Shown: positions 1-64,000 of the stretch, one piece after another
Layout of the letters: the number at the start of each line of letters is the position of its first letter
How positions within the stretch are numbered: position 1 is the stretch's first letter
IMG/VR virus record: IMGVR_UViG_3300033066_001296
Location: 1-64,000 of that record
DNA length: 64,000 nucleotides
Source of the DNA: a virus
Taxonomy: Duplodnaviria; Caudoviricetes
Reading direction: 5' to 3' (one strand)
Translations under genes and position numbers: made by a program
The notes under the pieces: generated by a model
The model's database searches: none
Told to the model about the DNA's origin: nothing
What the model saw: the letters and a program-made list of their open reading frames with translations, nothing else

Positions 1-102
1 AATATCTCCTCTGTGTATCCAAGGTTTTTGCTGTTTCACTTGGAGAATCAGCGCCGAAGCAGAACAGCGGCAGGCGCTAGAAGAGTAAACTGCTACCCTG
101 TC

Positions 103-176
103 TGGGGTAGAATTAGCACTTTTCGCGAACCAGAGGAGCAGGCACAGGTTAGAGGTTCGATTCCTCTTACTCTACA
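103..176 (+). ncRNA. tRNA-like element (T-arm and acceptor-like stem only)
   Basis: T-arm AGAGG-TTCGATT-CCTCT (151-167); TACTCTA (168-174) can pair with TGGGGTA (103-109); no pairable anticodon stem found. Confidence 0.3.
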
Positions 177-288
177 GACGGTAGGGCAGGGACAATACCT
201 GTTGCCGCAGTCATCGTGTTGCAACACGATGCGAAGGTGGTGAGGCATCTTTGAGTGGCCCTGCGAAACGGGGCCACACCTCACAATT

Positions 289-360
289 CAGGGTGTAGCC
301 TAGTGGTTCAGGTTCGGCCTTTGGAGCGCTGAGACGGGTGTTCGATTCACCCCACCCTGA
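289..360 (+). tRNA. tRNA-Pro(UGG)
   Basis: Acceptor CAGGGTG/CACCCTG, D-stem GCCT/AGGT, loop TTTGGAG with anticodon TGG at 322-324, T-arm GGGTG-TTCGATT-CACCC, discriminator A; C1-G72/A73 are Pro identity elements; CCA not encoded. Confidence 0.85.
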
Positions 361-407
361 CTAAGTTTGTACTTGATGACTATGTTACAATCCTTCAGTC
401 TGTGCCT

Positions 408-887
408 ATGGAAGAAACTAGGCAATGCTTGACGTGTGGCAGTACCAAACCGCTCAACGAAGAGAACTTCGTATACAGAAATAAGAAGCTTGGGCAATTC
501 ACATCGTACTGCCGCCCATGCAAGACCAAATACAACAACGATCACTATACTCTACACAAGGCTGAGTACGTGCCACGTCGCGCAGTCCGAAACAAGAACT
601 ACAGACTGCACATAAGTCAGTTTTTGTTGTCTTATCTACAAGAACACCCATGTGTAGATTGTGGCGAGAAAGATCCTGTTGTTTTGGAGTTTGACCATCA
701 GAGAGACAAAGTTAGATCTCTGTGTATGATGACAGCAGCGGGTTTCTCAATTGAGAAAATTAAAACTGAGATAGATAAGTGCGAGGTTCGCTGTGCAAAT
801 TGTCACCGCAGACGAACCTCACAACAACGAGGTTGGTTCCGCTCTATATCAGGGCAGGCGATAAGGACAAACCATGGAACTCTTTGA
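408..887 (+). CDS. HNH-type endonuclease with zinc fingers
   Basis: CxxC pairs, CVDCGEKDPVVLEFDH...EIDKCEVRCANCHRRRT; extended -10 TGtTACAAT at 383-391. Confidence 0.75.
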   Translation: MEETRQCLTCGSTKPLNEENFVYRNKKLGQFTSYCRPCKTKYNNDHYTLHKAEYVPRRAVRNKNYRLHISQFLLSYLQEHPCVDCGEKDPVVLEFDHQRDKVRSLCMMTAAGFSIEKIKTEIDKCEVRCANCHRRRTSQQRGWFRSISGQAIRTNHGTL

Positions 888-1089
888 TAAGAATGAGCGA
901 TTCACAAATCAAGCTCTCGATATTGATCGGGAGTTCTGCCAAGCGCTCAAGCCAATCTTTCTTAAATACACGCGACAAGGCGCATCAATTCGGCAGCTTG
1001 CGTATATCGCATCGAGTTCTCTAGCTGAAACACACTTGGACTTGCTGCTGGATGATCCAAAGATTGTCCGAGGCAGTTCCGTCGAATAA
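874..1089 (+). CDS. hypothetical protein
   Basis: 71-aa ORF with AGGA upstream, overlaps previous gene. Confidence 0.5.
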   Translation: MELFDKNERFTNQALDIDREFCQALKPIFLKYTRQGASIRQLAYIASSSLAETHLDLLLDDPKIVRGSSVE

Positions 1090-1344
1090 GACAACCAAGC
1101 TTGTTCCTGTGAGTACAAGTGTACAAGCGAGCCTTTGAAGTTCGCGAAGATGGTGCGATTCCATCCACAGGATCCATGCGAGTAGGTCGAGTTGTCCTCG
1201 GGAGCATCATGCGCGCCCCGATCAGAAGGTGTAACTCCTTCGCTCGCAACCAATGCGGGGTTGATGTAGCAGCAACATGGCACACTTCCACTGTGCTCTC
1301 AGGAGTGCAAATCTCCTACTCCGCTCTACGTAACAAGAGGTTCC

Positions 1345-1623
1345 ATGACATACGATCCAGTCAAGTTCGCACAGGGTATTGATGAAGAACTCTCTCAGAT
1401 TCGCGAGACCCTGATCCTAAAGAACAAGGATTATGGTGATAGTGCATTGAGTCCTATCGGAGTCTTTGCCGAGCCTGATCCCGTTCAACAGCTCTGCGTT
1501 CAGATCGACCACAAATTGAAGAGAATTCAGAACACAAAAGCTGGATCTGCAATCCAAGAAGACACCCTCAAAGACCTCATCGGCTACTTGATCCTTCTCC
1601 GAATCGCACTGAAGAATCCATGA
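1345..1623 (+). CDS. DUF1599 / nucleotide-modification-associated (MazG-like fold) protein
   Basis: KNKDYGDS...IDHKLKRI...EDTLKDLIGY signature. Confidence 0.75.
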   Translation: MTYDPVKFAQGIDEELSQIRETLILKNKDYGDSALSPIGVFAEPDPVQQLCVQIDHKLKRIQNTKAGSAIQEDTLKDLIGYLILLRIALKNP

Positions 1624-1691
1624 AGGTTCTCGTTCTGGAACCTGTCGTTTATCGTTGATCATCGGCAGGATTTCTGCCATTGATTCAGATC

Positions 1692-2111
1692 ATGAGCAGT
1701 TCAATTCCGTTGTGCGCTTGTGGATGCGGAGAGCCCGTAAGATTTCATGGCAGGAAGCCGATGACCTACAAGAAAGGTCATCATCGCAGGAAGCATGGTT
1801 TCAAATCGGAAGGCACCTTTTGTCCGAAGTTGGCTAGGGTCAACGAGCGGATGACCAGAGAGTTCGGTATCACTAGAGAGCAGTCCGATAAGATGCTGGA
1901 AGCACAGAACGGTGTCTGTGCGATCTGTTCGTGCATAACAAATTGCAAGGACAAGAGCGGAGAACTGAAATGGTGTATCGACCATTGTCATAAAACTGGC
2001 AAAGTTCGTGGTATTCTTTGTCACCTTTGCAATGCTGCACTTGGGCTGTTTCGCGACGATATACAAACACTCGAGAATGCTCGTGCATACCTCATCAGGT
2101 CTGAACAGTGA
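1692..2111 (+). CDS. endonuclease VII-family nuclease
   Basis: CACGCG N-terminus; QNGVCAIC...IDHCHKTGKVRGILCHLCNAALG. Confidence 0.85.
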   Translation: MSSSIPLCACGCGEPVRFHGRKPMTYKKGHHRRKHGFKSEGTFCPKLARVNERMTREFGITREQSDKMLEAQNGVCAICSCITNCKDKSGELKWCIDHCHKTGKVRGILCHLCNAALGLFRDDIQTLENARAYLIRSEQ

Positions 2112-2542
2112 GCAAGAGAGCTCGTCCCAACAGTTTGGGCATTCTGTGTGCGTGTGAATGTGGGCAACTAACAAACGAAAATCACGGCAAGATTTCAAAG
2201 TTTGTCAAGGGTCACAGTGCTCGTAAGTTCAAGAATGGAGAGCTCCGTAGTGGCAAGGTAGCAGATGCTTTCTATTGCCTGAAAAGAAAATACGGACTTA
2301 CGTACGAGGCTTACTATGAGCTATTGCAAAAACAAAACGGGGTCTGTGCAATCTGCGGAACAGATAATCCTGGCAATGCTCGTGGTGGCCGATGCCCTCG
2401 CATGGCAGTAGACCATTGTCACAAAACCCGGAAAGTTCGCGGGTTGCTTTGTCAGTCCTGCAATAAAGGACTTGGTAATTTGAAAGACTCTCCCGACGTA
2501 GTGGAAAAAGCAATCAGCTATTTGAAGGAGTATGTAGGCTAA
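2108..2542 (+). CDS. endonuclease VII-family nuclease (tandem paralog)
   Basis: QNGVCAICG...VDHCHKTRKVRGLLCQSCNKGLG; GTGA overlap with previous gene. Confidence 0.85.
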   Translation: MSKRARPNSLGILCACECGQLTNENHGKISKFVKGHSARKFKNGELRSGKVADAFYCLKRKYGLTYEAYYELLQKQNGVCAICGTDNPGNARGGRCPRMAVDHCHKTRKVRGLLCQSCNKGLGNLKDSPDVVEKAISYLKEYVG

Positions 2543-3621
2543 TGAAGGTATGTGTGCTCGGAGATTTTCACATCTGGAACCACTCCCAACTTGGGGGTCC
2601 GATGGAGGGGGGTCTCAATCGCCGTTGCAGGGGGCTGATTCGAGACATCTCCGACACGGTGCAGGGTGCCATCACAGAGTATGGAATCGAAGCTGTAGTT
2701 CAGCTCGGAGACTTCTTCGACAAGTCCAATCCGCCTCCCGCTGTGATGCTCGCTGCGATGGAGCTTCTTCGCCGGTTTGATGTGCAATGGCACATCCTGG
2801 CAGGGAACCATGACATCCGAGCTTTCGGAGTGCCTTCCGCCATCGCACCGCTTCGGCACCTCCCCAACGTCAAGGTCTACGAAGAGCCTACATTGGTAGA
2901 GCTCGGCGGTGCCCCCTGGGCAATGATCCCCTTCACCGCAAGAACTGCCGATGAGTCGGTGAAGAAAGCCTTGGAGCTTCTCAGTCCTGCCGTTGATGAA
3001 ACACGGTTTGCCTGCCTCCACTATGGAGCCGTTCGGGAGTACAGCAGCAATCGACCGGATGTGACCCCGCTCCGAGACTACTTCTGGACAGGGCACACCT
3101 CGGATCGTTATCCGACAAACTGGTTCTTCGGTCACGAGCATGGGAGTCGGGCGGTTGCAAACACATCCGAGCACACCAAAGCACGATCGCTCGGTTCTTT
3201 CTGTCAGCACAACTTCGGCGATCCCAATATCATCTACATTGGGGCAATCGTAGATACAAACCTTCTCGACGTTGTGAAGGTCGTAGAGCTCATGGGTCCA
3301 AGGTTTGTGGATCTCCGTGAGGTGGACTTCACGTTGCTTGGAACGCACCGTAATGCCTCTGCGGTTTATGCAATCTTCAGTCCCGAAGATGCTTCTCTTG
3401 CTGAAAGGCTTCGAGAGGTTGGAATCATCACAGACTTCCGCATTGCCCCGATACAACGGGAAGAGAGCGCCGATGGCTTTGCTGCGGAGTCTGCCCCATT
3501 GACCAGCTCGGAACCTGTGGACATCGATCAGTGTGTGTTGGAAGAGCTCCAAACCAAGCGAAGCGACGAAGAGCTTCTGAAAGCCTGGGAATACTATGAG
3601 CAACTCAAGCAGCGGATCTAG
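2542..3621 (+). CDS. SbcD/Mre11-like metallophosphoesterase nuclease (T4 gp47-like)
   Basis: GDFH, LGDFFD, AGNHD, GHEH motifs; TAATG coupling. Confidence 0.9.
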   Translation: MKVCVLGDFHIWNHSQLGGPMEGGLNRRCRGLIRDISDTVQGAITEYGIEAVVQLGDFFDKSNPPPAVMLAAMELLRRFDVQWHILAGNHDIRAFGVPSAIAPLRHLPNVKVYEEPTLVELGGAPWAMIPFTARTADESVKKALELLSPAVDETRFACLHYGAVREYSSNRPDVTPLRDYFWTGHTSDRYPTNWFFGHEHGSRAVANTSEHTKARSLGSFCQHNFGDPNIIYIGAIVDTNLLDVVKVVELMGPRFVDLREVDFTLLGTHRNASAVYAIFSPEDASLAERLREVGIITDFRIAPIQREESADGFAAESAPLTSSEPVDIDQCVLEELQTKRSDEELLKAWEYYEQLKQRI

Positions 3622-4114
3622 AGGCCCTATACTCCCGTCGCCGCATCACAGCACCAACCTCGTGGACAATCTGGAACTCTGGAACAGGCTTCTGGCCTAC
3701 TTCAAGGGGGCACAGCACGAAGAAGAGGTTCACTTCCTGTCCACGAACTACTCCCTGCTCAAGTTCACAAAGTCTGTAACTGGTGACCAGAGCATTCGAC
3801 TCTACGGCATCCGAGAAAGCGCCATGAAACTCTACCTCGGTCAATATGACCTTGTACTGTCCGAAACATCCTTGAATGATCTCGCAGTTCGAGACTACAC
3901 AAATGAACAGCTTGCACAGCTCTTGGAGAAGGTCTCCATGCTGCGGAGACATCCGGTGCTGGAAACCATGCTCCAGAAGGCGCTAGAAGCCGTCAAGAAC
4001 GGCGCGGAATGGGGTAGCATGGATGAACCCCTTCGCTTCGCTGTATGGACCCTCCAAGGGGCTGTAAACGCCTGGGACAAGCGGGTGCTCGAACTGGAAA
4101 GGAAACTGAAGTAA
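3596..4114 (+). CDS. hypothetical protein (start uncertain)
   Basis: 172-aa ORF in operon with typical codon usage. Confidence 0.55.
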   Translation: MSNSSSGSRGPILPSPHHSTNLVDNLELWNRLLAYFKGAQHEEEVHFLSTNYSLLKFTKSVTGDQSIRLYGIRESAMKLYLGQYDLVLSETSLNDLAVRDYTNEQLAQLLEKVSMLRRHPVLETMLQKALEAVKNGAEWGSMDEPLRFAVWTLQGAVNAWDKRVLELERKLK

Positions 4115-4374
4115 TGACGTACTTGATCTGGGATTACGAAGATCGAAAACTCTACAACTTTGAATCTGATTCAGATCTTGAAGAGGCTGCTTATGAGGCT
4201 GCAAAGAAGCTCTACAGTGATTGCTACGAATCTCACGATTTCAAGATTGGAGTCTCAGAGGATGGTATGACATGGCACGATTTTGAATATGAGATCTGCA
4301 TGTCACCAAGCATCTATCAGACCAAATACACGGTAGACGTTTCCGATCCGAGACCTCAACCGAGCAAGCTGTAA
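4114..4374 (+). CDS. acidic hypothetical protein
   Basis: TAATG coupling; begins MTYLIWDYEDRK. Confidence 0.6.
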   Translation: MTYLIWDYEDRKLYNFESDSDLEEAAYEAAKKLYSDCYESHDFKIGVSEDGMTWHDFEYEICMSPSIYQTKYTVDVSDPRPQPSKL

Positions 4375-4383
4375 GGTTTCACC

Positions 4384-4758
4384 ATGGAAGAACTTGTTGG
4401 TAAGAAGATCCTTGGGATCTTTCCTGATTCTAGCAGCATCGTTTTCGCTACGAGTGATGGGGGGCTCTCTTACACTGTAGAGGGTGATTGCTGCTCTCAT
4501 TCCTGGTTCGAGTCGATTCAGGGCGTGGAAGCCTTGATGCACGGAACTGTTTCCAGCGTTGATGATCTCATCCTTGGAAGCGACGAGGATGCCTACTCTG
4601 TTGTCAAGGTCTACGGTATCCGTATCGTGACGGATAAGGGCTACGCAACGATCGAGTACAGAAACTCCTCGAATGGTTATTACGGAGGCTGGTGTCGGTT
4701 TGATGGCACTTGCGCAATTCCAGAAGCGGGGTCCATTCAGGACGACTGGAGTTCATGA
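4384..4758 (+). CDS. conserved phage hypothetical protein
   Basis: EGDCCSHSWF and RNSSNGYYGG motifs resemble a recurrent small phage family. Confidence 0.65.
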   Translation: MEELVGKKILGIFPDSSSIVFATSDGGLSYTVEGDCCSHSWFESIQGVEALMHGTVSSVDDLILGSDEDAYSVVKVYGIRIVTDKGYATIEYRNSSNGYYGGWCRFDGTCAIPEAGSIQDDWSS

Positions 4759-6344
4759 AGCTACTCAGTCTTGAACTTACGAAATTCCTCTGCCATACGG
4801 GGCCTGTTCTATTTGAGTTTGGTCCTGGGGTGACATTGCTCTCTGGGCCGAATGGGGTCGGCAAGAGCGCACTTCTGGAGGGCATCCTCTGGGCGATCTG
4901 GGGCTTCGTTCCGAGTCGCCCCGCTCGAATTGAGGGCTCTCGAGCAGTGCTCAAGTGCAGCGATCAGTTCACCATCGATCGCTCCTACAATGGCAGAACG
5001 GAGAGTGTGGACATTGGTAAGGGTGCGGGAGGGAAGCGCAGGGCTGAAGAGGAGATCGCAGCTCACTTCGGAACCTACTCGGCCTGGGAACGATCCCTCT
5101 ATGTGACCGGAAAGAATGTCTCGCACTTCTCCTCAGGGAACGCCACAACACGCTGGGATCACCTCGAGAGGGTGACAGGGGCTCTTCGGTTCCGAGAGCT
5201 TCAGAAAGCCTCTGCGGAGGATCTGACGGCACTTCAGAAGTCTTCGGAGGCGGTGGTTCAAGAGGTTGATGCGCTCCGCGATCGGATCCTGCGCGCAAAG
5301 TCCAACTTTGAGGATCGCCGCAGATTTCGAGAGCTCATCTACGATGACTTCAACGAGCCTCAACTCCGAGAGGATCTGAAACGTCTCACCGAAGAGTTTG
5401 ATCATGTGGAGGCTCAGAAGAGCACTCTTCAAGATACACTCTCCGAGTTTGAGAAAGAGATTCAGCCTCTCCTACGAGAACACCGCAGCTTGGAAGAGGC
5501 TCTACAAAGAGTGGTCTACAAACTCTGTGAGACTTGCGGATCAAGTGTTCCCGTAGAGAAGGACAAATCCTCTCTACGAGATCGTCTCTCCGTAATCAAA
5601 GATGAGATCTTGAAAGCCAAGGAGGTAAAGAACGAGTTCCTCGAAGAGATCTCAAGATTGAGTAGCGAAGGTCAGAATCTTCTGGAAGAGATCTCCGACA
5701 TCAAGCTCACACTTGCGGAGCTTGCACGTCGTGAGGATGTACTTCTTCAGGAAGAAGAGTCCTGTCTGAAGCAACTCCAGACAATCTTCGATGCGGAGTC
5801 CAGACTTCTCAAACTGACAACCGATTCGGAGATTGCTTACGATCGGTTGAAGGTTGGGAAGGACGTGAGCAAGGCTCTCTCGCCTTCGGGCGCTCCTCGA
5901 AGATACCTTCGCCAATACCTCGATCGAATTGGTCAGTACGCAAACTACTACCTTTCCGCACTCGGATCTCCGATTCAAGTGCAGCTTGTGGTGGGGGATG
6001 ACAACAAGACCCTGGACATCAAGGTTGCGGGTATTCCTGCGAAGCGCTACGAGCACGCTTCCGGGGGCCAGCAGCGGAGGATTGACCTCTGCCTGCTCCT
6101 CGCCATGGCAGAGGCCGCAGCGGAGGTTGGAACGATCCCCAAGGATGCTCCACTCATCTTTGACGAGGCGCTGGATACACTTGACGCCGAGGGTGTGGAA
6201 TCGCTTATCTTCCTTGCGTGCGACATCGCCACACGGAGACAAGTGCTCCTCGTAAGCCACGCCGATCCGGTGCTTCCGCTCGGAACTCAGGTACACCACA
6301 TCAAGCTGGGATCGAATTCGTGGACTCCCTCTACATCCGTTTGA
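4755..6344 (+). CDS. SbcC/Rad50-like ATPase (T4 gp46-like)
   Basis: Walker A GPNGVGKS, central coiled coil with CETC zinc hook, signature SGGQ, Walker B LIFDEALD; ATGA overlap. Confidence 0.92.
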   Translation: MKLLSLELTKFLCHTGPVLFEFGPGVTLLSGPNGVGKSALLEGILWAIWGFVPSRPARIEGSRAVLKCSDQFTIDRSYNGRTESVDIGKGAGGKRRAEEEIAAHFGTYSAWERSLYVTGKNVSHFSSGNATTRWDHLERVTGALRFRELQKASAEDLTALQKSSEAVVQEVDALRDRILRAKSNFEDRRRFRELIYDDFNEPQLREDLKRLTEEFDHVEAQKSTLQDTLSEFEKEIQPLLREHRSLEEALQRVVYKLCETCGSSVPVEKDKSSLRDRLSVIKDEILKAKEVKNEFLEEISRLSSEGQNLLEEISDIKLTLAELARREDVLLQEEESCLKQLQTIFDAESRLLKLTTDSEIAYDRLKVGKDVSKALSPSGAPRRYLRQYLDRIGQYANYYLSALGSPIQVQLVVGDDNKTLDIKVAGIPAKRYEHASGGQQRRIDLCLLLAMAEAAAEVGTIPKDAPLIFDEALDTLDAEGVESLIFLACDIATRRQVLLVSHADPVLPLGTQVHHIKLGSNSWTPSTSV

Positions 6345-6352
6345 AGTTTGGG

Positions 6353-6616
6353 ATGCCCATGAACGAGTTTAATCGCCTCGTTCTCCAGTATCCGAACTTG
6401 GTAAGGCTGCAAGAGCATTTGCAAGTAAACTCCCACTTCATTGAGTTCGGATCTGTGCTCGGTGCTGTAAACCAATCGCGTTCGGAACCTAAGTATGTGC
6501 TCAAACAACCTCTTCGGTTCCTCGATTGGGCAAAAACATCGGAGCTTTACGACGAAGCGCAGTTGGAGAATCTCGAGTGGTTGATCTGCCAGGAGCTCAT
6601 GAAGGAGATGGTGTGA
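6353..6616 (+). CDS. hypothetical protein
   Basis: 87-aa ORF following sbcC-like gene. Confidence 0.5.
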   Translation: MPMNEFNRLVLQYPNLVRLQEHLQVNSHFIEFGSVLGAVNQSRSEPKYVLKQPLRFLDWAKTSELYDEAQLENLEWLICQELMKEMV

Positions 6617-6631
6617 ACTGTTCAAATGTTC

Positions 6632-6660
6632 TTGACGCTTCTTTGAGCGTTCTCTAAGAT
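6632..6660 (+). promoter_or_regulatory. sigma70-type promoter
   Basis: TTGACG-N17-TAAGAT. Confidence 0.7.
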
Positions 6661-6666
6661 CTGATT

Positions 6667-7110
6667 TGCGCACGTCCGTGGTTTGCAGATTGCGGGCAGT
6701 TTTTCCTTGGCCTGTCTCCCAGGGGCGCACGAGACAGCGTAGACCCTCTCGCTGAATAAGCTTGAGGGTTTTTACGTTTATGGTAGGGTCCTTGACGGAC
6801 CCCGCTGGTAGGGCCTGTGTCGGTTTAGACCCGACCCTCTCGTGGAAAAACCACGTTACGGAAGCAAATAGCCAGTAGTCCATACCCTTCGGTTGAGTCG
6901 GACTTGATCTGTCCCAATGAGGGCTCCAGAGCAAGGGACAGCAGTGGCACCGTGTACGACTTCGGTGGATGATCAAACGGGCGGTATGTCGGCTGGATCG
7001 CTGATAAGACGAGTCTCTTGCAACCTGCACCCCTGAAAAGGCAACCCTTGAGACTCCCGAATCAGCTACAACTCTTGAAACCGGCACCAGACAGGTGCAG
7101 TGGTTGAGGA
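6667..7110 (+). ncRNA. candidate large structured non-coding RNA or leader
   Basis: ORF-free ~450 nt directly after the promoter with at least 8 stems of 5-7 bp and a possible pseudoknot. Confidence 0.5.
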
Positions 7111-7119
7111 AGTCGGTCT

Positions 7120-7587
7120 ATGTCCGAGGTTCTAAGTATAGGGTTCACGGGAACTCAGCAGGGCCTTACGAACCCTCAGAGAAGTTCCCTCTTCACGCTC
7201 CTTGCACAACTCTTCGATCTCGGTGCCAGGTTCCACCACGGAAAGTGCATCGGTGCAGATAGTCAGGCTCACTACCTTGCAAACATGCTCGGTTATGCCA
7301 TTGTGCTGCACCCTCCGCTCCTCGGTAAGAAAGAGGCGAAGTGTCCCATCGAGATCGAAGAGGGTGACGAGATACGCCCTCGCAGAGACTATCTCGATCG
7401 CAACCGTGACATCGTGAACGAGACCACAATCCTGGTTGCGTGTCCGAAGGAAGAAGAGGGCGAAGCTCTTCGTTCGGGCACATGGTTCACAGTTCGATAC
7501 GCCAGAGATCTCAAACGTAAGATCTACATCATCCGACCAAACGGGGAGGTTGAGGATGGATCGACCGATCCTGAAGTCCGAACTTGA
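7120..7587 (+). CDS. SLOG-family (YspA/DprA-like Rossmann) protein
   Basis: IGFTGTQ, HHGKCIGAD, RNRDIV, SGTWFTVRYA motifs. Confidence 0.8.
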   Translation: MSEVLSIGFTGTQQGLTNPQRSSLFTLLAQLFDLGARFHHGKCIGADSQAHYLANMLGYAIVLHPPLLGKKEAKCPIEIEEGDEIRPRRDYLDRNRDIVNETTILVACPKEEEGEALRSGTWFTVRYARDLKRKIYIIRPNGEVEDGSTDPEVRT

Positions 7588-7708
7588 GAAGTGTTTTCGA
7601 GAGGTTCTTGAACAATGGAGCAAGAAACCTCAAATACCAACCGCGGAACGAGTTCTATGGGAGATCTTGGACAGGTTGGAGAAGCTAGATAAGAAGGAAG
7701 AACAATGA
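7556..7708 (+). CDS. small hypothetical protein
   Basis: GAGG upstream; stop overlaps next start. Confidence 0.5.
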   Translation: MDRPILKSELEKCFREVLEQWSKKPQIPTAERVLWEILDRLEKLDKKEEQ

Positions 7709-8019
7709 GTAATCGTCTGATTCGCTATCGTGCAGTTTCGATGAAGGTCGCTGGTAAGGTTCGTTGGCTCGTGGATCAAGTTGTGATTCGCGAGGTGGTC
7801 CGTGGCAAGAAGGTCGTGGCCTGGGACCTCTACTTCCAGAAGACGCGCAAGGCGTTCGAGGGGCAAGACCCGGCTCGTTGGGCACCGCTCCTCTCGCGCA
7901 CCCCGAAGAAGGCGGCTCTGCGTGAGATTCGTCTCCTCCAGAGCGAATACAAGGAGGCCGTAGACGACGCCATGGAGTGCTTCGAGGCCATCACGGATCT
8001 GAGCAAGGTGGTCGATTGA
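7705..8019 (+). CDS. hypothetical protein
   Basis: ATGA-coupled 104-aa ORF. Confidence 0.6.
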   Translation: MSNRLIRYRAVSMKVAGKVRWLVDQVVIREVVRGKKVVAWDLYFQKTRKAFEGQDPARWAPLLSRTPKKAALREIRLLQSEYKEAVDDAMECFEAITDLSKVVD

Positions 8020-8264
8020 GCGCTCTCGGAGAGGAAGAAGCGCAGCTCCTCGCACAGCTTTCCACACTGTGCGAGGTTCTCTCCGAGATCCCCTACGAAA
8101 CCCTCCTTGAGATGGAGCGTAGGGTTGGTCTGGATAACTCCAACATCGCTACCACACTCGATCAATCACTTCGCGCAGGGGCATTCGTAACCTACTGCGC
8201 AGAGCATGGACTCTACGGAAAGATGATCGATGTGGTGGAAGAGCTCCTTCCCGAAGAGAGTTGA
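8016..8264 (+). CDS. hypothetical protein
   Basis: TTGA overlap start. Confidence 0.5.
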   Translation: MSALGEEEAQLLAQLSTLCEVLSEIPYETLLEMERRVGLDNSNIATTLDQSLRAGAFVTYCAEHGLYGKMIDVVEELLPEES

Positions 8265-8671
8265 AGATGTACACAGTTCATCTGCTTCTAGGTGATCTTT
8301 GGAATGATGGGCATGGCAAGTCTCACTCGATCGTAATTGAGACCAATCTGACGACAGATCAGATTCTTGAGTCCTACAAAAAGGGCTGCGAGATTCTTGG
8401 ATTCGACGTGCAGAAGGAGATTGCCGCAGAGTACGAAGACAACAAGCTTCAAGAAAAGTACGCACAGCGTTTTGAAGAGCTTGGGCTTGCCTGGGTCTGG
8501 CATGTTGAGGGGGATGAGGATGGTCCCATCGATCTCGACTGTGACGCCTACGCAGAGTTGTGGCTCTTTGCTGCGAGGCTTGGGGCTCCGAAAGCGATTG
8601 GTTGTGCCTTCGTATACAACGTGATTACACCCGATGCGGTTCACATCGGTGGTTATGGTCTGTTCACATGA
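8261..8671 (+). CDS. hypothetical protein
   Basis: 136-aa ORF; DWSNDGHG-like N-terminus and HIGGYGLF C-terminus resemble recurrent phage proteins. Confidence 0.6.
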   Translation: MKMYTVHLLLGDLWNDGHGKSHSIVIETNLTTDQILESYKKGCEILGFDVQKEIAAEYEDNKLQEKYAQRFEELGLAWVWHVEGDEDGPIDLDCDAYAELWLFAARLGAPKAIGCAFVYNVITPDAVHIGGYGLFT

Positions 8672-8901
8672 TTGACAACAAGTACACACGAGAGACTGCA
8701 ATCGAGGCTCTGAAGCTGTTTGCAGAGAGCGTTCCAGAGTCCAGAAACATGAAGCTCTTTGAGGCTGTTCGGAGAGTTTCGGAGAACTCCTGGCGTCAGA
8801 TCAACGACGAGGCTGACGCCATCGATGCTCTTGCTCTGGCAGAGCTCATGCGCTTTGTCGAGCGAGAGAACATGAATTGGGGGGATGTGTATCCAGAATG
8901 A
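8668..8901 (+). CDS. hypothetical protein
   Basis: ATGA coupling at both ends. Confidence 0.55.
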   Translation: MIDNKYTRETAIEALKLFAESVPESRNMKLFEAVRRVSENSWRQINDEADAIDALALAELMRFVERENMNWGDVYPE

Positions 8902-9677
8902 GCAAACGAAAAACTGAAGAGCTCCCTCAAGAGCAGGAAACATGGATGGAGCTCGATGCGGGTCTGAACAAGATCAAGGTTGGCTCTGTTCCGATCGATA
9001 AGCTTGTCAGGCTTCGCACCAACTACCGCGAGCAGTCTTCCGCACAGCGGCAGGCAATGGACAAGTCCACGGAGAAGTTTGGCTTTCAGAGCCTCATCGT
9101 GGTGTCCAAGCTCCCTGATGGCACCTACTCCGTCATTGACGGGCACCACCGTGAGGATGTGCTCCGTTTCAAGGGTGCAAAGATGGCACCTGTCATCCTT
9201 CTCCCCGAGGGTATGGCGGCAGCGGATCTGGACCTTGGGCGCATCGCCTTCAACATCTCGGCAGAGGTCAAAGACGATGAGTTTGCCAGCCTTCTGAGGG
9301 ATATTCTCTCGGCGGGTGGTGACATGCACGAGGTGGCCACCATCTCTACAGTCTCCGACAAGTTCCTTGAGGAGCTTACGCGGAAGCTCGATTCCGAGCC
9401 CATTGCGGACACCTCCGAGCTCGATCGTGAGGTGCTGGATACTGGATCGACCAAGAAGAGAAAGACACCGAGGTTCAAGGTGGTTGTTCTCACGGATACA
9501 GAATCCGAAGAGGGCGGTGTTCGTGTCTGCCTTTGTTCTACCGAGACCATCATCTCCAAGGAGGTGCGGGAGTGCATGGCAGATCTGAAGATTGCAGTCG
9601 ATGAAATCGAACCCTTCTACTTCGAGAGCGACGAAGAGCTTGTGGAGCTGATCAATGCTCCGGGGGAAGAGGAGTGA
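8898..9677 (+). CDS. ParB/Srx N-terminal-domain protein
   Basis: FGFQSLIVV...YSVIDGHHR motif; acidic C-terminus. Confidence 0.8.
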   Translation: MSKRKTEELPQEQETWMELDAGLNKIKVGSVPIDKLVRLRTNYREQSSAQRQAMDKSTEKFGFQSLIVVSKLPDGTYSVIDGHHREDVLRFKGAKMAPVILLPEGMAAADLDLGRIAFNISAEVKDDEFASLLRDILSAGGDMHEVATISTVSDKFLEELTRKLDSEPIADTSELDREVLDTGSTKKRKTPRFKVVVLTDTESEEGGVRVCLCSTETIISKEVRECMADLKIAVDEIEPFYFESDEELVELINAPGEEE

Positions 9678-9901
9678 TGCCTTACAAGTACGCCGTTGCA
9701 AACCTTGCAATTTCAATTGCAAGCGCGCTCGGGTGCCTTGCTCTGGCGGCTGGTCCCTTTGCGGGCTACCTCTCGACGACAAAGTACAACTACTTTCTAT
9801 CGGGAGCGTTTGTCGCCACTTTCTTCTTTTATCACTGGAAAGATATGGGTAAATCCTATGCAGCATTCTGCGAAGCAAGACGAAACCGTAACAATCGCTG
9901 A
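9677..9901 (+). CDS. small membrane protein
   Basis: Two hydrophobic segments and a basic tail. Confidence 0.55.
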   Translation: MPYKYAVANLAISIASALGCLALAAGPFAGYLSTTKYNYFLSGAFVATFFFYHWKDMGKSYAAFCEARRNRNNR

Positions 9902-9967
9902 GATCCTGAGCTCCATCTTCGGGTGGAGTCTGGCAATTGCTCTGGTTACAGTTCTTTCGAGGCGCTG

Positions 9968-10231
9968 ATGAGTTTCGTTGACCACGACGATCAAGATAAG
10001 ATGCGAGCTCGAAGAGAGTCCACCTTTGGTGGTGCCGTCCGCTATGGTGCGCCTCCGAAACCAAGTGAGCCAAAACCCACAACGGACAACTTGCTTGGCA
10101 AGGCGATCGGAGATCTGATGAAGTTGAGACTCAATACGGAGCTTCCGCCTTCGCTCACCGCTGAAGTGGATCGGATCATGATGAGTCTCATGTTGCACCG
10201 TCAGATGCTCGACGAAAGGTCCAAGCTGTAA
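9968..10231 (+). CDS. hypothetical protein
   Basis: TGATG and TAATG coupling. Confidence 0.5.
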   Translation: MSFVDHDDQDKMRARRESTFGGAVRYGAPPKPSEPKPTTDNLLGKAIGDLMKLRLNTELPPSLTAEVDRIMMSLMLHRQMLDERSKL

Positions 10232-10689
10232 TGCCAGCAAGGGGTCAAGGTTCCGCATATCAGGGGGCTCACTGGATTCGGGAATCGACCCGGTACGCCA
10301 TCTATTATCGGGACCGTGATCCCAAAACCGGACACTTCCTCTGTGCCTGGTGTCTCCGTCGTGTATGGCCCTGGAACCCGACCAGGAAAGTCGCACGGCG
10401 CATCTGTCTTGATCACCTCGTTCCGGTGCATATGGGAGGAACCAATCGCTCCGAGAACGTGGTGACGAGCTGTCACCTTTGCAACAACCAGCGTCGCGGC
10501 CAGTCCTGGGAAGATTGGCGCGACAGTTGCAATTGTGACCCCCTCATTGAGAGTAGAATCCTCGAAAGAATCACAAGGCCACTTACAAAAGAAGAGCGTA
10601 GGGCGGGTCTTGAGCTTTCAAAAGCCAGGAAGAAAGGTCCGAGAACTTGGAAAAGTCTGATGTCGCATTGGAGCAACAACTCCTCTTGA
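10231..10689 (+). CDS. HNH endonuclease
   Basis: CAWC...LDHLVPVHMGGTNRSENVVTSCHLCNNQR. Confidence 0.85.
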   Translation: MPARGQGSAYQGAHWIRESTRYAIYYRDRDPKTGHFLCAWCLRRVWPWNPTRKVARRICLDHLVPVHMGGTNRSENVVTSCHLCNNQRRGQSWEDWRDSCNCDPLIESRILERITRPLTKEERRAGLELSKARKKGPRTWKSLMSHWSNNSS

Positions 10690-11171
10690 TCTCCGAAAGC
10701 ATTCGTGTGGAGTACGACTGCGGAGCGGAGGGAGTTAATCTTCCGGTCCTCTATGACTGGTACTCAAAGGAGGTGCTCCGAACAGCTCCAAAGCTCAATA
10801 GCGCGGAGAACTTTGAGGCCAACCTCAACCACGCCGCAATGGGTCTCGCAGGCGAGTGTGGTGAGGTTGTGGATCTCATCAAGAAGCACCAGCATCATGG
10901 TGTGGAGCTCAATCGCGAAAAGATTCTTCAAGAGGCGGGTGATGTGTTCTGGTATCTCCAGTACCTTTGCCTTGTGCTTGGAGTCCAACTCGATGATATC
11001 GCGATCCAGAATGTCAGAAAGCTCAGGCTCCGCTACCAGAACGGTTTCAATACGAAGGATTCCATCGAACGGAAAGATGAGGCGGTCCATGATACAGAGC
11101 AAGCAAGACCTTCTGGATCACAAGAGAGCTCGGATCCTGTTGCAGTCTCTCCTGAAGGAAACAAAACGTGA
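10647..11171 (+). CDS. MazG-like nucleotide pyrophosphohydrolase
   Basis: GLAGECGEVVDLIKK...EAGDVFWYL...NVRKLRLRY; start uncertain. Confidence 0.88.
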   Translation: MEKSDVALEQQLLLISESIRVEYDCGAEGVNLPVLYDWYSKEVLRTAPKLNSAENFEANLNHAAMGLAGECGEVVDLIKKHQHHGVELNREKILQEAGDVFWYLQYLCLVLGVQLDDIAIQNVRKLRLRYQNGFNTKDSIERKDEAVHDTEQARPSGSQESSDPVAVSPEGNKT

Positions 11172-11413
11172 AAGTCCTGAGTCTGATACGGAGGCTATTC
11201 GGGGTGCCATCAAGCTCCTTGAATCCGACATCCTCGACTACGAAACAGATGATTCCGCCAGCGTCCGATGGTGATCTCGGGATCTATGGGCGTGTTGCCA
11301 AGGCATTCGGCAACACTGCTCTGCATCCAGATCCCCCACCCGCAATCCTCGCTTTGTGTAAAGATTGTGCAGGCTGGCACAACTACTTCGAGTGCCCAAA
11401 GGTGAGTGTATGA
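11168..11413 (+). CDS. small hypothetical protein
   Basis: GTGA overlap; C-terminal CKDC...H...C cluster. Confidence 0.45.
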   Translation: MKVLSLIRRLFGVPSSSLNPTSSTTKQMIPPASDGDLGIYGRVAKAFGNTALHPDPPPAILALCKDCAGWHNYFECPKVSV

Positions 11414-11748
11414 ATCTGTCAATCCTTCCAAAGCTGCACCGAGCCATCGAGACTGGTAATCTTGGTGCGAAAACACGAAGATTGTCATTTATCGATGCTA
11501 CCGTAGCGTTCTCGATTCACTGCAAGCTGGCCTGTGCTAATCCCGGCAAGCGTGTTCGCACCACAATGCTCGGCGGAAGGGTCGCAAACTCCTATAAGTA
11601 CAAGGCCACATCCACTGACATCGTGCTGGAGACATCCAAAGAAGGCGTGACCACAATCATCCGTGCGGGTCGTGTTTCGGCTGTAAAATCACCCCACGGC
11701 AGGGGTCGTTGTCTCTACTCCACAGTCAATGGGAGAATCGTTGAATGA
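11410..11748 (+). CDS. hypothetical protein
   Basis: ATGA coupling. Confidence 0.5.
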   Translation: MNLSILPKLHRAIETGNLGAKTRRLSFIDATVAFSIHCKLACANPGKRVRTTMLGGRVANSYKYKATSTDIVLETSKEGVTTIIRAGRVSAVKSPHGRGRCLYSTVNGRIVE

Positions 11749-12134
11749 AGATCTATGCAAGAGGTGTGTGGGTTTGTCTTGGCGTTGGTACTGTTGAGCA
11801 GGAAGCCAAGACAATCGCTCTGCCGAAAGGCGAACCGCTCACAATTGAGCTTTATGTAACGGACGATGCAGGGGTCGTTCGGAGTCTTGAAGACGCAACG
11901 GTCGAGTTCCGGCTTGTGAACCCTCTGATGCCCCGTCAAGTGCTCTACCGCACCAACGCGAACGCCTCGTCTTCGGGGCAGCTCTCCTTGGGTCATGCAA
12001 CTCTCAATGTGAACCTACCTGCCTCTATCGATGCGGGCACCTATCATTGGGAGGTGTGGATGACACTTGGATTGAGCTCACACTACAGAATCGTCCCGCT
12101 TTCCGCGTTTCTACTTCTGGGATCTTCGAGGTGA
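11745..12134 (+). CDS. beta-sandwich protein, BppU-N-like
   Basis: PKGEPLTIELYVTD...ATVEF...GTYHWEVWM pattern. Confidence 0.45.
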   Translation: MKIYARGVWVCLGVGTVEQEAKTIALPKGEPLTIELYVTDDAGVVRSLEDATVEFRLVNPLMPRQVLYRTNANASSSGQLSLGHATLNVNLPASIDAGTYHWEVWMTLGLSSHYRIVPLSAFLLLGSSR

Positions 12135-12137
12135 GTC

Positions 12138-12830
12138 GTGGAGAAAAAGATCAGACCGAGAAGATCTTCTAACAAGCCTTGGACTGCGGAAGAGGACAAG
12201 ACACTGTGCAATATGTGGCCCGATTATAGCGTAAGGGCGATCAAACAGGCTCTTCGCGGAAGATCGTGGGATTCCATCATCCACAGAGCCAGGTTCCACA
12301 AACTTGGGCGCAGGTTCCAGGGTTATGTGTCCGTAGAGAAGGCTGCACAGCACATTGGCTTCTCCCCTGCCTGGATCTTCAAGAAGATTAAGGAGGGTAA
12401 GGTTCAAACCTACACAATCGGGGTGGGTAAGAAGCTCAAGAGGGTTGCGATTGAGCTCGAGCCTCTCGAGGAGCTGATCAAGAAAGAACTCAAGTTGGAG
12501 ACCTTCAGCGATGCTGCAAAACGTTATGGGATGAGCTCCAGCCACCTCCAAGCGATCTTCAAGAGACTTGGCAAGTACAAGGCCCCTACCAAAAAGAAGC
12601 AGTGGCAGCGATTGGATCCGACCGAAGTAGATGCGGTGATGTTGCAATGGAAAGAGCACCTGAAGAGCGTGTACGCTGCGCGTGCTGCGCATCTGAACCA
12701 GTTTCGTTCAAAGCGTACTGCGTCTCCTGCTGGCTCCATTGTCTGCCTGAGTACGAAGCGCAAGGCTACTACGAAGGCGTCTTCCTCAAGCTCCTCCGTC
12801 TCCGAGTCCATGCGTGGGCAAGCTGCATGA
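12138..12830 (+). CDS. DNA-binding regulator (Myb/SANT-like N-terminus plus HTH)
   Basis: PWTAEEDKTL...RSWDSIIHRA; VSVEKAAQHIGFSPAWI; TFSDAAKRYGMSSS. Confidence 0.7.
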   Translation: MEKKIRPRRSSNKPWTAEEDKTLCNMWPDYSVRAIKQALRGRSWDSIIHRARFHKLGRRFQGYVSVEKAAQHIGFSPAWIFKKIKEGKVQTYTIGVGKKLKRVAIELEPLEELIKKELKLETFSDAAKRYGMSSSHLQAIFKRLGKYKAPTKKKQWQRLDPTEVDAVMLQWKEHLKSVYAARAAHLNQFRSKRTASPAGSIVCLSTKRKATTKASSSSSSVSESMRGQAA

Positions 12831-12932
12831 GGGAAGAGGGCCTATGCCCCGCCTATCACGCAGATAAAGACCTTGCTGAAAGATCAAGAAAGCTTCTTCG
12901 AGAATCCGAAGAGCTCTCTGAAAGGTTTACAG

Positions 12933-13127
12933 ATGTCTGTTGAGAATTTTACGTCTGAGGATTGGGCGAAGTACAACGAGGGTTGTAAGAAGGTCATCGA
13001 GGCAATCAAAACCTCGAAGTGGTACTCAAAAACGGATGGGAAGAGGGTAATGGCAGAGATTACCAAGCCCGTCGATGCAAATGGGATGTATGTTCCTCCA
13101 TACGAGGAGGGAGACTGGCTCTGCTAA
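12933..13127 (+). CDS. small hypothetical protein
   Basis: 64-aa ORF abutting the converging lysin gene. Confidence 0.45.
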   Translation: MSVENFTSEDWAKYNEGCKKVIEAIKTSKWYSKTDGKRVMAEITKPVDANGMYVPPYEEGDWLC

Positions 13128-13991
13128 TTACTTCGTGTAAGCACGATCCGTGAGGATCTGATCGATCCGAGGATCCGGGGTCAGGAACCAGGAAGTCGAT
13201 AGACCCAACTTCTCCGCAACGTTCCGACCCGAATCATGCTTCTGGCGAGAGCGAATGATGGCGTAGGCCGCACCGCGCTTGTAGGGCACGATCCCAATAC
13301 CTTTGACCTTGTTCTCGATGTCGTAAGCGACCATGCGCTCCCAAGCCTGCCAGCGCTGTTCCTCGGGCACCAGCGCGAGCTTGTCCACGTAGGGCTGGAG
13401 ACACTTCCAGAGCTGCCCAGAGCCCCGCGAGAAGGCTGTAAACCCGAGAAGCACCGCCCACGTCGAACCCAAACTCTTTGGCTTCACATCGTCAGGGAGC
13501 TTGCCCTCAATGTTCCCAAGATGTCTGCGAAGATTGGCAAGCCCCACCGCAGCCTGATCGGGCACCAGCTTCTTCCACTCATTCGGCTTCATGCTCGGAA
13601 GCTTACCAAGCATCTGAACCGTCAGAGCGTGGAGCCGCTTGCGGCGATCTCCGTCGGAGTCCTTTGTAGGGACGGATAGGTACGCCCACGCAGAATACTT
13701 TCCGTTTGGATCAGGATTTGGAGCAGGAAAGTTACGAAGCCCAGCTTCAACTTGGAAAAGACCGATCTCGTGGAATGTTTGTGCATCGACCGCCTCTGTA
13801 GTGTTCTCCGATTGCTTGGCGAATCCAGTAAACCCGAGAAACACAAGGGAGTCAACTCCCGGCCATGCAATCGGTGCCATGCGGCGAAGGCACTCCCCGA
13901 GCTCACCATTCCAGCGTTCAATGAGGCGCTTTTCCTTGCCCTTCGCATAGTTGCGGGGAAGCCCGCTGAAGTTATCTCTGTTACCCATCAT
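13128..13991 (-). CDS. putative endolysin, lysozyme/lytic-transglycosylase-like
   Basis: SEN...HEIGLFQV motif resembles the SLT GLFQ motif; last gene of the late operon after holin- and spanin-like genes. Confidence 0.55.
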   Translation of the reverse strand: MMGNRDNFSGLPRNYAKGKEKRLIERWNGELGECLRRMAPIAWPGVDSLVFLGFTGFAKQSENTTEAVDAQTFHEIGLFQVEAGLRNFPAPNPDPNGKYSAWAYLSVPTKDSDGDRRKRLHALTVQMLGKLPSMKPNEWKKLVPDQAAVGLANLRRHLGNIEGKLPDDVKPKSLGSTWAVLLGFTAFSRGSGQLWKCLQPYVDKLALVPEEQRWQAWERMVAYDIENKVKGIGIVPYKRGAAYAIIRSRQKHDSGRNVAEKLGLSTSWFLTPDPRIDQILTDRAYTK

Positions 13992-14638
13992 ACCTCTTGA
14001 ATGTGAATGGTTTTGCACCAGCTCGGAACGATCTTGTCGGGTGCATTGGCCCGCATCCAGAGTAGCGTCTCTATGACCACTGCATAAGGCGGAACGTTGT
14101 TGGATCGGATGGTGCTCAGCGCATACCGAGCCTCCCCCTCCGCGAGAGCAAGCTCCGCACCGCTCAAGTGATACAAGTCACGCTTCAAGCTGCCAATTGC
14201 GTGTTCTGCATCAGGAATTTCGCCCGTGAGCAGGTACTTCACCCAAAGAGCTCCGACACAAGCCTTTGCTTCTCTCGAAGCTCTCATGTGCCCCGATCCA
14301 AGGTAGTCCACCGTAGATTGGACCTTGCCCGCCATCTGAATCTGGAAGGCGTGCGTTGCTTCGTGGCACTTCGTTGCAACCTCTACGAGAGGATCTGCAA
14401 CGGCTCCCTTGGAGAGCAGACACACCGTACCAAAAGGTAGCGGGAGCGTTGAAGACCACTCATCGAGGTGCTTGAGAAGAGCATCCACCGCAACGGACGA
14501 GCCAGGAACGAGCGTAGCCAGGAACTTGAGAAAGCTCACCGCAGTTTCCCGCAGTGTGTTGTCGGGATGCACAAACGTGAACTCGAACTTGTGCTCCAAG
14601 TGCGATGTCAAACCATCAAGCTCACTCCGCGTCAGCAT
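13988..14638 (-). CDS. putative zincin metallopeptidase
   Basis: HEATH (HExxH) with downstream REAKA Glu; SD GGAGGT. Confidence 0.6.
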   Translation of the reverse strand: MLTRSELDGLTSHLEHKFEFTFVHPDNTLRETAVSFLKFLATLVPGSSVAVDALLKHLDEWSSTLPLPFGTVCLLSKGAVADPLVEVATKCHEATHAFQIQMAGKVQSTVDYLGSGHMRASREAKACVGALWVKYLLTGEIPDAEHAIGSLKRDLYHLSGAELALAEGEARYALSTIRSNNVPPYAVVIETLLWMRANAPDKIVPSWCKTIHIQEV

Positions 14639-14909
14639 CGACACCTCCATCGGGCGTTACGCAATGGGCTCCCCCATCAATAATAGCGCACACTGCGCCT
14701 GTGTAGGTGCAGGGGTAGTCTCCGAGAGGAAAGTACCGCGTGGGTGTGTCTGCACATTGGTAGCCCTGCTCATTGCGGCAGATCTGAGTGCCAACGCGGC
14801 AGTCCTCGGCAGGCGGCAGATTCGGCTTGCAGCCGAACGCCCATGCAAGTGCCACGATGGCAAACGCCAGAATCCACCAAAGAGCTCTCTTCTGTTTACG
14901 ATGTGTCAT
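14622..14909 (-). CDS. Cys-rich lipoprotein (o-spanin-like position)
   Basis: Basic N-terminus, hydrophobic stretch, lipobox AFG-C, six further Cys. Confidence 0.65.
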   Translation of the reverse strand: MTHRKQKRALWWILAFAIVALAWAFGCKPNLPPAEDCRVGTQICRNEQGYQCADTPTRYFPLGDYPCTYTGAVCAIIDGGAHCVTPDGGVDADAE

Positions 14910-15157
14910 TGATTTTGCTCATCCTCTCGCCAAGGCTTCCCATTGACAAGGTTCTTGCTTGCTCTCACGCCTTTGAGCACATCCGGCCCAATCGCACGGA
15001 TCACCCGAAAGAGGTTGGCAAGCCTTGGGTATTGCTCTTCGAGTTGAGCTTGCTGCACTTCTGGAATGGCCCTCCAAGCCAGAATACAGATTCCCCCGCA
15101 CCACGCGAAGGTGCGATCGGGGTTGTTCAAGATCCATTCCAGAATTTGATGCATCAT
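14906..15157 (-). CDS. putative holin
   Basis: 83 aa with one hydrophobic helix, within the lysis cassette. Confidence 0.45.
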   Translation of the reverse strand: MMHQILEWILNNPDRTFAWCGGICILAWRAIPEVQQAQLEEQYPRLANLFRVIRAIGPDVLKGVRASKNLVNGKPWREDEQNQ

Positions 15158-15510
15158 GCCTTTGTCTTTCTAGTAATGGGGGCAGGGGCCAAGATCGAGT
15201 TTCGCTGGATATCAAGCCCCTGTGCCCGCACATCTGCCTGGATCACAGAAACCAGTGTTTCCAGTCTCCTGAACTCGGAATCGAGACTCGCAAGTCTCGT
15301 GTCGAGCGTTGAGATTCTCGTGTCGTGGGTTGCAAGCTTCTCCTTGATGGTTTCAAGCTTCGCATCCACACCTTCGATTGCCTTGAGAATCTTCTCCGTG
15401 GTCTTTTCCGTCTCTCGATCTCGTTCGGAGAGTCTGCCCCAAGCAACGGCCAGCACAATCAGGGGTGTGAGCAACGTCACGGCAAGTTGAATCCATGGTA
15501 GAGGGTTCAT
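15154..15510 (-). CDS. transmembrane plus coiled-coil protein (i-spanin- or holin-like)
   Basis: N-terminal TM WIQLAVTLLTPLIVLAVAW followed by heptad repeats. Confidence 0.6.
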   Translation of the reverse strand: MNPLPWIQLAVTLLTPLIVLAVAWGRLSERDRETEKTTEKILKAIEGVDAKLETIKEKLATHDTRISTLDTRLASLDSEFRRLETLVSVIQADVRAQGLDIQRNSILAPAPITRKTKA

Positions 15511-15571
15511 TGTTCGGCAACCTTGATCGAGTTTTTGATGTCTGTAAACTGCATAATACTTGCGCAGATCG

Positions 15572-15787
15572 TCATGATGGTGTGAGCCTCTGCCAACCAA
15601 ACACAGCAGGGTTGTTTGGAGTTTCGGCGAGTCCGGTAGTGCCATTGGGCCATGTCTCGCGAGACTCGACAATCTCACCTGTTGCGGTCTGCCAGACAAT
15701 AGCGCCTACTTGCTCAGCAAGCCAGCGAGCCCTTGCGTGGGGGTAGCCATCCAAGAGGCCGAGAGTAATTGTTCGGTATTGTGACAT
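15572..15787 (-). CDS. small tail-associated hypothetical protein
   Basis: TGATG coupling to the fibre gene. Confidence 0.5.
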   Translation of the reverse strand: MSQYRTITLGLLDGYPHARARWLAEQVGAIVWQTATGEIVESRETWPNGTTGLAETPNNPAVFGWQRLTPS

Positions 15788-16563
15788 CAGAGTACTCCTG
15801 CGCGCCCAGAATGGATAGCACGTACATCTACAGCCCACGCAATGCCAGTGTCCGTCACTGTGCCAATCTGAGCGAGGAGGCCGCTCGCCGCGCTCACGAC
15901 GGTGGTGGTGGTGTTGATATGAATGATCGTCCATGCGGTCGGGCGCGCGCCTGCCGACCCGATGCCCCAGGCGTAAGTAAGTGTACCACCATACTTCTCG
16001 ATCAAGAGCCACAACTGCCCTCCTGTACGATCACCCGAAGGAACCGTCGTCGAGACCGTCGCGTGTGCTCCGTAGGACCCGCCAACGGTGCTGGACGCAA
16101 TGAGTGTGCCATCGCCAAAAAGAGCAAGAGCGACGTTGTTTGTGGCGTCCACGCCCGCAGCGATGTACGCCTGCCGCTGGCTTCCGCCGTTGCCTGTCAC
16201 GATCGCGACGCGAGCTGCGAGTGACCAAGAGAGCGGAGATGGTAGAAGTGTTGTATGTCTCACAGCACCAGAACCAGCCCCAGACACATCTACCGTCATC
16301 GCAAGCTCGGAGCCATCCCACGTTTCCGTGTGGGTGCCAGATCCCGCAAGTGTAGTCCACCCCGTGCCTGTCATATCCTCCACCGCGATGGAGTCTTGCG
16401 ATGCATCAATTGCTGCACGCACAGCAGAGGCCCCGCCCATTGCGGTTATGGTCTCTGTAATGTTGTCGGCTTGAGCGATAGGTTCGCCCATTGTTCCGAT
16501 GTCCGAGAGGTCGCCAAGGCTCGATGCGCCACCGCTCCCGCCACTGTTACCTACGAATGGCAT
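15787..16563 (-). CDS. tail fibre / receptor-binding-like beta protein
   Basis: Gly/Ala/Thr/Ser-rich beta-sandwich-like sequence downstream of the baseplate genes. Confidence 0.55.
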   Translation of the reverse strand: MPFVGNSGGSGGASSLGDLSDIGTMGEPIAQADNITETITAMGGASAVRAAIDASQDSIAVEDMTGTGWTTLAGSGTHTETWDGSELAMTVDVSGAGSGAVRHTTLLPSPLSWSLAARVAIVTGNGGSQRQAYIAAGVDATNNVALALFGDGTLIASSTVGGSYGAHATVSTTVPSGDRTGGQLWLLIEKYGGTLTYAWGIGSAGARPTAWTIIHINTTTTVVSAASGLLAQIGTVTDTGIAWAVDVRAIHSGRAGVL

Positions 16564-16853
16564 CAGCGTGTCGTTCCTGCCATCACAGTGACGGCCACAG
16601 AGCCCGCACTAGCCAGCTTGAGGTAGACCTTCTGGCGTTTGGTGAAGAGCCAAGTAAGACTCTGCGCAATACCGGGGATCAGCTTGCCCGCGTTGTTGAT
16701 GCCGTCAAACGAAACGTACACAACGTCCGCAGCGGTGCTGGATTCGTTGAGCACAGTAATCTGATCGGTTTCCCATGCAAGCGCCACTTGAGGGCTCGCA
16801 AGAGCTGGGTAGCTGGTTGAGTTTACGGTGTGTGTAGTGCATGAATCTGGCAT
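16563..16853 (-). CDS. small virion-associated hypothetical protein
   Basis: TGATG coupling; beta-rich. Confidence 0.5.
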   Translation of the reverse strand: MPDSCTTHTVNSTSYPALASPQVALAWETDQITVLNESSTAADVVYVSFDGINNAGKLIPGIAQSLTWLFTKRQKVYLKLASAGSVAVTVMAGTTR

Positions 16854-16860
16854 TGTTCAA

Positions 16861-18303
16861 TCATCCGTTCGTGAAGAGAAGTGTGGCAGCAACTTCCGCA
16901 GCTCCCGCACTAATACCACCTCGACCTTTACCATGCACCGTAATCTTTTGCCCCTCTGTGACAGATACAGAGTGTGAAAGATCGGAAGCGCTTGTGCCCG
17001 AGGCTGCAAGTTCGCAGGTAATTGCGGTGGGGTTACCATCCACATAGACCGTAAAGTCTATGCTGGAGGTTCCCGGTCCTGTGAACGCTGTAATGTAGAG
17101 CTTGGAGAGCTTGCCTGCTCTTGGTGCGGCAATACTTGGGTATGGACCCGAAACAACAGGAGCCGTGCGGGCACCAAAGCCCGGATCGAGGGCCACTTCA
17201 CTTGCGGATCCGGGCGTATCTTCATTTCCAAAGTAGAGAACACCGCCACCGGATGTGGAATCTACGTAGCTCTTCGTAGCCGCGTCTGAGGCGTTCGTTG
17301 GCGTATCTACGTTGGAAATCTTATAGGGTCCGGGCGTGGCGCTGAACTTTCCAGTTGCCCCGTCAATGTTCCAACCCCGATCCGAAGAGTTCGCAAGCAG
17401 GTTGATATCTGCGTTGGAAGTCTCGGTCTGGATCGTCAGGTCGCCATTCTGTTGTCGGATCTTCGCATCCGAGCCATAGAGCTTGAGGGCACCTTCGTGG
17501 TGCCCAAGACTCCCGTCTACAAAGACGTAGTAATCCGAACCGTCAATGTAGACGATGTGTCCGATCCTTCGTGCGTACGTGCCTACGGTTACAGAGAGTG
17601 CGGCGGCATCTGTGACGTACACTGAGTCAAGTACGGAACCCGCACCAAGGCTCAAAGGCCCCACAATTCCCGTCAACTTCGCACGAAAGAGCTCGTTTGC
17701 GCTTACGGAGGTGTTGCCTGCAATGTCGTTCATCACGACATAGAGGGGCTTGTCCATCTCCGCAATGTTGCTGGCTTGCGCCTTCTCGAAGACTGGAACA
17801 AGCTCTTCTCCCGGCAAACCGGCTTTGATGGTCGCCATGTCCGTAATGACAACTACGTCACCACGAGCAAGGTTTACGTCGGCTTGTCCGGTAATTACGG
17901 AAGGATCTGCGAATCCATTATCGAGAATTCGCATGGCTCGGTTCAAGTCCCGTGCCCAGCCTCTCGAGGTTGACTCCTCGGTGGTCTCCCCCGCTGCGGG
18001 AACCCGCATCCCACTCTTCATCTGCTTTACACCGCAGATGACCTTGTTCACGCTTTCTGTAGCAAGCGTGCGGTTTACCGTGAGTCGAATGAGGTACGTG
18101 CCCTCTACATCGGGGGTAAAGGTTGGATTCTCAATCGCAGGATCAGAAAACGCAGCGGTAGAGCCCTCTGGGCGATCAATCCACTCCCACAGGTACGTAA
18201 GCTCTCCTCCGTTGTCGGAGTTTGAGAGTTGCACCAGTGTATCGATTGGAAGATCGTTGTTAGAACCAGCAACCGTATTGATTTCAATGAGTGCGCGAGC
18301 CAT
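16861..18303 (-). CDS. tail fibre protein with N-terminal PKD-like domain
   Basis: YLWEWIDRPEGS...PTFTPDVEGTYLIRLTV; DAATKSYVD fibre motif. Confidence 0.7.
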   Translation of the reverse strand: MARALIEINTVAGSNNDLPIDTLVQLSNSDNGGELTYLWEWIDRPEGSTAAFSDPAIENPTFTPDVEGTYLIRLTVNRTLATESVNKVICGVKQMKSGMRVPAAGETTEESTSRGWARDLNRAMRILDNGFADPSVITGQADVNLARGDVVVITDMATIKAGLPGEELVPVFEKAQASNIAEMDKPLYVVMNDIAGNTSVSANELFRAKLTGIVGPLSLGAGSVLDSVYVTDAAALSVTVGTYARRIGHIVYIDGSDYYVFVDGSLGHHEGALKLYGSDAKIRQQNGDLTIQTETSNADINLLANSSDRGWNIDGATGKFSATPGPYKISNVDTPTNASDAATKSYVDSTSGGGVLYFGNEDTPGSASEVALDPGFGARTAPVVSGPYPSIAAPRAGKLSKLYITAFTGPGTSSIDFTVYVDGNPTAITCELAASGTSASDLSHSVSVTEGQKITVHGKGRGGISAGAAEVAATLLFTNG

Positions 18304-19532
18304 CAGTTACTCTGGTGATACATAAAGAGGACTTTTTCGGTGTTCGCAAGTGCGCCGCCCGATGCAGATCGAACTTGTAGCCCGAAGCTAATATAGGGTT
18401 GTCCAATTGCAATAAGTGCCGTGTCTGAGAAGTTGGTCCAGCTCGCACCCGAAGCGTTCAGATTTGTTCTGAGCGTACTGTTTACCAAGCCTCCAAGTGG
18501 TTCTGACCAGAACTCCACAATTCTTGCAGTAGACCCCTGTGCATATGCTATACCCGTAACGGCTCCGCGACCTACGCCAGAGCCGTTGGAGATCTCGCCA
18601 CCAAACAGATAACAACTTACGTGGTATGAAGTACCTGCCGTAAGAACTTCTGCCGGGTTGAGGGCTGCAAAGATCTTCACACCGCCCGGAACGCTGTAGT
18701 TGGCAACTGCATGGGTTCCGAGCCCTCCCACTACACCAGGAACACTCAACATGGCTGACGCTGTGAAGCCCCCCTTGGGGAACAGCAAAGGTCTGTGATC
18801 TACAATCAGATCTTGTGAAACAGAAGCGAGCGTGCCTGCCGAGTTATCGAGGTTGATTCGCCCAATCTTGATGTAACCAGAGGTTGTGGCAGGTTCCGTT
18901 GCGGCAGTGATGTCACCTGTTGCCGCAACCCCTTGTTTGTAGGAGATCGCAGCGATAGACGAGGCTGGCGATGTAACGTTGCCCGTCAAACCCAGAAGAT
19001 CCCAAACAAGGCTCTTGTTCCTTGTGGCGGCATCGAAAACGCGCGTAGCCGTGTTGAAGATACCCACCGTGGCTGCTTCGGTGGCGGTGTACTGAGCTCT
19101 CACTTCGATGATATCGATGCGGGAGTCTCCAGAAGCAGGAATTGTTGGGATTGTGAAACCCTGCGCCGAGGACAGAAGAAGAGGAACGGAAAGACCTCCC
19201 GCCCCATCCCAATCTGCACCCGAGCAAGAATCGATGTCCGATGCGGAAGTTGGGCCTGCAATTGCAAGCCCAAACCCAGGCTTGATGGACACTCCCCAAG
19301 GGGTGTTTGCCGCATCCACCTCCACAAAGAACCCTGTTCCGTGGAACCCGTACCCACTCAGAAGAGAGTGTCGGTTTGCAAAAGAGCCCGAAAGGGCTGG
19401 CTTCGCAAACGTTGCGGAGAGCCCGCTTCGCAACGACTCCAAGATGCGCTCTTGCGCACGGTTAAGGTCGGTGCTTGTAGGTCTCTGGCGAAGGGGGACC
19501 AGCACCCGCTTGAAGAATTCACTAACAGCCAT
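18303..19532 (-). CDS. baseplate / tail fibre attachment protein
   Basis: Position after wedge genes; RIDIIEVR and GYIKIGRI motifs typical of fibre N-termini. Confidence 0.55.
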   Translation of the reverse strand: MAVSEFFKRVLVPLRQRPTSTDLNRAQERILESLRSGLSATFAKPALSGSFANRHSLLSGYGFHGTGFFVEVDAANTPWGVSIKPGFGLAIAGPTSASDIDSCSGADWDGAGGLSVPLLLSSAQGFTIPTIPASGDSRIDIIEVRAQYTATEAATVGIFNTATRVFDAATRNKSLVWDLLGLTGNVTSPASSIAAISYKQGVAATGDITAATEPATTSGYIKIGRINLDNSAGTLASVSQDLIVDHRPLLFPKGGFTASAMLSVPGVVGGLGTHAVANYSVPGGVKIFAALNPAEVLTAGTSYHVSCYLFGGEISNGSGVGRGAVTGIAYAQGSTARIVEFWSEPLGGLVNSTLRTNLNASGASWTNFSDTALIAIGQPYISFGLQVRSASGGALANTEKVLFMYHQSN

Positions 19533-19535
19533 GAA

Positions 19536-21062
19536 TCAATTCCGTTTCTGTTGTAGCCCAGCAACAATACCAGCAGCTCGAAGAGATGTCAGCAGATCCC
19601 ATACAGAATCTAGAAGAGCATCTTGCGCCACATCACGACCATCAAAGCACAGACCGAGATCCACACCCGTCCCAAACGTAGAGGAATCTACAAGATCATA
19701 AGCGGGGATTGCCCGCCTTCCCCCTGAGTTTGGGCTGATGAGCTGGTCCGCGGTTGTTGCAGGGTCGTCGTAACAACCCCCGTAGTCTTCGATGGGCTCG
19801 ATCTGGGAGATGTTCACGTAGAACGTGCCCCAAAGCTCCCGCTCATCCGAAACCCAATTGATCGCGGGGAACATCGTGGGGCGAGGGTCGTCATACGTGA
19901 ATACGTTCGAGCCCTCTCCCATGTCGTAAGCGGTCTCGAAGTCCAAGTCGAAAGGCTCCACAAACTCGAAGGTTGCGCGGTACGGTTCCAACAAGTTCTC
20001 GAGTGCCTTGCGAATTGCGACGGGTGTGATGTTCTCTGGAAGGTGTCGCAGCCTGTATGCAAGCGAGATCGCAGTTTCTCCGTTTGCAGCGGTGATCCCC
20101 CGCTCCACAGCAAGGAGCTCAAGCGAAGGGTCGCGACCTCCTGTTGTGCTTACAAGTTGCCTGACTTTGATGCTCGGATCTCCAAATGGAGGCTCTTCCA
20201 CAAGCACACGAATGGTATCAATCTCGCCAGGAAGAGTAATTCCACCATTTGTAACGACAGTTCCAGTAACGTTGTGTTGGTAGTTCTGGAATAGAGATCG
20301 TACGTTTGCGGATACGGGACCAAGATCCAGGGCTCCAAACACTGCATCATTGAGCGTACGGAAGAACCTTCCACCTTCTGCTTGTACGATGGTGCCTGCC
20401 TTTACAGTAACAGCACCATGTGCCGCAGTGCGGTAGAACTCCACAACACCTTCCGCAAAGCTCCCAAGCTGTGCGTAGGTGATGAAAGATCCCTCCGCAG
20501 TGTTCTTGATGGCCTCGGATGCCCTTGCATTGATCTTCGCAAATGCTTGCAGAAGCTCGTAACCCTCCCCTGCTTGTAGACCTTTCACATATTCAGGATC
20601 GAGAACCCTCTCTGCAAGTCTCAGATAGTAGGTCTGATCGTGCGCAGTGAATCCTGAATCGCTGTTAGGTGGAGGAGCGCCCGCTGCAAATTGTGGAATT
20701 GCAGTTGTAGGTGTTTCTACGATGGGGTTTTGTAGAGCATAGGACCAGTTTTGCGAGAGCTCTTCCGCAGATGTGTTGATCTGGTAGGCGTAAAGCTGCG
20801 GAGAGTCTGGCCAGACTGGATCTCTCAAAACGTTGAAACGAAAGCCGCCTGTAATGGCAGTTCTGGAAGACCTTCCGGCGTACCTCTCCGTAAAGGCTGA
20901 GCCGTCGTACACGACCTCTTCAAACTGAAGACCAGGGAATCTGGCAAACAGCATTGTGCGTTGAAGTGACGGAGAGGATGTCACCTCGTAGGACAGCACT
21001 TGAGTGCTCGGAATCGTTGTCGAAGCAGTGGGCGCGACGTTCGCAATAACTGGAACTGCCAT
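19536..21062 (-). CDS. baseplate wedge protein (second J-like subunit)
   Basis: TGATG-coupled to baseplate J; AEGVVEF...VTVKAGTIV...GGRDP J-like region. Confidence 0.6.
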   Translation of the reverse strand: MAVPVIANVAPTASTTIPSTQVLSYEVTSSPSLQRTMLFARFPGLQFEEVVYDGSAFTERYAGRSSRTAITGGFRFNVLRDPVWPDSPQLYAYQINTSAEELSQNWSYALQNPIVETPTTAIPQFAAGAPPPNSDSGFTAHDQTYYLRLAERVLDPEYVKGLQAGEGYELLQAFAKINARASEAIKNTAEGSFITYAQLGSFAEGVVEFYRTAAHGAVTVKAGTIVQAEGGRFFRTLNDAVFGALDLGPVSANVRSLFQNYQHNVTGTVVTNGGITLPGEIDTIRVLVEEPPFGDPSIKVRQLVSTTGGRDPSLELLAVERGITAANGETAISLAYRLRHLPENITPVAIRKALENLLEPYRATFEFVEPFDLDFETAYDMGEGSNVFTYDDPRPTMFPAINWVSDERELWGTFYVNISQIEPIEDYGGCYDDPATTADQLISPNSGGRRAIPAYDLVDSSTFGTGVDLGLCFDGRDVAQDALLDSVWDLLTSLRAAGIVAGLQQKRN

Positions 21063-22213
21063 CAGACAACTCGTGTGAAGGTAGTAGAAGTGCGAATCAC
21101 TTCGCCGGGAAGAGGCACCACATCGCCCGTGGGCGAGGCAAGCTCGTTGCCCGTGTAGTAAACACCCGATGTCGATTGGATAAGAGACCGAATTACGGAA
21201 GCTTGGAGCGTCTGTCCGGGCCTCAAAGAGTTTACATACTGAATCACACGAGCCAGCACAACGGTTTTTACTGCATCCTGATCCGCACCCGATAGGTACG
21301 CAAGGCTGATCTGGATGCTCTGGATGACGACCGTTCCGAATACAATCTGGGCACCGACACCCGCGGATCTCCACTCTTCCAACGTGGATTCGATCTGAGT
21401 CGCAATGTTTGCGCGTTGTGCTACGTAGGAAGCTGGGAGCGTAGTTGCAGTAACAAACTGCTCTGTGTAGCTATCCGCAACTACAATCTGCACATAGCCA
21501 ATCGGTCTGCCTAGTGTGTCGAGGTTCTCGAACACGTTACACTTCACAATGCCTGGGATTGAAAGCACAGCCTGCTCAATCGCAGACTTCGTGGCTCTAC
21601 GCTGCGAGAGGAAGTACCCTCTCGACCTTGTAACATAATCTGTGTCGCTCTCGCGGTCCTCTCCTCCGAACGTAGCTGCGGTGTTTGAAACCGTCATTCC
21701 AGAGGTGGGGGCACCTGTGATCGCTGCGAGGAGTGAGTTGATCGCACCGGGCTTGGCCTTTTGCTGAGCCCCTGCGAGCACAGACCGTACAGGTACGGAG
21801 ATGGACGTTGTGCCGATTGCAACGGATGCTGCGCCCACTGTGATGAACTGTACGCCGTCCGCAGTTGATAGCTGAGTTCCATCAGGAATGGTGAACGCTG
21901 ATGCAACCGCGGGAGAGAAACTGAATGTTACATATCCGAAGCTAGGCGCAGCTTGTTTGCGCACAAACCCAGGGTAACGATCCAAAATCAGCCGATCCAG
22001 AGCATCGTTACGTGCTGTACCAGAAAAGATATCCGCCTTGAACTGAGCGAGTTGCCCCATTGTGTCATCCGACATTGCAGCGGAAGCAGCAATGAGGATG
22101 TTCAGATCAGAGCCCTTGCGCTCAATCTCTTCCAGCGTAAGACGATCGTTACGGGAAAGCGCCTCGTCTCTCCCAACACGCCACAAATCTGAAAAGTTTG
22201 GAAGGTCGCTCAT
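21062..22213 (-). CDS. baseplate J-like wedge protein
   Basis: TARNDALDRL, IPDGTQLST, GGEDRESDTDY...RRATKSAIE motifs. Confidence 0.9.
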   Translation of the reverse strand: MSDLPNFSDLWRVGRDEALSRNDRLTLEEIERKGSDLNILIAASAAMSDDTMGQLAQFKADIFSGTARNDALDRLILDRYPGFVRKQAAPSFGYVTFSFSPAVASAFTIPDGTQLSTADGVQFITVGAASVAIGTTSISVPVRSVLAGAQQKAKPGAINSLLAAITGAPTSGMTVSNTAATFGGEDRESDTDYVTRSRGYFLSQRRATKSAIEQAVLSIPGIVKCNVFENLDTLGRPIGYVQIVVADSYTEQFVTATTLPASYVAQRANIATQIESTLEEWRSAGVGAQIVFGTVVIQSIQISLAYLSGADQDAVKTVVLARVIQYVNSLRPGQTLQASVIRSLIQSTSGVYYTGNELASPTGDVVPLPGEVIRTSTTFTRVV

Positions 22214-22977
22214 CTGTTGCTTGCTCCGAGAGATACTTCGGTTTCCCCAGAGTCCGTTTGGATCCTGGCTTTGATCGTCAATATTCCGCCAGCGAGGGTA
22301 AGGTTTGCAACTGCGCCCGTTACTCCAGGCTCTTTTCTGATCTCTTCCTCGATTGAGACCTTGAGGGAAGAGAGGGTGCTGATGCGAAGGGGCTCTTTGA
22401 TCTTCAGATCTTGTCCAAAGTCCGAAGGTGCAATGTGAAAGTAGGCACCGGGCATTGTGACCAGACGACGGATGACCATCTTACGGATCAGATCGTCACC
22501 GTACACGCGCACATAACCGCCCGCTTCGTTCGTTTTCAGACTTCCTCCGACAATCTCAGTCGAGGCAAGATCGAACGGGCGATAGCGATCCACGATGGCT
22601 TCTGCGGGCAACACTCCTCGGAACTCCGCATAGTACGGTGCGGAGATCAGAAGTCCGGTGGAAGATCTCAGCTCGGTAGCTGTAACTCTGTGCAGGTAGT
22701 TTACGCTGCTAAGGGGTGTTCTTAGAAAGAGCTGAAACCTGCGATCTGTAACTTGGAGAACTCCAACCACAGTGTAGGTAAGCCCTCCTGTAACGCGAGT
22801 CACAGCCCATGAACGAGGGTTGAGCGCATCCCCAGGTGCGAGAGGCGAAACAGCCCGCACCGTAGTTGAGGCGGTTACAAGTACGGAGTGTGTTGTAACA
22901 GCCGTTGCAGTTTGTAGGTAGAGCGAAGGATCTACCCCGAAGTAGTCGAGACCCCATGCCCCAATGCCATAGGTCAT
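22210..22977 (-). CDS. baseplate wedge gp25/GPW-like protein
   Basis: C-terminal IRKMVIRRLVT...IEEEIRKEPGV...IKARIQT; immediately upstream of J. Confidence 0.7.
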   Translation of the reverse strand: MTYGIGAWGLDYFGVDPSLYLQTATAVTTHSVLVTASTTVRAVSPLAPGDALNPRSWAVTRVTGGLTYTVVGVLQVTDRRFQLFLRTPLSSVNYLHRVTATELRSSTGLLISAPYYAEFRGVLPAEAIVDRYRPFDLASTEIVGGSLKTNEAGGYVRVYGDDLIRKMVIRRLVTMPGAYFHIAPSDFGQDLKIKEPLRISTLSSLKVSIEEEIRKEPGVTGAVANLTLAGGILTIKARIQTDSGETEVSLGASNR

Positions 22978-23198
22978 GTAATTGTTCCAGTTCCGGGTCC
23001 AGAAATCCCAACACCGGGCGTTACTGCCGACACAGAGGCGACTACAACCTGAGCATTTGCTTGGAAGTATTGGACGATGGAGTTACCCAACGCTCGAAAG
23101 ATGGCCTGCCGCTGAGCCTCGCCTGCAACGAGGCTTGTTGCAACCGCCGCGTCCACGTTGAGCTTGATAAAATCCCCCAGATCGTTACCGTTAAGCAT
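22974..23198 (-). CDS. small spike-associated protein
   Basis: 74 aa ending GISGPGTGTIT, located after the spike gene. Confidence 0.5.
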   Translation of the reverse strand: MLNGNDLGDFIKLNVDAAVATSLVAGEAQRQAIFRALGNSIVQYFQANAQVVVASVSAVTPGVGISGPGTGTIT

Positions 23199-23775
23199 TA
23201 GTCACCTGCTCCAACTCAAATCCCCATCTCTTTTTAGCGGACCTGTAACCAGTCTCCTTCTTATTGATCGAATGTTGCCTAATTGGACCTCCTACACTCT
23301 TCCATTTTTTACCCATAACAATGTCCGATATTGTTGAGGAGTGTACCATGAACTCAGAAGCCAAACTGTTCTGCAACTCTCCGCGGTTTGCGCGTTCTCT
23401 GATTGCAACAACATCTGTTGCTTTTAGTTTGCTGTGATTGGACTCTCCTCTCGGACGCGAGAGCGGTTTTGTTCTAGCGCCACTGAAATCTCCACAGGCT
23501 GTTCGACCTCTGACATTTCTGTCCGTCATGTTGTCTTTGTGAAGACCGACGTAAAGATGTTCTGGGTTACAGCAAGGAGGATTGTCACACTTGTGGAGAA
23601 CCATAAACCCGGTTAGAGATTTACTCAGGTGAATCTCATAGAAAACTCTATGTACCAGCTTGCATGAGCCTTTAACTCCTATTACACCATAACCCTTTTT
23701 GTTTTTGGCTCCAGACCAGATCCAACACTCAGTAGTTTTGTCCAATTTCGCCAAAATACGATCCTTTAGGTCCAT
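23191..23775 (-). CDS. free-standing HNH homing endonuclease with C-terminal HTH
   Basis: CWIWSG...YG...HR...VLHKCDNPPCCNPEHL...DN. Confidence 0.9.
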   Translation of the reverse strand: MDLKDRILAKLDKTTECWIWSGAKNKKGYGVIGVKGSCKLVHRVFYEIHLSKSLTGFMVLHKCDNPPCCNPEHLYVGLHKDNMTDRNVRGRTACGDFSGARTKPLSRPRGESNHSKLKATDVVAIRERANRGELQNSLASEFMVHSSTISDIVMGKKWKSVGGPIRQHSINKKETGYRSAKKRWGFELEQVTNA

Positions 23776-23780
23776 ATCTG

Positions 23781-23810
23781 ACTTTAACACAGCCTTGTAG
23801 GGTCAATCAA
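23781..23810 (-). promoter_or_regulatory. promoter for a near-leaderless HNH mRNA
   Basis: TTGATT-N18-TAAAGT with extended TG; 5 nt to ATG. Confidence 0.5.
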
Positions 23811-24436
23811 CTTTTCCTGGCAAAAACTTTACTGGATGTACTTCCAAGTGTCGTAAAAGTCATACCAGTAAATGTGTCGATACCAGAACCATGCACGATA
23901 CCATCGTTGATTCCATGTGAATCTGATCCAAGGTTCACAGATCCAGAGTTCACGATAAGGTTGCAGTTCCCTGCACCCTCAACCTTGATATCAACATTCG
24001 CACCTGCGGAAACCACGATCGTGGTTTTTGTTCCTGGCTTCGCACGAAGGATGACCTCTTCCTTCGGGCGGTACATTCCAGGCGCACCTTCTACTGGTGT
24101 TGTGCTTTGGAAGTCTGCATGAGGCTTATCTCCAGAGTTCCAACCACGAGAGATGACCCACGCACCTGCATCCGTGTCTCCATCAGGAATGGCAACAAGG
24201 ACAAGATCGTCCTCTTGAATGGGTGCATGGAATCCAAAGCCATCTCCGGCGTAGCCAGTTCCGACGAATGCAGTCACGGTTTGTTGCTCTGGAAGCAGCG
24301 ATACGTCTGCAAAGATCCCCTCATCAGGGTCCGCAACAACAGCGTCCACATGCGCAAGTTTGATCCAGTATCGGGTGTCAACCCCCGGCCCCCGTACAAA
24401 CTCCCGAACGTTTGATGGGTTTGCTTTTCTACCCAT
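23807..24436 (-). CDS. baseplate central spike (gpV/gp138-like OB fold)
   Basis: GFHAPIQEDDLVLVAIPDGD OB-fold motif; beta-helix-like C-terminus. Confidence 0.8.
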   Translation of the reverse strand: MGRKANPSNVREFVRGPGVDTRYWIKLAHVDAVVADPDEGIFADVSLLPEQQTVTAFVGTGYAGDGFGFHAPIQEDDLVLVAIPDGDTDAGAWVISRGWNSGDKPHADFQSTTPVEGAPGMYRPKEEVILRAKPGTKTTIVVSAGANVDIKVEGAGNCNLIVNSGSVNLGSDSHGINDGIVHGSGIDTFTGMTFTTLGSTSSKVFARKS

Positions 24437-26397
24437 TACCACCTCTGTCCAACGCGACGATAAATGTTCCCCATGTAATCTTCAACCGAACCATCCTCAC
24501 GATTTACGATCGCATCCGCATGTGTTTGAAGATTTTCTCCAGTTTCTTCAGGGCGTGAAGGCATCGCAGACCTTTCAGGTTGTACAGCCTGTTGAACTTG
24601 CTGTGTAGCGTGCCGTCCTCGCGCGTGATCCACGGGGTGATTCCTCCGAGCCTCTGCTTGACGTTCGCTGGCATTCTGATCCCAACGTGGTGTGAAGTAG
24701 TTCTGGATGTCTGCCTTGACCTCAATGGAATCATTGCTCCAATCAAAGTCAACGCTACCTACTCTGAAGTAGCGTAGCACGCCCATGATGTTACCCCGTG
24801 CAGATGCAACGATTGCTCTGCATAGGTTCTCATCGGAGAGGTAGCGCTGCACCTGTCGCACCGCTTCGGAGAATGGAAGTTGTGCAGTCTGGTTTAGTGT
24901 AGAAACAATTGGACTCTGAACCTGAAGACGAGAGGCATCCACAAGGAGCTCAAGCGCATCTCCAACTCTCAGTCGAAGAAGGTCTGGATCAGCATTCGTT
25001 CCTCCGAACGAAGTAAGCTTGGTGGTCGAGATCGAGCCCTTCATCTCGAGCCTTCCGAGCTGTTCGTAGAAGCTTCTTGCGATGTCTGTAAGTTGCTGAA
25101 TGTCTCGAACCCCGTGAACGGGAATGTTCAAAATCTCCTGAGACTCTTCACCACCCACTGCATTGCGTGGGTCTTTGGCACCCTCTCGGCGTGCTTCTCG
25201 CACCGTACGCGGAGGCCACGAAGCCTCAAGGAGCTGCTCCCTTCCCCGCCGTCCTGTGCCTGCGGAGGGGTCCACAGAGATGCATCGGACGGTCTTTGGC
25301 TTGTTGTGCCCCGCATACTTTCGTCCAAGGTCCATGGACTCAATGTCGCGACCCCAAACCATACGTCGAACATTCCAAGTTTCGGTTCCATTCGTTCTAC
25401 TTTCGTTAGGACGGAAAGGTGTTTCGATGTTCCTTAGACGATCAAATAGGGCATATCCTGGTCTGATGATCAGTTTACGACCGACAAACGTTGGAATGCC
25501 CCCTACAAGATACACGTAACGTGTTATCGCATCCCAAAAGTTCATGTTTGAGTGTGCACCACCTCCACCACCACCTTGACCATTTGCACCTCTGCGATGT
25601 CGAGGGATGTGAGATCCTTTTCCGGGCGAAGGAACAATCCCATTTGGCCACTCCGCGGGATAGATCACCACAGTTGGTCTGAGTTCAACCGGAAGTCTAC
25701 GAATCGTGTCGTGCTCGTAGAGGAGCTGCTCGACCACCTTGTTGATCGGAACGTCCGTGATCAGACGATCCAGAATGTGAGTTCTGCGACGACGTGCGGG
25801 CGTGTTCGAGGTGTGAGCTGCACCAGTTTGCGGGGTTGTTGAGTGCGCAGTTCTCTGAGGACGTGCGGTATCTCGCTCCGAAACGAGCGGAGAGTCCAAG
25901 AGGATTCCACGAAGGTCTCTGCCCTCAAGATGCACCTCAGAAGCACCTTCGTTGTGCTTCACGGACCAGTCATCCACCGGACCAATCATGACAAGGAATT
26001 CCTCGTTCATGGTCCCATCAGCCTTACGAGTCTGGAGAATGCTCCGACGAACACCGGGCCTTACTTCTCGGTTCATCCCATCCGCAAAGTCTGCTGCGGA
26101 GACTGTGCCGATGTAGATCTCGGCAGTTGCAGCGACTACGGTACGAGGATCAATAGGCAATTCGCGGTAGTCAAACACCAGCTTGTAGGTCGCCGCTTGG
26201 GTGTGACCCTGTAGCTGGATGTTGCACTTCACTGGAACCCTGTTGAGGATGAATGCTCCCGAGTTCTGCGTGCGAACGAGGTTCTGGTTCTCAAAGCCAT
26301 GAGCCTCTTCTGCACGGATGTACAGTTTAGGATCGATCGTGAGCTGAAGGTTCACAATACAAGACGGATACTGAACTAGCTCTGAATTTCCTGGCAT
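24436..26397 (-). CDS. baseplate hub protein (gp44/GPD-like)
   Basis: IGPVDDWSV...LEGRDLRGILLD; PDLLRLRVGDALE; position before the spike. Confidence 0.75.
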   Translation of the reverse strand: MPGNSELVQYPSCIVNLQLTIDPKLYIRAEEAHGFENQNLVRTQNSGAFILNRVPVKCNIQLQGHTQAATYKLVFDYRELPIDPRTVVAATAEIYIGTVSAADFADGMNREVRPGVRRSILQTRKADGTMNEEFLVMIGPVDDWSVKHNEGASEVHLEGRDLRGILLDSPLVSERDTARPQRTAHSTTPQTGAAHTSNTPARRRRTHILDRLITDVPINKVVEQLLYEHDTIRRLPVELRPTVVIYPAEWPNGIVPSPGKGSHIPRHRRGANGQGGGGGGAHSNMNFWDAITRYVYLVGGIPTFVGRKLIIRPGYALFDRLRNIETPFRPNESRTNGTETWNVRRMVWGRDIESMDLGRKYAGHNKPKTVRCISVDPSAGTGRRGREQLLEASWPPRTVREARREGAKDPRNAVGGEESQEILNIPVHGVRDIQQLTDIARSFYEQLGRLEMKGSISTTKLTSFGGTNADPDLLRLRVGDALELLVDASRLQVQSPIVSTLNQTAQLPFSEAVRQVQRYLSDENLCRAIVASARGNIMGVLRYFRVGSVDFDWSNDSIEVKADIQNYFTPRWDQNASERQAEARRNHPVDHARGRHATQQVQQAVQPERSAMPSRPEETGENLQTHADAIVNREDGSVEDYMGNIYRRVGQRW

Positions 26398-26876
26398 GTA
26401 AGCCACCCCCATTTTCTACCGCTGTGTATCGCGTAAATTGTCTGCCAACTTACGTTGTACAACTTTGCTATATCTCTCATGTCGCTGAGTTTGTGACCTT
26501 CCAGTAGTTTATCTTTTATTTCTATAACTTGAGCCTCATTCAGCTTAGATGTGCCGTTTTTCACTCCCCTGCAAGTGCGATTTCTGTTTATTTTGTCTTG
26601 TTCATTGTCATGCTGATTGCCAGCATACAGGTGATCGGGGCGCACGCAACTTCCGTTATCACAGGTATGGAGTATCCACTTACCGGGTGGGATTGCTCCA
26701 TGCGTAATCAGGTAAGCATATCGGTGAGCTTGTATTCTTCTGCCTTTGAAGAAAAACTGTCCATGACCATGATGCAGTTTAGATCTTTTCCATGTCCAGC
26801 ACCCTGATTCATCTTTTGTAACCCCATCCCAGAAATGTTTTTGGTAAAGCTCGTCACTCAGATGTGGCCTTGACAT
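26376..26876 (-). CDS. free-standing HNH homing endonuclease
   Basis: CWTWK...HG...HRYAY...ILHTCDNGSCVRPDHL...DN. Confidence 0.9.
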   Translation of the reverse strand: MSRPHLSDELYQKHFWDGVTKDESGCWTWKRSKLHHGHGQFFFKGRRIQAHRYAYLITHGAIPPGKWILHTCDNGSCVRPDHLYAGNQHDNEQDKINRNRTCRGVKNGTSKLNEAQVIEIKDKLLEGHKLSDMRDIAKLYNVSWQTIYAIHSGRKWGWLTCQEIQS

Positions 26877-26883
26877 GAAAATT

Positions 26884-26913
26884 ACTTTACCCAACGAATA
26901 CACGCTATGTCAA
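26884..26913 (-). promoter_or_regulatory. promoter for a leaderless HNH mRNA
   Basis: TTGACA-N18-TAAAGT; 7 nt to ATG. Confidence 0.65.
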
Positions 26914-26944
26914 GGGTAGTGAACCAGTTCGTTCGAGGTTGGCA

Positions 26945-28141
26945 TCAGATGATCTCCTCGTTTACACGATCCAGGCGAGGGATTGCAATGGTTTGACCCG
27001 CGTAGAGCTCTGGGCTCGAAAGACCGTTGTAGATCATGATGGCTCTCCATTCGTACGGAGTGCCGAAGTAGAGCTGGCTCACATCGCGAAGGTCTTCACC
27101 TTCTCGCGCCTTGTAGGTTCCAAGCGTATCGCTCGTGGACGAAGACATGGCTCGCTGGTGTGCAAGTGCAGCGTCTCTCAAACGACGAGCATCTGTGATG
27201 AGCTCCCGCTCGTAAAGCTGTGCCTTGAACACTTGTTCAGGGTCGATCGAATCGAGCCAGTTCTGGCGAGCTTGTTCCCAAGGAGAAGCTGCCAGATCAT
27301 CAAAGTCTGGCATGACGCCGACAAAGCCCTGAGCCTGGATCTTCTCCGACACGGTATCCGCGATGTTACGAATCGATCCAATTGCAGCGAGGATTCCCCC
27401 CGATAGCTGGCTTGGAGAAACCGAATCAATCGTGCCCGATACGGACTCATCAATGTCATACGTGAACTGTGCAACCGCAGCAATGTTGTTGCGCAAGTCT
27501 GTCATGAAGTCATTCGAGAGCCTTCGTGGTGCATCAATTGCACGCGCAAGCTTCGCGAGCTTATCCCGCAGCGAGGATCCGATCTCACGCTGCCCCGCAG
27601 GGGGTCCAAAGAGGGGAGAGGTTTCTACACGAGACTTCGATGTCCAAACGAAGGACATCGACCATTCGCAGTCATGGATGTTGTGCCACTTGTGTGTGAA
27701 CTTCTTCATCACACCACGACGCACCACATAACCCCACGAAACCTCGAGGACTTGACCTTCCGATCGGATGGAGTCGAAGAGTGCTACAGCATCCGCCACT
27801 GACGTGACAGGTGTAGCTTCTCCAAGCTGAGCTCCATTCCTGCGACTGTACAGGTTGATGGGTGCAGTTTCTCCGGTGTTGTAGCCGAGATACTTATCCT
27901 TCCAGAACCCATCGATCGTTGTTTCTCCCTCTGTTGGACCTTGCACCGTTGCAAAACCGTGAGGGTTTCCTGCGGGAAACGTCACCTTGACGCGCTGCTC
28001 GCCTTCCCAGGTGATCGGACCATACGGCTTGGCTCGCTCCGTCAGCCAGACGGTGCGCTTTCTTCCAGAAAGCTCCTGAATCTTGAAGCCAGGAACCTCA
28101 GAAACCTGAGCAAGTGATCGTGTAGTAGGTGTGAAGGGCAT
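26945..28141 (-). CDS. tail tube initiator with C-terminal LysM domain
   Basis: YKAREGEDLRDVSQLYFGTPYEWRAIMIYNGL...GQTIAIP; follows the tape measure gene. Confidence 0.8.
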   Translation of the reverse strand: MPFTPTTRSLAQVSEVPGFKIQELSGRKRTVWLTERAKPYGPITWEGEQRVKVTFPAGNPHGFATVQGPTEGETTIDGFWKDKYLGYNTGETAPINLYSRRNGAQLGEATPVTSVADAVALFDSIRSEGQVLEVSWGYVVRRGVMKKFTHKWHNIHDCEWSMSFVWTSKSRVETSPLFGPPAGQREIGSSLRDKLAKLARAIDAPRRLSNDFMTDLRNNIAAVAQFTYDIDESVSGTIDSVSPSQLSGGILAAIGSIRNIADTVSEKIQAQGFVGVMPDFDDLAASPWEQARQNWLDSIDPEQVFKAQLYERELITDARRLRDAALAHQRAMSSSTSDTLGTYKAREGEDLRDVSQLYFGTPYEWRAIMIYNGLSSPELYAGQTIAIPRLDRVNEEII

Positions 28142-28153
28142 GTGCAGATCCTA

Positions 28154-30088
28154 TCAGGCGCTTGTGAAAGCAGGGGCGAATCCAGAAGAAAGCCGCTGAG
28201 ATGCCATTGCTTCGAGATCCGAGGCAAACGCCGAGGCAACACGATCGGGATCAAAGCCTTCCGCAAACCTCTGAGTAATATCGAATCTGGAGTAACGGAA
28301 GTCCTGAACAGCGTGAGGGCGGTTGGTGCGATCTCCATGTCCTGTTCTGCCAAGATTCGCACCGCCTTTCCCGATCTCCGAGATGCTCTTTTGGATTGCA
28401 AGCATCCAATCTGGGATGGCGTTTGTGGATTGTCGCACCGCGCCCTCTTGAGCGCGAGCAGCTTCGCCCATATGACGACCCGCAAGATCGAATGCGGCAC
28501 TTACCCCCTCTCCGACACCGGCCAGTGGATTGAACACACTTCCGATAACACCAGCCACGGTTTGAAGGACTTGTGCAAGTGCAGAAGTACCTGCCATCAA
28601 CTCTTGAAAGTACCCGATTACAGCTTGAATTCCAGGTGCTACAAACTGGAAGATCGCAATCAGTTGGAGGAACGTCGAGAACAGCGGCGACAGCATTGTC
28701 AGAGTTGGTACGAGCAAATTGCTGACATAGAAGGAGATGATGGAGAACACCATCCCACCCTGCTGCCACAGCATCGAAAAGAAACTCTCAAAGAATGGGA
28801 ACATCTTGTTGAAGACTGTTCCCATTGCGCTGAAGACGCTTCCGATAACTCCATAAGCTGTAGTCGCAACGCCCCAGAAGAAAGTACCGATTGCGATGAC
28901 CTTATCAACAAGGAACTTGAAAGCTGGCCATACGTAGTCCGTAATTCCAGACCAGATGAGCCTGACGGCACCTATGAACAAGTTGCCCGCAACCCCAAAA
29001 GCCGAGCGTAGGGGTCCATAGATTCGCATCAGAACTGGAAAGAGCTCTCCTGTTACGAAGTTGGAGATTCGTGCTCCGAAGTTCTGTAGCTCCGGGAGGA
29101 TCCCAAGCATGAACTTCTCTGCTCGCATGATGGTGTCTGTGACCTTATCAATCGCACCCGCACCAAGCTGCGCAAAGTACCTGCCGATACCTGCAATCAC
29201 AGGGTAGAACGCGGACAACTGTCGGTTGACCTCGATCATTGTGCGCTTCCAGGCATTGAACAAAGGCTCGGAAGCCTCGAGGTAGAGCTCGTGCTGGAGC
29301 GATGTGAAGGTGCCCATGATTGCCTCATAAGCATCTCCAGTTGCGTCCATCATGGGCTGCAACTGCCCTGCAATGTCCTCAAGAACCTGAACTCGTTGCT
29401 CCTGTGTAAGTCGGTTGAACTCTGCGGGAGTGTTGATTCGCTTACCCTTGAATCGAGCATAGTTCGAGAACACCTCGGTCCAAGAGCGATCCACGATCGA
29501 AGAACGTCCTGTAAGGGCCTGTACGATGTCTCGGCTTGCCTGCGGCGCATCAATACCCGCCGCAACAGCACCAGCCGTCAAGTAGTTCGAGAGGTGCGTT
29601 GCGCGCTCGAGAGTCATCCCCCGCACCTTCGCCATGTGAGGTAGCGCTACTGAGAAGGTCTGGAGATAGTCATTCAGCTCGCCGGGAAGCAAAGCAGCGT
29701 CCTTCGACATCTGTCGAACGATGCCTCTCGAGAACTGGCGAGCATCGTTGAACTGCCGTTGGTAGACTTCCGTAAACTGAGCAGAGCGTTGAGCTTCTGT
29801 TGCTCCGGGCATCGATCTTGTGATGTCACGGTTGATCTCTGCGACAGTCTGGCCGACGTAGCCATACTGACGAAGCGAGCGAGAGATGTTGTTGAGCTGT
29901 TGCTCTCTTCCAGACCACGCACTTGCAATGTTCTGAAGAGGTGCAACAAGGGCTGAAAGGCTGGCTTGTGCAACGCTGGCAATCTCGGTCACGGACCAGA
30001 GACGTGCAGCGATGCCTACGAGGCCAGACGATACGCCCCCGTCGATGAATGAGAGCTGGTAGGCAATCGCCTGGGCCATCTGTAGCAT
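28154..30088 (-). CDS. tape measure protein
   Basis: 644 aa helical Ala-rich protein with hydrophobic repeats, after the tail chaperones. Confidence 0.85.
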   Translation of the reverse strand: MLQMAQAIAYQLSFIDGGVSSGLVGIAARLWSVTEIASVAQASLSALVAPLQNIASAWSGREQQLNNISRSLRQYGYVGQTVAEINRDITRSMPGATEAQRSAQFTEVYQRQFNDARQFSRGIVRQMSKDAALLPGELNDYLQTFSVALPHMAKVRGMTLERATHLSNYLTAGAVAAGIDAPQASRDIVQALTGRSSIVDRSWTEVFSNYARFKGKRINTPAEFNRLTQEQRVQVLEDIAGQLQPMMDATGDAYEAIMGTFTSLQHELYLEASEPLFNAWKRTMIEVNRQLSAFYPVIAGIGRYFAQLGAGAIDKVTDTIMRAEKFMLGILPELQNFGARISNFVTGELFPVLMRIYGPLRSAFGVAGNLFIGAVRLIWSGITDYVWPAFKFLVDKVIAIGTFFWGVATTAYGVIGSVFSAMGTVFNKMFPFFESFFSMLWQQGGMVFSIISFYVSNLLVPTLTMLSPLFSTFLQLIAIFQFVAPGIQAVIGYFQELMAGTSALAQVLQTVAGVIGSVFNPLAGVGEGVSAAFDLAGRHMGEAARAQEGAVRQSTNAIPDWMLAIQKSISEIGKGGANLGRTGHGDRTNRPHAVQDFRYSRFDITQRFAEGFDPDRVASAFASDLEAMASQRLSSGFAPAFTSA

Positions 30089-30091
30089 GGG

Positions 30092-30304
30092 TCAGTCCTT
30101 GTTGATTGTGTTCTCTTCTCCGATAAGCTCCACAACACAATCGATGAATTTGTGGAGGTCTTTGGAGGGCATCATCATCGCATCGACAATGCCGATATGT
30201 CCATACCGACAAGCGATTGCGATCTTCTTCCAGAAGTCCTTCTGGTACTGCTCAATGTCGATGGACCTTGCGGCGAAAAGCCACATGGGCCACGACACCT
30301 TCAT
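30092..30304 (-). CDS. tail assembly chaperone, downstream part (T-like)
   Basis: Between chaperone and tape measure; in the -1 frame of the upstream chaperone. Confidence 0.7.
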   Translation of the reverse strand: MKVSWPMWLFAARSIDIEQYQKDFWKKIAIACRYGHIGIVDAMMMPSKDLHKFIDCVVELIGEENTINKD

Positions 30305-30690
30305 ACGGTGCTCGCCTGCACCCCTTGGAGAAAAAAATCCAGCTCTTCACGCTTTGGGTTCGAGATGGTGCTGTATGCGATGGTGAGTAGAGCTCGCCCT
30401 TTAGGTCCGATCTCAGACATGAACACATCGACAGACTCGTCGGCTGCACTGAGCTTTACAACCGAACCATCTGCCTTCTCTGCCTTGATGAGCGAAAGCT
30501 TCACAAGGGCTTGCTGAAGAAGTGCAGCATCCGTGCCTGCTGCGGAGATGGCTCGCGCTTCCATGCTTGGTAGAAGCTCGCGAAGTGAGATCTTCGAATA
30601 CCCGCCAATCTCCGCTTGAAGCGAAGGTGGGACGGGGAATGTGAACTCGGTAGCTGGCCGATACGACTTTACGCTTAGTTGATCTGACAT
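30301..30690 (-). CDS. tail assembly chaperone (G-like)
   Basis: 129 aa between tube and tape measure genes. Confidence 0.7.
   Translation of the reverse strand: MSDQLSVKSYRPATEFTFPVPPSLQAEIGGYSKISLRELLPSMEARAISAAGTDAALLQQALVKLSLIKAEKADGSVVKLSAADESVDVFMSEIGPKGRALLTIAYSTISNPKREELDFFLQGVQASTV
30331..30337 (-). other. -1 ribosomal frameshift slippery heptamer T-TTT-TTT
   Basis: GAT TTT TTT CTC; the -1 frame is open (SPRGAGEHR) into the ATG at 30304. Confidence 0.65.
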
Positions 30691-30713
30691 TGGTTACTCG
30701 CCTTTCTTGAATC

Positions 30714-31151
30714 TCACGTTAGGACAGCAGAGGCTTCCGAGCAAGCTGCTTCGAGCTTGACCGTCACGTAGTCGGTGCGGTTCCCGGCGTTGATTGGGAA
30801 TGCACCAAACTCCACATCACGAAATGTGACACGAGCCTGCTGTCCGTTTGGATAGGTGATCGTACACTTGATGTTGATCCTCGTTCCAGGGGTGCGACGA
30901 CGTGCCTTGTCCACCGCGCTCTGGATCAGCGAGAAGATCTTGTTGTTGTTGGTGTGGAGTTCCATGTCGAGCTTGATGCCCTTGAACACGGAATCCTTAC
31001 GGTTCGTGGTTTCCCCAATGTAACCCTCGTCCTTGATCTCAAGTTCGTACGTAAACGAAAAGCTTCGTACGCAGTTAACTTCGTCAAGAATGTCCGAGTC
31101 CTGAATGATGATTACTGACACATTCTGACCCAAAACCCTTTGACTTGCCAT
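30714..31151 (-). CDS. tail tube protein
   Basis: 145 aa directly after the sheath; EGYIGETTNRKD. Confidence 0.75.
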   Translation of the reverse strand: MASQRVLGQNVSVIIIQDSDILDEVNCVRSFSFTYELEIKDEGYIGETTNRKDSVFKGIKLDMELHTNNNKIFSLIQSAVDKARRRTPGTRINIKCTITYPNGQQARVTFRDVEFGAFPINAGNRTDYVTVKLEAACSEASAVLT

Positions 31152-31157
31152 TTCCTC

Positions 31158-31186
31158 TTGTCAAATCCTCTCTGTTTAGCTACCTT
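31158..31186 (+). promoter_or_regulatory. promoter for a near-leaderless HNH mRNA
   Basis: TTGTCA-N17-TACCTT; 8 nt to ATG. Confidence 0.6.
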
Positions 31187-31194
31187 CTGACCAT

Positions 31195-31845
31195 ATGCAA
31201 CGACTTGATTTGACAGGTCAAAAGTTCGGTAGACTTACGGTGGTAGAGTACATCAAAAAGGATGAGAAAGGGAAGATCTGGTGGAAGTGTATTTGCGACT
31301 GCGGAGAGTCAATCGAAACCTACACGCTGCTCCTAAGATCGAAAAAACAACAATCGTGCGGATGCTTGAGGAAAGAGACATCATCCAAGCACTGCGAAGG
31401 TATGACCAAGCACGGGCACTACAAAGGCAACAAACCCACGCCAGAGTGGTCTGCTTGGGCGGCGCTCAGAGCTCGTTGCTACGTTAAAACACACAAACAG
31501 TACAAGAACTACGGGGGCAGGGGAATCGCTGTTTGCGAACGCTGGCACACCTTCGATAACTTTCTGGAAGACATGGGGAAGAGGCCAGACAAAGGCTACT
31601 CAATCGATCGAATCGATAACTCGAAAGGATACGAGCCGGGAAACTGTCGGTGGGCAACTACCACCGAGCAAAACAACAATATGCGAACAAATAGACGAGT
31701 TTCTTACAACGGCGAGGAACTTACACTGGCGCAGTGGTGTAAAAGACTTCACATATCGAGGGGTCTGTTGAAAGCCCCTTTGCAACGACTTGGTTCTTAT
31801 GAGAAAGCTTTGGAGGAGATTATTGGCAAGCTCAAAGAACTTTGA
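31195..31845 (+). CDS. free-standing HNH homing endonuclease, antisense to the late operon
   Basis: DLTGQKFGRLTV, CICDCG, YGGRGIAVCERW, SIDRIDNSKGYEPGNCRWAT. Confidence 0.92.
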   Translation: MQRLDLTGQKFGRLTVVEYIKKDEKGKIWWKCICDCGESIETYTLLLRSKKQQSCGCLRKETSSKHCEGMTKHGHYKGNKPTPEWSAWAALRARCYVKTHKQYKNYGGRGIAVCERWHTFDNFLEDMGKRPDKGYSIDRIDNSKGYEPGNCRWATTTEQNNNMRTNRRVSYNGEELTLAQWCKRLHISRGLLKAPLQRLGSYEKALEEIIGKLKEL

Positions 31846-31924
31846 GAAGCCATCTATATCTCCTAGAGAAGAAGCGCCCTATTGTATCGCACCGGGCCAG
31901 TGCGCTTGTGGTCCGCAGGCGAGA

Positions 31925-33958
31925 TCAGACCACAGAGGTTGTTACGGTGTCTGGGCCAATCTCCGTAGCGAGGACCAGATCATCGAGAGTTGAAAGCATT
32001 CTCACCTTTGTCTTCACAACATGCACCCCTCTTGCGGTGAGTGCTGGTGTGTTGAGCGTCTTGTCGTCCAGCGAATAGCTATCAATACGCTGCGCTTCAG
32101 GGTTGTTCTCCGAGAGAAGGTCGCCAAGGAAGGCATCAAACTCGGAGAGGATTGCATCCTTGAGAGACTCACGAAGCAGGCGCTTGTTGAGCTGGTTGCC
32201 CCGTGCTGCAAGCGTATCCTGAATGAAGTCTGCCATTCTCCGACGATTGATGTTTGTCTCGCCTGCCGTTAGAGAGGTAGTTACACCCGATTGGATGATC
32301 GGTCCCACAACCCGATCCATGCGAAGTGCGGCCACGCCGTACTGCTTGAACAGCTTATAGGTTTCCATGTCCAGAGACGGTGTGCCCCTCTGGTAGCCAA
32401 GGATCGGAGAGAAGATCTGCGGAACTGGATCCGATGCTTGGCCTGGGTTCAATTCAGGTTGCAAGTTGGACAACAGACAGGCAAGCCAAGTATCCATCCC
32501 CACATCGAGAATTCCATCATCTGTAGTCGTACCATCTGGACAGGCAATCGAGTAGCCAACTGCTTCTGGGATGTAGGTACGGCAACCGGGCCAGGAGTAC
32601 CAGACACGCTCGTTGCGCACCGCGCCACCTGTACCTCCGACACCCGGAGCCGCAGATGCAAGCACCGCAGCGATCGTAAGCGTAGACAGGGTTGGAGACA
32701 CAAGCGCACAGCGGCTCATCCCACGCGACGTGGACGTGAGTACATGATTGTACAAGTACGATTGGATCGTCGCATCCTTGCGTGCGCAAGTGACAATCGA
32801 GATCTCGTTCGTCGGATAGTCATCGTTCAGGAGTGCGTTGATGGCATCCAAGTAACGATTCCGCATGTCGGATGTTGTGGATGGGTTCGCTGCATGAAGG
32901 TCCGCATCGTAGGTCAGAGCACCCGAAGGGTGCGTGTAACCTGCGAGACCCGAAAGCTCGCTCCAATACGTTCCCGAAGCTGCGGTAGGCGCAGGAGAAG
33001 GTGTCAGTGCAGTGCCAGCGCTGATCGTGGCCACGGTTGGACGTGCCAGAACCGTGTAACCACCCGCCTCAGAGAACTGGTTCAGAGGGCCAGAGTCCGC
33101 GTCCGATCCTGCGTGAACACGGTAGGCAAGTGCAGAGCCAGCTTCCCAATCCGATGTGGTGAAGTTCGCGCCATTCTGCTTCTGGACTGTGATTTCCAGT
33201 CCGTTCGCATTGACCGACACGACACGGAGAGTGCCCGCTCCTGCGCACAGAAGGTTCTGCGAGAGTGCCGCCGCGTTCAAAGAGCCCGGAACGACAGCAT
33301 CGCCCTCGACCACACCATCCGAAACAAACGAACCTGCGGCTCTTGTGATGGTTACGGTTGCGGCTGGGAGACCAGAAGTAACCGTCGTACCGTCCACACC
33401 CGAACTCTTTGGCGAGCTTCCGGTGAAGTCCACGCTCTGCGCGAGCTTCAGATAGTTCGAGCTGTTGTAGAACTGAGTACCCGCCCAAACGCGCGCAGGG
33501 GTCACTGCAACAATTGGAATTACAGAAGTTGCGGAAGTGTTGGTAGGGAGTTGACGCCAGATGCGAATGCCGTACTGAGTGCCCGATCCCTGACGAACAA
33601 GGTCCACTGGAACCACCACAAGCCTCGAGAAACGCTTGTTGCGAAGTTCCACGAAGAGGTTACCCATCTCCGCACCGAACTTGCCGAGCGAGCGATCAAA
33701 TGGGCCGATCTTATCGAGAAGATCTGAACCACCGTACACTTCCTGGGGTCTGAACTTCGAGATGACCTCTCCCGAGGTGTTCACTGCGCAGCAGTAACTC
33801 ATGTCGGAACATTCACCGACGACTGCCACAACACCATAACTTGCCCCGCGAATTGGACCCGGAGAGCGTTGATCCACAATGACAACGCCCTCAATTGCGG
33901 TGATCTCTTCGACACCGGGAAAGTATGTGTACTTACGAATAAAACCAGCACCAGCCAT
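31925..33958 (-). CDS. contractile tail sheath protein
   Basis: N-terminal FPGVEE; C-terminal NINRRRMADFIQ...FLGDL; followed by the tube gene. Confidence 0.88.
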   Translation of the reverse strand: MAGAGFIRKYTYFPGVEEITAIEGVVIVDQRSPGPIRGASYGVVAVVGECSDMSYCCAVNTSGEVISKFRPQEVYGGSDLLDKIGPFDRSLGKFGAEMGNLFVELRNKRFSRLVVVPVDLVRQGSGTQYGIRIWRQLPTNTSATSVIPIVAVTPARVWAGTQFYNSSNYLKLAQSVDFTGSSPKSSGVDGTTVTSGLPAATVTITRAAGSFVSDGVVEGDAVVPGSLNAAALSQNLLCAGAGTLRVVSVNANGLEITVQKQNGANFTTSDWEAGSALAYRVHAGSDADSGPLNQFSEAGGYTVLARPTVATISAGTALTPSPAPTAASGTYWSELSGLAGYTHPSGALTYDADLHAANPSTTSDMRNRYLDAINALLNDDYPTNEISIVTCARKDATIQSYLYNHVLTSTSRGMSRCALVSPTLSTLTIAAVLASAAPGVGGTGGAVRNERVWYSWPGCRTYIPEAVGYSIACPDGTTTDDGILDVGMDTWLACLLSNLQPELNPGQASDPVPQIFSPILGYQRGTPSLDMETYKLFKQYGVAALRMDRVVGPIIQSGVTTSLTAGETNINRRRMADFIQDTLAARGNQLNKRLLRESLKDAILSEFDAFLGDLLSENNPEAQRIDSYSLDDKTLNTPALTARGVHVVKTKVRMLSTLDDLVLATEIGPDTVTTSVV

Positions 33959-33978
33959 GAGTTACTCCGATTGGGAAT

Positions 33979-34605
33979 TTATCCCGAACTTGTTACAACT
34001 TCTACAAGAGCTCTTGGGTTGAATCGCGGAAGAACAACTCCGCGAACATATGGACAGGCAACTCGTACTCTTGCGTTGAGCTTTTTGTATCTTCGCTCAT
34101 TATCAGCCGAGATGTCTTCGTATGCAACAGAGAGCAATTGATATTCTGCTCTTTGCCCATAGTAGTGAGGCATGTCAAGCATGAACCCGAACATCCATTC
34201 GACCGGGTTGAGTGCATCCTCAAGGCACGTAAGACACTGCTCACGAACCCCCTCATCGTTCGTCCAGACGTGCAATGTCAGTTCCATGCGAAGGTCTCCT
34301 GCGAGGAGGAGTGCAAACTCACCTTCCTGGTCGTGGATGACTTGCTTGTCCAGCACACCATCTTCCGTTCCGTATTGGATGTCCCCTTCGGGGTAGATCC
34401 CAACACTCGGATACTCGGCAAGGTCTTCTGGATCCGCCTTCATGGCTTTTACAGCAGCAAACTTGAAGTGTGTCTGACCATCGATCGGGAATGTGACCGT
34501 TTTGAGGTACTCGGCGAGTGCAACAATAGGAGACTTGCTTGCGGAGTATTTCCGGTATCGGGTGGGGCTAACGTGAATGTTAGGCTCTGTAACGAGGAGA
34601 CTCAT
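33979..34605 (-). CDS. tail terminator / neck protein
   Basis: Position before sheath; EYPSVGI, LTLHVWTND beta pattern. Confidence 0.6.
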   Translation of the reverse strand: MSLLVTEPNIHVSPTRYRKYSASKSPIVALAEYLKTVTFPIDGQTHFKFAAVKAMKADPEDLAEYPSVGIYPEGDIQYGTEDGVLDKQVIHDQEGEFALLLAGDLRMELTLHVWTNDEGVREQCLTCLEDALNPVEWMFGFMLDMPHYYGQRAEYQLLSVAYEDISADNERRYKKLNARVRVACPYVRGVVLPRFNPRALVEVVTSSG

Positions 34606-35117
34606 TTTGCAGCCTTTGCTCTAGCGCGTTCCAAGGCTTCCTGAATTCTCTTGTTGAAGATCTCCGCAATACGATCCGAGCTTTCGCTCACAATGCGACG
34701 AGGTTGGAAGCGCCAGCCCTGCCGCTTGTTGATTGCGTGCTTGATCGCCTTGGCGACTTTACGAGCCTTTGGACCGGCCACACCGAGCTTCTGGTTGACC
34801 CACGCTTCCAAGTTGATGAGAGCATTGGGTCCGAGCTTGCGTGTCGTGGCGAGCACACCATACTCCACAGGACCCGCGTGCTTCACCTTGTTGAGCACCT
34901 TTACGGTCATGGCGGTGGGGGAGTATTCAAAATCCCAACCTGCCTGGAGCTTGCCTGAGGCTACGGCACCCGCACGCTTTGTCTTTGCAACAAGCACGGT
35001 TTTAGCCTGTCGAGCCGCTTGTTTCATTGCGGCTTCGATCTCCTTTTTGATGGAGATTCCGAGCATTCTTTCAAATGCGCCCACCTTGTTGATGGGAACT
35101 CGATACGTTAGGCTCAT
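34602..35117 (-). CDS. tail completion protein (HK97 gp10-like)
   Basis: VASGKLQAGW...HAGPVEYG...FQPRRIV. Confidence 0.7.
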   Translation of the reverse strand: MSLTYRVPINKVGAFERMLGISIKKEIEAAMKQAARQAKTVLVAKTKRAGAVASGKLQAGWDFEYSPTAMTVKVLNKVKHAGPVEYGVLATTRKLGPNALINLEAWVNQKLGVAGPKARKVAKAIKHAINKRQGWRFQPRRIVSESSDRIAEIFNKRIQEALERARAKAAK

Positions 35118-35644
35118 CCTGGTCTCCCGTCATGCTGGCGGTCGGAGCCAGCTCGGATCAAGTTCACCGACCATTGCAAAGATTCTGCTTTGAAGCTCGG
35201 CACACCCTTCACCATGAAGCGTCTGCGCTTCTTGAGATCGGAGACATCGCCCTTGTCGAGCCTCACTTCCCAGGAGAAGGTTTCATTGTCTGCGATACCA
35301 GAACCGTCTGGATTGCGACCAAGTAGTTGATTCTCCGTGTAGCGAGGAGAGATCTGGCTTACTTGGAGTGAACCTTGCTCATCTATACCAATGTCCAAGA
35401 GCTGAAGCTGCACGGACGCCATCTCTTGAATCTTCGGAACGGGAAGAATCTCTTCCTCTCGGATCAGTGACTCCACACCCTCACCCCGCTCCTCTCCAGA
35501 CCATCGTGTCCAGATGAGGAAGACTCTGTAGGGCCTTGCCCCAAGCTCAACTGGAATCTGGCGAATACAATCCACGCATTCCATGAGCTCTCCGAGCATG
35601 GACTCCTTGTAATTGAAGTCTTCAAGAGCTTGTTTGAGGTTCAC
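35114..35644 (-). CDS. head closure / head-tail connector protein
   Basis: Position in the neck module; beta-rich. Confidence 0.55.
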   Translation of the reverse strand: MNLKQALEDFNYKESMLGELMECVDCIRQIPVELGARPYRVFLIWTRWSGEERGEGVESLIREEEILPVPKIQEMASVQLQLLDIGIDEQGSLQVSQISPRYTENQLLGRNPDGSGIADNETFSWEVRLDKGDVSDLKKRRRFMVKGVPSFKAESLQWSVNLIRAGSDRQHDGRPG

Positions 35645-36051
35645 CTTGCAACCCTCACGTTCATGTTACCCCCCGCATGTGTTGCGTAGGGGTACATGGT
35701 CACACCGAGGCAATCCGCAAGCCTCTGGCACCAGTACTTGTATTCTTTGCGCAGAAGGTCGGTGGTGTTCTGATTCGCATTGGTGCGGAGAGTAATCTCC
35801 CCGACTTGCTGAGCGGAAAGCAGACATGCCGCCTTGATGATCTTGGCTTCAAAGCCGTCCAGCACACCCAGAAGAGTCTGAACCCGCTCCTTGGATTCCT
35901 CCGTAAGATGGTTCATCGCCATCTCGAGAAGGAACGCAGGCTGCGTAGGTTGCACCATACCCATCGCATAGATGATTGGCGATGTAGATTCTGGATAGCC
36001 CAGGTGCCTTCTTGTTCTGGCTTTCTCGTCTTCAGTTAGTAGAGCTGACAT
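35641..36051 (-). CDS. head-tail adaptor protein
   Basis: LTEDEKARTRRHLGYP...LADCLGV pattern; first neck gene. Confidence 0.6.
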   Translation of the reverse strand: MSALLTEDEKARTRRHLGYPESTSPIIYAMGMVQPTQPAFLLEMAMNHLTEESKERVQTLLGVLDGFEAKIIKAACLLSAQQVGEITLRTNANQNTTDLLRKEYKYWCQRLADCLGVTMYPYATHAGGNMNVRVAR

Positions 36052-36319
36052 GGACTTCCTTGAACTCTACACCAAAAGGCAAGATCTTGTCGGCCCACTC
36101 TTTGTTACGGATGATCTTTCCTTTTGAAACGTAGGTAAGACCACCTGTCAGGCTCGGGACCAAAACTTGCTGCTCGTTCTGGACAATCCAATACGCAACC
36201 TCAGGAAGTACATCCTTTGGAAGATCTGGATTGTCAGGGAGTGCTTCGAGCTCGACAGGAGCTTCGATTGAGGTGTTAGTGGGTGTTGGTTGGAATTTGT
36301 TTAGTCTAGGTCTCGCCAT
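36032..36319 (-). CDS. small hypothetical protein after the capsid gene
   Basis: Extended -10 TG-C-TAGTCT (36328-36336) 8 nt upstream of ATG. Confidence 0.55.
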   Translation of the reverse strand: MARPRLNKFQPTPTNTSIEAPVELEALPDNPDLPKDVLPEVAYWIVQNEQQVLVPSLTGGLTYVSKGKIIRNKEWADKILPFGVEFKEVHVSSTN

Positions 36320-36382
36320 GATTTACGAGACTAGCACCAGACAGATCGAAGGAAAAGGGCTTTACACCAACCCTAACTGAGA

Positions 36383-37780
36383 TCAAGCCCCGTGAATTAG
36401 AAGGGACCAGCGTTTATACCTAGCGCTGGTTCCGGGTGCGGTTGCATCCGTGCGTGCTGGCCAGTCGGCATCGAGACGCCACGAAGCCTTCACGAGATCC
36501 TGGAAGCGGTTCTGAGGTGCGAGGATGATCATCTTCACACGCTCTGCGACGATCGAGATGCCATCGTTCGACACTTGAACGTCCGTCATCTTGCCGAGCA
36601 TACCCGCGTCCGTGAGGTACATCAGAGGATCGCGGTAGTACTCCATCATGCCACCGCGGCCCGTGAAGAGCATACGGTGGATTGGAGTGCCCGATGCCGT
36701 ACCATCGCTGTAAAGCTCGCCTGCGAATGGGTCCTGCTGCGAGAACGTGATACCGTCATTTGGATACACGGTGTTCACGTAAGGGCACTGGTTGTTCATG
36801 ACGAACGAGCAACCAAGCATCATACCGAGCACCATGTCACGATACATATAGTGCTCAGGACGGCCCGTCAGCATTCGCTGGATTTCGGTATCCGCAAGGA
36901 TTGCCGTCTGCGAGTTCGGATCGATGTGAACGTGATACGTACCATCTTGGAAACGAGGCACGTTGTTGATCTGAAGCTTCGAGACCACCGTACGGATGTC
37001 CTGAAGGCGAGGAAGGTCCGTCGAACCGATGTCGTTGACCGACGTTCCGCCACCCACGAACGACACTTCCGAGCGATCGGAGGCAAGAACCGCCGCACGA
37101 TCGGACCAGTTCATTGCCACTGCGAGCGTCAGAATGCCAGGACCCACCTCATCTCCCGCCGTGTCAGGAGTGAAGCCGACCACCGATGCAGCCGTACCCC
37201 CCACCGTAATTGCAAGAGGGTTGGACGAAGACACGGTATTGAACCGAACCTTCGAGCCCGCTGCAAGGTCTGGACGACGGGCGCGAGTGAAGCCATTGAG
37301 GCGCTTCACACGGAGCGAGGCCGAGCTTCCGCCCGACGCAGCACCATCTGCAACCGTCCAACCCGACTCTGCGGTGTTGTACATGCGGTCACGCACGATG
37401 ATGTTGAGCGTCTGTGCCGCCTGGAGACCCAGCTTGCGAATGTGCTGGAGGAACAAGTTCGCAATCGCCATCGTTGCCGTAGGCATGTGGGTGTCGATTG
37501 CCGAGCCGTACGTGTGAAGCTCAGCTTCCCACTGCTCGACAGCATACGACTGCGGAGTTGGGTCTTCGCCGGGACGGATCGGACGAGCATCGGGAGCCAT
37601 CAGACCGTCGCCCGAGAAGACGTAGGTGTCTCCTGCCTCTGCGGGCCAAGGCACCGCCGACACTTCCCCACGGAAGATCAAGTTGGGGAAGAGCACATCG
37701 TGGAAGGCTCTCTCAAGAAGACCTTCCTGAACGATCGCGCGAGTCGTTGGTGTGTTCAGAAACGTTGAAAAATCTGGCAT
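36383..37780 (-). CDS. major capsid protein (HK97 fold, N4-gp56-like)
   Basis: 465 aa after the scaffold; QWEAELHTYG, LQINNVPRFQDGTYHVHIDP motifs. Confidence 0.85.
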   Translation of the reverse strand: MPDFSTFLNTPTTRAIVQEGLLERAFHDVLFPNLIFRGEVSAVPWPAEAGDTYVFSGDGLMAPDARPIRPGEDPTPQSYAVEQWEAELHTYGSAIDTHMPTATMAIANLFLQHIRKLGLQAAQTLNIIVRDRMYNTAESGWTVADGAASGGSSASLRVKRLNGFTRARRPDLAAGSKVRFNTVSSSNPLAITVGGTAASVVGFTPDTAGDEVGPGILTLAVAMNWSDRAAVLASDRSEVSFVGGGTSVNDIGSTDLPRLQDIRTVVSKLQINNVPRFQDGTYHVHIDPNSQTAILADTEIQRMLTGRPEHYMYRDMVLGMMLGCSFVMNNQCPYVNTVYPNDGITFSQQDPFAGELYSDGTASGTPIHRMLFTGRGGMMEYYRDPLMYLTDAGMLGKMTDVQVSNDGISIVAERVKMIILAPQNRFQDLVKASWRLDADWPARTDATAPGTSARYKRWSLLIHGA

Positions 37781-37851
37781 TTACTTACCTTTCAGTCCTT
37801 TTGGGCGTTGAGCCCTTTCTTTCTATCTCATCGCCCATTGGGCTGTTTGTA

Positions 37852-38694
37852 TCACATATCTCCGAGATCGAGGCCCTGAGAACGTGCGTACTCACGAAAT
37901 TCTGCGGAAGACATCTTCATGGCGTGCTTCCGCTCCGTTGTTTCCGGTGTGACCTGTTCCTTGATCTCCTTTGGAGAAGGCTTTGGTGCAGATCCAGCGG
38001 GTGCTGTATTCGCAGGCACCTCTTCCACCGGAGCTTCCTTCTTCTCGGGAGCCTGGATGTACTGACGGAAGTAAGCTGGCTTCTTGGCCTTGAGCTCCTT
38101 GAAGAACTCGTTGTGGTCGAACTCCTTGCGCTTCGCATCAGGAAGACGCTTGAAGTGACCATCGAGCTTGGAAAGCACGGCGTCTACTTCTTCAGGATCA
38201 ACTTCAGCGAGGTATGCGTCGTGTCGAAGCACCATTTCGTTCTGGAGATTTTCGCATTGGCTGCGCCAGTGTCGAACCTTCCCTTCGAGCGAACGGATCT
38301 CAGCACGAAGCGTACGGACTTGCTCTTCCAGATCTGAGATCTGCTTTGCAGATCGGTTGTCTGTTTGAGGCTTTTGACCCGAAGGTTGACCCTGAGCTGG
38401 CCGCTTCTGGAACATCTCATCCAGCGAGCCGAAGCCCAGCGCCTTTGCCTTCTTCTCGTACATCTCCTTGAACGAAGTGCGACCCGCTTCACGATCCGCT
38501 TGGCGTTGCTTCGCAAGATCGCTTTTGGCGGGTTGTGCCTTCTGTTGAGGCTTGTACTTGGGAGCGGGCGTAGCCTCTTCAGGCTGCTCCTGCTCCGGTT
38601 GAACCTCAACATCGGGCACAACCTCGTCAATAAGTTCTGCCACTTCGTTTTCGTTTTCCAGATTCACATCCGGTGTATCGTTCTCAGTTGCCAT
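37852..38694 (-). CDS. capsid scaffolding protein
   Basis: Acidic N-terminus, coiled coil, C-terminal MSSAEFREY helix; directly upstream of the capsid gene. Confidence 0.8.
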   Translation of the reverse strand: MATENDTPDVNLENENEVAELIDEVVPDVEVQPEQEQPEEATPAPKYKPQQKAQPAKSDLAKQRQADREAGRTSFKEMYEKKAKALGFGSLDEMFQKRPAQGQPSGQKPQTDNRSAKQISDLEEQVRTLRAEIRSLEGKVRHWRSQCENLQNEMVLRHDAYLAEVDPEEVDAVLSKLDGHFKRLPDAKRKEFDHNEFFKELKAKKPAYFRQYIQAPEKKEAPVEEVPANTAPAGSAPKPSPKEIKEQVTPETTERKHAMKMSSAEFREYARSQGLDLGDM

Positions 38695-38732
38695 TTTCTA
38701 CTCGCCTGTAGTTTATGTTCAGATCTGCCTAA

Positions 38733-39197
38733 TCAAAGGCGGGGGTAGTTATCCGAGAGTGCGGTTGCCGATCGAGGAATGTACTCAAGGATGAACCCTG
38801 TCACGGTGCCCTCGAAGGTGAGGGTGGTGCCATCATCCGAAAGAAGGGCCACACCCGCAATGCCGGTGCTCGGAGCCACTGCTGTGCCGCCTGCATCCGT
38901 CACCACACGAGGTCCCGTCGCGCCTGTACCAACGCCGGTCACGCGAAGCGTCTTCACCGCAAGAATCGCGGGAAGCGGATCCGTGGTCTCACGCTCAAGA
39001 CCACTCACGGTTGCGGCAAGGCGCACCGCGGTGCTGGTAATGTCCGGGGTTGCAGTTGCCGTTAGCCCCGTCACTGTCACCTTCACTGGCGAGAGCATGT
39101 TTCCAAGCTTCATCTTCTGGAAGAGAGTTGGAAGCAGGTTGGCGTTAGCCTTGTTAAGCCAGTTCTGGTATGTCTGTTCTGCTGTCGTCGAGCTCAT
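38733..39197 (-). CDS. head decoration / cement-like protein
   Basis: Thr/Ala/Gly-rich beta protein in the head module. Confidence 0.5.
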   Translation of the reverse strand: MSSTTAEQTYQNWLNKANANLLPTLFQKMKLGNMLSPVKVTVTGLTATATPDITSTAVRLAATVSGLERETTDPLPAILAVKTLRVTGVGTGATGPRVVTDAGGTAVAPSTGIAGVALLSDDGTTLTFEGTVTGFILEYIPRSATALSDNYPRL

Positions 39198-39198
39198 T

Positions 39199-39582
39199 TC
39201 AGTCCTTTTGTCCCATCACGAGGAAAACCTCGGTTTGAATTCCAGCCTCTCGCAAGAGGTCGATTGCGGTTATATCAACCGTATTGGAGATCAGAATTAG
39301 AAGAGAGTCAACAGGAATTGCTTGCGTCGAACCATCTGTACTCGTGATGCGAACGCGAAGTTCTCCTCCTGATGCTTTGACAAGAAGAAAGTTGACCCCG
39401 GTTAGCGGCGAGATGTTCACCGCAACCACAGGATCACCATCCAGTGTGTAGTTTGCCGCGAGCTGGCGCTCCAAGGGGATCTTCTCTGCGATGGTCGCAA
39501 GAATGGAAGGTTGCCCTGAGGGCGTACCAACGGGAGGCTTGGAAGCCACGGAGCCCGTAAGCTCAAGAATCTGGAAGCTCAT
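39199..39582 (-). CDS. virion-associated beta protein
   Basis: 127 aa beta-rich, in the head module. Confidence 0.5.
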   Translation of the reverse strand: MSFQILELTGSVASKPPVGTPSGQPSILATIAEKIPLERQLAANYTLDGDPVVAVNISPLTGVNFLLVKASGGELRVRITSTDGSTQAIPVDSLLILISNTVDITAIDLLREAGIQTEVFLVMGQKD

Positions 39583-39588
39583 TGGGGA

Positions 39589-39885
39589 TTACCACTTCAC
39601 CTTGTCTGCCCAATATGCAGCGGAGAGCTTGCCCTTGGCGATGTTGGCCGCATGGCGAGCCTTGAAGGACTTCCGCTTTTTGGTCATACGTTCCGATTCC
39701 CCTGCCTTGGGCTTTCCGGCTGTTTCGGCTCCCTGCTCACCAAAGCGAATGGTCTTCACAGTGTCGCCCTCTTTGGCGACCACAATGTGAGACTTCGTAG
39801 GGTGATCGGGCGTGCGCTTTGGCTTGTTGTAGCCTGCTACACCCGCCTTTTCCAACCTGGGGTCTCTCTTTCCAGAGCCCTTCAC
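39589..39885 (-). CDS. conserved small basic phage protein
   Basis: DPRLEKAGVAGYNKPKRTPDHPTKSH...SFKARH...SAAYWADKVKW resembles a recurrent phage family; GTGA-coupled start. Confidence 0.8.
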   Translation of the reverse strand: MKGSGKRDPRLEKAGVAGYNKPKRTPDHPTKSHIVVAKEGDTVKTIRFGEQGAETAGKPKAGESERMTKKRKSFKARHAANIAKGKLSAAYWADKVKW

Positions 39886-39998
39886 TTCTTCTTGCCCTTC
39901 TTCACGCAAGACTTGTCGATCATCTTTTGGATGAGCTTCTTGTCCTCTGCTTCGTCATCGTGCTTCTTGGGTGTCTTCTTTTGAGATTTCTTTGCCAT
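39882..39998 (-). CDS. 38-aa Lys-rich peptide
   Basis: TGATG and GTGA coupling at both ends. Confidence 0.55.
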   Translation of the reverse strand: MAKKSQKKTPKKHDDEAEDKKLIQKMIDKSCVKKGKKK

Positions 39999-40480
39999 CA
40001 CATCATCCTTTCCTGCCCCTCGTCCTCTTCGCTTGGACTTGTCGTGAGCTGTCCTGCGCGCCAGAGCCATGCACCTACGAGGATTGGCTCTACTTCGACA
40101 ATCTCGTTCTGAACACCCTCCTGTACGGCAAGCGCTTCGTCTGGGCTAATGCCAGATAGTAGTTCGGGCAGTCCATCACGCCAAAGATCCACCATCTCAA
40201 GAATCTGATCTGCGTGGTCTTCGGGAAGTTCGACCTCATCGTTGAGGAGAACTTCGGGGATCATATCGTGGATCTGCGACTCGATTTCCGGTAGGTGCAT
40301 CTGGGTCAGCAGAATGATCTGATCCATCTCATTGGGGGTTTTCCCCTCCATGGCATCCGAACCCTCAAATGGCTCATCGCCGGGGAACGGCTCCTGGTCC
40401 TTAGGAGCATCCCAACCCTCGGGCGTGGAGCGAGGCTGATCGCCTCTAGCTTGTGACCAATTTGAAAGATCGAGTGCCAT
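39998..40480 (-). CDS. acidic hypothetical protein
   Basis: 160 aa, Asp/Glu-rich. Confidence 0.65.
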   Translation of the reverse strand: MALDLSNWSQARGDQPRSTPEGWDAPKDQEPFPGDEPFEGSDAMEGKTPNEMDQIILLTQMHLPEIESQIHDMIPEVLLNDEVELPEDHADQILEMVDLWRDGLPELLSGISPDEALAVQEGVQNEIVEVEPILVGAWLWRAGQLTTSPSEEDEGQERMM

Positions 40481-40517
40481 ATCGAGATCTCAATAATCCT
40501 ATTGTAATTCCAATAAG

Positions 40518-40715
40518 TCAATCCGCTTGCATTCGCAAAGCAATGTCGCCGGGATCTTCTTCGTCATGAACCCCCGGCATATCAAGATCGCCAAACTGAT
40601 TCTCAGTTTGAATGTGCAGAATTACATCAGCTACATCAACCTCCTTCTGTAGTTCGAGGGGGTGTGAGTGCCCGTGAATCTTTGTTGGAAGATTCATGTT
40701 TCTTGGGTGTTTCAT
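40518..40715 (-). CDS. small hypothetical protein
   Basis: ATGA coupling. Confidence 0.5.
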   Translation of the reverse strand: MKHPRNMNLPTKIHGHSHPLELQKEVDVADVILHIQTENQFGDLDMPGVHDEEDPGDIALRMQAD

Positions 40716-41512
40716 TTGTGACCTTTGCGAAGCAGCCCACGCTTCTGGAAGAGGCGGTCAAATTCTCGAGCAATGGGATCAAACTCCCAACGATCCCAAT
40801 ACGCGCGATAACCATGCTCACGCCAAGAATTTGCATCTGCAAGGAACCCTTTGACGCCCTGTACGGAGCCTTGGCGACGCATGACCCACTGCTCGTAGGA
40901 GCGCGCGAAGAGCTCTTGCGGCCTGAGCATATACGTGGTGGTTTTGAGCCTTGGCTCGTTGTGCTCGGTCTTGTTCCTCGTATGCTGTTCTGTGAGCTTC
41001 CGCACGCTATACGATTTGTAGATTGCCCGCATCAAAGGTGCAAGTTCGTGATTCGGATCTTTGGTTGCCTGAAACGATGCACAAGCTGAGTATGTAGGCT
41101 TGCCGCTTCCAAACAATCTGTGATCCAGGAAGTGCCCATACTCATGAACGAGCGTGTTGATGGGGTATTTGCCGTGTTTATTGATCAAGATCGAGCTTCG
41201 ATCCGAGTGTGGCTCCCATGCGCGGTAGACACCCATGGAACCCGTATCTCCCACCACGTTGACCTTCAGGTGGTACAAGTCCCTGGGAACCCGATGCGTA
41301 CGGTCAATGGTGCGTAGCGCCTCCGCAACGCCCTGGTTTGCCTTGGACGCGAATAGCAAGCCATAGCTTACGGAAAGCCTGTCAGACGCCTTTGCAGGGG
41401 CATTAGCGGGCACATGCGGAGACTGGTCCTTGACCCAATAGGCACGGCGCACAACGCCCGTGCTGGTGTGTGCGGAGAGAATGCGTCGATGAAGACCGGA
41501 AAGGTTTTTCAT
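40712..41512 (-). CDS. motif-tagged zincin metallopeptidase (polyvalent-protein MPTase-like)
   Basis: N-terminal SGL...VVRRAYWVK; HEYGH and ELFARSYEQW motifs. Confidence 0.75.
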   Translation of the reverse strand: MKNLSGLHRRILSAHTSTGVVRRAYWVKDQSPHVPANAPAKASDRLSVSYGLLFASKANQGVAEALRTIDRTHRVPRDLYHLKVNVVGDTGSMGVYRAWEPHSDRSSILINKHGKYPINTLVHEYGHFLDHRLFGSGKPTYSACASFQATKDPNHELAPLMRAIYKSYSVRKLTEQHTRNKTEHNEPRLKTTTYMLRPQELFARSYEQWVMRRQGSVQGVKGFLADANSWREHGYRAYWDRWEFDPIAREFDRLFQKRGLLRKGHK

Positions 41513-41659
41513 GCGGAAGGTGCCCCGAGAAAAAGAACGGAGGGTGTATTTTGTCCGTAACCTTTTCCTCGCTTCTCTCGTACTACCATACAGTCTTTAT
41601 TACTATTATTTATTATATATAGTATAGAGTGGGTTGAGGGGGGCTCTTTTGATGCTCGC

Positions 41660-42178
41660 TCAACGAGTATAGTTGCGGTACGCATCATAGGCTCGATGAA
41701 AGCTCTGATGGTGCTTGTTGTAGAGTCCCGCACCCTCTACTACGGTTCTATAGAGCCCATACATCTTGAGCCCTGTTCCAGCGAGGTGTGCAAAGCTTCC
41801 AAGAGCTCTCTCCGTGGATTCCCTCATATTGAGTGTGCGAGCGAGAACATGACCACTCAATCTTCCGGCTTGTCTTCCCGCTTGACCTCCAAAGTGACCT
41901 CCCACAAGAGCTGCACCAAATGCAGCCTCATGAGCTCCAACTCCATGGCTCGCCGCTGCTCTCATTCCATACTTTGCAGCATGGTGAGCTCCCACAAGAG
42001 CTCCTAGTCCCGCTCCAAGATTACCCATTCCGTGTCCGAGAGCTCTGCCTTGATCCTCTCGACGAGATGGATGTTCCATGCTCTTGAACGAGCCTTTGGG
42101 ATCGGACTTGACCCAATAAGAGCGGAGACCCTTTCGAGTGCTCTTCTTGATCTTCTTGAGGCCAGATCTAGTCTTCAT
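41660..42178 (-). CDS. array gene H: basic N-motif plus glycine zipper
   Basis: MKTRSGLKKIKKSTRKGLRSYWVKS; GNLGAGLGALVG. Confidence 0.8.
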   Translation of the reverse strand: MKTRSGLKKIKKSTRKGLRSYWVKSDPKGSFKSMEHPSRREDQGRALGHGMGNLGAGLGALVGAHHAAKYGMRAAASHGVGAHEAAFGAALVGGHFGGQAGRQAGRLSGHVLARTLNMRESTERALGSFAHLAGTGLKMYGLYRTVVEGAGLYNKHHQSFHRAYDAYRNYTR

Positions 42179-42672
42179 CACGCCATTCTAGCAGCTTGAA
42201 CCGTATCGTACAGCTTCCGAGCGTGGAGGTATCCACCCGCAGCCATTGCAAATGTACCCAAAGCTCGCTGATGTCGAAGCTTCATCTTACCTTGAGCAAC
42301 ACGATTTCCAACACCGCGACCGAGCTTATAGCCCGCAAAAGAGCCTCCGGCGTAACCCGCGATATGGCCCAATCCTCCGGCGACAATGCCAGTTCTCATT
42401 CCCGATATGAGGGCTTCTTGAGGTCCAAGACCTTTCTTTGCAGCCCTGTGCCCGCCAATAAGCCCCCCGGTGATGGCTCCTCCAAAGAGTCCCGCAGTGC
42501 CACCTACACGCCCGCCAAGCGCGCTTCCAAGCACGCCCATACCGCGGCGAAGGTGGTTGTGAGAAAACCTCTTTTCTGCCTCTGCGGAGGTCCAGTAAGC
42601 GCGACGAACACGCTTCCCGTTCTTACCCTTTACAGACTTTACGACTTTCTTGAGCCCTGCTCGACTCTTCAT
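42178..42672 (-). CDS. array gene G: basic N-motif plus long glycine zippers
   Basis: MKSRAGLKKVVKSVKGKNGKRVRRAYWT; GxxxG repeats. Confidence 0.8.
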   Translation of the reverse strand: MKSRAGLKKVVKSVKGKNGKRVRRAYWTSAEAEKRFSHNHLRRGMGVLGSALGGRVGGTAGLFGGAITGGLIGGHRAAKKGLGPQEALISGMRTGIVAGGLGHIAGYAGGSFAGYKLGRGVGNRVAQGKMKLRHQRALGTFAMAAGGYLHARKLYDTVQAARMA

Positions 42673-43205
42673 GATGATCTCCTTGGTGTGCGAATTGCAC
42701 GCGCTGTTGCCTTACCAGCCTCAGCAATATGATGATCTGCAATTGCGTGTCCTAGAAAAGACACAGCCTCGTTAGCGAGGAAGCTACCGACTCTCTTACC
42801 ATACTTTCCAGTTGAACCTCTCAGGCTGCGACCAACGGCTTTGCCAGCACGCTCTGCTCCATAATCGATCAGGCGTTGCCCTGCGGCATTGACGAGGTGC
42901 TCTCCGAGTCTGGCTCCAAGTCCTTTTCGGAATTTGTGAAAGCCTTTAACAGCAGCGCTCTTGTGCTTTTCGATTTCAACTTTGTGCTTCCAGAGGTTCT
43001 CATTGGAAAACGAGGCTCGGTGCTTGTATGCCAGAGCTCCCAAACCTGCGGTTGCAAGAGCGCCCGCAGTACCAATCAGAGCCTTTTTGCCATGCTTCTT
43101 TGCGAAAGCAGAAACGGAAGACTTCGCACGCACCCAATAAGATCTCCGTACAGAGCCCTTCTTGCCTTTGACAGTCTTGGTTACTTTACGAAGTCCAGCT
43201 CTCAT
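42669..43205 (-). CDS. array gene F: basic N-motif plus hydrophobic helix
   Basis: MRAGLRKVTKTVKGKKGSVRRSYWVRA; ALIGTAGALATAGLGALAY. Confidence 0.8.
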   Translation of the reverse strand: MRAGLRKVTKTVKGKKGSVRRSYWVRAKSSVSAFAKKHGKKALIGTAGALATAGLGALAYKHRASFSNENLWKHKVEIEKHKSAAVKGFHKFRKGLGARLGEHLVNAAGQRLIDYGAERAGKAVGRSLRGSTGKYGKRVGSFLANEAVSFLGHAIADHHIAEAGKATARAIRTPRRSS

Positions 43206-43840
43206 CGCTGCATCCTATTCGCAACCCACTCGGCACCGCGCTTGATGTGGGGAGCTGCTCTACCTCTTGCCACAAAGCCTCCCGCGTGGCCACCTAGGAA
43301 GCTTCCCACTGCACCTCCTGCACCACCACCAAATGCAGTACCAAGAGCACCACCAAGACGAGAGCCCACATGAGTTCCAATGTGCTCTGCCGCAGCTTCA
43401 CCTCCAACGTGGGTCATATGCTCAGCAAGCTTGGACCCTTCACCTCTGCGCCACTGTGTGAAGCCCTCTCTAGCCTTGCCCCAGGCACTACGAACGTGCT
43501 CGTTGGCCCGTTCTCTTGCCGAGGGCTTTCTGTTTGCAGGCTCATGAAATGCGGTGTGTCCCGATCCAGAACCGAGTTGCAATGGAGAGCTGCCCGCCCC
43601 TAGAAGCTTGCCAGAGCCGCCCTTGCGCATCCGATGGAGTCCATATGCCGCAGCCCCGGCAAGAGCCAAACCCCCTACGATCTTCCCCGCGTTACGGCGA
43701 AGAAAGCCGGGTTGCTTCTGAGCAACTGGCTGGCCCTTCCTTGCGGCCTGGTTGGCTTTAACCCAATAGGTTCTGCGAACAGTGCCTTTCTTTCCTTTGA
43801 CTGTCTTCTGAACCTTCTTGAGCCCCGCTTTGTTGGCCAT
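43202..43840 (-). CDS. array gene E: basic N-motif, hydrophobic helix and glycine zipper
   Basis: MANKAGLKKVQKTVKGKKGTVRRTYWVKA; GGALGTAFGGGAGGAVGSFLGG. Confidence 0.8.
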   Translation of the reverse strand: MANKAGLKKVQKTVKGKKGTVRRTYWVKANQAARKGQPVAQKQPGFLRRNAGKIVGGLALAGAAAYGLHRMRKGGSGKLLGAGSSPLQLGSGSGHTAFHEPANRKPSARERANEHVRSAWGKAREGFTQWRRGEGSKLAEHMTHVGGEAAAEHIGTHVGSRLGGALGTAFGGGAGGAVGSFLGGHAGGFVARGRAAPHIKRGAEWVANRMQR

Positions 43841-44292
43841 TACTTCCTCTTTCTAGGCTTGCGTGTGGCTACGATCTTGCCAGACTTGGAAGGTCCAGTT
43901 CCAGATCGACCGCTCGAGACCCCTGGGCCAAGTTGCAAAGGAGCTCTTCCAGAGTTGTGAAGATCCTGGCGCTTCCAGTCCGCATTGGAGTTTGCGTGTT
44001 GGGAGACTGCCTTGTTGTGAAGATTCTTCCAGAATCCACCATGGCGATCCACAACATGCTTCCAGTGTTTTGGGGTCGTCTTGGGCGGTTGGATGCTCTT
44101 GTACTTATGATGAGCAAGAGCCAGACCGGCTGCAAGAACCGCACCCCCAAGGATCTTGCCCTTGTGGCGAAGAGCAAACGTGCCCGCATTCTTTACAGAT
44201 TGCTTGGCCCGGACCCAATAAGATCTCCGCACAGATCCTTTTCGGCCTCTGACAGTTTTTGTGATCTTACGAAGTCCTGCTTTGCTCGCCAT
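43840..44292 (-). CDS. array gene D: basic N-motif plus hydrophobic helix
   Basis: MASKAGLRKITKTVRGRKGSVRRSYWVRA; TAATG coupling. Confidence 0.8.
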   Translation of the reverse strand: MASKAGLRKITKTVRGRKGSVRRSYWVRAKQSVKNAGTFALRHKGKILGGAVLAAGLALAHHKYKSIQPPKTTPKHWKHVVDRHGGFWKNLHNKAVSQHANSNADWKRQDLHNSGRAPLQLGPGVSSGRSGTGPSKSGKIVATRKPRKRK

Positions 44293-44714
44293 TAGCCGGT
44301 TCTCTTGACCCTGCCGTGAGTATTGCCCTGCGCATCTTTGATTGGATATCCGCGCCAAGCTCTATAACGCTTTGTAATTGCATCAGAAGCTTTCCCGTAC
44401 GGCGTTGAGGACCAACCCTGCGCATAGCCTTTTGCAGCGTGCGCCTGCACCGCATCGGGCATCCACTGAGCTTGCTGTGCAGCTTTCGTGAACTTCACGG
44501 ACCTCTCCGATGCGTGGAATCGCGCATGTGCCCTTCCAGCCCCGGCAATGATGGCGAATGTGCCCAAAGTGGCAAGGGCAATCTTACCTTTGTGACGCCC
44601 AACCGCTCTTGCTACTTTTGATGCAGAGGTCTTAGCGCGGACCCAATAAGAGCGCTTAACCAATCCACGCTTTCCGCGGACGGTCTTCGTAACTTTCTTG
44701 AGTCCTGATCTCAT
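44292..44714 (-). CDS. array gene C: basic N-motif plus hydrophobic helix
   Basis: MRSGLKKVTKTVRGKRGLVKRSYWVRA; HKGKIALATLGTFAIIAG. Confidence 0.8.
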   Translation of the reverse strand: MRSGLKKVTKTVRGKRGLVKRSYWVRAKTSASKVARAVGRHKGKIALATLGTFAIIAGAGRAHARFHASERSVKFTKAAQQAQWMPDAVQAHAAKGYAQGWSSTPYGKASDAITKRYRAWRGYPIKDAQGNTHGRVKRTG

Positions 44715-45262
44715 TAGTCAGCTCTCTTGCGACTCACAGCCTTGCGAACTCTCGATCCCGCAGCACGAGCTCCTGATGCGACTGCACTACCTGCACGGGA
44801 AGCGAGTCCCGATACCGCATTCTTCGCGATTGAGCTTCGGCTCATGCCAGCCTTACGCCCGCCTCTCACGAAGTCTGCGGCATTCCGAGCTGCCCCTCTT
44901 GCATCACTTGCGGCCTTATGAGCCTTCGCAGCGACACCCACCACACCATGAGCCCCGCGCTCTGCTGCGCCCTTGGCACGGTCCTTCAGACCGCCAAAGA
45001 CGGCCTTCGCAGCATCACCATGGGACATGCCCATGCCGCGGTAGCCCTTCACGAACTTGGCACCCTTGTAAGCTGCGGCGGCTCCGAGAGCCAGGCCAGC
45101 ACCCGCGGCAATCTTGCCCTTGTGCTTGCCGATGAACTTACCTGCCGACTTTGCTGCACCCTTCACGGCGCTCGAAGCCTTGACCCAATAGGAACGCTGC
45201 ACCGTTCCCTTCTTACCCTTTACAGACTTTGTAACTTTACGAAGCCCAGCACGATTTGCCAT
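44714..45262 (-). CDS. array gene B: basic N-motif plus Ala/Gly-rich body
   Basis: MANRAGLRKVTKSVKGKKGTVQRSYWVKA; SD AAGAGGT. Confidence 0.8.
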   Translation of the reverse strand: MANRAGLRKVTKSVKGKKGTVQRSYWVKASSAVKGAAKSAGKFIGKHKGKIAAGAGLALGAAAAYKGAKFVKGYRGMGMSHGDAAKAVFGGLKDRAKGAAERGAHGVVGVAAKAHKAASDARGAARNAADFVRGGRKAGMSRSSIAKNAVSGLASRAGSAVASGARAAGSRVRKAVSRKRAD

Positions 45263-45313
45263 TTTTTACCTCTTACAGACTTTGGTATCTGTCAATATCA
45301 AGCGGACTCAGAA

Positions 45314-45733
45314 TCAGCCGAGTCCGCCCTTACCCTTGCCAAACAAGTTTTTTCTTCCTGCAACAGCACGAATACCTTCGTGAGCCATTGCACCTGCAAA
45401 ATGACCAACACCATGGCCAACATCGGAAGAAAGAAAGTTTTTGATCTTACCCCCAAGCGTGCGACCATGTGTTTTTGTCTTCTTTCTCATGTGTGCTGCA
45501 AGAGTGTGGTTGACTGCCGCAGACGCCAAAGATGCACCTCTCACACGATGAGCACCTAGCAGACCACTAGCAAAGCCTATTTTGGCTCCCATTTTTGCGG
45601 AAGCCATCTTTGGCCCTTTGCGGAATGCTGCCAAATTACGCTCTCCGGCTTTAACCCAATAAGAGCGCTTCGTAGAGCCTTTCTTACCCCGCACTGTTTT
45701 AGTTACTTTGCGAAGTCCGGCACGATTTGCCAT
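45314..45733 (-). CDS. array gene A: basic N-motif plus Gly/Ala-rich body
   Basis: MANRAGLRKVTKTVRGKKGSTKRSYWVKA; SD GGAGG. Confidence 0.8.
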   Translation of the reverse strand: MANRAGLRKVTKTVRGKKGSTKRSYWVKAGERNLAAFRKGPKMASAKMGAKIGFASGLLGAHRVRGASLASAAVNHTLAAHMRKKTKTHGRTLGGKIKNFLSSDVGHGVGHFAGAMAHEGIRAVAGRKNLFGKGKGGLG

Positions 45734-45764
45734 TTTCCGATTCCCTCCGAGCACTATTGCCCGA

Positions 45765-46019
45765 TCAAATGTTCTCTTTTGTAGAGTCCAGCAAAAGTTT
45801 ACGCTGGTTTCTCAACTCAAGCCAAGCACGAATTCCAAAAAGATCATGGAGGATATAGCGGAGGATCAACCAGATCCCCAACCTCCATGCGGTTCCAGAG
45901 GTCATGTGCGCGTGAAAGATGGCGGCATCCCCAGGTCCCGCTACGTAGAGCTCCACCATCGGACCTGTTCCGATGGCAGTAACCTCTGCGTACCCATCGT
46001 TTCGATGAAACGGTCTCAT
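45765..46019 (-). CDS. small hypothetical protein
   Basis: ATGA coupling to the methylase gene. Confidence 0.45.
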   Translation of the reverse strand: MRPFHRNDGYAEVTAIGTGPMVELYVAGPGDAAIFHAHMTSGTAWRLGIWLILRYILHDLFGIRAWLELRNQRKLLLDSTKENI

Positions 46020-46933
46020 CGAGTTCTCCCTTCCTTCCTGAGCGTCTTTTGGAGCGCCTTCTCGAGATTGTTACTTGCAGAGAATTTTGGCTTGAAGCCG
46101 TGACGAATTTCAAGTGATTCTGGATAGTTCATCCACAATACTTCCGTCTTCTGTCGATCCTCTTTATCGAGAAAGTTCGCTGAGCTTGCGTTTGCGCTGT
46201 ATTCGACCCTTCTCCAGTCTTTGTATGCCTGATCGTAAAAGTCTCCAGCGTATCCAGAAATTGCAATGAGAGCTCCCCGTCTAGTTGCTTCCAAGTTTGA
46301 GGCCAGGAGCTTCTCATGCCATGCAGCATCCATCTCGTGCTGATATCCGTGCCCCGCACCCCGGCTTGCCGGATGGTACGGAGGATCTTCATAGATGAAA
46401 ACGCCACTCTTGCCGTAGTACTTCACCAACTCCACGGCATCGGTGTTGTTGATCTCGACACCACGAAAGAACTCTGCGTATTCTTGAAAGAGCTCGAGCT
46501 TGTTACTTACAGCTCTCGCTACGGAGCCTTTGGGGGTTCCACGGCGGAAGCCTTCGATGGTTTGCTGCATCCCCGCAAAATTCTGGGTCTGCCGCACCCA
46601 AACCCTGCGCGCGAGCTCTAGCTCGTCTTCTGGGTCTTGCGTCCAATCTCGACACGCTCGTTGCTCATCAAATGCGTAGGGGGTAAGCTCGCAAACCCTC
46701 CGAAGTTCCTCGGGACGTTCTCGAAGTACTTTGAAGAACGTAACAACGCCCCTGTTCAGATCATTGATGACTCGATTTGGGTAAAGCCCCTCGGGCAGAG
46801 CAAAGAAGAGCGCACCCGAACCGAAGCACGTCTCTACGTAGGTCTCAGGGCCTTTTGGAAAGTGCGGAAGTATCTTCTCTGCAATCTGGCTCTTTGCTCC
46901 GTAGTAACAACCAAATACTGATCCTTTAATCAT
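46016..46933 (-). CDS. DNA adenine methyltransferase (D12/Dam family)
   Basis: YYGAKSQI, YVETCFGSGALF, INDLN, EDPPY motifs; target sequence not determinable from sequence. Confidence 0.9.
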   Translation of the reverse strand: MIKGSVFGCYYGAKSQIAEKILPHFPKGPETYVETCFGSGALFFALPEGLYPNRVINDLNRGVVTFFKVLRERPEELRRVCELTPYAFDEQRACRDWTQDPEDELELARRVWVRQTQNFAGMQQTIEGFRRGTPKGSVARAVSNKLELFQEYAEFFRGVEINNTDAVELVKYYGKSGVFIYEDPPYHPASRGAGHGYQHEMDAAWHEKLLASNLEATRRGALIAISGYAGDFYDQAYKDWRRVEYSANASSANFLDKEDRQKTEVLWMNYPESLEIRHGFKPKFSASNNLEKALQKTLRKEGRTR

Positions 46934-47889
46934 CCTCGCCTGCGTCCTCTTGTATGTGCATTAACCTTTACGGAACCTGCACCTCTTGCCGCGGGTGACT
47001 TGCTCTTGCGATTTGCCTGCACTTCTTCCTTCGGTGCGACGCGAGTTCCACCAGCCTTCGTCTTCACAGTTGCAGATCCAGATGCGTGCATCTTGAGGAT
47101 CTGAAGCTTGCTCTTCTCGCGTAGGGTCTGTCGTATTGACTTCTGCCGATCCCGCACTCCCTTTGTGTTGGACTCCTGTCCTTGCGACTTCACCTCGTTC
47201 AAGCGCTCCTGTGCGGCAATCTTGGCCGCAGCTCTCTGAGCTTGGGAAGCCTGTGCCACGGAATGCACCTCTCGAAGACGTTGGATCTTCTTCTTGTGAG
47301 CTTCTTCCTTGAGCTTGTCACGGGCTGCATAGTCCTGGGCACGAGTCTGTGCCTTGTGATCCATAAGCTTCTCGTGCTTGATCTTCAGACCACGGACGTG
47401 CTCGTCCACCTTCTGAACTTGCCTACGATGCAGCTCACCCCGTGTGGTTTCTCGGATCATGTCCGCATGAGGCCCACCATACTTCTGTGCGTGGTCCCAG
47501 ACCTCGCGAAGATGCGTGTGGCTCATTTGTGTGATCTCAGGATCACCGCGCTTCACCTTCGCAATGTTCTCGAAGATACGCTGATCGTTCTTGAGCCTGG
47601 ACATCGTGCCTTGGAATGCAGTGTGTGCAAACGCAAACAGAGCGGTCTTGAGCAGACCGCTCCTGCCACTGCGCATACCACGTTCGAGGAACTTGCTGAT
47701 TGCAACACCACCCGCCATACGAGCGGTGGCACGCCCAGCATCCGAAGTTACGTATTCCTTGGCAGACGGTAGGTTTCCGTGGACACCCTCGTAGTCCCTA
47801 CGATGCTGGTTGATGTGCTCTTTACCAGCACCATACGCACTCTTTACGTGCTCTCCAGCATTACGGATATGCTCACTGAACTTTGCCAT
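46930..47889 (-). CDS. large basic helical protein (candidate internal head protein)
   Basis: Lys/Arg/His-rich, coiled-coil middle; extended -10 TG-A-TAATCT (47896-47904) 6 nt before ATG. Confidence 0.7.
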   Translation of the reverse strand: MAKFSEHIRNAGEHVKSAYGAGKEHINQHRRDYEGVHGNLPSAKEYVTSDAGRATARMAGGVAISKFLERGMRSGRSGLLKTALFAFAHTAFQGTMSRLKNDQRIFENIAKVKRGDPEITQMSHTHLREVWDHAQKYGGPHADMIRETTRGELHRRQVQKVDEHVRGLKIKHEKLMDHKAQTRAQDYAARDKLKEEAHKKKIQRLREVHSVAQASQAQRAAAKIAAQERLNEVKSQGQESNTKGVRDRQKSIRQTLREKSKLQILKMHASGSATVKTKAGGTRVAPKEEVQANRKSKSPAARGAGSVKVNAHTRGRRRG

Positions 47890-47901
47890 GCGAGAAGATT
47901 A

Positions 47902-48291
47902 TCAAGTTCCAGGACCAAAAACGAGCTTATCGGGGTTTGGGCCTCTGTCAATCCAGACATAAACCCAATCTGGATGCTTTGCCGCTGCCTTTTCCGCAGC
48001 AGGCGCACAGGACTTGCACGCAAACGCCTCAGAGATTCTGAAAAGAGGCCCCCACTTCGAGTGCATGATCATGTCGTAGAACTTCTCTGGATTCTCATTC
48101 TTCAACACCGTAAGCGCAGGGTCCTTCTCCATCATGGTTTTGTACTCACCATACGTATGAATGCGAATCAGCGGAGGAGCTTCGCATCCCATGCACTTGT
48201 CTGTAGGACGAAATGCATACTTCTGATGGAACTCCTGCGGAGTAATGAGCCCATCTTGGAACTTTTTACGGTGGGTGATCTTGTTATTCAC
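47902..48291 (-). CDS. zinc-finger hypothetical protein
   Basis: GTG start overlapping the upstream stop; CMGC...CKSC. Confidence 0.6.
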   Translation of the reverse strand: MNNKITHRKKFQDGLITPQEFHQKYAFRPTDKCMGCEAPPLIRIHTYGEYKTMMEKDPALTVLKNENPEKFYDMIMHSKWGPLFRISEAFACKSCAPAAEKAAAKHPDWVYVWIDRGPNPDKLVFGPGT

Positions 48292-48730
48292 GATCCCATT
48301 TCTCTTTCTTTGTCTTGTCAGGTGTCTTTTTGACAGTTTTTTGAGGTGCAAATGCAGATTCCGCAAGCACCTTCTTCGGGTCTCGGATGCGAAAGAGGGG
48401 CACTGTGCTCCCTCGCACCATCGCGGCGTCAATGGCACCGTCCTGAACTTGCCCTGTAACCCACTCTTCCGTCTCTCGTACAAGTTTTCGGAGTGTGAGC
48501 ATGTCCATCCAATGATCCTCTGGATGTGCCTTCTGGATCTTTCGATAGCGAATTCCCCAGGGGCCATCTACGAATGAATCATTCTCTCTGGGTTTTCCGA
48601 GAAAGACAGGGGTGTTCAAGATGTCCACATCCTTTACGTGGAGAGGCTCTATGACTCTGCCCTTGTTGTAGACGATGTTCCGGCCTTTGCTGTGGATGAT
48701 TGTTGGCATCGGACTGGACAAATGTTCCAC
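48284..48730 (-). CDS. hypothetical protein
   Basis: 148-aa ORF. Confidence 0.55.
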   Translation of the reverse strand: MEHLSSPMPTIIHSKGRNIVYNKGRVIEPLHVKDVDILNTPVFLGKPRENDSFVDGPWGIRYRKIQKAHPEDHWMDMLTLRKLVRETEEWVTGQVQDGAIDAAMVRGSTVPLFRIRDPKKVLAESAFAPQKTVKKTPDKTKKEKWDRE

Positions 48731-48752
48731 GGATGGGTATCCGTAGTCAAGT

Positions 48753-49112
48753 ATGTGTGATCAGACCGTGTGGATCGATGACAAAGGCACACTCCATCGA
48801 TTGACACTTCAACTTAAAGAGGAGAGATGCCTGCACTGCATGTGTAGTGTATGTGTGCAAGACTTTACAACTAGAGATGATAGAGAGCCTATCATTGTTC
48901 ATGGTGTAGGATTCGAGAATCAGAAAGGTTCATGGGAAATAATCCCATACTCGAATCACATTGTGGTGTGCCTTGCTTCGTATGAGGTTCCCGGTGAAAG
49001 CAAAGAGATCAAGAAGAGAGATCGTCTGGTGCGAAAAGTCAAAGATCGATGGGATTATCACGCACCGACTCAAGATGAACTGGAAGAAGGATCCAATGTG
49101 CAGGTTTTGTGA
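48753..49112 (+). CDS. Cys-containing hypothetical protein
   Basis: CLHCMCSVCVQDF...VHGVG. Confidence 0.55.
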   Translation: MCDQTVWIDDKGTLHRLTLQLKEERCLHCMCSVCVQDFTTRDDREPIIVHGVGFENQKGSWEIIPYSNHIVVCLASYEVPGESKEIKKRDRLVRKVKDRWDYHAPTQDELEEGSNVQVL

Positions 49113-49206
49113 GGCTGGAGTTTGTATTCAGGACTACCAAAGCTCGCCAAAGTGGTCTTGCGGTGTAGTTGTTCACGGATTTGGATGGGAGGAGTATGGC
49201 AAATGA
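49096..49206 (+). CDS. 36-aa Cys-rich peptide
   Basis: CRFCEAGVCIQDY...VHGFG; ATGA-coupled to ruvC-like gene. Confidence 0.45.
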   Translation: MCRFCEAGVCIQDYQSSPKWSCGVVVHGFGWEEYGK

Positions 49207-49823
49207 TTGTCCTCGGGCTCGACATCTCAATGACCGCAACAGGTTGGGCTATTGCCAATGTAAGCGGTCAGAAACCAAGCTTGCTTCGTTGCGGTGTGAT
49301 TGAAACCAAGAAGAGCAAAGGTAAAGGTTCCGGTACGCTCGACTCCATTCGCAGAGCGCACCACATCTATGTTGAACTTGGAAAGGTACTTTCTTCAGAG
49401 CTTGGGCTGAAGATCGATCTGATCTGTCTGGAATCGATGAGCTGGCCCCGCAACGCCTCATCTTCGATCAAGATGGCAATTGCATGGGGGGCGATTGCTC
49501 CGCTACTTGCGGATCGCCCCCTCATTCCTGTTGGGCCGATGGCTTTGAAGTTGGCGGTTAGCGGGAAGAAGACTGCTTCAAAGGCAGAAGTGGCTTCTGG
49601 GGTTCGCTCTTTGATGCCGAAGGCGACTTCGCGGGTTTTGAAGGAGTTTGTCCCGAAGGCTTCTTTGCAGGAGCATTGTTGGGACGCGCTTGGGGCGATC
49701 CTGGCTTCGATGAAGACGGAGAAGTTCCAGCTTTTGAAGGCTGGCCTTTCGGAGCGGAAGACTGCCCCGATTTCGCCACCCGAGGAGCTCCGGGTTTCTG
49801 GAGAGCCCCCTGCTTACCCATGA
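49203..49823 (+). CDS. ruvC: RuvC-like Holliday junction resolvase
   Basis: VLGLDISMTATGWA, ICLES, KLAVSGKKTASKAEV, EHCWDALG catalytic motifs. Confidence 0.88.
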   Translation: MIVLGLDISMTATGWAIANVSGQKPSLLRCGVIETKKSKGKGSGTLDSIRRAHHIYVELGKVLSSELGLKIDLICLESMSWPRNASSSIKMAIAWGAIAPLLADRPLIPVGPMALKLAVSGKKTASKAEVASGVRSLMPKATSRVLKEFVPKASLQEHCWDALGAILASMKTEKFQLLKAGLSERKTAPISPPEELRVSGEPPAYP

Positions 49824-51714
49824 CGCCCATCTGGTTTGGATCTGGTTGAGGCTGTGAAGCCTGTACCATCGCCTTGACCATCTCCTGACTCTGGGCTGCT
49901 GTGTTGGCTACCCAGATGTCCTGGTGCTTCGATCGATACTGAACAAGCGTCAGATCTCCATCGGGGATTGCACCAAGCTGCAAAGCACCTTCACGATACT
50001 CGTTGATCGTGCAGATACCCTGCGCAAGAGCTTCCTTCCACGTCATTGCATCAGGCCCCTCTGGCTCTTCGGGAGCTGCTCCTTCTTCGCCTTCTGCACC
50101 CTCTTCGCCCGTATCGGCAGACATTGCCGCGTCCTCTTCCGCCTTCTTCAGCGCATGGATCTCCTTGAGCGGATCCAACTCTGTGAGACCCATCCAATAC
50201 TTGATGGCTGTCTCCTTGGTCAGAACCTCGGAGTCTTTGCCAGTTGTAGCAATGCGCTGTGCGGTCTCGATATCTGTGAATGTAGGTTTGAAGTAGTGAG
50301 GCCACTGGAGCTCGCAAACCTGTCCATTGCCCACCACACGAGGAATCGTAACTTGATCTCCATCTGGCTGCGCGATGACCCTCTTTGGAACGTAGACACG
50401 ATAGCGAATGCGCCGCACCGAACCATCTTCGTTTTGTACTTCGCGAATACCCTCTACAGTTCGTACAGCCTTTAGCACCTTCTGGCAGATACGGATGATT
50501 GCAGGTCCATACTGTTCTCGGAGAGAGTCTGCCTTCTCGATCATGGAGTGGAAGATTCTCTCGATCTCCATGGCAGTCTTTTCGCCATTGTTCTGGAAGA
50601 GAATCTGATCTGGAACACACTGGCAGAGTCGATAGATGCGCTCCTCTAGCTTCTCAAGAACTGTGATTCCAATAGTAGGTCCAGAACCGCTCAGTTCGAG
50701 ATACTGAGCGGTGCTGCTTGGCCCAAGAAACAGAGCATTGTCCGAACCCTTTCTAACAGTGCCGGGGTTCTCCATATCTGTAACGATATTAAGCGTTGGA
50801 TCACAGTTAGATACGGTCCCGTACCAGATTTCAGCGAGCAACTGATCGACTGCTTCGAGCATTCGATAGGCACCGTGACAATCGGAGTCCCCATCGATCT
50901 CGTCATCCGATCGGAGGTTTTGGATCCACTCGTACGGCACAAACCCCAGACCGTGAGGAACTGTGTTTCGCTGCATGTACTCCCAGCGAGGTTCCTTGTT
51001 ACGGCATTTGATGGGCCTCCATACCGTATCGTTCTCTTCGTCCACAACGCGCCGATACCAGTACCAGATGGTCTTGTAGCGACCGTCTTCCTGCTTCTCG
51101 TCCTTCGGGTACGTATACTGAATGGTCAGCTTCGTGAGCCTGTTGGAGCCCCTACCATCGAACTCAGGTTCAGTCCAACGAGGGTCCAGCGCTTCAAACT
51201 GGCACATACCATCCAGAATCTTGAAACCCACACAAGCCGAGCCTGTAGCACCTCCGTAGTTACGGGCTTGCGTCATTGCAGCCCAGAACTCGCCCTGCTT
51301 TAGAAGTGCGGAGAGGTAATCCTGTGTGCGCTCATCATCAGGCACAAGAACTCTTGGTTGCTTCTGATTGGAAAACAGAAGTCCTGTGAAGCGGGAGACA
51401 ATGTTTCGTACAATGCCAAGTGGAGCGACGGGACGACGGAAGTCACGGGGGACATCTCCTGCGTTCTCCATTCCGGGCGGCACAACACCCTCTCGCTGGA
51501 CGGCATCCCACATATCGCCCGAGAGGACGGGCCTCCCGTTCCATTCGTGACCCTTTCCGTCGTGCTCGCAGACACGGAAATAGCTCCATAGGTTATTGAG
51601 CTCTCTTTGCCGTTTGGAGAGCTTCATGTGCTTCGATCCAGGCTCCCCACTCGATTCTCTTAGGAGATCCCCTGTAAATTCCCGAGCTGTGTCGGGTTCG
51701 CGCGTTACTGGCAT
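49558..51714 (-). CDS. portal protein with long low-complexity C-terminal tail
   Basis: RNIVSRFTGLLF, QARNYGGATGSACVG, HGLGFVPYEWIQN motifs; adjacent to the terminase genes. Confidence 0.85.
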   Translation of the reverse strand: MPVTREPDTAREFTGDLLRESSGEPGSKHMKLSKRQRELNNLWSYFRVCEHDGKGHEWNGRPVLSGDMWDAVQREGVVPPGMENAGDVPRDFRRPVAPLGIVRNIVSRFTGLLFSNQKQPRVLVPDDERTQDYLSALLKQGEFWAAMTQARNYGGATGSACVGFKILDGMCQFEALDPRWTEPEFDGRGSNRLTKLTIQYTYPKDEKQEDGRYKTIWYWYRRVVDEENDTVWRPIKCRNKEPRWEYMQRNTVPHGLGFVPYEWIQNLRSDDEIDGDSDCHGAYRMLEAVDQLLAEIWYGTVSNCDPTLNIVTDMENPGTVRKGSDNALFLGPSSTAQYLELSGSGPTIGITVLEKLEERIYRLCQCVPDQILFQNNGEKTAMEIERIFHSMIEKADSLREQYGPAIIRICQKVLKAVRTVEGIREVQNEDGSVRRIRYRVYVPKRVIAQPDGDQVTIPRVVGNGQVCELQWPHYFKPTFTDIETAQRIATTGKDSEVLTKETAIKYWMGLTELDPLKEIHALKKAEEDAAMSADTGEEGAEGEEGAAPEEPEGPDAMTWKEALAQGICTINEYREGALQLGAIPDGDLTLVQYRSKHQDIWVANTAAQSQEMVKAMVQASQPQPDPNQMGVMGKQGALQKPGAPRVAKSGQSSAPKGQPSKAGTSPSSSKPGSPQARPNNAPAKKPSGQTPSKPAKSPSASKSEPQKPLLPLKQSSSR

Positions 51715-51720
51715 GAGTAA

Positions 51721-51776
51721 AGATTACACTCCCATTTGATGCGTGTCATTGTCTTCCTGTACAGATGTTGTACTCT
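51721..51776. promoter_or_regulatory. back-to-back divergent leaderless promoters (portal / repressor) with a candidate operator
   Basis: - strand ATGACA-N17-TAATCT-N6-ATG; + strand TTGTCT-N16-TACTCT-N6-ATG; inverted repeat GTACA-N5-TGTAC at 51759-51773. Confidence 0.65.
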
Positions 51777-51782
51777 GCCTGT

Positions 51783-52034
51783 ATGTCTGAACAGGAAGAA
51801 CTGTCAAAACCCTCAGAGCGGCAGCTTGAGCTTCTCAGAGTGGTGCATACTTATTCAATCGAGCAAGGATACTCCCCTTCTCGAAGAGATCTAGCAGAGA
51901 AACTTGGCGTAAAGAGCATCCACACAGTGCAGGGTCTTGTGGATCTGCTCGTCGAGAAAGGGTTTCTACTTCGACAACCCCGAATCTCCCGTAGCTTGTC
52001 GCTCACTGCACGCGGCAAGGAGTTGCTTGTATGA
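51783..52034 (+). CDS. LexA-type winged-helix repressor, DNA-binding domain only
   Basis: SERQLELL...GYSPSRRDLAEKLGVKSIHTVQGLVDLLVEKGFL...SRSL; no S24 peptidase domain. Confidence 0.85.
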   Translation: MSEQEELSKPSERQLELLRVVHTYSIEQGYSPSRRDLAEKLGVKSIHTVQGLVDLLVEKGFLLRQPRISRSLSLTARGKELLV

Positions 52035-52882
52035 GCATCTTGAAGCCCGGACAGCAAAGACCCTCGATCAACCTTACGAATCGGAAGTCCTTTGTAGAGA
52101 ACTCTGTGCCAGCCCAAGTACCTGTAACGGAGAACTTCGAGTCTCCCAATCCTGGTCTTGCAATCCAGACTATCGCAAAGCTTCCCAACCAGCGAGGGAA
52201 GGGCGGAAGACCTACCAAGGCCCAGAGTCGCGATGCAGGCTACATGGAAGGTGCTCAGAAGGCCATCGAGGAGATTCGAGAAGCAAACCCTCCGCTTCTC
52301 GCTGCCGCACCTCACCGTTCTGGAAAGATGGAGATTCAGAGATCCTGGGAAAAGGCATACGACGCCAAGGAGAAGTCTCTCGAGCGGCAGGAAGCCGAAG
52401 CCATCCTTGCAGCGCGGAGCGAAAGGCTTGCCGCACTTGAAGAGGAAACCGCCATTCGCAGAGCCAACCGAAAGGTTGGCGTCGCCGCAGGGCTTGCTGC
52501 ATTCACGATGGTGCGAACGCTTGGAGATGTGGCAGAGCGACTCGACAAAAAGGTGCGAGAATCGAAGGACATGAGCTTCTCGGAGCTTCGGGGTGCAATC
52601 AACACACTTTCGGGCTCTGTATCCAAGATGCAGTCCGCAATGGAGACTGTGGCACGCCTCGAACGCACGATTACGCGGCGACCGCTTGATGAAGAGGGTG
52701 TAAATTCTGTTAGCGAAGACGATCTTTCAAACCTCTCTGTTGAAGACGCAGAGAAGATCCTCGAGAACATTCTCAAAACGACCTATCACACGGCAAAGAG
52801 CGCAGGAATCAAAATTTACGATGGTACTGCGGAGGTGGTAGAGACTTCAGAAGAGGTGAGCAATGGCGAAGTTGAATCCTGA
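52031..52882 (+). CDS. probable terminase small subunit
   Basis: Directly upstream of and overlapping TerL; helical and coiled-coil. Confidence 0.5.
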   Translation: MSILKPGQQRPSINLTNRKSFVENSVPAQVPVTENFESPNPGLAIQTIAKLPNQRGKGGRPTKAQSRDAGYMEGAQKAIEEIREANPPLLAAAPHRSGKMEIQRSWEKAYDAKEKSLERQEAEAILAARSERLAALEEETAIRRANRKVGVAAGLAAFTMVRTLGDVAERLDKKVRESKDMSFSELRGAINTLSGSVSKMQSAMETVARLERTITRRPLDEEGVNSVSEDDLSNLSVEDAEKILENILKTTYHTAKSAGIKIYDGTAEVVETSEEVSNGEVES

Positions 52883-55800
52883 TCTCATCAAGTTCATCGC
52901 AAAAGAAGATCCAGAGCACGCTGTACAACTTGAACGAGACTACAAGCGTGCCATGATCATTCTTGCGCGTAATGATCCCGCCATGTTTTGTCAGTATGTC
53001 CTTCGTAATGGCAAAACAGGAGGTGCGATCTACCTCACACCCGAGCATGTGGCTTTGCACAAGCTGATTCAGCCGTGCTCTAGAACTGCGGTTTGGACTT
53101 ATCCTGAGTTTGGCAAAGGTCTAGACCTAAATACTGACATTCCGACACCATCAGGATGGGTAAAGATGTCAGATATTCAAGTTGGGTCATCTGTATTCGG
53201 ATCTGACGGCATAGAGGCTCGTGTCATTTGGGTAAGCCCTATCCAAAACATCCGAGTTTTTGATGTAGAGTTTGACGATGGTGTAGTTATTCGTTGTGAC
53301 GAGTCTCATTTGTGGTCCGCATACTCATGCAAAGATCGTCACAAGAATCCACAACCGCTCAAACTCGTGAGCACGTTGGAAATGTCCAACTCCGTCAAGC
53401 ATGGAGATAGGAACCAGTGGGGAATTCCAATCGCACCTCCGGTCCAATATCCATCCAAGCAATTGCCGGTGCATCCATATCTTTTGGGTGCTTGGCTAGG
53501 AGATGGTGACAGTAAAGGACTAACTTTGACTTGTCACCAAGAAGACATTGCGATTGTGGATCGGTGTTGCCAGCTATCCGGTGAGTTGGTCAAAAAGGTT
53601 CCAGACAAGCGTAAGCCTCATGTACTGCGCTGTAAGATTGGTGGTTCTGAACTTCAGAAAAAGTTCAGGCAGCTTGGGGTTCTTGGAAAAGCAGGTTGCA
53701 AATTCATTCCTGCCGAATACCTCACAGCTTCCGAGGACCAAAGGAGGGAGTTGTTGGCGGGGCTGCTAGACACTGATGGTACTGTCTACACGAGATCTAA
53801 CGATGTGTCGTTTGTAGAAGTATCTTTTTGTGTTGAACGTCTGGCACTCGACACGCTTGAGCTTGTCAGGTCCCTGGGCTTCAAGGCCAGGCTCCGTTCT
53901 GAACCCTCTAAACTCTACGGCAGGGTTGTAGGTGCACGACATAGGATTTTCTTCACAGCCAGGGAACCAGTCTTCAAACTGGAACGCAAGCTCAACAAGC
54001 AGAAACTCCAAGCTGCTCACGGGAGCAAAGCAAACGCGCGATACGTTGTAAGCGTTACGGAAGTTCCCTCTGTTCCGACCAAATGCATCAAGGTTGATTC
54101 GCCTGATCACACCTTTCTTGCGGGGCGCAGCTACACAGTCACGCACAACTGTGAAGAGTCTGGAAATTCTGTACTCCTTCGGGATGGCACTTGGAGAAAG
54201 ATCGAAGATCTGGCAGATGGGAACTTTCACGAACTTCTAACGTGGGATCTACACCAACCCGCACTCAAACCAGTTACAGGACGTGTAACTGCGAACGGGA
54301 AACGTCCCGTGGTTCGTTTCCACTTGGCAAACGGGCACAAGATCGGCGTTACACAGGAGCATCCTCTTTGCGCTGCGGACGATGTTCAGTGGCGGCAAGC
54401 TCAGAATTTGAAGGTGGGGGACCGAATCGTCTGCCTCCGTCATCTTGAGCTCGAGTCCACAACACCCGAAAGTGACGTACCCTCCGAAGAAGCAGAGATT
54501 CTTGGATATCTCCTAGCGGGCGAGGTTCGAGGTCGGAGAGTCTTTGTTCGCAAGCTCTGGAAAAGCGAGCATTGGAGCTCTCGCCGTGCTCGGATGTTCA
54601 AGAAAGCCATGTGGGAGCTTGTGGACCACGATCGGGATTGGTTGGAAGTGGTGCTCTCCAAGAGCGCTGATTCCACCGATATGCACCCTTACGTGTTCAT
54701 AAATCAGCTCGCCACAATTCAAGACAAGTATCCCGTGGATCTGAGCCCAGAAATCTGGAGGCTCCACAAGACGGGACTTCAGAGGCTCCTTACTGCATTC
54801 TTTGTAACGGCATTTTGTGATCCTCGGAGGAAGATCTGGACAAGGGGTCGCACAGTAGGCGTCTCTGACAAGCGCTACCCCAAGGGCTTCGTTCACAAGT
54901 GTTACGAAACTGGTGACATGATCCGCAGGCTTGCACTGCGATTGGGGGTGTCCATAATCGTAAAGCAGGACTATTACTTTACGAAAGAGTGGCTGATCAG
55001 CGTACCTAATCCCCAAGTAAAGATCTTTTACCCATCGAAGGTAGAATACCCAGACCAGATTCCGTTGATGGAGGCTGTTGAGATTGTAAAGATCGAACAT
55101 GCAGAGGCGGAAACCTGGGCAGTTGAGATTCTGGATAGCGAGCACAGCTACATTTCTGGGGGTGTGCTCTCTCACAACACCACGCAGATGATCGGGCATG
55201 TTCTCTGGCGTCTTGGGAAAGACCCCAACATCTCGATTGGTATCTTTCAGAACTCCAAAGGCTCCGCGATCAACACCCTCAAGACGATCAAGGAGTACAT
55301 TGAGGATTCTGTAGAGCTCCACGACGTGTTCCCGAACTTGGTTCCGGGTACAACATGGAGCGAGCATCAGATCACGGTTCCACGAAGCACCTTCCGACGT
55401 GACCCTTCCGTCAAGGCGGTGTCTCTCGGATCGAAGTTCATGGGGGACCGCTTTGATGGTCTGATCCTTGACGACGTGGACAACCCTGATACCGTGCTCA
55501 CAGAGGAATCGAGAAAGAAGACAGAGGATTGGGTTCGTCGAAGTGCTCTCTCCCGTCTTACAGAGGAAGCCTGGGCAATCGCCATCGGCAACATCTGGCA
55601 CGAAGGCGATCTCATGCACCAGCTTGTTAAATCGGGCTGGAATGCAGTAAAGCACCCTGTCCTTCGCCCTGATGGAACACCTCTCGATCCAGACCGCTTT
55701 ACGTTGGAGCGCATCTACCACATTCGCGATGTGGATCAGAAGCCCATCGAGTTTGAGCGCCTTTACATGCTCAAAGAGCGGAGGGATGGCGATCAGAGAT

Positions 55801-57659
55801 TCCGTATGGAATGGATTGCCAACGCCTTGAAGAAGGGCAATCAGAATATCCTCGTGAAGTGCGAGGAGCACATTCCAAAGATCCCATCGGGATGCCGTGC
55901 GATTACGGGCGTGGACCTTGGTGTGAAAAAGAAGGCATCTTCGGACCCTACAGTGATCACTACGATTCTCGAAGCCCCAGCCGGGAAGGATCGCTACGAA
56001 TATCAGATTCTCAACATCAAGAAGGGTCGTTGGGATGCTGATGAGATCATGAAGAACATTGCGGAGCAGCAACGCTGGTTCGGATCTCAAGTATTCGTGG
56101 AGTCGAACGGCTGTTTTGTTCCGGGCACTCGGGTGCTTACACCCTCCGGGTATGTGCCTATCGAGAAGGTTGAACCTGGAACTCTGGTGTGGACTCATAT
56201 GGGACGTTGGAGAAAGGTCATCAATCGATACGACGGCACTGCGCGGCATGTGACTCCCGTAAAGGCAACCGGAAGTCTTTCAGTAACATGCACACCTAAC
56301 CACGCATTTTATGTGCGGCAGGCTGGTAGAACATCTGGGCGTGGCGGGGGCCATCACAGACCGCTGGACCCAAAGGGCTGGTGCTCTATTGGGTTCCCCG
56401 ACGTGCCCCTGTATCTGAATTTGGCTCTGCCAGTCTGGCCCGCCAAATCACCGGAGCTTCACTTGGAGCAGACCAAAAAGCTTCCGGCTCGTGCAATTCC
56501 TGTTAACGAAAAGTTGGCGCTTGTTCTCGGTCTTTTCATGGCAGAAGGGCACACAACGACGGGTCAAGTGTTTTGGACGTTGAACAAAAACGAGGGTTAT
56601 CTTGCAGACCTGATCGACGAGGTGTTGAGTCCTCTTGGCTTCAAATCCAGCCGCCGCATTTACAACAACACACTTCGTGTCGTAATTTCTCAGGTGCAAC
56701 TTGCAAAGACCCTCAAATGTGGAAAGGGTCCGAACAAATGCCTGCCATTGGATTGGATGGGGTGGCCTCTGGATCTGCGTATTGCTCTTGTCAGAGGTTG
56801 GCTACTCGGAGATGGCTGTGCAGGTAAGAACGGCAACAGAAAGAAGTTGCCGTCTATTAGTCTTTCTGGTGTGACGATCTCTAGGGATTGGGCTTTGTTT
56901 GTGAGGTCAACCCTTCATCAAGCTGGAATCACTGTTGCGCTTAGGGAGTCCACACGTAAACAATCTGTGATCGAAGGGCGCATAGTTAATAGAAATCCGT
57001 CGTTCCTCTTGAATCTTACACAAGATGGTTCTGAGCAACTTCGCAAGCACATGACGCATTCTGTCGAAGCTGAGCGTTGGGGAGCAAAGTGGTGGGATCA
57101 GTCTCTTCCAAATGCAAGGCAGCATGGATGTCCGACTGTAATCCAAGCTGATGGTGTTTGGGCTCGAATGAAAGATCATGATCTAGACCCAAAGAAGACG
57201 TACATTCCATACGAAAACGGGCCTGTTCATAATCTAGTTGTTGAGGAAGATGAGTCCTTCACTGTTGAGGATTTTGTTGTTCACAATGCCCAGGACTTTC
57301 TTGTTCAGCTCATCAACTTGTCGGGTTCCAACTTCCGCGTTACACCCTTCAACACAGGCCGTAACAAGTACGATCCAATGTACGGTATCGAGTCTCTTGC
57401 GGGGGAAATGGCGGTTGGTTACAACGAGGGCTCTGAGAATGAGTTCGGCCTCTGGTATTTCCCTTCGATCGATGGGACGCTCGAGAGCGCAGACGATGAG
57501 ATCCAGGAGCTCGTTCAAGAGATGCTCGCGTACACGCCGGGGGATCACACGGGCGACCTTCTCATGTCGCTCTGGATTGCCCGTGAAGGCGCAAGAAACT
57601 CGCGGATTCAAGTGAAAGAATCCAAGTTTCAGTGGGGTCGCCTTCGTCTTCGCCACTGA
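52863..57659 (+). CDS. terL: terminase large subunit with three inteins (about 519 aa after splicing)
   Basis: Walker A PEFGK|TT, Walker B LILDDVD, nuclease GVDLG, ESNG|AQ and HTGDLLMS motifs. Confidence 0.92.
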   Translation: MAKLNPDLIKFIAKEDPEHAVQLERDYKRAMIILARNDPAMFCQYVLRNGKTGGAIYLTPEHVALHKLIQPCSRTAVWTYPEFGKGLDLNTDIPTPSGWVKMSDIQVGSSVFGSDGIEARVIWVSPIQNIRVFDVEFDDGVVIRCDESHLWSAYSCKDRHKNPQPLKLVSTLEMSNSVKHGDRNQWGIPIAPPVQYPSKQLPVHPYLLGAWLGDGDSKGLTLTCHQEDIAIVDRCCQLSGELVKKVPDKRKPHVLRCKIGGSELQKKFRQLGVLGKAGCKFIPAEYLTASEDQRRELLAGLLDTDGTVYTRSNDVSFVEVSFCVERLALDTLELVRSLGFKARLRSEPSKLYGRVVGARHRIFFTAREPVFKLERKLNKQKLQAAHGSKANARYVVSVTEVPSVPTKCIKVDSPDHTFLAGRSYTVTHNCEESGNSVLLRDGTWRKIEDLADGNFHELLTWDLHQPALKPVTGRVTANGKRPVVRFHLANGHKIGVTQEHPLCAADDVQWRQAQNLKVGDRIVCLRHLELESTTPESDVPSEEAEILGYLLAGEVRGRRVFVRKLWKSEHWSSRRARMFKKAMWELVDHDRDWLEVVLSKSADSTDMHPYVFINQLATIQDKYPVDLSPEIWRLHKTGLQRLLTAFFVTAFCDPRRKIWTRGRTVGVSDKRYPKGFVHKCYETGDMIRRLALRLGVSIIVKQDYYFTKEWLISVPNPQVKIFYPSKVEYPDQIPLMEAVEIVKIEHAEAETWAVEILDSEHSYISGGVLSHNTTQMIGHVLWRLGKDPNISIGIFQNSKGSAINTLKTIKEYIEDSVELHDVFPNLVPGTTWSEHQITVPRSTFRRDPSVKAVSLGSKFMGDRFDGLILDDVDNPDTVLTEESRKKTEDWVRRSALSRLTEEAWAIAIGNIWHEGDLMHQLVKSGWNAVKHPVLRPDGTPLDPDRFTLERIYHIRDVDQKPIEFERLYMLKERRDGDQRFRMEWIANALKKGNQNILVKCEEHIPKIPSGCRAITGVDLGVKKKASSDPTVITTILEAPAGKDRYEYQILNIKKGRWDADEIMKNIAEQQRWFGSQVFVESNGCFVPGTRVLTPSGYVPIEKVEPGTLVWTHMGRWRKVINRYDGTARHVTPVKATGSLSVTCTPNHAFYVRQAGRTSGRGGGHHRPLDPKGWCSIGFPDVPLYLNLALPVWPAKSPELHLEQTKKLPARAIPVNEKLALVLGLFMAEGHTTTGQVFWTLNKNEGYLADLIDEVLSPLGFKSSRRIYNNTLRVVISQVQLAKTLKCGKGPNKCLPLDWMGWPLDLRIALVRGWLLGDGCAGKNGNRKKLPSISLSGVTISRDWALFVRSTLHQAGITVALRESTRKQSVIEGRIVNRNPSFLLNLTQDGSEQLRKHMTHSVEAERWGAKWWDQSLPNARQHGCPTVIQADGVWARMKDHDLDPKKTYIPYENGPVHNLVVEEDESFTVEDFVVHNAQDFLVQLINLSGSNFRVTPFNTGRNKYDPMYGIESLAGEMAVGYNEGSENEFGLWYFPSIDGTLESADDEIQELVQEMLAYTPGDHTGDLLMSLWIAREGARNSRIQVKESKFQWGRLRLRH
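53118..54149 (+). mobile_element. TerL intein 1, class 3, with LAGLIDADG endonuclease
   Basis: Starts GLDLNTDIPTPSGW; block B SHLW, block F TKCIKV, block G VTHN (Trp-Cys-Thr triplet); LGAWLGDG and LAGLLDTDG. Confidence 0.88.
54150..55178 (+). mobile_element. TerL intein 2, class 1, degenerate endonuclease
   Basis: Starts CEESGNSVLLRDG; block B VTQEHPL; ends YISGGVLSHN before Thr; LAGLIDADG motifs eroded. Confidence 0.85.
56112..57287 (+). mobile_element. TerL intein 3 with LAGLIDADG endonuclease and Ala at +1
   Basis: Starts CFVPGTRVLT; block B CTPNHAF; LGLFMAEG and VRGWLLGDG; ends FVVHN followed by AQDF. Confidence 0.85.
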
Positions 57660-57722
57660 CGTAACCCCTTCTCAGCCCTTCCCGTACTTGCTAGTCTAGG
57701 CTTTCAACCATTCGGAGGATTC

Positions 57723-60035
57723 ATGTCTCGTTCCAAGGCTTCGGCCTCAAGGTCTTCTATTTTTCAGATTCAGGATGCAGATCGTTTCCTTCTCGACGAC
57801 GCTTTCATCGAGAAATACAAGGGACAAGAGCCTAAATGGGGTCCAGTTGGTAAGATTGCATACGTAAGAACCTATGCAAGAGAGCTTCGCAACGAGGAGC
57901 TTGTCCAATTCTTCATGCGCGACATGAAGATGAGCCGAAAAGATGCCAGAGCAGCAGCTCGCAAGGCGGGTGTGCGCCGTGAAGAGTTCTGGCAGACGGC
58001 TCGCCGTGTCGTCGAGTTTGCTTGGACTGTGTTTCAGCGACAGGCTCGCATGGCGCATCACTCCTGGGATGCTGCGGAGGCTCAAGTAAAGGCGCAGGAG
58101 ATGTTTGAGCGTCTTTGGGCCTTCAAATGGCTCCCACCCGGCAGAGGTATGCAGTTCGCAGGAACCCCTGTGGTGGAACTCAAAGGGGGTGCAGTGCTGA
58201 ACAATTGCGGATTCGTGAGCACAAGACACCTATCCGCAGACCTTGCATCTCCTTTCTGCCGTTTCATGGACTTCTTGATGCTTGGTGTGGGCATGGGTGC
58301 CGATGTTCGAGGTGCTGGGTCTGTCACAATCAAAGCCCCCATCCAAGGCAATGACCCTCCTTATCGCGTCGAAGACAGTCGCGAGGGCTGGGTAAACGCA
58401 CTTCGGGTGAAGCTCGACACCTACTTTCACGGACTCATGGAAGTAGAGTTTGATTTCTCAAACATTCGAGCAGAGGGCAAGCCTCTGAAGACTCTGGGGG
58501 GCACTTCGAGCGGTTCCGCACCTCTCGAAAGGCTCTTGAATCGTGTGGATGAGATCCTCAAGCCACTAATCGACCGTACGATTACTGTGTCTGCGATTGC
58601 AGACATCTTCAACGAGATTGGCGTGTGCGTTGTCTCTGGTAACATTCGCAGATCTGCCGAGATCATGATCGGAGAGAACGGAGATGACGCATTTGCAGCA
58701 TTGAAAGACCCATCTGATCTCAATAATGCGTTCGCAGAGCGCAGTCTTATTGAGGATCAGATCCCCGAGGTTTCCAGACTGCATCAAAAGATCGCAAGAC
58801 TGCGTGAGAAGCAAGCAGACCTGTCTGCTGCCAACGCCAAGTTCCTCTATCTCCAAGACAAAATCGATCGGGCCAACGCAAGGCTCCACAAGATTGCCAG
58901 CTCGAACGAAGCCTGGTTGGCTGTAACGGACAAGATCAACAAGCACCCCCTCAATACACACCGCTGGGCATCGAATAACACCCAACTCTTCTCGACCAAG
59001 GACAGCTTTGAAGAGGTCGCAGCAAGAATCATATCCAATGGAGAGCCCGGTATTGCCTTCATGGACAGCATTCGCGCATACGGGAGAATGGGCGACTTTG
59101 TTCACTATCCTCGAAGTGCAGATCTGAAAGACCCTCGTGTTGAGGGCTTCAACCCTTGCTCTGAGCAGTCTCTCGAAGATGGTGAGCTGTGTTGCCTCGG
59201 GGAGCTCAACCCCAACGCGCACGAAACCCTCGAAGACTTCCTCATGACCATCAAGTTTGCGTATATGTATTGCAAGGCGGTCACGCTGGTGCCTACCCAT
59301 GACCCTGAAACCAATCAGATCATGACGAGAAACCGCCGTATCGGGCTCTCCATGATGGGCATCTGGAAGATGTACGAACGACTTGGAATGCAGGAGTGCA
59401 TTCGTTGGTGGGATCGCGGCTACGAAGAGGTGCGCAAGTGGGACAGGACCTACTCTTCGTGGCTTGGTGTGAACGAATCCATCAAAGTTACCTCCGTGAA
59501 ACCCGGAGGCACAATCCCTCTTCTCGTTGGGGAAGAGGGCGGCATGAAGATTCCTACTGCCAAGTACTACTTCCGCACCATTCGCATGGATCACAAGTCG
59601 CCGCTCGTAAAGGCTTGCAAGGATGCGGGTTATCGTGTGGAGAAGGACCGTGTTTCACCAAGAACGGCGGTTGTGTACTTCCCAATCCACGATGAGTCCA
59701 CAAAGCGCACCTCGGAGCAGGTTACGCTTTGGGAGCAGATGGGGTTGCTTGCAGCTCTGCAAGCCCATTGGTCCGACAACATGGTGTCCAACACCATCAC
59801 GTTCCGTCCTCACGAGGCAGATCAGATCGCGTCTGCGGTGGGAATGTTCGCAAACCGAATCAAATCGGTGAGCTTTCTACCCCTGATGACGCACGGATAC
59901 GCGCAAGCCCCCTACATCCCAATCGAAGAGTGGGAGTACGAGCTTGCAGTTGGAAAGTTGGGGAATCTAGATCTGTCAGGCGGGGGTCACGAAGTAGACG
60001 AGAAGTACTGCACCGGAGATGTCTGTATGCGCTGA
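57723..60035 (+). CDS. nrdJ: class II (adenosylcobalamin-dependent) ribonucleotide reductase, monomeric RTPR type
   Basis: PPGRG, NNCGF, SGNIRRSA, FNPCSEQSL...CCLGE, SVKPGGT, C-terminal EKYCTGDVC; SD GGAGG. Confidence 0.92.
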   Translation: MSRSKASASRSSIFQIQDADRFLLDDAFIEKYKGQEPKWGPVGKIAYVRTYARELRNEELVQFFMRDMKMSRKDARAAARKAGVRREEFWQTARRVVEFAWTVFQRQARMAHHSWDAAEAQVKAQEMFERLWAFKWLPPGRGMQFAGTPVVELKGGAVLNNCGFVSTRHLSADLASPFCRFMDFLMLGVGMGADVRGAGSVTIKAPIQGNDPPYRVEDSREGWVNALRVKLDTYFHGLMEVEFDFSNIRAEGKPLKTLGGTSSGSAPLERLLNRVDEILKPLIDRTITVSAIADIFNEIGVCVVSGNIRRSAEIMIGENGDDAFAALKDPSDLNNAFAERSLIEDQIPEVSRLHQKIARLREKQADLSAANAKFLYLQDKIDRANARLHKIASSNEAWLAVTDKINKHPLNTHRWASNNTQLFSTKDSFEEVAARIISNGEPGIAFMDSIRAYGRMGDFVHYPRSADLKDPRVEGFNPCSEQSLEDGELCCLGELNPNAHETLEDFLMTIKFAYMYCKAVTLVPTHDPETNQIMTRNRRIGLSMMGIWKMYERLGMQECIRWWDRGYEEVRKWDRTYSSWLGVNESIKVTSVKPGGTIPLLVGEEGGMKIPTAKYYFRTIRMDHKSPLVKACKDAGYRVEKDRVSPRTAVVYFPIHDESTKRTSEQVTLWEQMGLLAALQAHWSDNMVSNTITFRPHEADQIASAVGMFANRIKSVSFLPLMTHGYAQAPYIPIEEWEYELAVGKLGNLDLSGGGHEVDEKYCTGDVCMR

Positions 60036-60314
60036 TCAAGCACCGTCGAGTGTGGCGTCCTGGGCGTTCTGGGACGTCACACTCACGAGGAGCTGCATCT
60101 TGGCGTACTCCAAGTTGCCGATCATTCGCATCTGATCCGACACTTCCTTCACAATGTGCGATCCCTGATTCTTCGACTCTGTAACAACGAGAGCTCCGTA
60201 GATCTCCCCCTTCTTGGCAAGATCCAGCAAGTGCTGAAGCACGCCCACAAGAATGAGGTTCGGAGGATCACGATCAATTACGGTCAGATTGGATTTCTTG
60301 TTCTTCCTGGCCAT
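60036..60314 (-). CDS. hypothetical protein
   Basis: LLDLAKKGEIYGALVV...IGNLEYAK pattern; follows KTSC. Confidence 0.6.
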   Translation of the reverse strand: MARKNKKSNLTVIDRDPPNLILVGVLQHLLDLAKKGEIYGALVVTESKNQGSHIVKEVSDQMRMIGNLEYAKMQLLVSVTSQNAQDATLDGA

Positions 60315-60315
60315 A

Positions 60316-60525
60316 TCACACCTTTTCGTAGGGGAACTTGTTACGGACGTTCTTCCAGAAGAACTTACCCTTGGAGGGAGCTTGAAGCAAGAAACGAGCG
60401 GTGTTCGGGTGGACACCCTCGTATTGGTAGATAGAGCCTGTCCAAAACTCCACCTCAAGGGTCTGCTGGCTCTTGTCGTAGCCGACAGATTTGAGGTTTG
60501 AGCTTCGGACAGGTTTTCTATTCAT
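60316..60525 (-). CDS. KTSC domain protein
   Basis: VRSSNLKSVGYD...LEVEFWTGSIYQYEGV...APSKGKFFWKNVRNKF. Confidence 0.92.
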   Translation of the reverse strand: MNRKPVRSSNLKSVGYDKSQQTLEVEFWTGSIYQYEGVHPNTARFLLQAPSKGKFFWKNVRNKFPYEKV

Positions 60526-60530
60526 GGGGA

Positions 60531-61340
60531 TCAGGTGGCAATCAGACCGAGAGTCCGAAGACGGGCCAGCAAAGCGTTGAGCGCTGTCCGAGCTTCCGCA
60601 TCCGTTGTGGCCCCACCTGATGCGTCAGCCACAGCGGTAGGCTGAGCAGCTTCCGCAGCGCCGAAGAACCCGATGCCCGTTGCACCCACCACGATTCGGG
60701 TTGCGTTGTCCGCGGGGTTACGAAGCTGGAGAGCTCCGGTTCCCTTGGCTCGGATGCGAAGGCTGACGTTGGTCTCTCCGTACGCTGCAAGCAGGGCAGG
60801 GACGGTCGTAGCGCCGGGGACAACCTCCACACCGTTTACACCCGCCGCCGCCTCTGCGCGGGCTCTGAAGCCCGCTGTGTGGGCCGTTCCGGCATACGCA
60901 GGTCGGAACTCCAGGAAGCCTGACTCCGAAGCCGCCGTAACCACTGCGAGCCCGCCTGCGATAGAACCTGCAAGAACCTCTGTACCCGAACCATTCTCCG
61001 TCTTCAGAACGGCACGAACACCGATACCTGCCGTGGCAGTTCCCGATGTGGTGTGCGAAAGTGTAATTGCAGTTGTGAGGTTGTCCGCAACCGCATCGTT
61101 CACCGTATAGGTGGGTGCCGAAGCGGAAACCGGACCAAACGTTGCATCATCATTCGATCCGGCATACGAAGCGCCAAGATCCTGAAGCTCCAATGCACCA
61201 TCATCCAGCGATGGGCACAGCGCCACAAGGGAAGCAAGCGACGCCGAAAGAACGATCCGCTGCCCGCCACGAAGAATACCCTGAAGAGGGTAGGGAAGAG
61301 CGCAGATCTCAACTGATGGATTTCTAACTAGAACTGCCAT
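60531..61340 (-). CDS. head fibre / decoration-like virion protein
   Basis: C-terminal QPTAVADAS...ALNALLARLRTLGLIA typical of head fibres; SD AGGAG. Confidence 0.6.
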   Translation of the reverse strand: MAVLVRNPSVEICALPYPLQGILRGGQRIVLSASLASLVALCPSLDDGALELQDLGASYAGSNDDATFGPVSASAPTYTVNDAVADNLTTAITLSHTTSGTATAGIGVRAVLKTENGSGTEVLAGSIAGGLAVVTAASESGFLEFRPAYAGTAHTAGFRARAEAAAGVNGVEVVPGATTVPALLAAYGETNVSLRIRAKGTGALQLRNPADNATRIVVGATGIGFFGAAEAAQPTAVADASGGATTDAEARTALNALLARLRTLGLIAT

Positions 61341-61430
61341 TGAGTCTCCTGTTTTGTCAGAAGCCTACGAAAAACCACTTCAAGAGTCGAGCGAAACTTT
61401 GTAGTTTCGTATTCCGTAAAAGGGGGGTGT

Positions 61431-61760
61431 ATGACGTTTTCAGAGTACACATGGGAATATGGCAAGTTTGGTGCGGACTCCATACGCACCACCACGATGT
61501 TCGGACGGAAGGTAGACATCTGTCAGAAGAGCCGAGGAGCTCCGGGTGAAACTCAGCACGGTATGGGTGTAGACAAACCCAGCACCTACTACCGCATCAA
61601 CAACGGAGACTGGATCTGGTCCAATTACAGATCCATGGTGGAAACTGTGAATGTACTTTCTGGGATTCTGGAAGATCTTTCTATTCAGGATCGTAACTTG
61701 GAGATTTGTCGCCAGCTTGATCTGGAAAGAAACAAGTTTGAGTTCAAGGAACGGAGATGA
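61431..61760 (+). CDS. hypothetical protein
   Basis: 109 aa, divergent from the fibre gene. Confidence 0.5.
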   Translation: MTFSEYTWEYGKFGADSIRTTTMFGRKVDICQKSRGAPGETQHGMGVDKPSTYYRINNGDWIWSNYRSMVETVNVLSGILEDLSIQDRNLEICRQLDLERNKFEFKERR

Positions 61761-61951
61761 GCCTTCATCTCGATCTTGATCCAAAACTCCAAGAGCACTT
61801 CTCCCGATACGGAGACAAGCTGATCCTCTGGTCTCGCCTCGAAGCTCTCAAAGAGTGGGAACCCTTCCTCAAGGAAGGTTACTACGAAAAACTACTCCGA
61901 GCTGCCTACCGCACTCCAGTCCATGAGGACTACCCTCCCAAAACCCTATGA
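61757..61951 (+). CDS. small hypothetical protein
   Basis: ATGA coupling. Confidence 0.45.
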   Translation: MSLHLDLDPKLQEHFSRYGDKLILWSRLEALKEWEPFLKEGYYEKLLRAAYRTPVHEDYPPKTL

Positions 61952-62215
61952 AACAAGAGGTTACGCAAGAATCGTAAGCCGGTTTCATTTTCTTTCCGAA
62001 ATAGCGTAACCTTTTTCCGCCAGACCTCGTACCGAGTGTTATCGGTTTCGAGAACCAGAAAACCAAGTCAAGAATACCTCACCATTCCTGACCATTCACA
62101 ACCACAGATTCCAGAAAAATCAAACTCATTCGAGAGGGGGTACCCCACCCCCACCTGGAATCTGGAAAAGACCCCTCCCCCCACTAGCTAGGACAATCCG
62201 AAAAACCGGGAGAAA

Positions 62216-62242
62216 GCCCTGTCCTACACTGTAGGACAGGGC
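62216..62242. repeat. 27-bp inverted repeat
   Basis: GCCCTGTCCTACA-C-TGTAGGACAGGGC. Confidence 0.9.
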
Positions 62243-62485
62243 GGGGAGAAAACCCGGAGAGTCGGAAGGCGCCTAGACGGTTCTAGAGGGTAGAAAACAG
62301 GGGATAGGACACCCCCCAAAAACAGCCCCGTAAAGGCCCCTAGCAGCCCCTACAGTGGCAGGAAAGGGAGGGGGTAGGTAGGGGGGTAGCCACCCCGTTG
62401 AAACCCCCCTTCTAGAACGTCCAATAGCACTAGTCAAGAATCCCTGTAGAATCGTAAAAGAACTCGGTTGAGTTTCCTCCCGAAT

Positions 62486-62529
62486 ACGACACCGGGAGGG
62501 GGTTGAGACGACACCGGGAGGGGGTTGAG
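62486..62529 (+). repeat. 22-bp perfect tandem repeat, two copies
   Basis: ACGACACCGGGAGGGGGTTGAG twice. Confidence 0.95.
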
Positions 62530-64000
62530 GGTTGACTCGGTTACAGATAGTCCAGACTTCTGTGCTATGAACATTCGACCCCGTAACGGGGTCGAATGGG
62601 TGCAATCGATGGAATGGAGAAAGCGATGTTGCGGTGCAACAATCGACATTGCAGAAGTGAAAGGAATCGGAAAACGCTTGAAAACAAGTGCTACGGTGCG
62701 CCACACCGATGCAAAACGTTACGAAAACAGGCATTTCAGATTTGAAAGGTTGCCTTTCAGTTTTGAAAGGGAGGAGTGCTCGGAAACGGGCAAAAAACGA
62801 AGTGAAAACAAGCACTTACAACGAATTGCCTGTTTCTCCGCTGAAAACGCTCAAACCCCTTCTAGCAAAGCGTTTCGTGCGGTTGGCACCGTCCCTGCAC
62901 TATGCCCTTTCGCCCCGTCGCTCCCCACGCCGCGACGGGTGCCGCGCTGTGTGGCGCGGTGGACGGCGAGGGTATCCCGCACGGGAGGCAGGGCGCTCAG
63001 GGCGTCCGCGGCGCAAGGCCGCTGAGCGTGCGGGAGGGGGTTAGGCCCCCCGTAGACGCTAGCTGTGCGTGCCAACAAGCGCGCAGCAAACTGGAAACTG
63101 CGAAGTCTGGAAGACTCTCCAACGGCACAACGTGCGCCGAGCCTCTGCTTGCAAGCTCATAATGCACAACGAATGCCAACGAGCCTCTAGCGGGATTCAA
63201 CCCGGTACGCTCGGAGACGATTCAGACATGCGGCCAACGCGCAAACCCCCACGCAAACGGTGTGGTCAGGGACGCGAAGGGACGGTAGCAAGCCTACCGC
63301 ACAATCCGGCGCAATGCCGGTCCCGAAACACCGCAACGCACGGGCGAATCGGCCATTCTATCCCAACGCTCCCAACGTTGGGTCATGAACCCCGATTCCC
63401 TCGAAGACCGACGGGACAACGGAAAGCGACTCGGAACGAGCGAGTTTGCAGGGTATCGAAGGGAACCGGGGCATTGAAGGTGCGGCTCTATGAAGGCCGA
63501 TAAGCGCCAAGGTCGCCAAGGGCGACGGTATGCAACCCCACAATGGGCGATCCCCCTTCGCTGCAAACAAGCAAGCTTCGAGGGTTCTTGAAACAGCGTG
63601 TAGGGCGCTACATCCAACCGGAGAAAGACTCCCGTGCGGAACCTTACTGCGATCGTACGGCGCGCATGAATCGACCCGTGGCATAGCGGTAAAGCCATGA
63701 ACCCGCGGTGTGTGTGGAGTGACCCGAGTGAAGGTTGCCACACACGAGAACGAAGCTAATCGGAAGTGCGTTCCTGTGCGGTGTGGTCTGCCATATCGTA
63801 ACGGGCAACGTGAAGCCTCGTACCTAGCGCGACACATGGAGGTCTGTGCGTCCAGTGGGCTAATACTAGCCTAACCGGAATGTCTGTTCTGAAGTGTGTT
63901 GTAGCTTGGCGAGTGTCGAATGTTGTCGCTGTGAATGGTGGTACAGCCTACACCGCACAGGGCGCACGTCCGTTTCGACGATACACAAGTCCGAATAACG

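Follow-up and report, generated by a model that had tools for sequence, protein, structure and literature searches.

A shared 25-residue basic N-terminal module on eight small basic proteins and a zinc protease in the head-gene region of an uncultured contractile-tailed phage

The capsid-targeting sequence of phage T4 is a leader of roughly 10 residues that is cut at an L/I-x-E site, and MuF and minor-capsid-protein-2 domains are head-incorporation domains. Encapsulin cargo is loaded by peptides that are, as a rule, short, hydrophobic and C-terminal and that attach directly to the shell protein. The internal proteins of T-even phages are a diverse set with only the capsid-targeting sequence in common (PMC3012670). 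For phage P1, the first 30 residues of DarB suffice for loading a reporter protein into heads, and the Dar proteins have no consensus N-terminus (PMC9024508). Metallopeptidases of polyvalent proteins have been proposed as processors of head-packaged proteins (PMC5512222; Iyer et al. 2017).

In the record analyzed here, from an uncultured contractile-tailed phage (myovirus), one 25-residue basic module opens nine proteins of the head-gene region, eight of them small and very basic and the ninth a zinc protease. The nine tagged genes lie on the minus strand at 40712-45733 (Table 1). As with T4 IPI, IPII, IPIII and Alt, the phage is a myovirus and the proteins, known here from their genes, are small, basic and putatively head-internal, with diverse, fast-evolving bodies; only a short N-terminal sequence is common to them, and a protease would occupy the same compartment. 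Unlike the T4 set, none of them matches an internal-protein family in PHROG or Pfam, the tag is a 25-residue basic predicted beta-hairpin, the protease is a zincin, with no gp21-type serine protease found in the record, and the genes form one coupled array between portal and scaffold. Modules typical of polyvalent proteins stand beside the head genes here too, namely a zincin plus LPD1, a Dam methylase and a phrog_7595/phrog_220 domain, and relatives of gene I are fused to MuF or Phage_min_cap2; in contrast to polyvalent and MuF effectors, each module has a small gene of its own, the record has no detectable MuF, the peptidase has a short hairpin in MuF's place and most tagged cargo is non-enzymatic. 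Phage P1, likewise a myovirus, has several head-internal proteins, including the metallopeptidase-bearing DdrB, and its N-terminal signal of ≤30 residues is established as sufficient for the loading of DarB (PMC9024508; PMC5512222). The differences are that a single tag, defined by its sequence, recurs in up to 11 copies in the present phages, and that P1 cargo consists of large enzymes. Encapsulin loading offers a looser analogy (short terminal peptide, varied cargo, HK97-fold shell); no homology to the tag was found, the shell here also packs DNA, and the tag is N-terminal and basic.

Table 1. Positions of the tagged genes and of the head-gene neighbors
Feature	Position	Strand	Description
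Portal protein	49558-51714	-	phrog_145, E = 2.7e-9; 40-93% identical in related loci; upstream slot boundary
319-aa very basic protein	46930-47889	-	net +34; conserved; untagged
D12-class DNA adenine methyltransferase (Dam)	46016-46933	-	MethyltransfD12, E = 3e-20; phrog_56, E = 2e-51; untagged
Gene A	45314-45733	-	139 aa; tag = first 29 codons, 45647-45733; basic Gly/Ala-rich body
Gene B	44714-45262	-	182 aa; tag 45176-45262; Ala-rich basic body
Gene C	44292-44714	-	140 aa; tag 44634-44714
Gene D	43840-44292	-	150 aa; tag 44206-44292
Gene E	43202-43840	-	212 aa; tag 43754-43840
Gene F	42669-43205	-	178 aa; tag 43125-43205
Gene G	42178-42672	-	164 aa; tag 42583-42672, 1-residue insertion; Gly-rich body
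Gene H	41660-42178	-	172 aa; tag 42104-42178, shortened at hairpin tip; Gly/His-rich body
Gene I	40712-41512	-	266 aa; diverged tag 41426-41512 (tip diverged); zincin and LPD1-like C-terminal region
Very acidic 160-aa protein	39998-40480	-	adjoins array; conserved in related loci
Scaffold-like protein	37852-38694	-	downstream slot boundary
Major capsid protein	36383-37780	-	phrog_1357, E = 1.2e-10; downstream slot boundary with scaffold-like gene

The module, sharply bounded at 25 residues, has the consensus [AS]GL[KR]KVxK[TS]V[RK]GK[KRH]G[ST]V[RK]R[ST]YWV[KR][AS]. A profile of the tag matched nine frames at 45-67 bits (E = 4e-13 to 8e-20), including A (65.6 bits), B (66.9), C (56.4), D (66.8), G (58.4) and H (45.5). 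In the six-frame translation of the window (the whole 64,000-nt stretch analyzed), nothing beyond these nine was significant, the next best match having E = 0.83, and the whole 79.8-kb record held the same nine copies and none besides. When columns were compared, G6, L7, G19, R23, Y25 and W26 were invariant in 9/9 tags. Stop-to-start overlaps of 1 or 4 nt join genes B to H (the start of C lies on the stop of B, 1 nt), with gaps of 51 nt between A and B and 147 nt between H and I. For gene D, a longer TTG-started frame (to 44358) was judged unlikely, as the tag begins at the ATG at 44292. The earlier note had described nine genes opening with a shared basic tag, mostly overlapping stop-to-start, with a shortened copy in H, a diverged one in the ninth gene, HKGKI in B, C and D and PLQLG in D and E, the whole lying between portal and scaffold/capsid; each of these points was borne out.

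Behind the tags, the body of A contains 30 K+R against 3 D+E and that of B 41 against 6, with 25% Ala; A had no family match in Pfam, PHROG or NCBIfam. Gene E, the most widely conserved cargo type, with orthologues in related loci, runs from the tag through a PGFLRRNAGKI motif and an Ala/Gly helix to a conserved Gly-rich C-terminal region, to which the C-terminal part of F is weakly related (E versus F bodies, BLASTP E = 4e-7); G and H bodies match at E = 1e-5. The hairpin of H is 5 residues shorter, only the tip being affected, and the same short tag occurs in the orthologues of related loci L004 and L007.

Conservation was 2.1-4.3 bits per position within the tag and fell to ~1 bit directly past YWV[KR][AS], in keeping with the discrete, portable N-terminal module that had been proposed. 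Tag paralogues shared 76% amino-acid identity, 66% nucleotide identity and 42% identical codons at conserved residues; because protein identity exceeds nucleotide identity and so few codons are shared, comparison of the copies indicates old paralogues kept by protein-level selection and not by gene conversion. The beta-hairpin earlier thought likely was modeled by AlphaFold, with strands at 7-16 and 19-28 (pLDDT about 75-79), in two unrelated cargo proteins, E (remainder low-confidence helical; mean pLDDT 50) and I (hairpin at residues 7-28; pLDDT of the model 87.5).

Gene I carries the zincin motif HEYGH, and its residues 40-260 structurally matched zincins exclusively (best PPEP-2, Z = 9.1). 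It also matched Pfam LPD1 (E = 5.8e-6; 26.7 bits against a cut-off of 27) and phrog_4529 "minor head protein and DNA pilot" (E = 4.6e-12). Eight related loci have an orthologue of it, and in each related contig examined this is tagged and keeps HE[YV]GH; in two tagged zincin-like relatives (P0024 and P0148) the HExxH residues have been lost. Elsewhere the zincin module has relatives behind Phage_min_cap2 in P0151 and P0152, behind Phage_Mu_F in P0153, inside phrog_4529 and in the C-terminal third of the "head morphogenesis" protein of Akkermansia phage Chambord; those fused to MuF or minor-capsid-protein-2 domains give indirect support for a capsid address. The earlier statement that no prohead protease is recognizable was right for the classical enzymes, as no S78, S77, ClpP or S49 prohead protease was found in the whole record, but it overlooked this zincin. 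A MuF domain was likewise absent from the whole record. Given the HEYGH motif, zincin fold and own tag of gene I, cleavage of the tag is at least possible.

The slot order is portal, p221, p319, Dam, tagged genes, zincin, acidic protein, p127, p154, scaffold and capsid protein, and it is kept across related IMG/VR loci whose capsid proteins are 48-97% identical. The major capsid protein here has 30% identity to that of Streptomyces phage Kromp. The Dam gene lies immediately upstream of the array, a position kept in the related loci covering it. Dam and the phrog_7595 protein, both polyvalent-type neighbors, are untagged, which shows that some proteins of the slot do without the tag. The 319-aa basic protein had no family match and is possibly another internal head protein. 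The acidic protein, also without a family match, has a net charge of -32 in the 98%-identical L004 copy and -48 in that of L008, with a conserved C-terminal LVxAWLWRAGEL-like motif; it may serve the basic cargo as counter-ion, chaperone or core protein.

Among 1.84 billion representatives from public metagenomes, the tag was found in 200 protein clusters, and in all of the best 150 of these it started ≤14 residues from the N-terminus; tblastn against 50,697 phage records did not find it. Related IMG/VR contigs carry 3-11 copies in the same head-gene slot, which fits the "expandable" array suggested before; phage L004 (~95% identical) has 11 copies against 9 here, and gene D is tandemly duplicated in it. 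Within this conserved slot the tag is fused to unrelated bodies, including a zincin, as the earlier note had it. The cargo, called variable there, nevertheless has a narrow range: in the best 150 of 200 cluster representatives, cargo was nearly all very basic and Gly/Ala-rich, with a median net charge of +17, and the recognizable domains were only zincin/LPD1 and weak glycine-zipper matches. With cargo diversity this low, the tagged proteins may be a single paralogous family whose members have kept a head domain, rather than users of a general tag.

We favor, with a probability of roughly 0.55, an address that loads internal or ejected head proteins into the capsid together with a protease. 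Counting against an address, the tag is ~70-80% identical in related loci while portal falls to 40% and capsid protein to 48%; a protein-protein address would seldom be better conserved than portal and capsid protein, and DNA binding would be another fit. Such binding, with the hairpin as a nucleic-acid-binding beta-ribbon, is unlikely, though the likeliest of the alternatives: the genes would encode histone-like DNA-condensing internal proteins or pilots bound to DNA ends, which would have in their common N-terminus the conserved DNA-binding domain of one paralogous family, and the ribbon would tether the zincin to DNA. The ~+10 net charge and conserved Tyr-Trp of the tag and the charge of the bodies agree with this, a tag far better conserved than any candidate protein partner is expected for a DNA ligand, and T4 internal proteins contact DNA phosphates (PMC3012670). 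Against it, DNA-bound proteins have no entry to the head via the portal, so that an incorporation mechanism is still required, and simple basic DNA binders usually evolve fast, whereas particular Gly, Leu, Tyr and Trp residues hardly vary here. The two readings are not mutually exclusive.

Late non-virion proteins, membrane-anchored through one Ala/Gly helix behind a cytoplasmic basic hairpin and acting at the inner membrane in superinfection exclusion, lysis timing or assembly-site organization, appear improbable. A hydrophobic helix flanked by basic residues does lie at a constant spacing, around residue 49, in the majority of family members (17-residue hydropathy ≥1.2 in 104/148 and ≥1.6 in 43/148), and Gly-zipper_Omp matched 5/150 tagged representatives (best 150 of 200). 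The array nevertheless holds a strictly conserved place in a head-assembly operon with translational coupling, and the same tag is found on a soluble zincin and on several cargo types without any hydrophobic helix. The "membrane-active" bodies of the earlier note fared poorly: the best 19-residue hydropathy of A-H was 0.88-1.47 (C, 1.28 at residues 44-63; F, 1.47 at residues 42-60), below the usual membrane-helix threshold of 1.6, and the Pfam glycine-zipper did not match the window's own proteins. Nor does a myovirus with a tape measure have an obvious need for the head-borne DNA-entry channel that was put forward.

Comparably low odds are given to a tag that is solely a propeptide or recognition handle for the zincin, keeping toxic basic or membrane-active bodies inert until its removal and playing no targeting role. 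A tagged, motif-intact zincin accompanies the array in every related locus examined, and the sharp module boundary is a possible cut position; yet the protease itself is tagged, unexpectedly for something that is purely a substrate handle, the tag-family profile has no conserved cleavage motif past the tag, tagged P0024 and P0148 lack the HExxH residues, and such a handle is compatible with targeting, not opposed to it. A long Tat-type export signal (RR-x-aromatic-aromatic with a mildly hydrophobic region) is highly implausible, since despite the resemblance of RRSYWVK to the Tat consensus and an Ala/Gly helix directly after the RR motif in a few relatives (e.g. P0073, P0094, P0127), the first Arg is Arg in only 62% (otherwise K, Q or H), conservation ahead of the pair exceeds that of any signal-peptide n-region, the helix in most cases begins 15-25 residues further on, the tagged zincin has no hydrophobic region and the RR lies inside a predicted beta-strand.

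For the capsid-loading address, we infer packaging, binding partner, cleavage, ejection and any membrane or anti-defense action. The hairpin would dock each protein into the assembling procapsid, onto portal, scaffold/core or the inner capsid wall. The eight fast-evolving, very basic, Gly/Ala-rich and poorly folded proteins would act as counter-ions beside the packed DNA and leave the head together with it. The zincin/LPD1 metallopeptidase would reach the same place via the same address, and probably cuts cargo or core proteins, inside the head or after ejection. Such an address may be likened to the T4 capsid-targeting sequence, to which it is unrelated in sequence, and to the MuF domain of phage polyvalent proteins; if this reading is true, the array would be a new version of a trick known from the internal proteins of phage T4.

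The window covers the first 64 kb of an IMG/VR virus record (79.8 kb, estimated to be ~90% complete). The phage is a myovirus, encoding a tail sheath, a tape measure and a baseplate wedge, and has only distant kin among cultured phages (30% identity between its capsid protein and the counterpart in Streptomyces phage Kromp). The shared N-terminal motif opens all nine proteins of the array, A to I, and the earlier note's account of this array was right in every detail checked. Stop-to-start overlaps of 1 or 4 nt between genes B–H suggest that these genes are translated in a coupled manner. In contrast to these tightly coupled upstream genes, gene I, which encodes a zincin, is preceded by a 147-nt gap containing a very AT-rich run, TATACTATATATAATAAATAATAGTAATAAAG (minus strand). 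The gap may be a phage-specific promoter; a sigma-70 scan of it found nothing, and scans for promoters and terminators did not exceed chance.

Coordinates of the tagged array and of neighboring features in the window
Feature	Position	Strand	Remark
Large terminase	52863-57659	+	1598 aa
Portal	49558-51714	-	one flank of the tagged array
p319	46930-47889	-	319 aa, untagged
Dam methylase	46016-46933	-	D12 class
Genes A to I, consecutive	45733 down to 40712	-	between portal and scaffold-like gene plus capsid protein
Gap before gene I	41513-41659		147 nt
Gene I	40712-41512	-	tagged zincin
Acidic protein	39998-40480	-	160 aa, untagged
106-aa protein	39589-39909	-	untagged
Scaffold-like gene and major capsid protein	36383-38694	-	other flank of the array

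A profile built from the nine N-termini scored 45–67 bits on exactly those nine frames, and beyond A–I no frame of the window or of the 79.8-kb record beat E 0.83. Among the paralogues A–F, the tag has 76% identity at the amino-acid level versus 66% at the nucleotide level, and codons are identical at only 42% of conserved tag residues, so the tag copies are old; the same three figures exclude recent duplication, gene conversion or a nucleotide-level element as the source of their likeness. In 148 tagged public proteins, information content was 2.1–4.3 bits per position from [AS]GL to YWV[KR][AS], in an alignment whose anchor forces R and Y to be fixed by construction, and fell to ~1 bit at the next residue. 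Judged from these sequence comparisons, the tag is a discrete module maintained by selection at the protein level. AlphaFold2 modeled it as a two-stranded beta-hairpin (strands 7–16 and 19–28, pLDDT ~75–79), as had been guessed earlier, and predicted the same hairpin both in protein I (mean pLDDT 87.5) and in the poorly modeled protein E (mean pLDDT 50, too low for a fold search). Five residues around the turn are missing from protein H and its orthologues, and the tags of the zincins vary at the tip; both retain the hairpin base (in H, GL..., ...R.YWV), which fits a function carried by the base.

The tag corresponds to no named family, in line with the earlier note: scans of A–H against Pfam, PHROG and NCBIfam gave chance-level matches only. 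Searching PDB sequences with the tag profile returned only matches at E ~6, to copper amine oxidase, and matches in the ESM Atlas were limited to unnamed viral clusters with scores <0.8. Among 1.84 billion cluster representatives, the profile detected 200 clusters at E ≤ 0.001, including 56 at E ≤ 1e-10; each of the 150 best listed had the tag starting within the first 14 residues, and these proteins were 59–333 aa long. About a dozen contigs in IMG/VR bear the tag, and just two further contigs came from a degenerate DNA pattern. Neither tblastn of B nor blastn of the array region matched any of 50,697 phage records from cultured phages, no prophage copy turned up when 185,579 prokaryote genomes were scanned with patterns, and a viral-contig scan with the divergent member P0112 gave no match. 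On this sequence evidence, the tagged proteins are a real, previously undescribed family in a clade of uncultured myoviruses.

Related loci were compared in eight distinct contigs and one near-duplicate, with capsid proteins 48–97% identical to that of the window. All follow one order: TerL, portal, the proteins p221 and p319, Dam methylase, tagged genes and zincin, then sometimes more tagged genes, followed by the acidic protein, the proteins p127 and p154, scaffold and capsid protein. For copy number, synteny and cargo, which a profile search had been proposed to reveal, the outcome was 3–11 tagged genes per locus, a single gene order and a narrow range of cargo. In one locus (L004), the flanking genes are 93–100% identical to those of the window, yet there are 11 tagged genes versus nine, indicating fast turnover; tagged genes have recently been gained or lost between the two. 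The extra genes of L004 (10001-10875 and 14716-15162) are a second, tandem copy of D that differs at its C-terminus and a tagged gene located after the acidic protein. Two other loci carry tagged genes downstream of the capsid gene (L001, 19268-19735; L003, 19919-20107), with non-hydrophobic cargo containing an NHxGPxSGSDHS-like motif.

Untagged neighbors were also inspected. A very acidic protein (net charge -21 to -48) always adjoins the array in related loci (for example, 12784-13275 in L008). An invariant Trp lies close to its N-terminus and an LVxAWLWRAGEL-like motif at its C-terminus, and the protein matches no known family. As a guess by analogy, it could balance or chaperone the basic cargo, as the acidic core of T4 does; when the tag and the 160-aa protein were modeled as a complex, in one prediction, the score was 0.00, which is evidence neither for nor against binding. 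Wherever a related locus covers this site, the Dam methylase lies between the portal region and the array. It is tandemly duplicated in one locus (L005, 7774-9623) and resembles in its placement the methylase modules of head-packaged polyvalent proteins. The conserved p319 (net charge +34) combines a hydrophobic Gly/Ala stretch with a long, charged region of helix, carries no tag and matches no family; it may be one more internal head protein. Its C-terminus was considered as a half-tag and ruled out, being not conserved among orthologues. The 106-aa protein matches phrog_7595 (E 4e-42) and also an internal stretch (534–604) of phrog_220, "minor head protein and DNA pilot", and is a solo copy of a domain found elsewhere inside giant head proteins. 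The large terminase (ATPase part, residues 35–432; nuclease part, 780–1083) contains endonuclease-like and RNR-intein-like insertions. A 293-aa gene of L008, judged MuF-like by eye, was dropped after giving no Pfam match.

Behind the tag, the bodies of A–H are extremely basic (K+R 28–41 versus D+E 3–9) and Gly/Ala-rich, and related to one another only weakly, in the pairs E/F and G/H. Their relatives (n = 148) have a median net body charge of +17 and a Gly+Ala content of 34%, and most have a hydrophobic Ala/Gly helix near residue 49. The most widely conserved cargo is the E type, consisting of a PGFLRR.AGKI motif, the helix and a Gly-rich C-terminal region. Ten unusual tagged cargos compared with PHROGs matched no family. 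The bodies of the array are mostly unrelated, as the idea of variable cargo had it; cargo variety is narrower than had been implied. The description of the window bodies as glycine-zipper, membrane-grade proteins was not borne out: A–H gave no match to the glycine-zipper profile PF13488 at E ≤ 0.1, and their hydropathy maxima of 0.88–1.47 are under the usual threshold for membrane helices. With glycine-zipper matches in Pfam for 5 of the 150 best-listed relatives and for none of the window proteins, membrane activity can only be presumed. That the array is simply a family of late membrane proteins is improbable.

Protein I differs from A–H in carrying an HEYGH motif and an LPD1-like C-terminal region (PF18796: 26.7 bits, E 5.8e-6, just under the gathering cut-off of 27), and it matches phrog_4529, "minor head protein and DNA pilot", at E 4.6e-12, which lends support to the borderline LPD1 match. 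Residues 40–260 of its model resemble only zincin metallopeptidases, with PPEP-2 the best match (Z 9.1, rmsd 3.3, 146 residues aligned), followed by PPEP-3 (Z 8.8) and the catalytic domain of lethal factor (Z 8.4). These matches were found with a wider aligner; Foldseek against the PDB returned none at E ≤ 0.001. Orthologues occur in 8/8 distinct related loci, each with a diverged tag and an intact HE[YV]GH, and HEYGH is conserved in nine orthologues. Two tagged zincin-like metagenome proteins, P0024 and P0148, lack HExxH (HWGEH-like and TEYAH at the aligned position) and may be inactive derivatives. The earlier note had recognized no prohead protease. This holds for the classical types, as S78, S77, ClpP and S49 proteases (PF04586, PF03420, PF00574, PF01343) gave no match at E ≤ 1 in the whole record, and has to be amended for the tagged zincin, which in their absence is the only recognizable protease of the head module. 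By analogy, it is a candidate maturation or processing enzyme; such a role was proposed for the metallopeptidases of polyvalent proteins by Iyer et al. (PMC5512222). That the tag is purely a propeptide of the zincin is improbable.

In longer relatives (P0151, P0152 and P0153), the zincin/LPD1 module is C-terminal, behind Phage_min_cap2 or Phage_Mu_F, and a 557-aa "head morphogenesis" protein of Akkermansia phage Chambord carries it as its last third. Domains of the MuF type belong to the head and bring effectors into the virion (PMC5512222). In this clade, where no MuF domain is detectable, the hairpin occupies the position that MuF holds in these zincin relatives and also heads the small basic proteins of the same head operon. 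A capsid address is the best reading of the tag, and this domain replacement is the strongest argument for it. We put at roughly 55% the probability that the tag is such an address, a variation on the capsid-targeting principle in which a zincin is targeted along with the other cargo. Precedents exist: T-even internal proteins are highly diverse and have in common only the capsid-targeting sequence that routes them into the scaffolding core (PMC3012670), and the first 30 residues of P1 DarB are enough to load a reporter into heads (PMC9024508). Like the T4-type internal proteins, A–H combine a short common N-terminus, ending at a sharp conservation boundary, with otherwise mostly unrelated small bodies; unlike them, they match no T-even internal protein family in PHROG, Pfam or NCBIfam. 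Gene I shares the HExxH zincin fold and head-module synteny with the zincin/LPD1 modules of polyvalent proteins. The system differs from the MuF/SPP1 gp7 minor head proteins in that Phage_Mu_F (PF04233) gave no match at E ≤ 1 in the 79.8-kb record.

The tag is ~70%–80% identical across the clade, compared with 40% for the portal and 48% for the capsid protein, as would also suit a ribbon that binds DNA instead of serving as an address. We consider this unlikely, though the best of the alternatives; any such protein would still require a way into the prohead, and because of this the two readings can coexist. A Tat-like signal is very improbable, as conservation of the pair's first Arg is only 62%, and the hydrophobic helix usually lies 15–25 residues away rather than directly after the Arg pair. 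Building on the capsid address, we tentatively propose, at somewhat less than even odds, a self-contained loading and processing system, in which a portable hairpin loads the products of up to 11 genes per phage and a co-loaded zincin replaces the classical prohead protease. If true, this system would have no relation to MuF or to the T4 targeting sequence, and it could be used as a handle for cargo delivery.

To our knowledge, the loading of non-shell proteins into tailed-phage heads is understood in very few models, namely T4, P1 and MuF-domain proteins. If the address reading is true, this clade would add a third, sequence-defined solution, a 25-residue hairpin placed on at least two unrelated cargo classes in up to 11 copies per genome. 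The tag would offer a clean experimental handle on what docks cargo in the procapsid and possibly, for engineering, a compact means of loading phage heads with foreign proteins. Whether a zinc metalloprotease can act as a prohead protease is a question that it raises, and the tag system would link the "disaggregated" modules of polyvalent proteins with T4-like internal proteins.

Follow-up and report, generated by a model that had tools for sequence, protein, structure and literature searches.

Introduction

Class 3 inteins at P-loop sites, amongst them the mycobacteriophage TerL1-a inteins (e.g. Eureka gp8), MP-Be DnaB and M. smegmatis DnaBi1 (PDB 6BS8), lack an N-terminal nucleophile and feature a Trp, Cys(F:4), Thr triplet together with LAGLIDADG motifs (PMC5050341, PMC2807308, PMC6195587). 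Their mechanism has been described, and the residue that follows them (+1) is in nature nearly always Thr or Ser (PMC2807308); in the terminase large subunit (TerL), the classic P-loop intein site is Lys/Thr, the slash here and below marking a junction (PMC5050341). Class 1 LAGLIDADG inteins such as PI-SceI, TliVMA and PhoVMA (7QSU and 7QST) and PI-TkoII (2CW7) show Cys1, a TxxH motif, a terminal His-Asn, Thr at +1 and a two-domain fold. More than one intein near the P-loop of a single ATPase gene is known from the haloarchaeal MCM-a/MCM-d "double inteins" (PMC10643990), and several neighbouring inteins share one ATPase gene in Msm DnaB (i1+i2; PMC6195587), while the TerL1-a and -b sites lie one residue apart but in different phages (PMC5050341). 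In such genes one intein invades alleles that already hold the other, as we propose below for the present locus, yet the inteins stay separated by extein residues and do not share junction residues.

Here we analyzed a window of 64,000 nucleotides (positions 1 to 64,000 of the 79.8-kb record IMGVR_UViG_3300033066_001296, Caudoviricetes) in which a class 3 and a class 1 intein stand back to back in TerL with zero spacer, so that Asn429-Cys430 would belong to both active sites. The first-pass annotation, made from the sequence alone, knew of no such mixed-class arrangement, and we likewise found no publication on a zero-spacer class 3/class 1 fusion, only separated "double inteins" (PMC10643990). 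The parts (class 1 and class 3 inteins, LAGLIDADG homing, the P-loop Lys/Thr site) are all known.

Results

Two complete inteins abut in the Walker A motif of a phage terminase

The gene and its parts, all on the plus strand, are as follows.

52863..57659, TerL (terminase large subunit) gene; 1598 aa precursor with three inteins, mature extein of about 519 aa, uninterrupted frame
52863..53117, N-extein, aa 1-85; Walker A Gly84-Lys85 (53112-53117) are its last residues
53118..54149, intein 1, aa 86-429; class 3 intein with LAGLIDADG homing endonuclease
Landmarks of intein 1: Gly1; block B His149/Trp151, 53307-53315; LAGLIDADG motifs, 53481-53513 and 53751-53783; F:4 Cys408, 54084-54086; Thr-His-Asn, 54141-54149
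54150..55178, intein 2, aa 430-772; class 1 intein, LAGLIDADG-fold domain with degenerate motifs
Landmarks of intein 2: Cys1, 54150-54152; block B TQEH, 54351-54362; motif remnants, 54498-54524 and 54786-54821; block F, 55113-55157; His-Asn, 55173-55178
55179..55181, Thr773, the Walker A Thr; inferred +1 nucleophile for intein 2, and also for intein 1 should intein 2 exit first
55179..56111, C-extein part 1, aa 773-1083; remaining ATPase domain and start of nuclease domain
56112..57287, intein 3; LAGLIDADG, Hint_2, site ESNG/AQDF
57288..57656, C-extein part 2, aa 1476-1598

The junctions proposed in the first-pass annotation were reproduced exactly in the translated frame: PEFGK(85)/G86...YTVTHN(429)/C430...GVLSHN(772)/T773 TQ, at nucleotides 53118, 54150 and 55179. 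Both inteins thus lie between Lys85 and Thr773 with zero extein residues between them, and in silico removal of aa 86-772 restores the Walker A motif GKTT (GK/TT). The residues WTYPEFGK before intein 1 are kept in all relatives. Profile, PDB-sequence and fold evidence, given in the next two sections, confirms two separate, complete, full-length inteins; detection of a single intein by Hint profiles, which would have refuted this, was not borne out.

The host protein is recognizable as a terminase from its exteins, as aa 773-1083 match the phrog_38 terminase large subunit (E 8.5e-42) and NF033889 matches TerL partially and no other locus in the 79.8-kb record. The gene at 52863-57659 is also the sole T7-type TerL match in this record, which is about 90% complete; Pfam Terminase_6N and 6C had zero matches in the record, this TerL included, and are uninformative on a second terminase. 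The exteins are under strong purifying selection (dN/dS 0.02-0.05). Since the exteins are constrained and the record holds a single TerL, both inserts must be removed. The phage has no cultured close relative: megablast of GenBank phages with the TerL gene gave no match, and its portal reaches only about 25% identity with the portals of Ralstonia and Komagataeibacter phages.

Such a stack would be explained trivially if two alleles had been joined in a chimeric assembly, or if this TerL were a pseudogene whose product never matures. We found no evidence in favor of either, and regard them as hardly conceivable in view of the recurrence of the junction in independent samples and assemblers. The zero-spacer junction THN/C occurs in 30 cluster representatives (clustered at 90% identity) from several TerL sublineages, down to 23-34% identity; an IMG/VR contig from another sample (L008) has the same junction as the window at 98% identity, and one stacked allele (P0019) is represented by 8 contigs from at least three samples (ENA and JGI). 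In addition, the frame is open over 1598 codons, dN/dS is 0.02-0.07 over exteins and intein 2 at a synonymous divergence of 0.1-0.2, and the record offers no other TerL.

Intein 1 is a class 3 intein with intact endonuclease motifs

Both Hint halves of intein 1 match the class 3 DnaB mini-inteins 6rix, 6riy and 6bs8 (E 1.5e-18 to 1.7e-17). The class 3 Trp-Cys-Thr triplet recognized in the first-pass annotation withstands comparison with homologs: His149, Trp151 (B:12), Cys408 (F:4) and Thr427 (G:5)-His-Asn429 are invariant in 28 relatives, and in the alignment to 6rix the triplet falls on the class 3 residues. The same holds for the LAGLIDADG motifs, described there as intact, since LGDG and DTDG are invariant in 26 relatives and the insert matches Pfam LAGLIDADG_3 (E 2.6e-6) and Hom_end (E 1.7e-6). 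Position 1 in the window is Gly86, which provides no Cys, Ser or Thr nucleophile. The annotation had called this Gly unusual, a qualification that we do not retain, as among 72 relatives the position is A, G, D, E, L, P, R or S, the variation expected for class 3. In an AF2 model (pLDDT 83 overall), residues 21-362, representing intein 1, superimpose on PI-SceI (Z 27.6, 332 aligned) and on the class 3 intein 6bs8 (Z 18.9). Intein 1 therefore meets the definition of a class 3 intein with the Trp-Cys-Thr triplet and intact endonuclease motifs, from which branched thioester chemistry and DNA cleavage are inferred. It is 37% identical to the TerL class 3 intein of Mycobacterium phage Eureka, which occupies the same GK/T Walker A site. 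Unlike in the class 3 P-loop inteins, its C-terminal neighbor is not the extein but Cys1 of another intein; Cys at +1 is rare in that group.

Intein 2 belongs to class 1 and has a catalytically degenerate LAGLIDADG-fold domain

The assignment of intein 2 to class 1 in the first-pass annotation is well founded. Its N-terminus scores above the cut-off of TIGR01445 intein_Nterm (25.8 versus 24.5 bits), while Pfam Intein_splicing, covering its residues 9-343, remains slightly below (32.1 versus 35.8 bits). The class 1 set consists of Cys430, TQEH 497-500, His771-Asn772 and Thr773 at +1, and none of Cys1, the block B His-Pro or the terminal His-Asn varies among 34 relatives. Model residues 363-707 superimpose on the endonuclease-bearing TliVMA intein 7qsu (Z 27.5, 317 aligned; 25-27.5 across the class 1 LAGLIDADG inteins compared) as well as on Ssp DnaB mini-inteins (1mi8, Z 21.9). 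A tblastn search of phages with intein 2 alone returned just one weak match, the TerL of Acinetobacter phage ME3.

The endonuclease of intein 2, described in the annotation as eroded, is so with respect to its catalytic acids but not to structure. No Pfam endonuclease profile matches, and the acids that end both LAGLIDADG helices in active enzymes are not conserved: in contrast to class 1 LAGLIDADG inteins, most relatives have Arg at the motif 1 position, motif 2 varies, and Glu554 and Asp653 are present only in the subclade of the window. The LAGLIDADG fold, on the other hand, is intact and in one pair under purifying selection (dN/dS 0.07). A further difference from known class 1 inteins is that, within the stack, the terminal Asn of another intein occupies the -1 position of intein 2.

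Intein 2 appears resident and intein 1 mobile

Alignment of TerL homologs carrying none, one or both inteins had been suggested in the first-pass annotation; each intein alone and both together were found. Intein 2 occurs alone at GK/C (P0042, P0127, P0171, P0227-229), intein 1 occurs alone at GK/T or GK/S (P0024-26, P0014, P0032-38, phage Eureka), and stacks include one (P0131) whose intein 1 is a mini-intein without endonuclease. Intein 2 is present in all of the approximately 47 core-clade TerL proteins recovered, and its tree mirrors that of the exteins (Mantel rho 0.77), whereas intein 1 correlates poorly with the extein (rho 0.38) and is missing from sister alleles in at least five subclades. 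An intein 2 fixed in a phage TerL clade and its family's occurrence at four nearby sites also set it apart from known class 1 inteins; the alternative sites lie 11 aa upstream and 17 and 39 aa downstream. No intein-free or intein-1-only allele was found in the core clade by a word-based search for shorter proteins, which does not prove absence. Relatives were sampled by word-based searches with length windows that were seeded with intein-containing queries.

Closely related pairs provide the most direct view of recent events. All that separates the 100% identical exteins of P0019 and P0042 at this site is intein 1, a clean 1023-nt indel flanked by GGN-AAR and TGC-GAG; the surrounding DNA is 94-96% identical. 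In P0005 and P0008, intein 1 is only 65% identical while the extein is 100% and intein 2 is 99% identical. Intein 1 has been replaced in pairs with 100% or 97% identical exteins, for which the AU test rejects a sister relationship of intein 1 (p ~5e-4). Congruence was not rejected for the intein 1 clade of P0011/12/13/16 (p 0.31), so exchange is not shown by every subclade. As for co-conversion, no tract was found beside the indel separating L002 and L003; between L006 and L007, which otherwise show about 5 differences per 100 nt, a stretch of 131 nucleotides downstream of intein 1 is identical, which is suggestive only.

These data can also be read in reverse, with intein 1 as the original resident at GK/T, intein 2 inserted between its Asn and Thr+1, and the stack then inherited and intein 1 later lost in some lines. 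An outgroup TerL clade indeed has intein 1 alone at GK/T, the intein 2 family can move (at least three site changes within about 50 residues of the P-loop), and our trees are unrooted, so that gain and loss cannot be separated in single presence/absence pairs. We nevertheless consider this history unlikely, as 0 of the approximately 47 core-clade alleles recovered carry intein 1 without intein 2 somewhere, intein 2 but not intein 1 is congruent with the extein, and the different intein 1 lineages of P0005 and P0008, set in identical exteins and before near-identical intein 2, require arrival or conversion in front of intein 2. The annotation had inferred that a mobile class 3 intein invaded the N-terminal junction of an older resident; for recent events, the trees, the indel and the AU tests support this, with intein 2 as the putatively fixed, vertically inherited resident of this TerL clade and intein 1 as a sporadic, horizontally exchanged element. 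No polarity can be assigned to the origin of the first stack, given the intein-1-only outgroup.

Two successive splicing reactions are inferred

Overall, we consider it probable that the stack represents two independent, complete inteins at one classic P-loop point, a resident intein 2 and a mobile intein 1, from which two successive splicings are inferred. Intein 1 would home into, be lost from and be replaced at the point where the codon for Lys85 meets that for Cys1 of intein 2, which makes half of its target site, the 3' half, the DNA of another intein, unlike in other class 3 P-loop inteins.

Mature TerL would then need both reactions, for which two routes can be formulated. In route A, Cys408 (F:4) of intein 1 would take the N-extein as a thioester and pass it to the thiol of Cys430; cyclization of Asn429 and an S-to-N shift would yield ...GK-Cys430, the exact precursor of the intein-2-only alleles, from which intein 2 would splice canonically onto Thr773. 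In route B, intein 2 would leave first with Asn429 as its -1 residue, giving ...THN/T, the exact precursor of the intein-1-only alleles. As the intein spliced second always meets its ancestral junction, stacks could form repeatedly without any co-adaptation. The near-exclusive use of Thr or Ser at +1 by natural class 3 inteins, and by 41 of 41 stand-alone relatives of intein 1, favors route B, while a T+1C mutant of the MP-Be DnaB class 3 intein splices at wild-type level (PMC2807308). We judge route A somewhat more likely; that splicing takes place, in which order it does so and that intein 1 uses Cys430 are all inferred, without biochemical data. In twintrons, an RNA-level analogy in which an intron lies within or beside a second intron, one selfish splicing element likewise serves as the insertion context of another and removal must be sequential; the stack differs in relying on protein chemistry and in that its elements are adjacent rather than nested, for which reason either order is formally possible.

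In Hint folds, both termini of an intein meet in its active site, hence the six junction residues of the stack must be close together. This proximity would also permit excision as one unit, Cys408 passing the N-extein directly to Thr773 and Asn772 resolving the branch, with Asn429 and Cys430 unused. No sequence data exclude such a hybrid reaction, and the geometry of the shared junction cannot be taken from our model, as AF2 confidence is low for the final strand of intein 1, immediately ahead of the junction (model residues 358-363). Asn429 and Cys430 are, however, invariant in all stacked alleles, including old stacks such as P0131; although this argument is a weak one, given that both inteins also have to work on their own, we consider one-unit excision very unlikely and retain two separate splicing events as the preferred reading. 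A more elaborate scenario would see intein 2 as a domesticated conditional gate on terminase maturation and intein 1 as evolved to use intein 2 DNA as homing site and its Cys1 as nucleophile, packaging then depending on an obligatorily ordered, two-key splicing cascade at one peptide bond. It draws on the fixation of intein 2, its constrained but catalytically dead endonuclease fold and the lack of any intein-free allele found, and we deem it improbable.

A natural series of single and stacked inteins

The locus raises the questions whether a single Cys can be both Cys1 of an intein and the +1 nucleophile of the intein before it, whether splicing order is kinetic (co-translational) or free, and how a homing endonuclease recognizes a target in which another intein supplies the 3' half. 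The alleles with intein 2 alone, intein 1 alone, the stack and the stack with mini intein 1 form a natural series of ready substrates and controls, and closely related TerL genes also carry both inteins separated by 11 or 39 residues. The series displays hyper-parasitism among selfish protein elements, and orthogonal inteins that tolerate scarless tandem placement would be useful for protein engineering.

As a separate finding in the same precursor, the +1 residue of intein 3 is Ala rather than Cys, Ser or Thr.

The terminase gene and its Walker A insertion

The linear IMG/VR record carrying the window comprises 79,845 bp, with 53.7% G+C and about 90% completeness according to CheckV, and no close relative of the window's genome was found among GenBank phages. 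The exteins (protein parts outside inteins) of one open frame correspond to a terminase large subunit (TerL), with residues 773-1083 matching phrog_38 'terminase large subunit' (E 8.5e-42), and only this frame gives T7-type TerL matches in the whole record. The frame and its junctions at the Walker A motif, marked by slashes, are:

52863-57659, plus strand: TerL open reading frame, 1598 codons open
53118, plus strand: N-extein to intein 1, ...WTYPEFGK85 / G86 LDLNT...
54150, plus strand: intein 1 to intein 2, ...YTVTHN429 / C430 EESGN...
55179, plus strand: intein 2 to C-extein, ...GVLSHN772 / T773 TQ...

All three junctions read in the TerL translation as the first-pass annotation had them, with no spacer between the inteins, and deletion of aa 86-772 regains the Walker A sequence GKTT, as it had also claimed.

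Two inteins of different classes

Both Hint halves of intein 1 (344 aa) match the class 3 DnaB mini-inteins of known structure 6rix, 6riy and 6bs8 (E 1.5e-18 to 1.7e-17), the alignment placing Gly86 on Ala1, HLW on the block B HQW, Cys408 on the F:4 Cys and THN on THN, while the middle part matches Pfam LAGLIDADG_3, Hom_end and also PI-SceI. The block B His/Trp, the F:4 Cys, the terminal Thr-His-Asn and both endonuclease motifs (LGDG and DTDG) are invariant in the stacked set, i.e. the homologues in which intein 1 directly adjoins intein 2, which bears out both the class 3 Trp-Cys-Thr triplet and the intact LAGLIDADG motifs proposed earlier. The Gly at position 1, by comparison, cannot be called unusual as had been suggested: relatives carry A, G, D, E, L, P, R or S there, and a variable non-nucleophile position 1 is in itself a class 3 signature.

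Intein 2 (343 aa) passes the TIGR01445 intein_Nterm profile (25.8 bits, cut-off 24.5) and its residues 9-343 match Pfam Intein_splicing at 32.1 bits, slightly below the cut-off. Its Cys1, block B His-Pro and terminal His-Asn are invariant in the stacked set. The description of its endonuclease as eroded holds in part. Most relatives have Arg at the catalytic position of motif 1, with variable residues also occurring at the helix ends, and a Pfam profile search of the middle domain gave no match; yet an AlphaFold2 model and structure matches show the LAGLIDADG fold (double alpha-beta-beta-alpha-beta-beta-alpha) to be preserved, and the domain is under purifying selection (dN/dS 0.07, from one close pair only). 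In the window's subclade alone (P0001 and P0005-9, TerL cluster representatives) acidic residues stand at the ends of the degenerate helices:

54498-54524 and 54786-54821, plus strand: degenerate LAGLIDADG helices of intein 2, with Glu554 and Asp653 at the helix ends

Endonuclease activity of this copy may thus have been retained or regained; it appears doubtful, though not excluded.

A finding of only one intein by Hint-domain HMMs would have refuted the two-intein reading. We modelled the pair with 20-aa flanks in AlphaFold2 using an alignment of 26 stacked homologues (mean pLDDT 83) and compared each half with known structures.

Structure matches of the modelled intein pair (VIA-align)
Model residues; match; Z; aligned residues
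21-362; PI-SceI; 27.6; 332
21-362; class 3 intein 6bs8; 18.9; 122 (34% identity)
363-707; TliVMA intein 7qsu; 27.5; 317
363-707; PI-TkoII 2cw7; 25.1; 308
363-707; Ssp DnaB mini-inteins; 21.9; 137-138

Confidence in the model is low precisely where intein 1 forms its final strand. Since profile, PDB-sequence and fold matches are found for both halves, the insert is not one intein. Taken singly, neither intein departs from the norm of its class, and the insertion point is the classic site.

The stack is conserved

The zero-spacer stack is real and conserved, and neither chance nor an assembly artefact. When 5.8 billion clustered proteins were searched, many TerL homologues spanning both inteins came up, and the junction ...THN/C... 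occurs without spacer in 30 cluster representatives including the window's (P0001, P0005-13, P0015-23, P0027-31, P0052, P0054, P0124, P0128, P0131 and P0132), whose overall identity to the window falls from 71% to about 31-34%. There are 8 contigs with P0019, drawn from three or more samples (ENA and JGI), P0005 and P0008 come from different source projects, and an IMG/VR scan with a junction-spanning alignment gave five further full matches, with L008, a contig of another sample, 98% identical to the window. Between P0019 and its relative P0042, which carries intein 2 only, dS is 0.1-0.2 and dN/dS 0.02-0.05 in the exteins and 0.04 in intein 2. Judged from sequence, the stacked TerL genes function, which requires that both inserts leave post-translationally. 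In P0131 intein 1 (aa 86-250) is a 165-aa mini-intein without endonuclease, which indicates that a stack can survive the time that intein 1 takes to decay within it. A more distant TerL lineage (P0052, P0054 and the loci L013 and L014) has stacks with another class 1 partner (THN/CVT...THN/TQQ); the frame of L014 stops soon after the junction, and this copy may be broken.

In the literature searched we found no description of two inteins in one insertion point without extein between them. Among the nearest published cases are 'double inteins', which are separated (PMC10643990), whereas the present stack has no spacer, and TerL sites one residue apart, which however lie in different phages (PMC5050341) rather than sharing a single insertion point. 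The stack is of clear interest for intein biochemistry and for the evolution of selfish elements.

A zero-spacer stack also occurs outside TerL, in an Rpb1/beta'-like RNA polymerase gene of a jumbo phage (L016:1-3489, on the 353-kb contig IMGVR_UViG_3300025288_000010), where a LAGLIDADG intein ending ...FTVAHN directly adjoins a mini-intein, CFAGHTQIL...FTVVHN/C; the two appear to have paralogous C-terminal blocks.

A resident and a mobile intein

Every intermediate state of the stack occurs in nature. An outgroup TerL clade (P0032-38 plus some 30 others) and cluster E mycobacteriophages have intein 1 alone at GK/T or GK/S, which has been published as the 'classic' P-loop site TerL1-a (PMC5050341); among the latter, the Eureka gp8 intein (NGK/ALDVET...TPTHN/TELL) is 37% identical to intein 1 of the window. 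Intein 2 stands alone at GK/C in P0042, P0127, P0136, P0140, P0171 and P0227-229. In closely related TerLs the intein 2 family occupies four sites in a stretch of about 50 residues that includes the P-loop, always in the form X/C...HN/T, the others lying 11 residues upstream (P0014, P0130, P0220, P0221), 17 downstream (P0125) and 39 downstream of GK (P0024-26, P0072, P0076, P0129, P0222-226); in several of the last group intein 1 is still found at GK/T or GK/S. How intein 2 changes site with degenerate endonuclease motifs is unexplained.

In the extein tree the core clade around the window's TerL has 35 members, none of them without an intein 2; six lack intein 1, each beside a stacked sister. 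As the search behind this set was blind to proteins below 878 aa, a control search for shorter proteins was performed; it added 12 core-clade TerLs, every one with intein 2 only. The first-pass annotation had suggested aligning alleles with none, one or both inteins: those with one and both were found, but among about 47 core-clade representatives none was intein-free or had intein 1 alone, an absence that a word-based search does not prove. Intein 2 thus appears fixed in this clade, perhaps because the clade cannot lose it or because it has taken on a function.

The intein 2 tree mirrors the extein groups, the copies 39 residues downstream forming one clade and those 11 upstream falling into one supported clade together with the stacked P0010. 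In pairwise identity, intein 2 tracks the exteins (Mantel rho 0.77), whereas intein 1 does so poorly (rho 0.38).

Identity within pairs of TerL representatives
Pair; extein; intein 2; intein 1
P0005 and P0008; 100%; 99%; 65%
P0007 and P0009; 97%; 94%; 67%
P0011 and P0016; 91%; 98%; 57%
P0019 and P0042; 100%; 99%; absent in P0042

AU tests on intein 1 rejected P0005 and P0008, and likewise P0007 and P0009, as sisters (p ~5e-4; log-likelihood worse by 201 and 166 units under the constraint), but did not reject the constraint for the P0011 group. At the DNA level, P0042 and P0019 differ by a clean 1023-nt indel between GGN-AAR and TGC-GAG with both flanks 94-96% identical, and P0005 and P0008 show 2-6 differences per 100 nt in the flanks against 20-50 exactly within intein 1. 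Copies of intein 1 beside extein Thr/Ser (P0014, P0024-26, P0129) nest among those beside intein 2, so one endonuclease lineage accepts either type of 3' half-site, and what stays constant is the 5' half with the codons for WT[YH]Pxx GK.

From these comparisons, which are of sequences only, we conclude that intein 2 is an old, vertically inherited resident, and that intein 1 is currently mobile and repeatedly arrives, leaves or is replaced at the Lys/Cys1 boundary. The earlier proposal of a younger class 3 intein on an older class 1 intein is thereby supported as regards the resident and the repeated turnover, but not for the event that founded the first stack, which remains unsettled, given unrooted trees and an outgroup with intein 1 only.

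Order of splicing

Splicing itself and its order are inferred. In the established class 3 chemistry (PMC2807308) the F:4 Cys first attacks at the N-terminal junction and the acyl group is then handed on to the +1 nucleophile, after which cyclisation of Asn and an acyl shift complete the reaction. Were intein 1 to leave first, the thiol of Cys430 would serve as acceptor and the leftover GK-Cys430... would equal a natural intein-2-only precursor. This order, which we somewhat favour, would suit translation, in which intein 1 and Cys430 are made some 340 residues ahead of the end of intein 2, and the T+1C mutant of the class 3 MP-Be DnaB intein splices like wild type (PMC2807308). Were intein 2 to leave first, with Asn429 at -1, the leftover THN/T would equal a natural intein-1-only precursor; in its favour, the +1 residue of natural class 3 inteins is nearly always Thr or Ser (PMC2807308), as it is in all stand-alone relatives of intein 1. 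That order, or the use of both, remains a serious possibility that we rate below removal of intein 1 first, whereas excision of both inteins in one hybrid step seems most improbable.

A third intein and the downstream boundary

The TerL nuclease domain is broken by a third intein (aa 1084-1475; Hint_2 and LAGLIDADG; window 56112-57290) at ESNG/AQDF, a site reading VESNGAQDF in intein-less relatives. Its +1 residue is Ala rather than Cys, Ser or Thr, as found in six homologues (P0017, P0064, P0072, P0076, P0219 and the window); P0067 has a related intein at a different site with +1 Cys. Directly downstream of terL lies a class II RNR-like gene (window 57723-60035; 6300-7969 in the related loci L006 and L007). 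Between L006 and L007 it differs by 20-38 per 100 nt, against only 2-6 in the TerL flanks, which points to a putative mosaic boundary immediately after terL.
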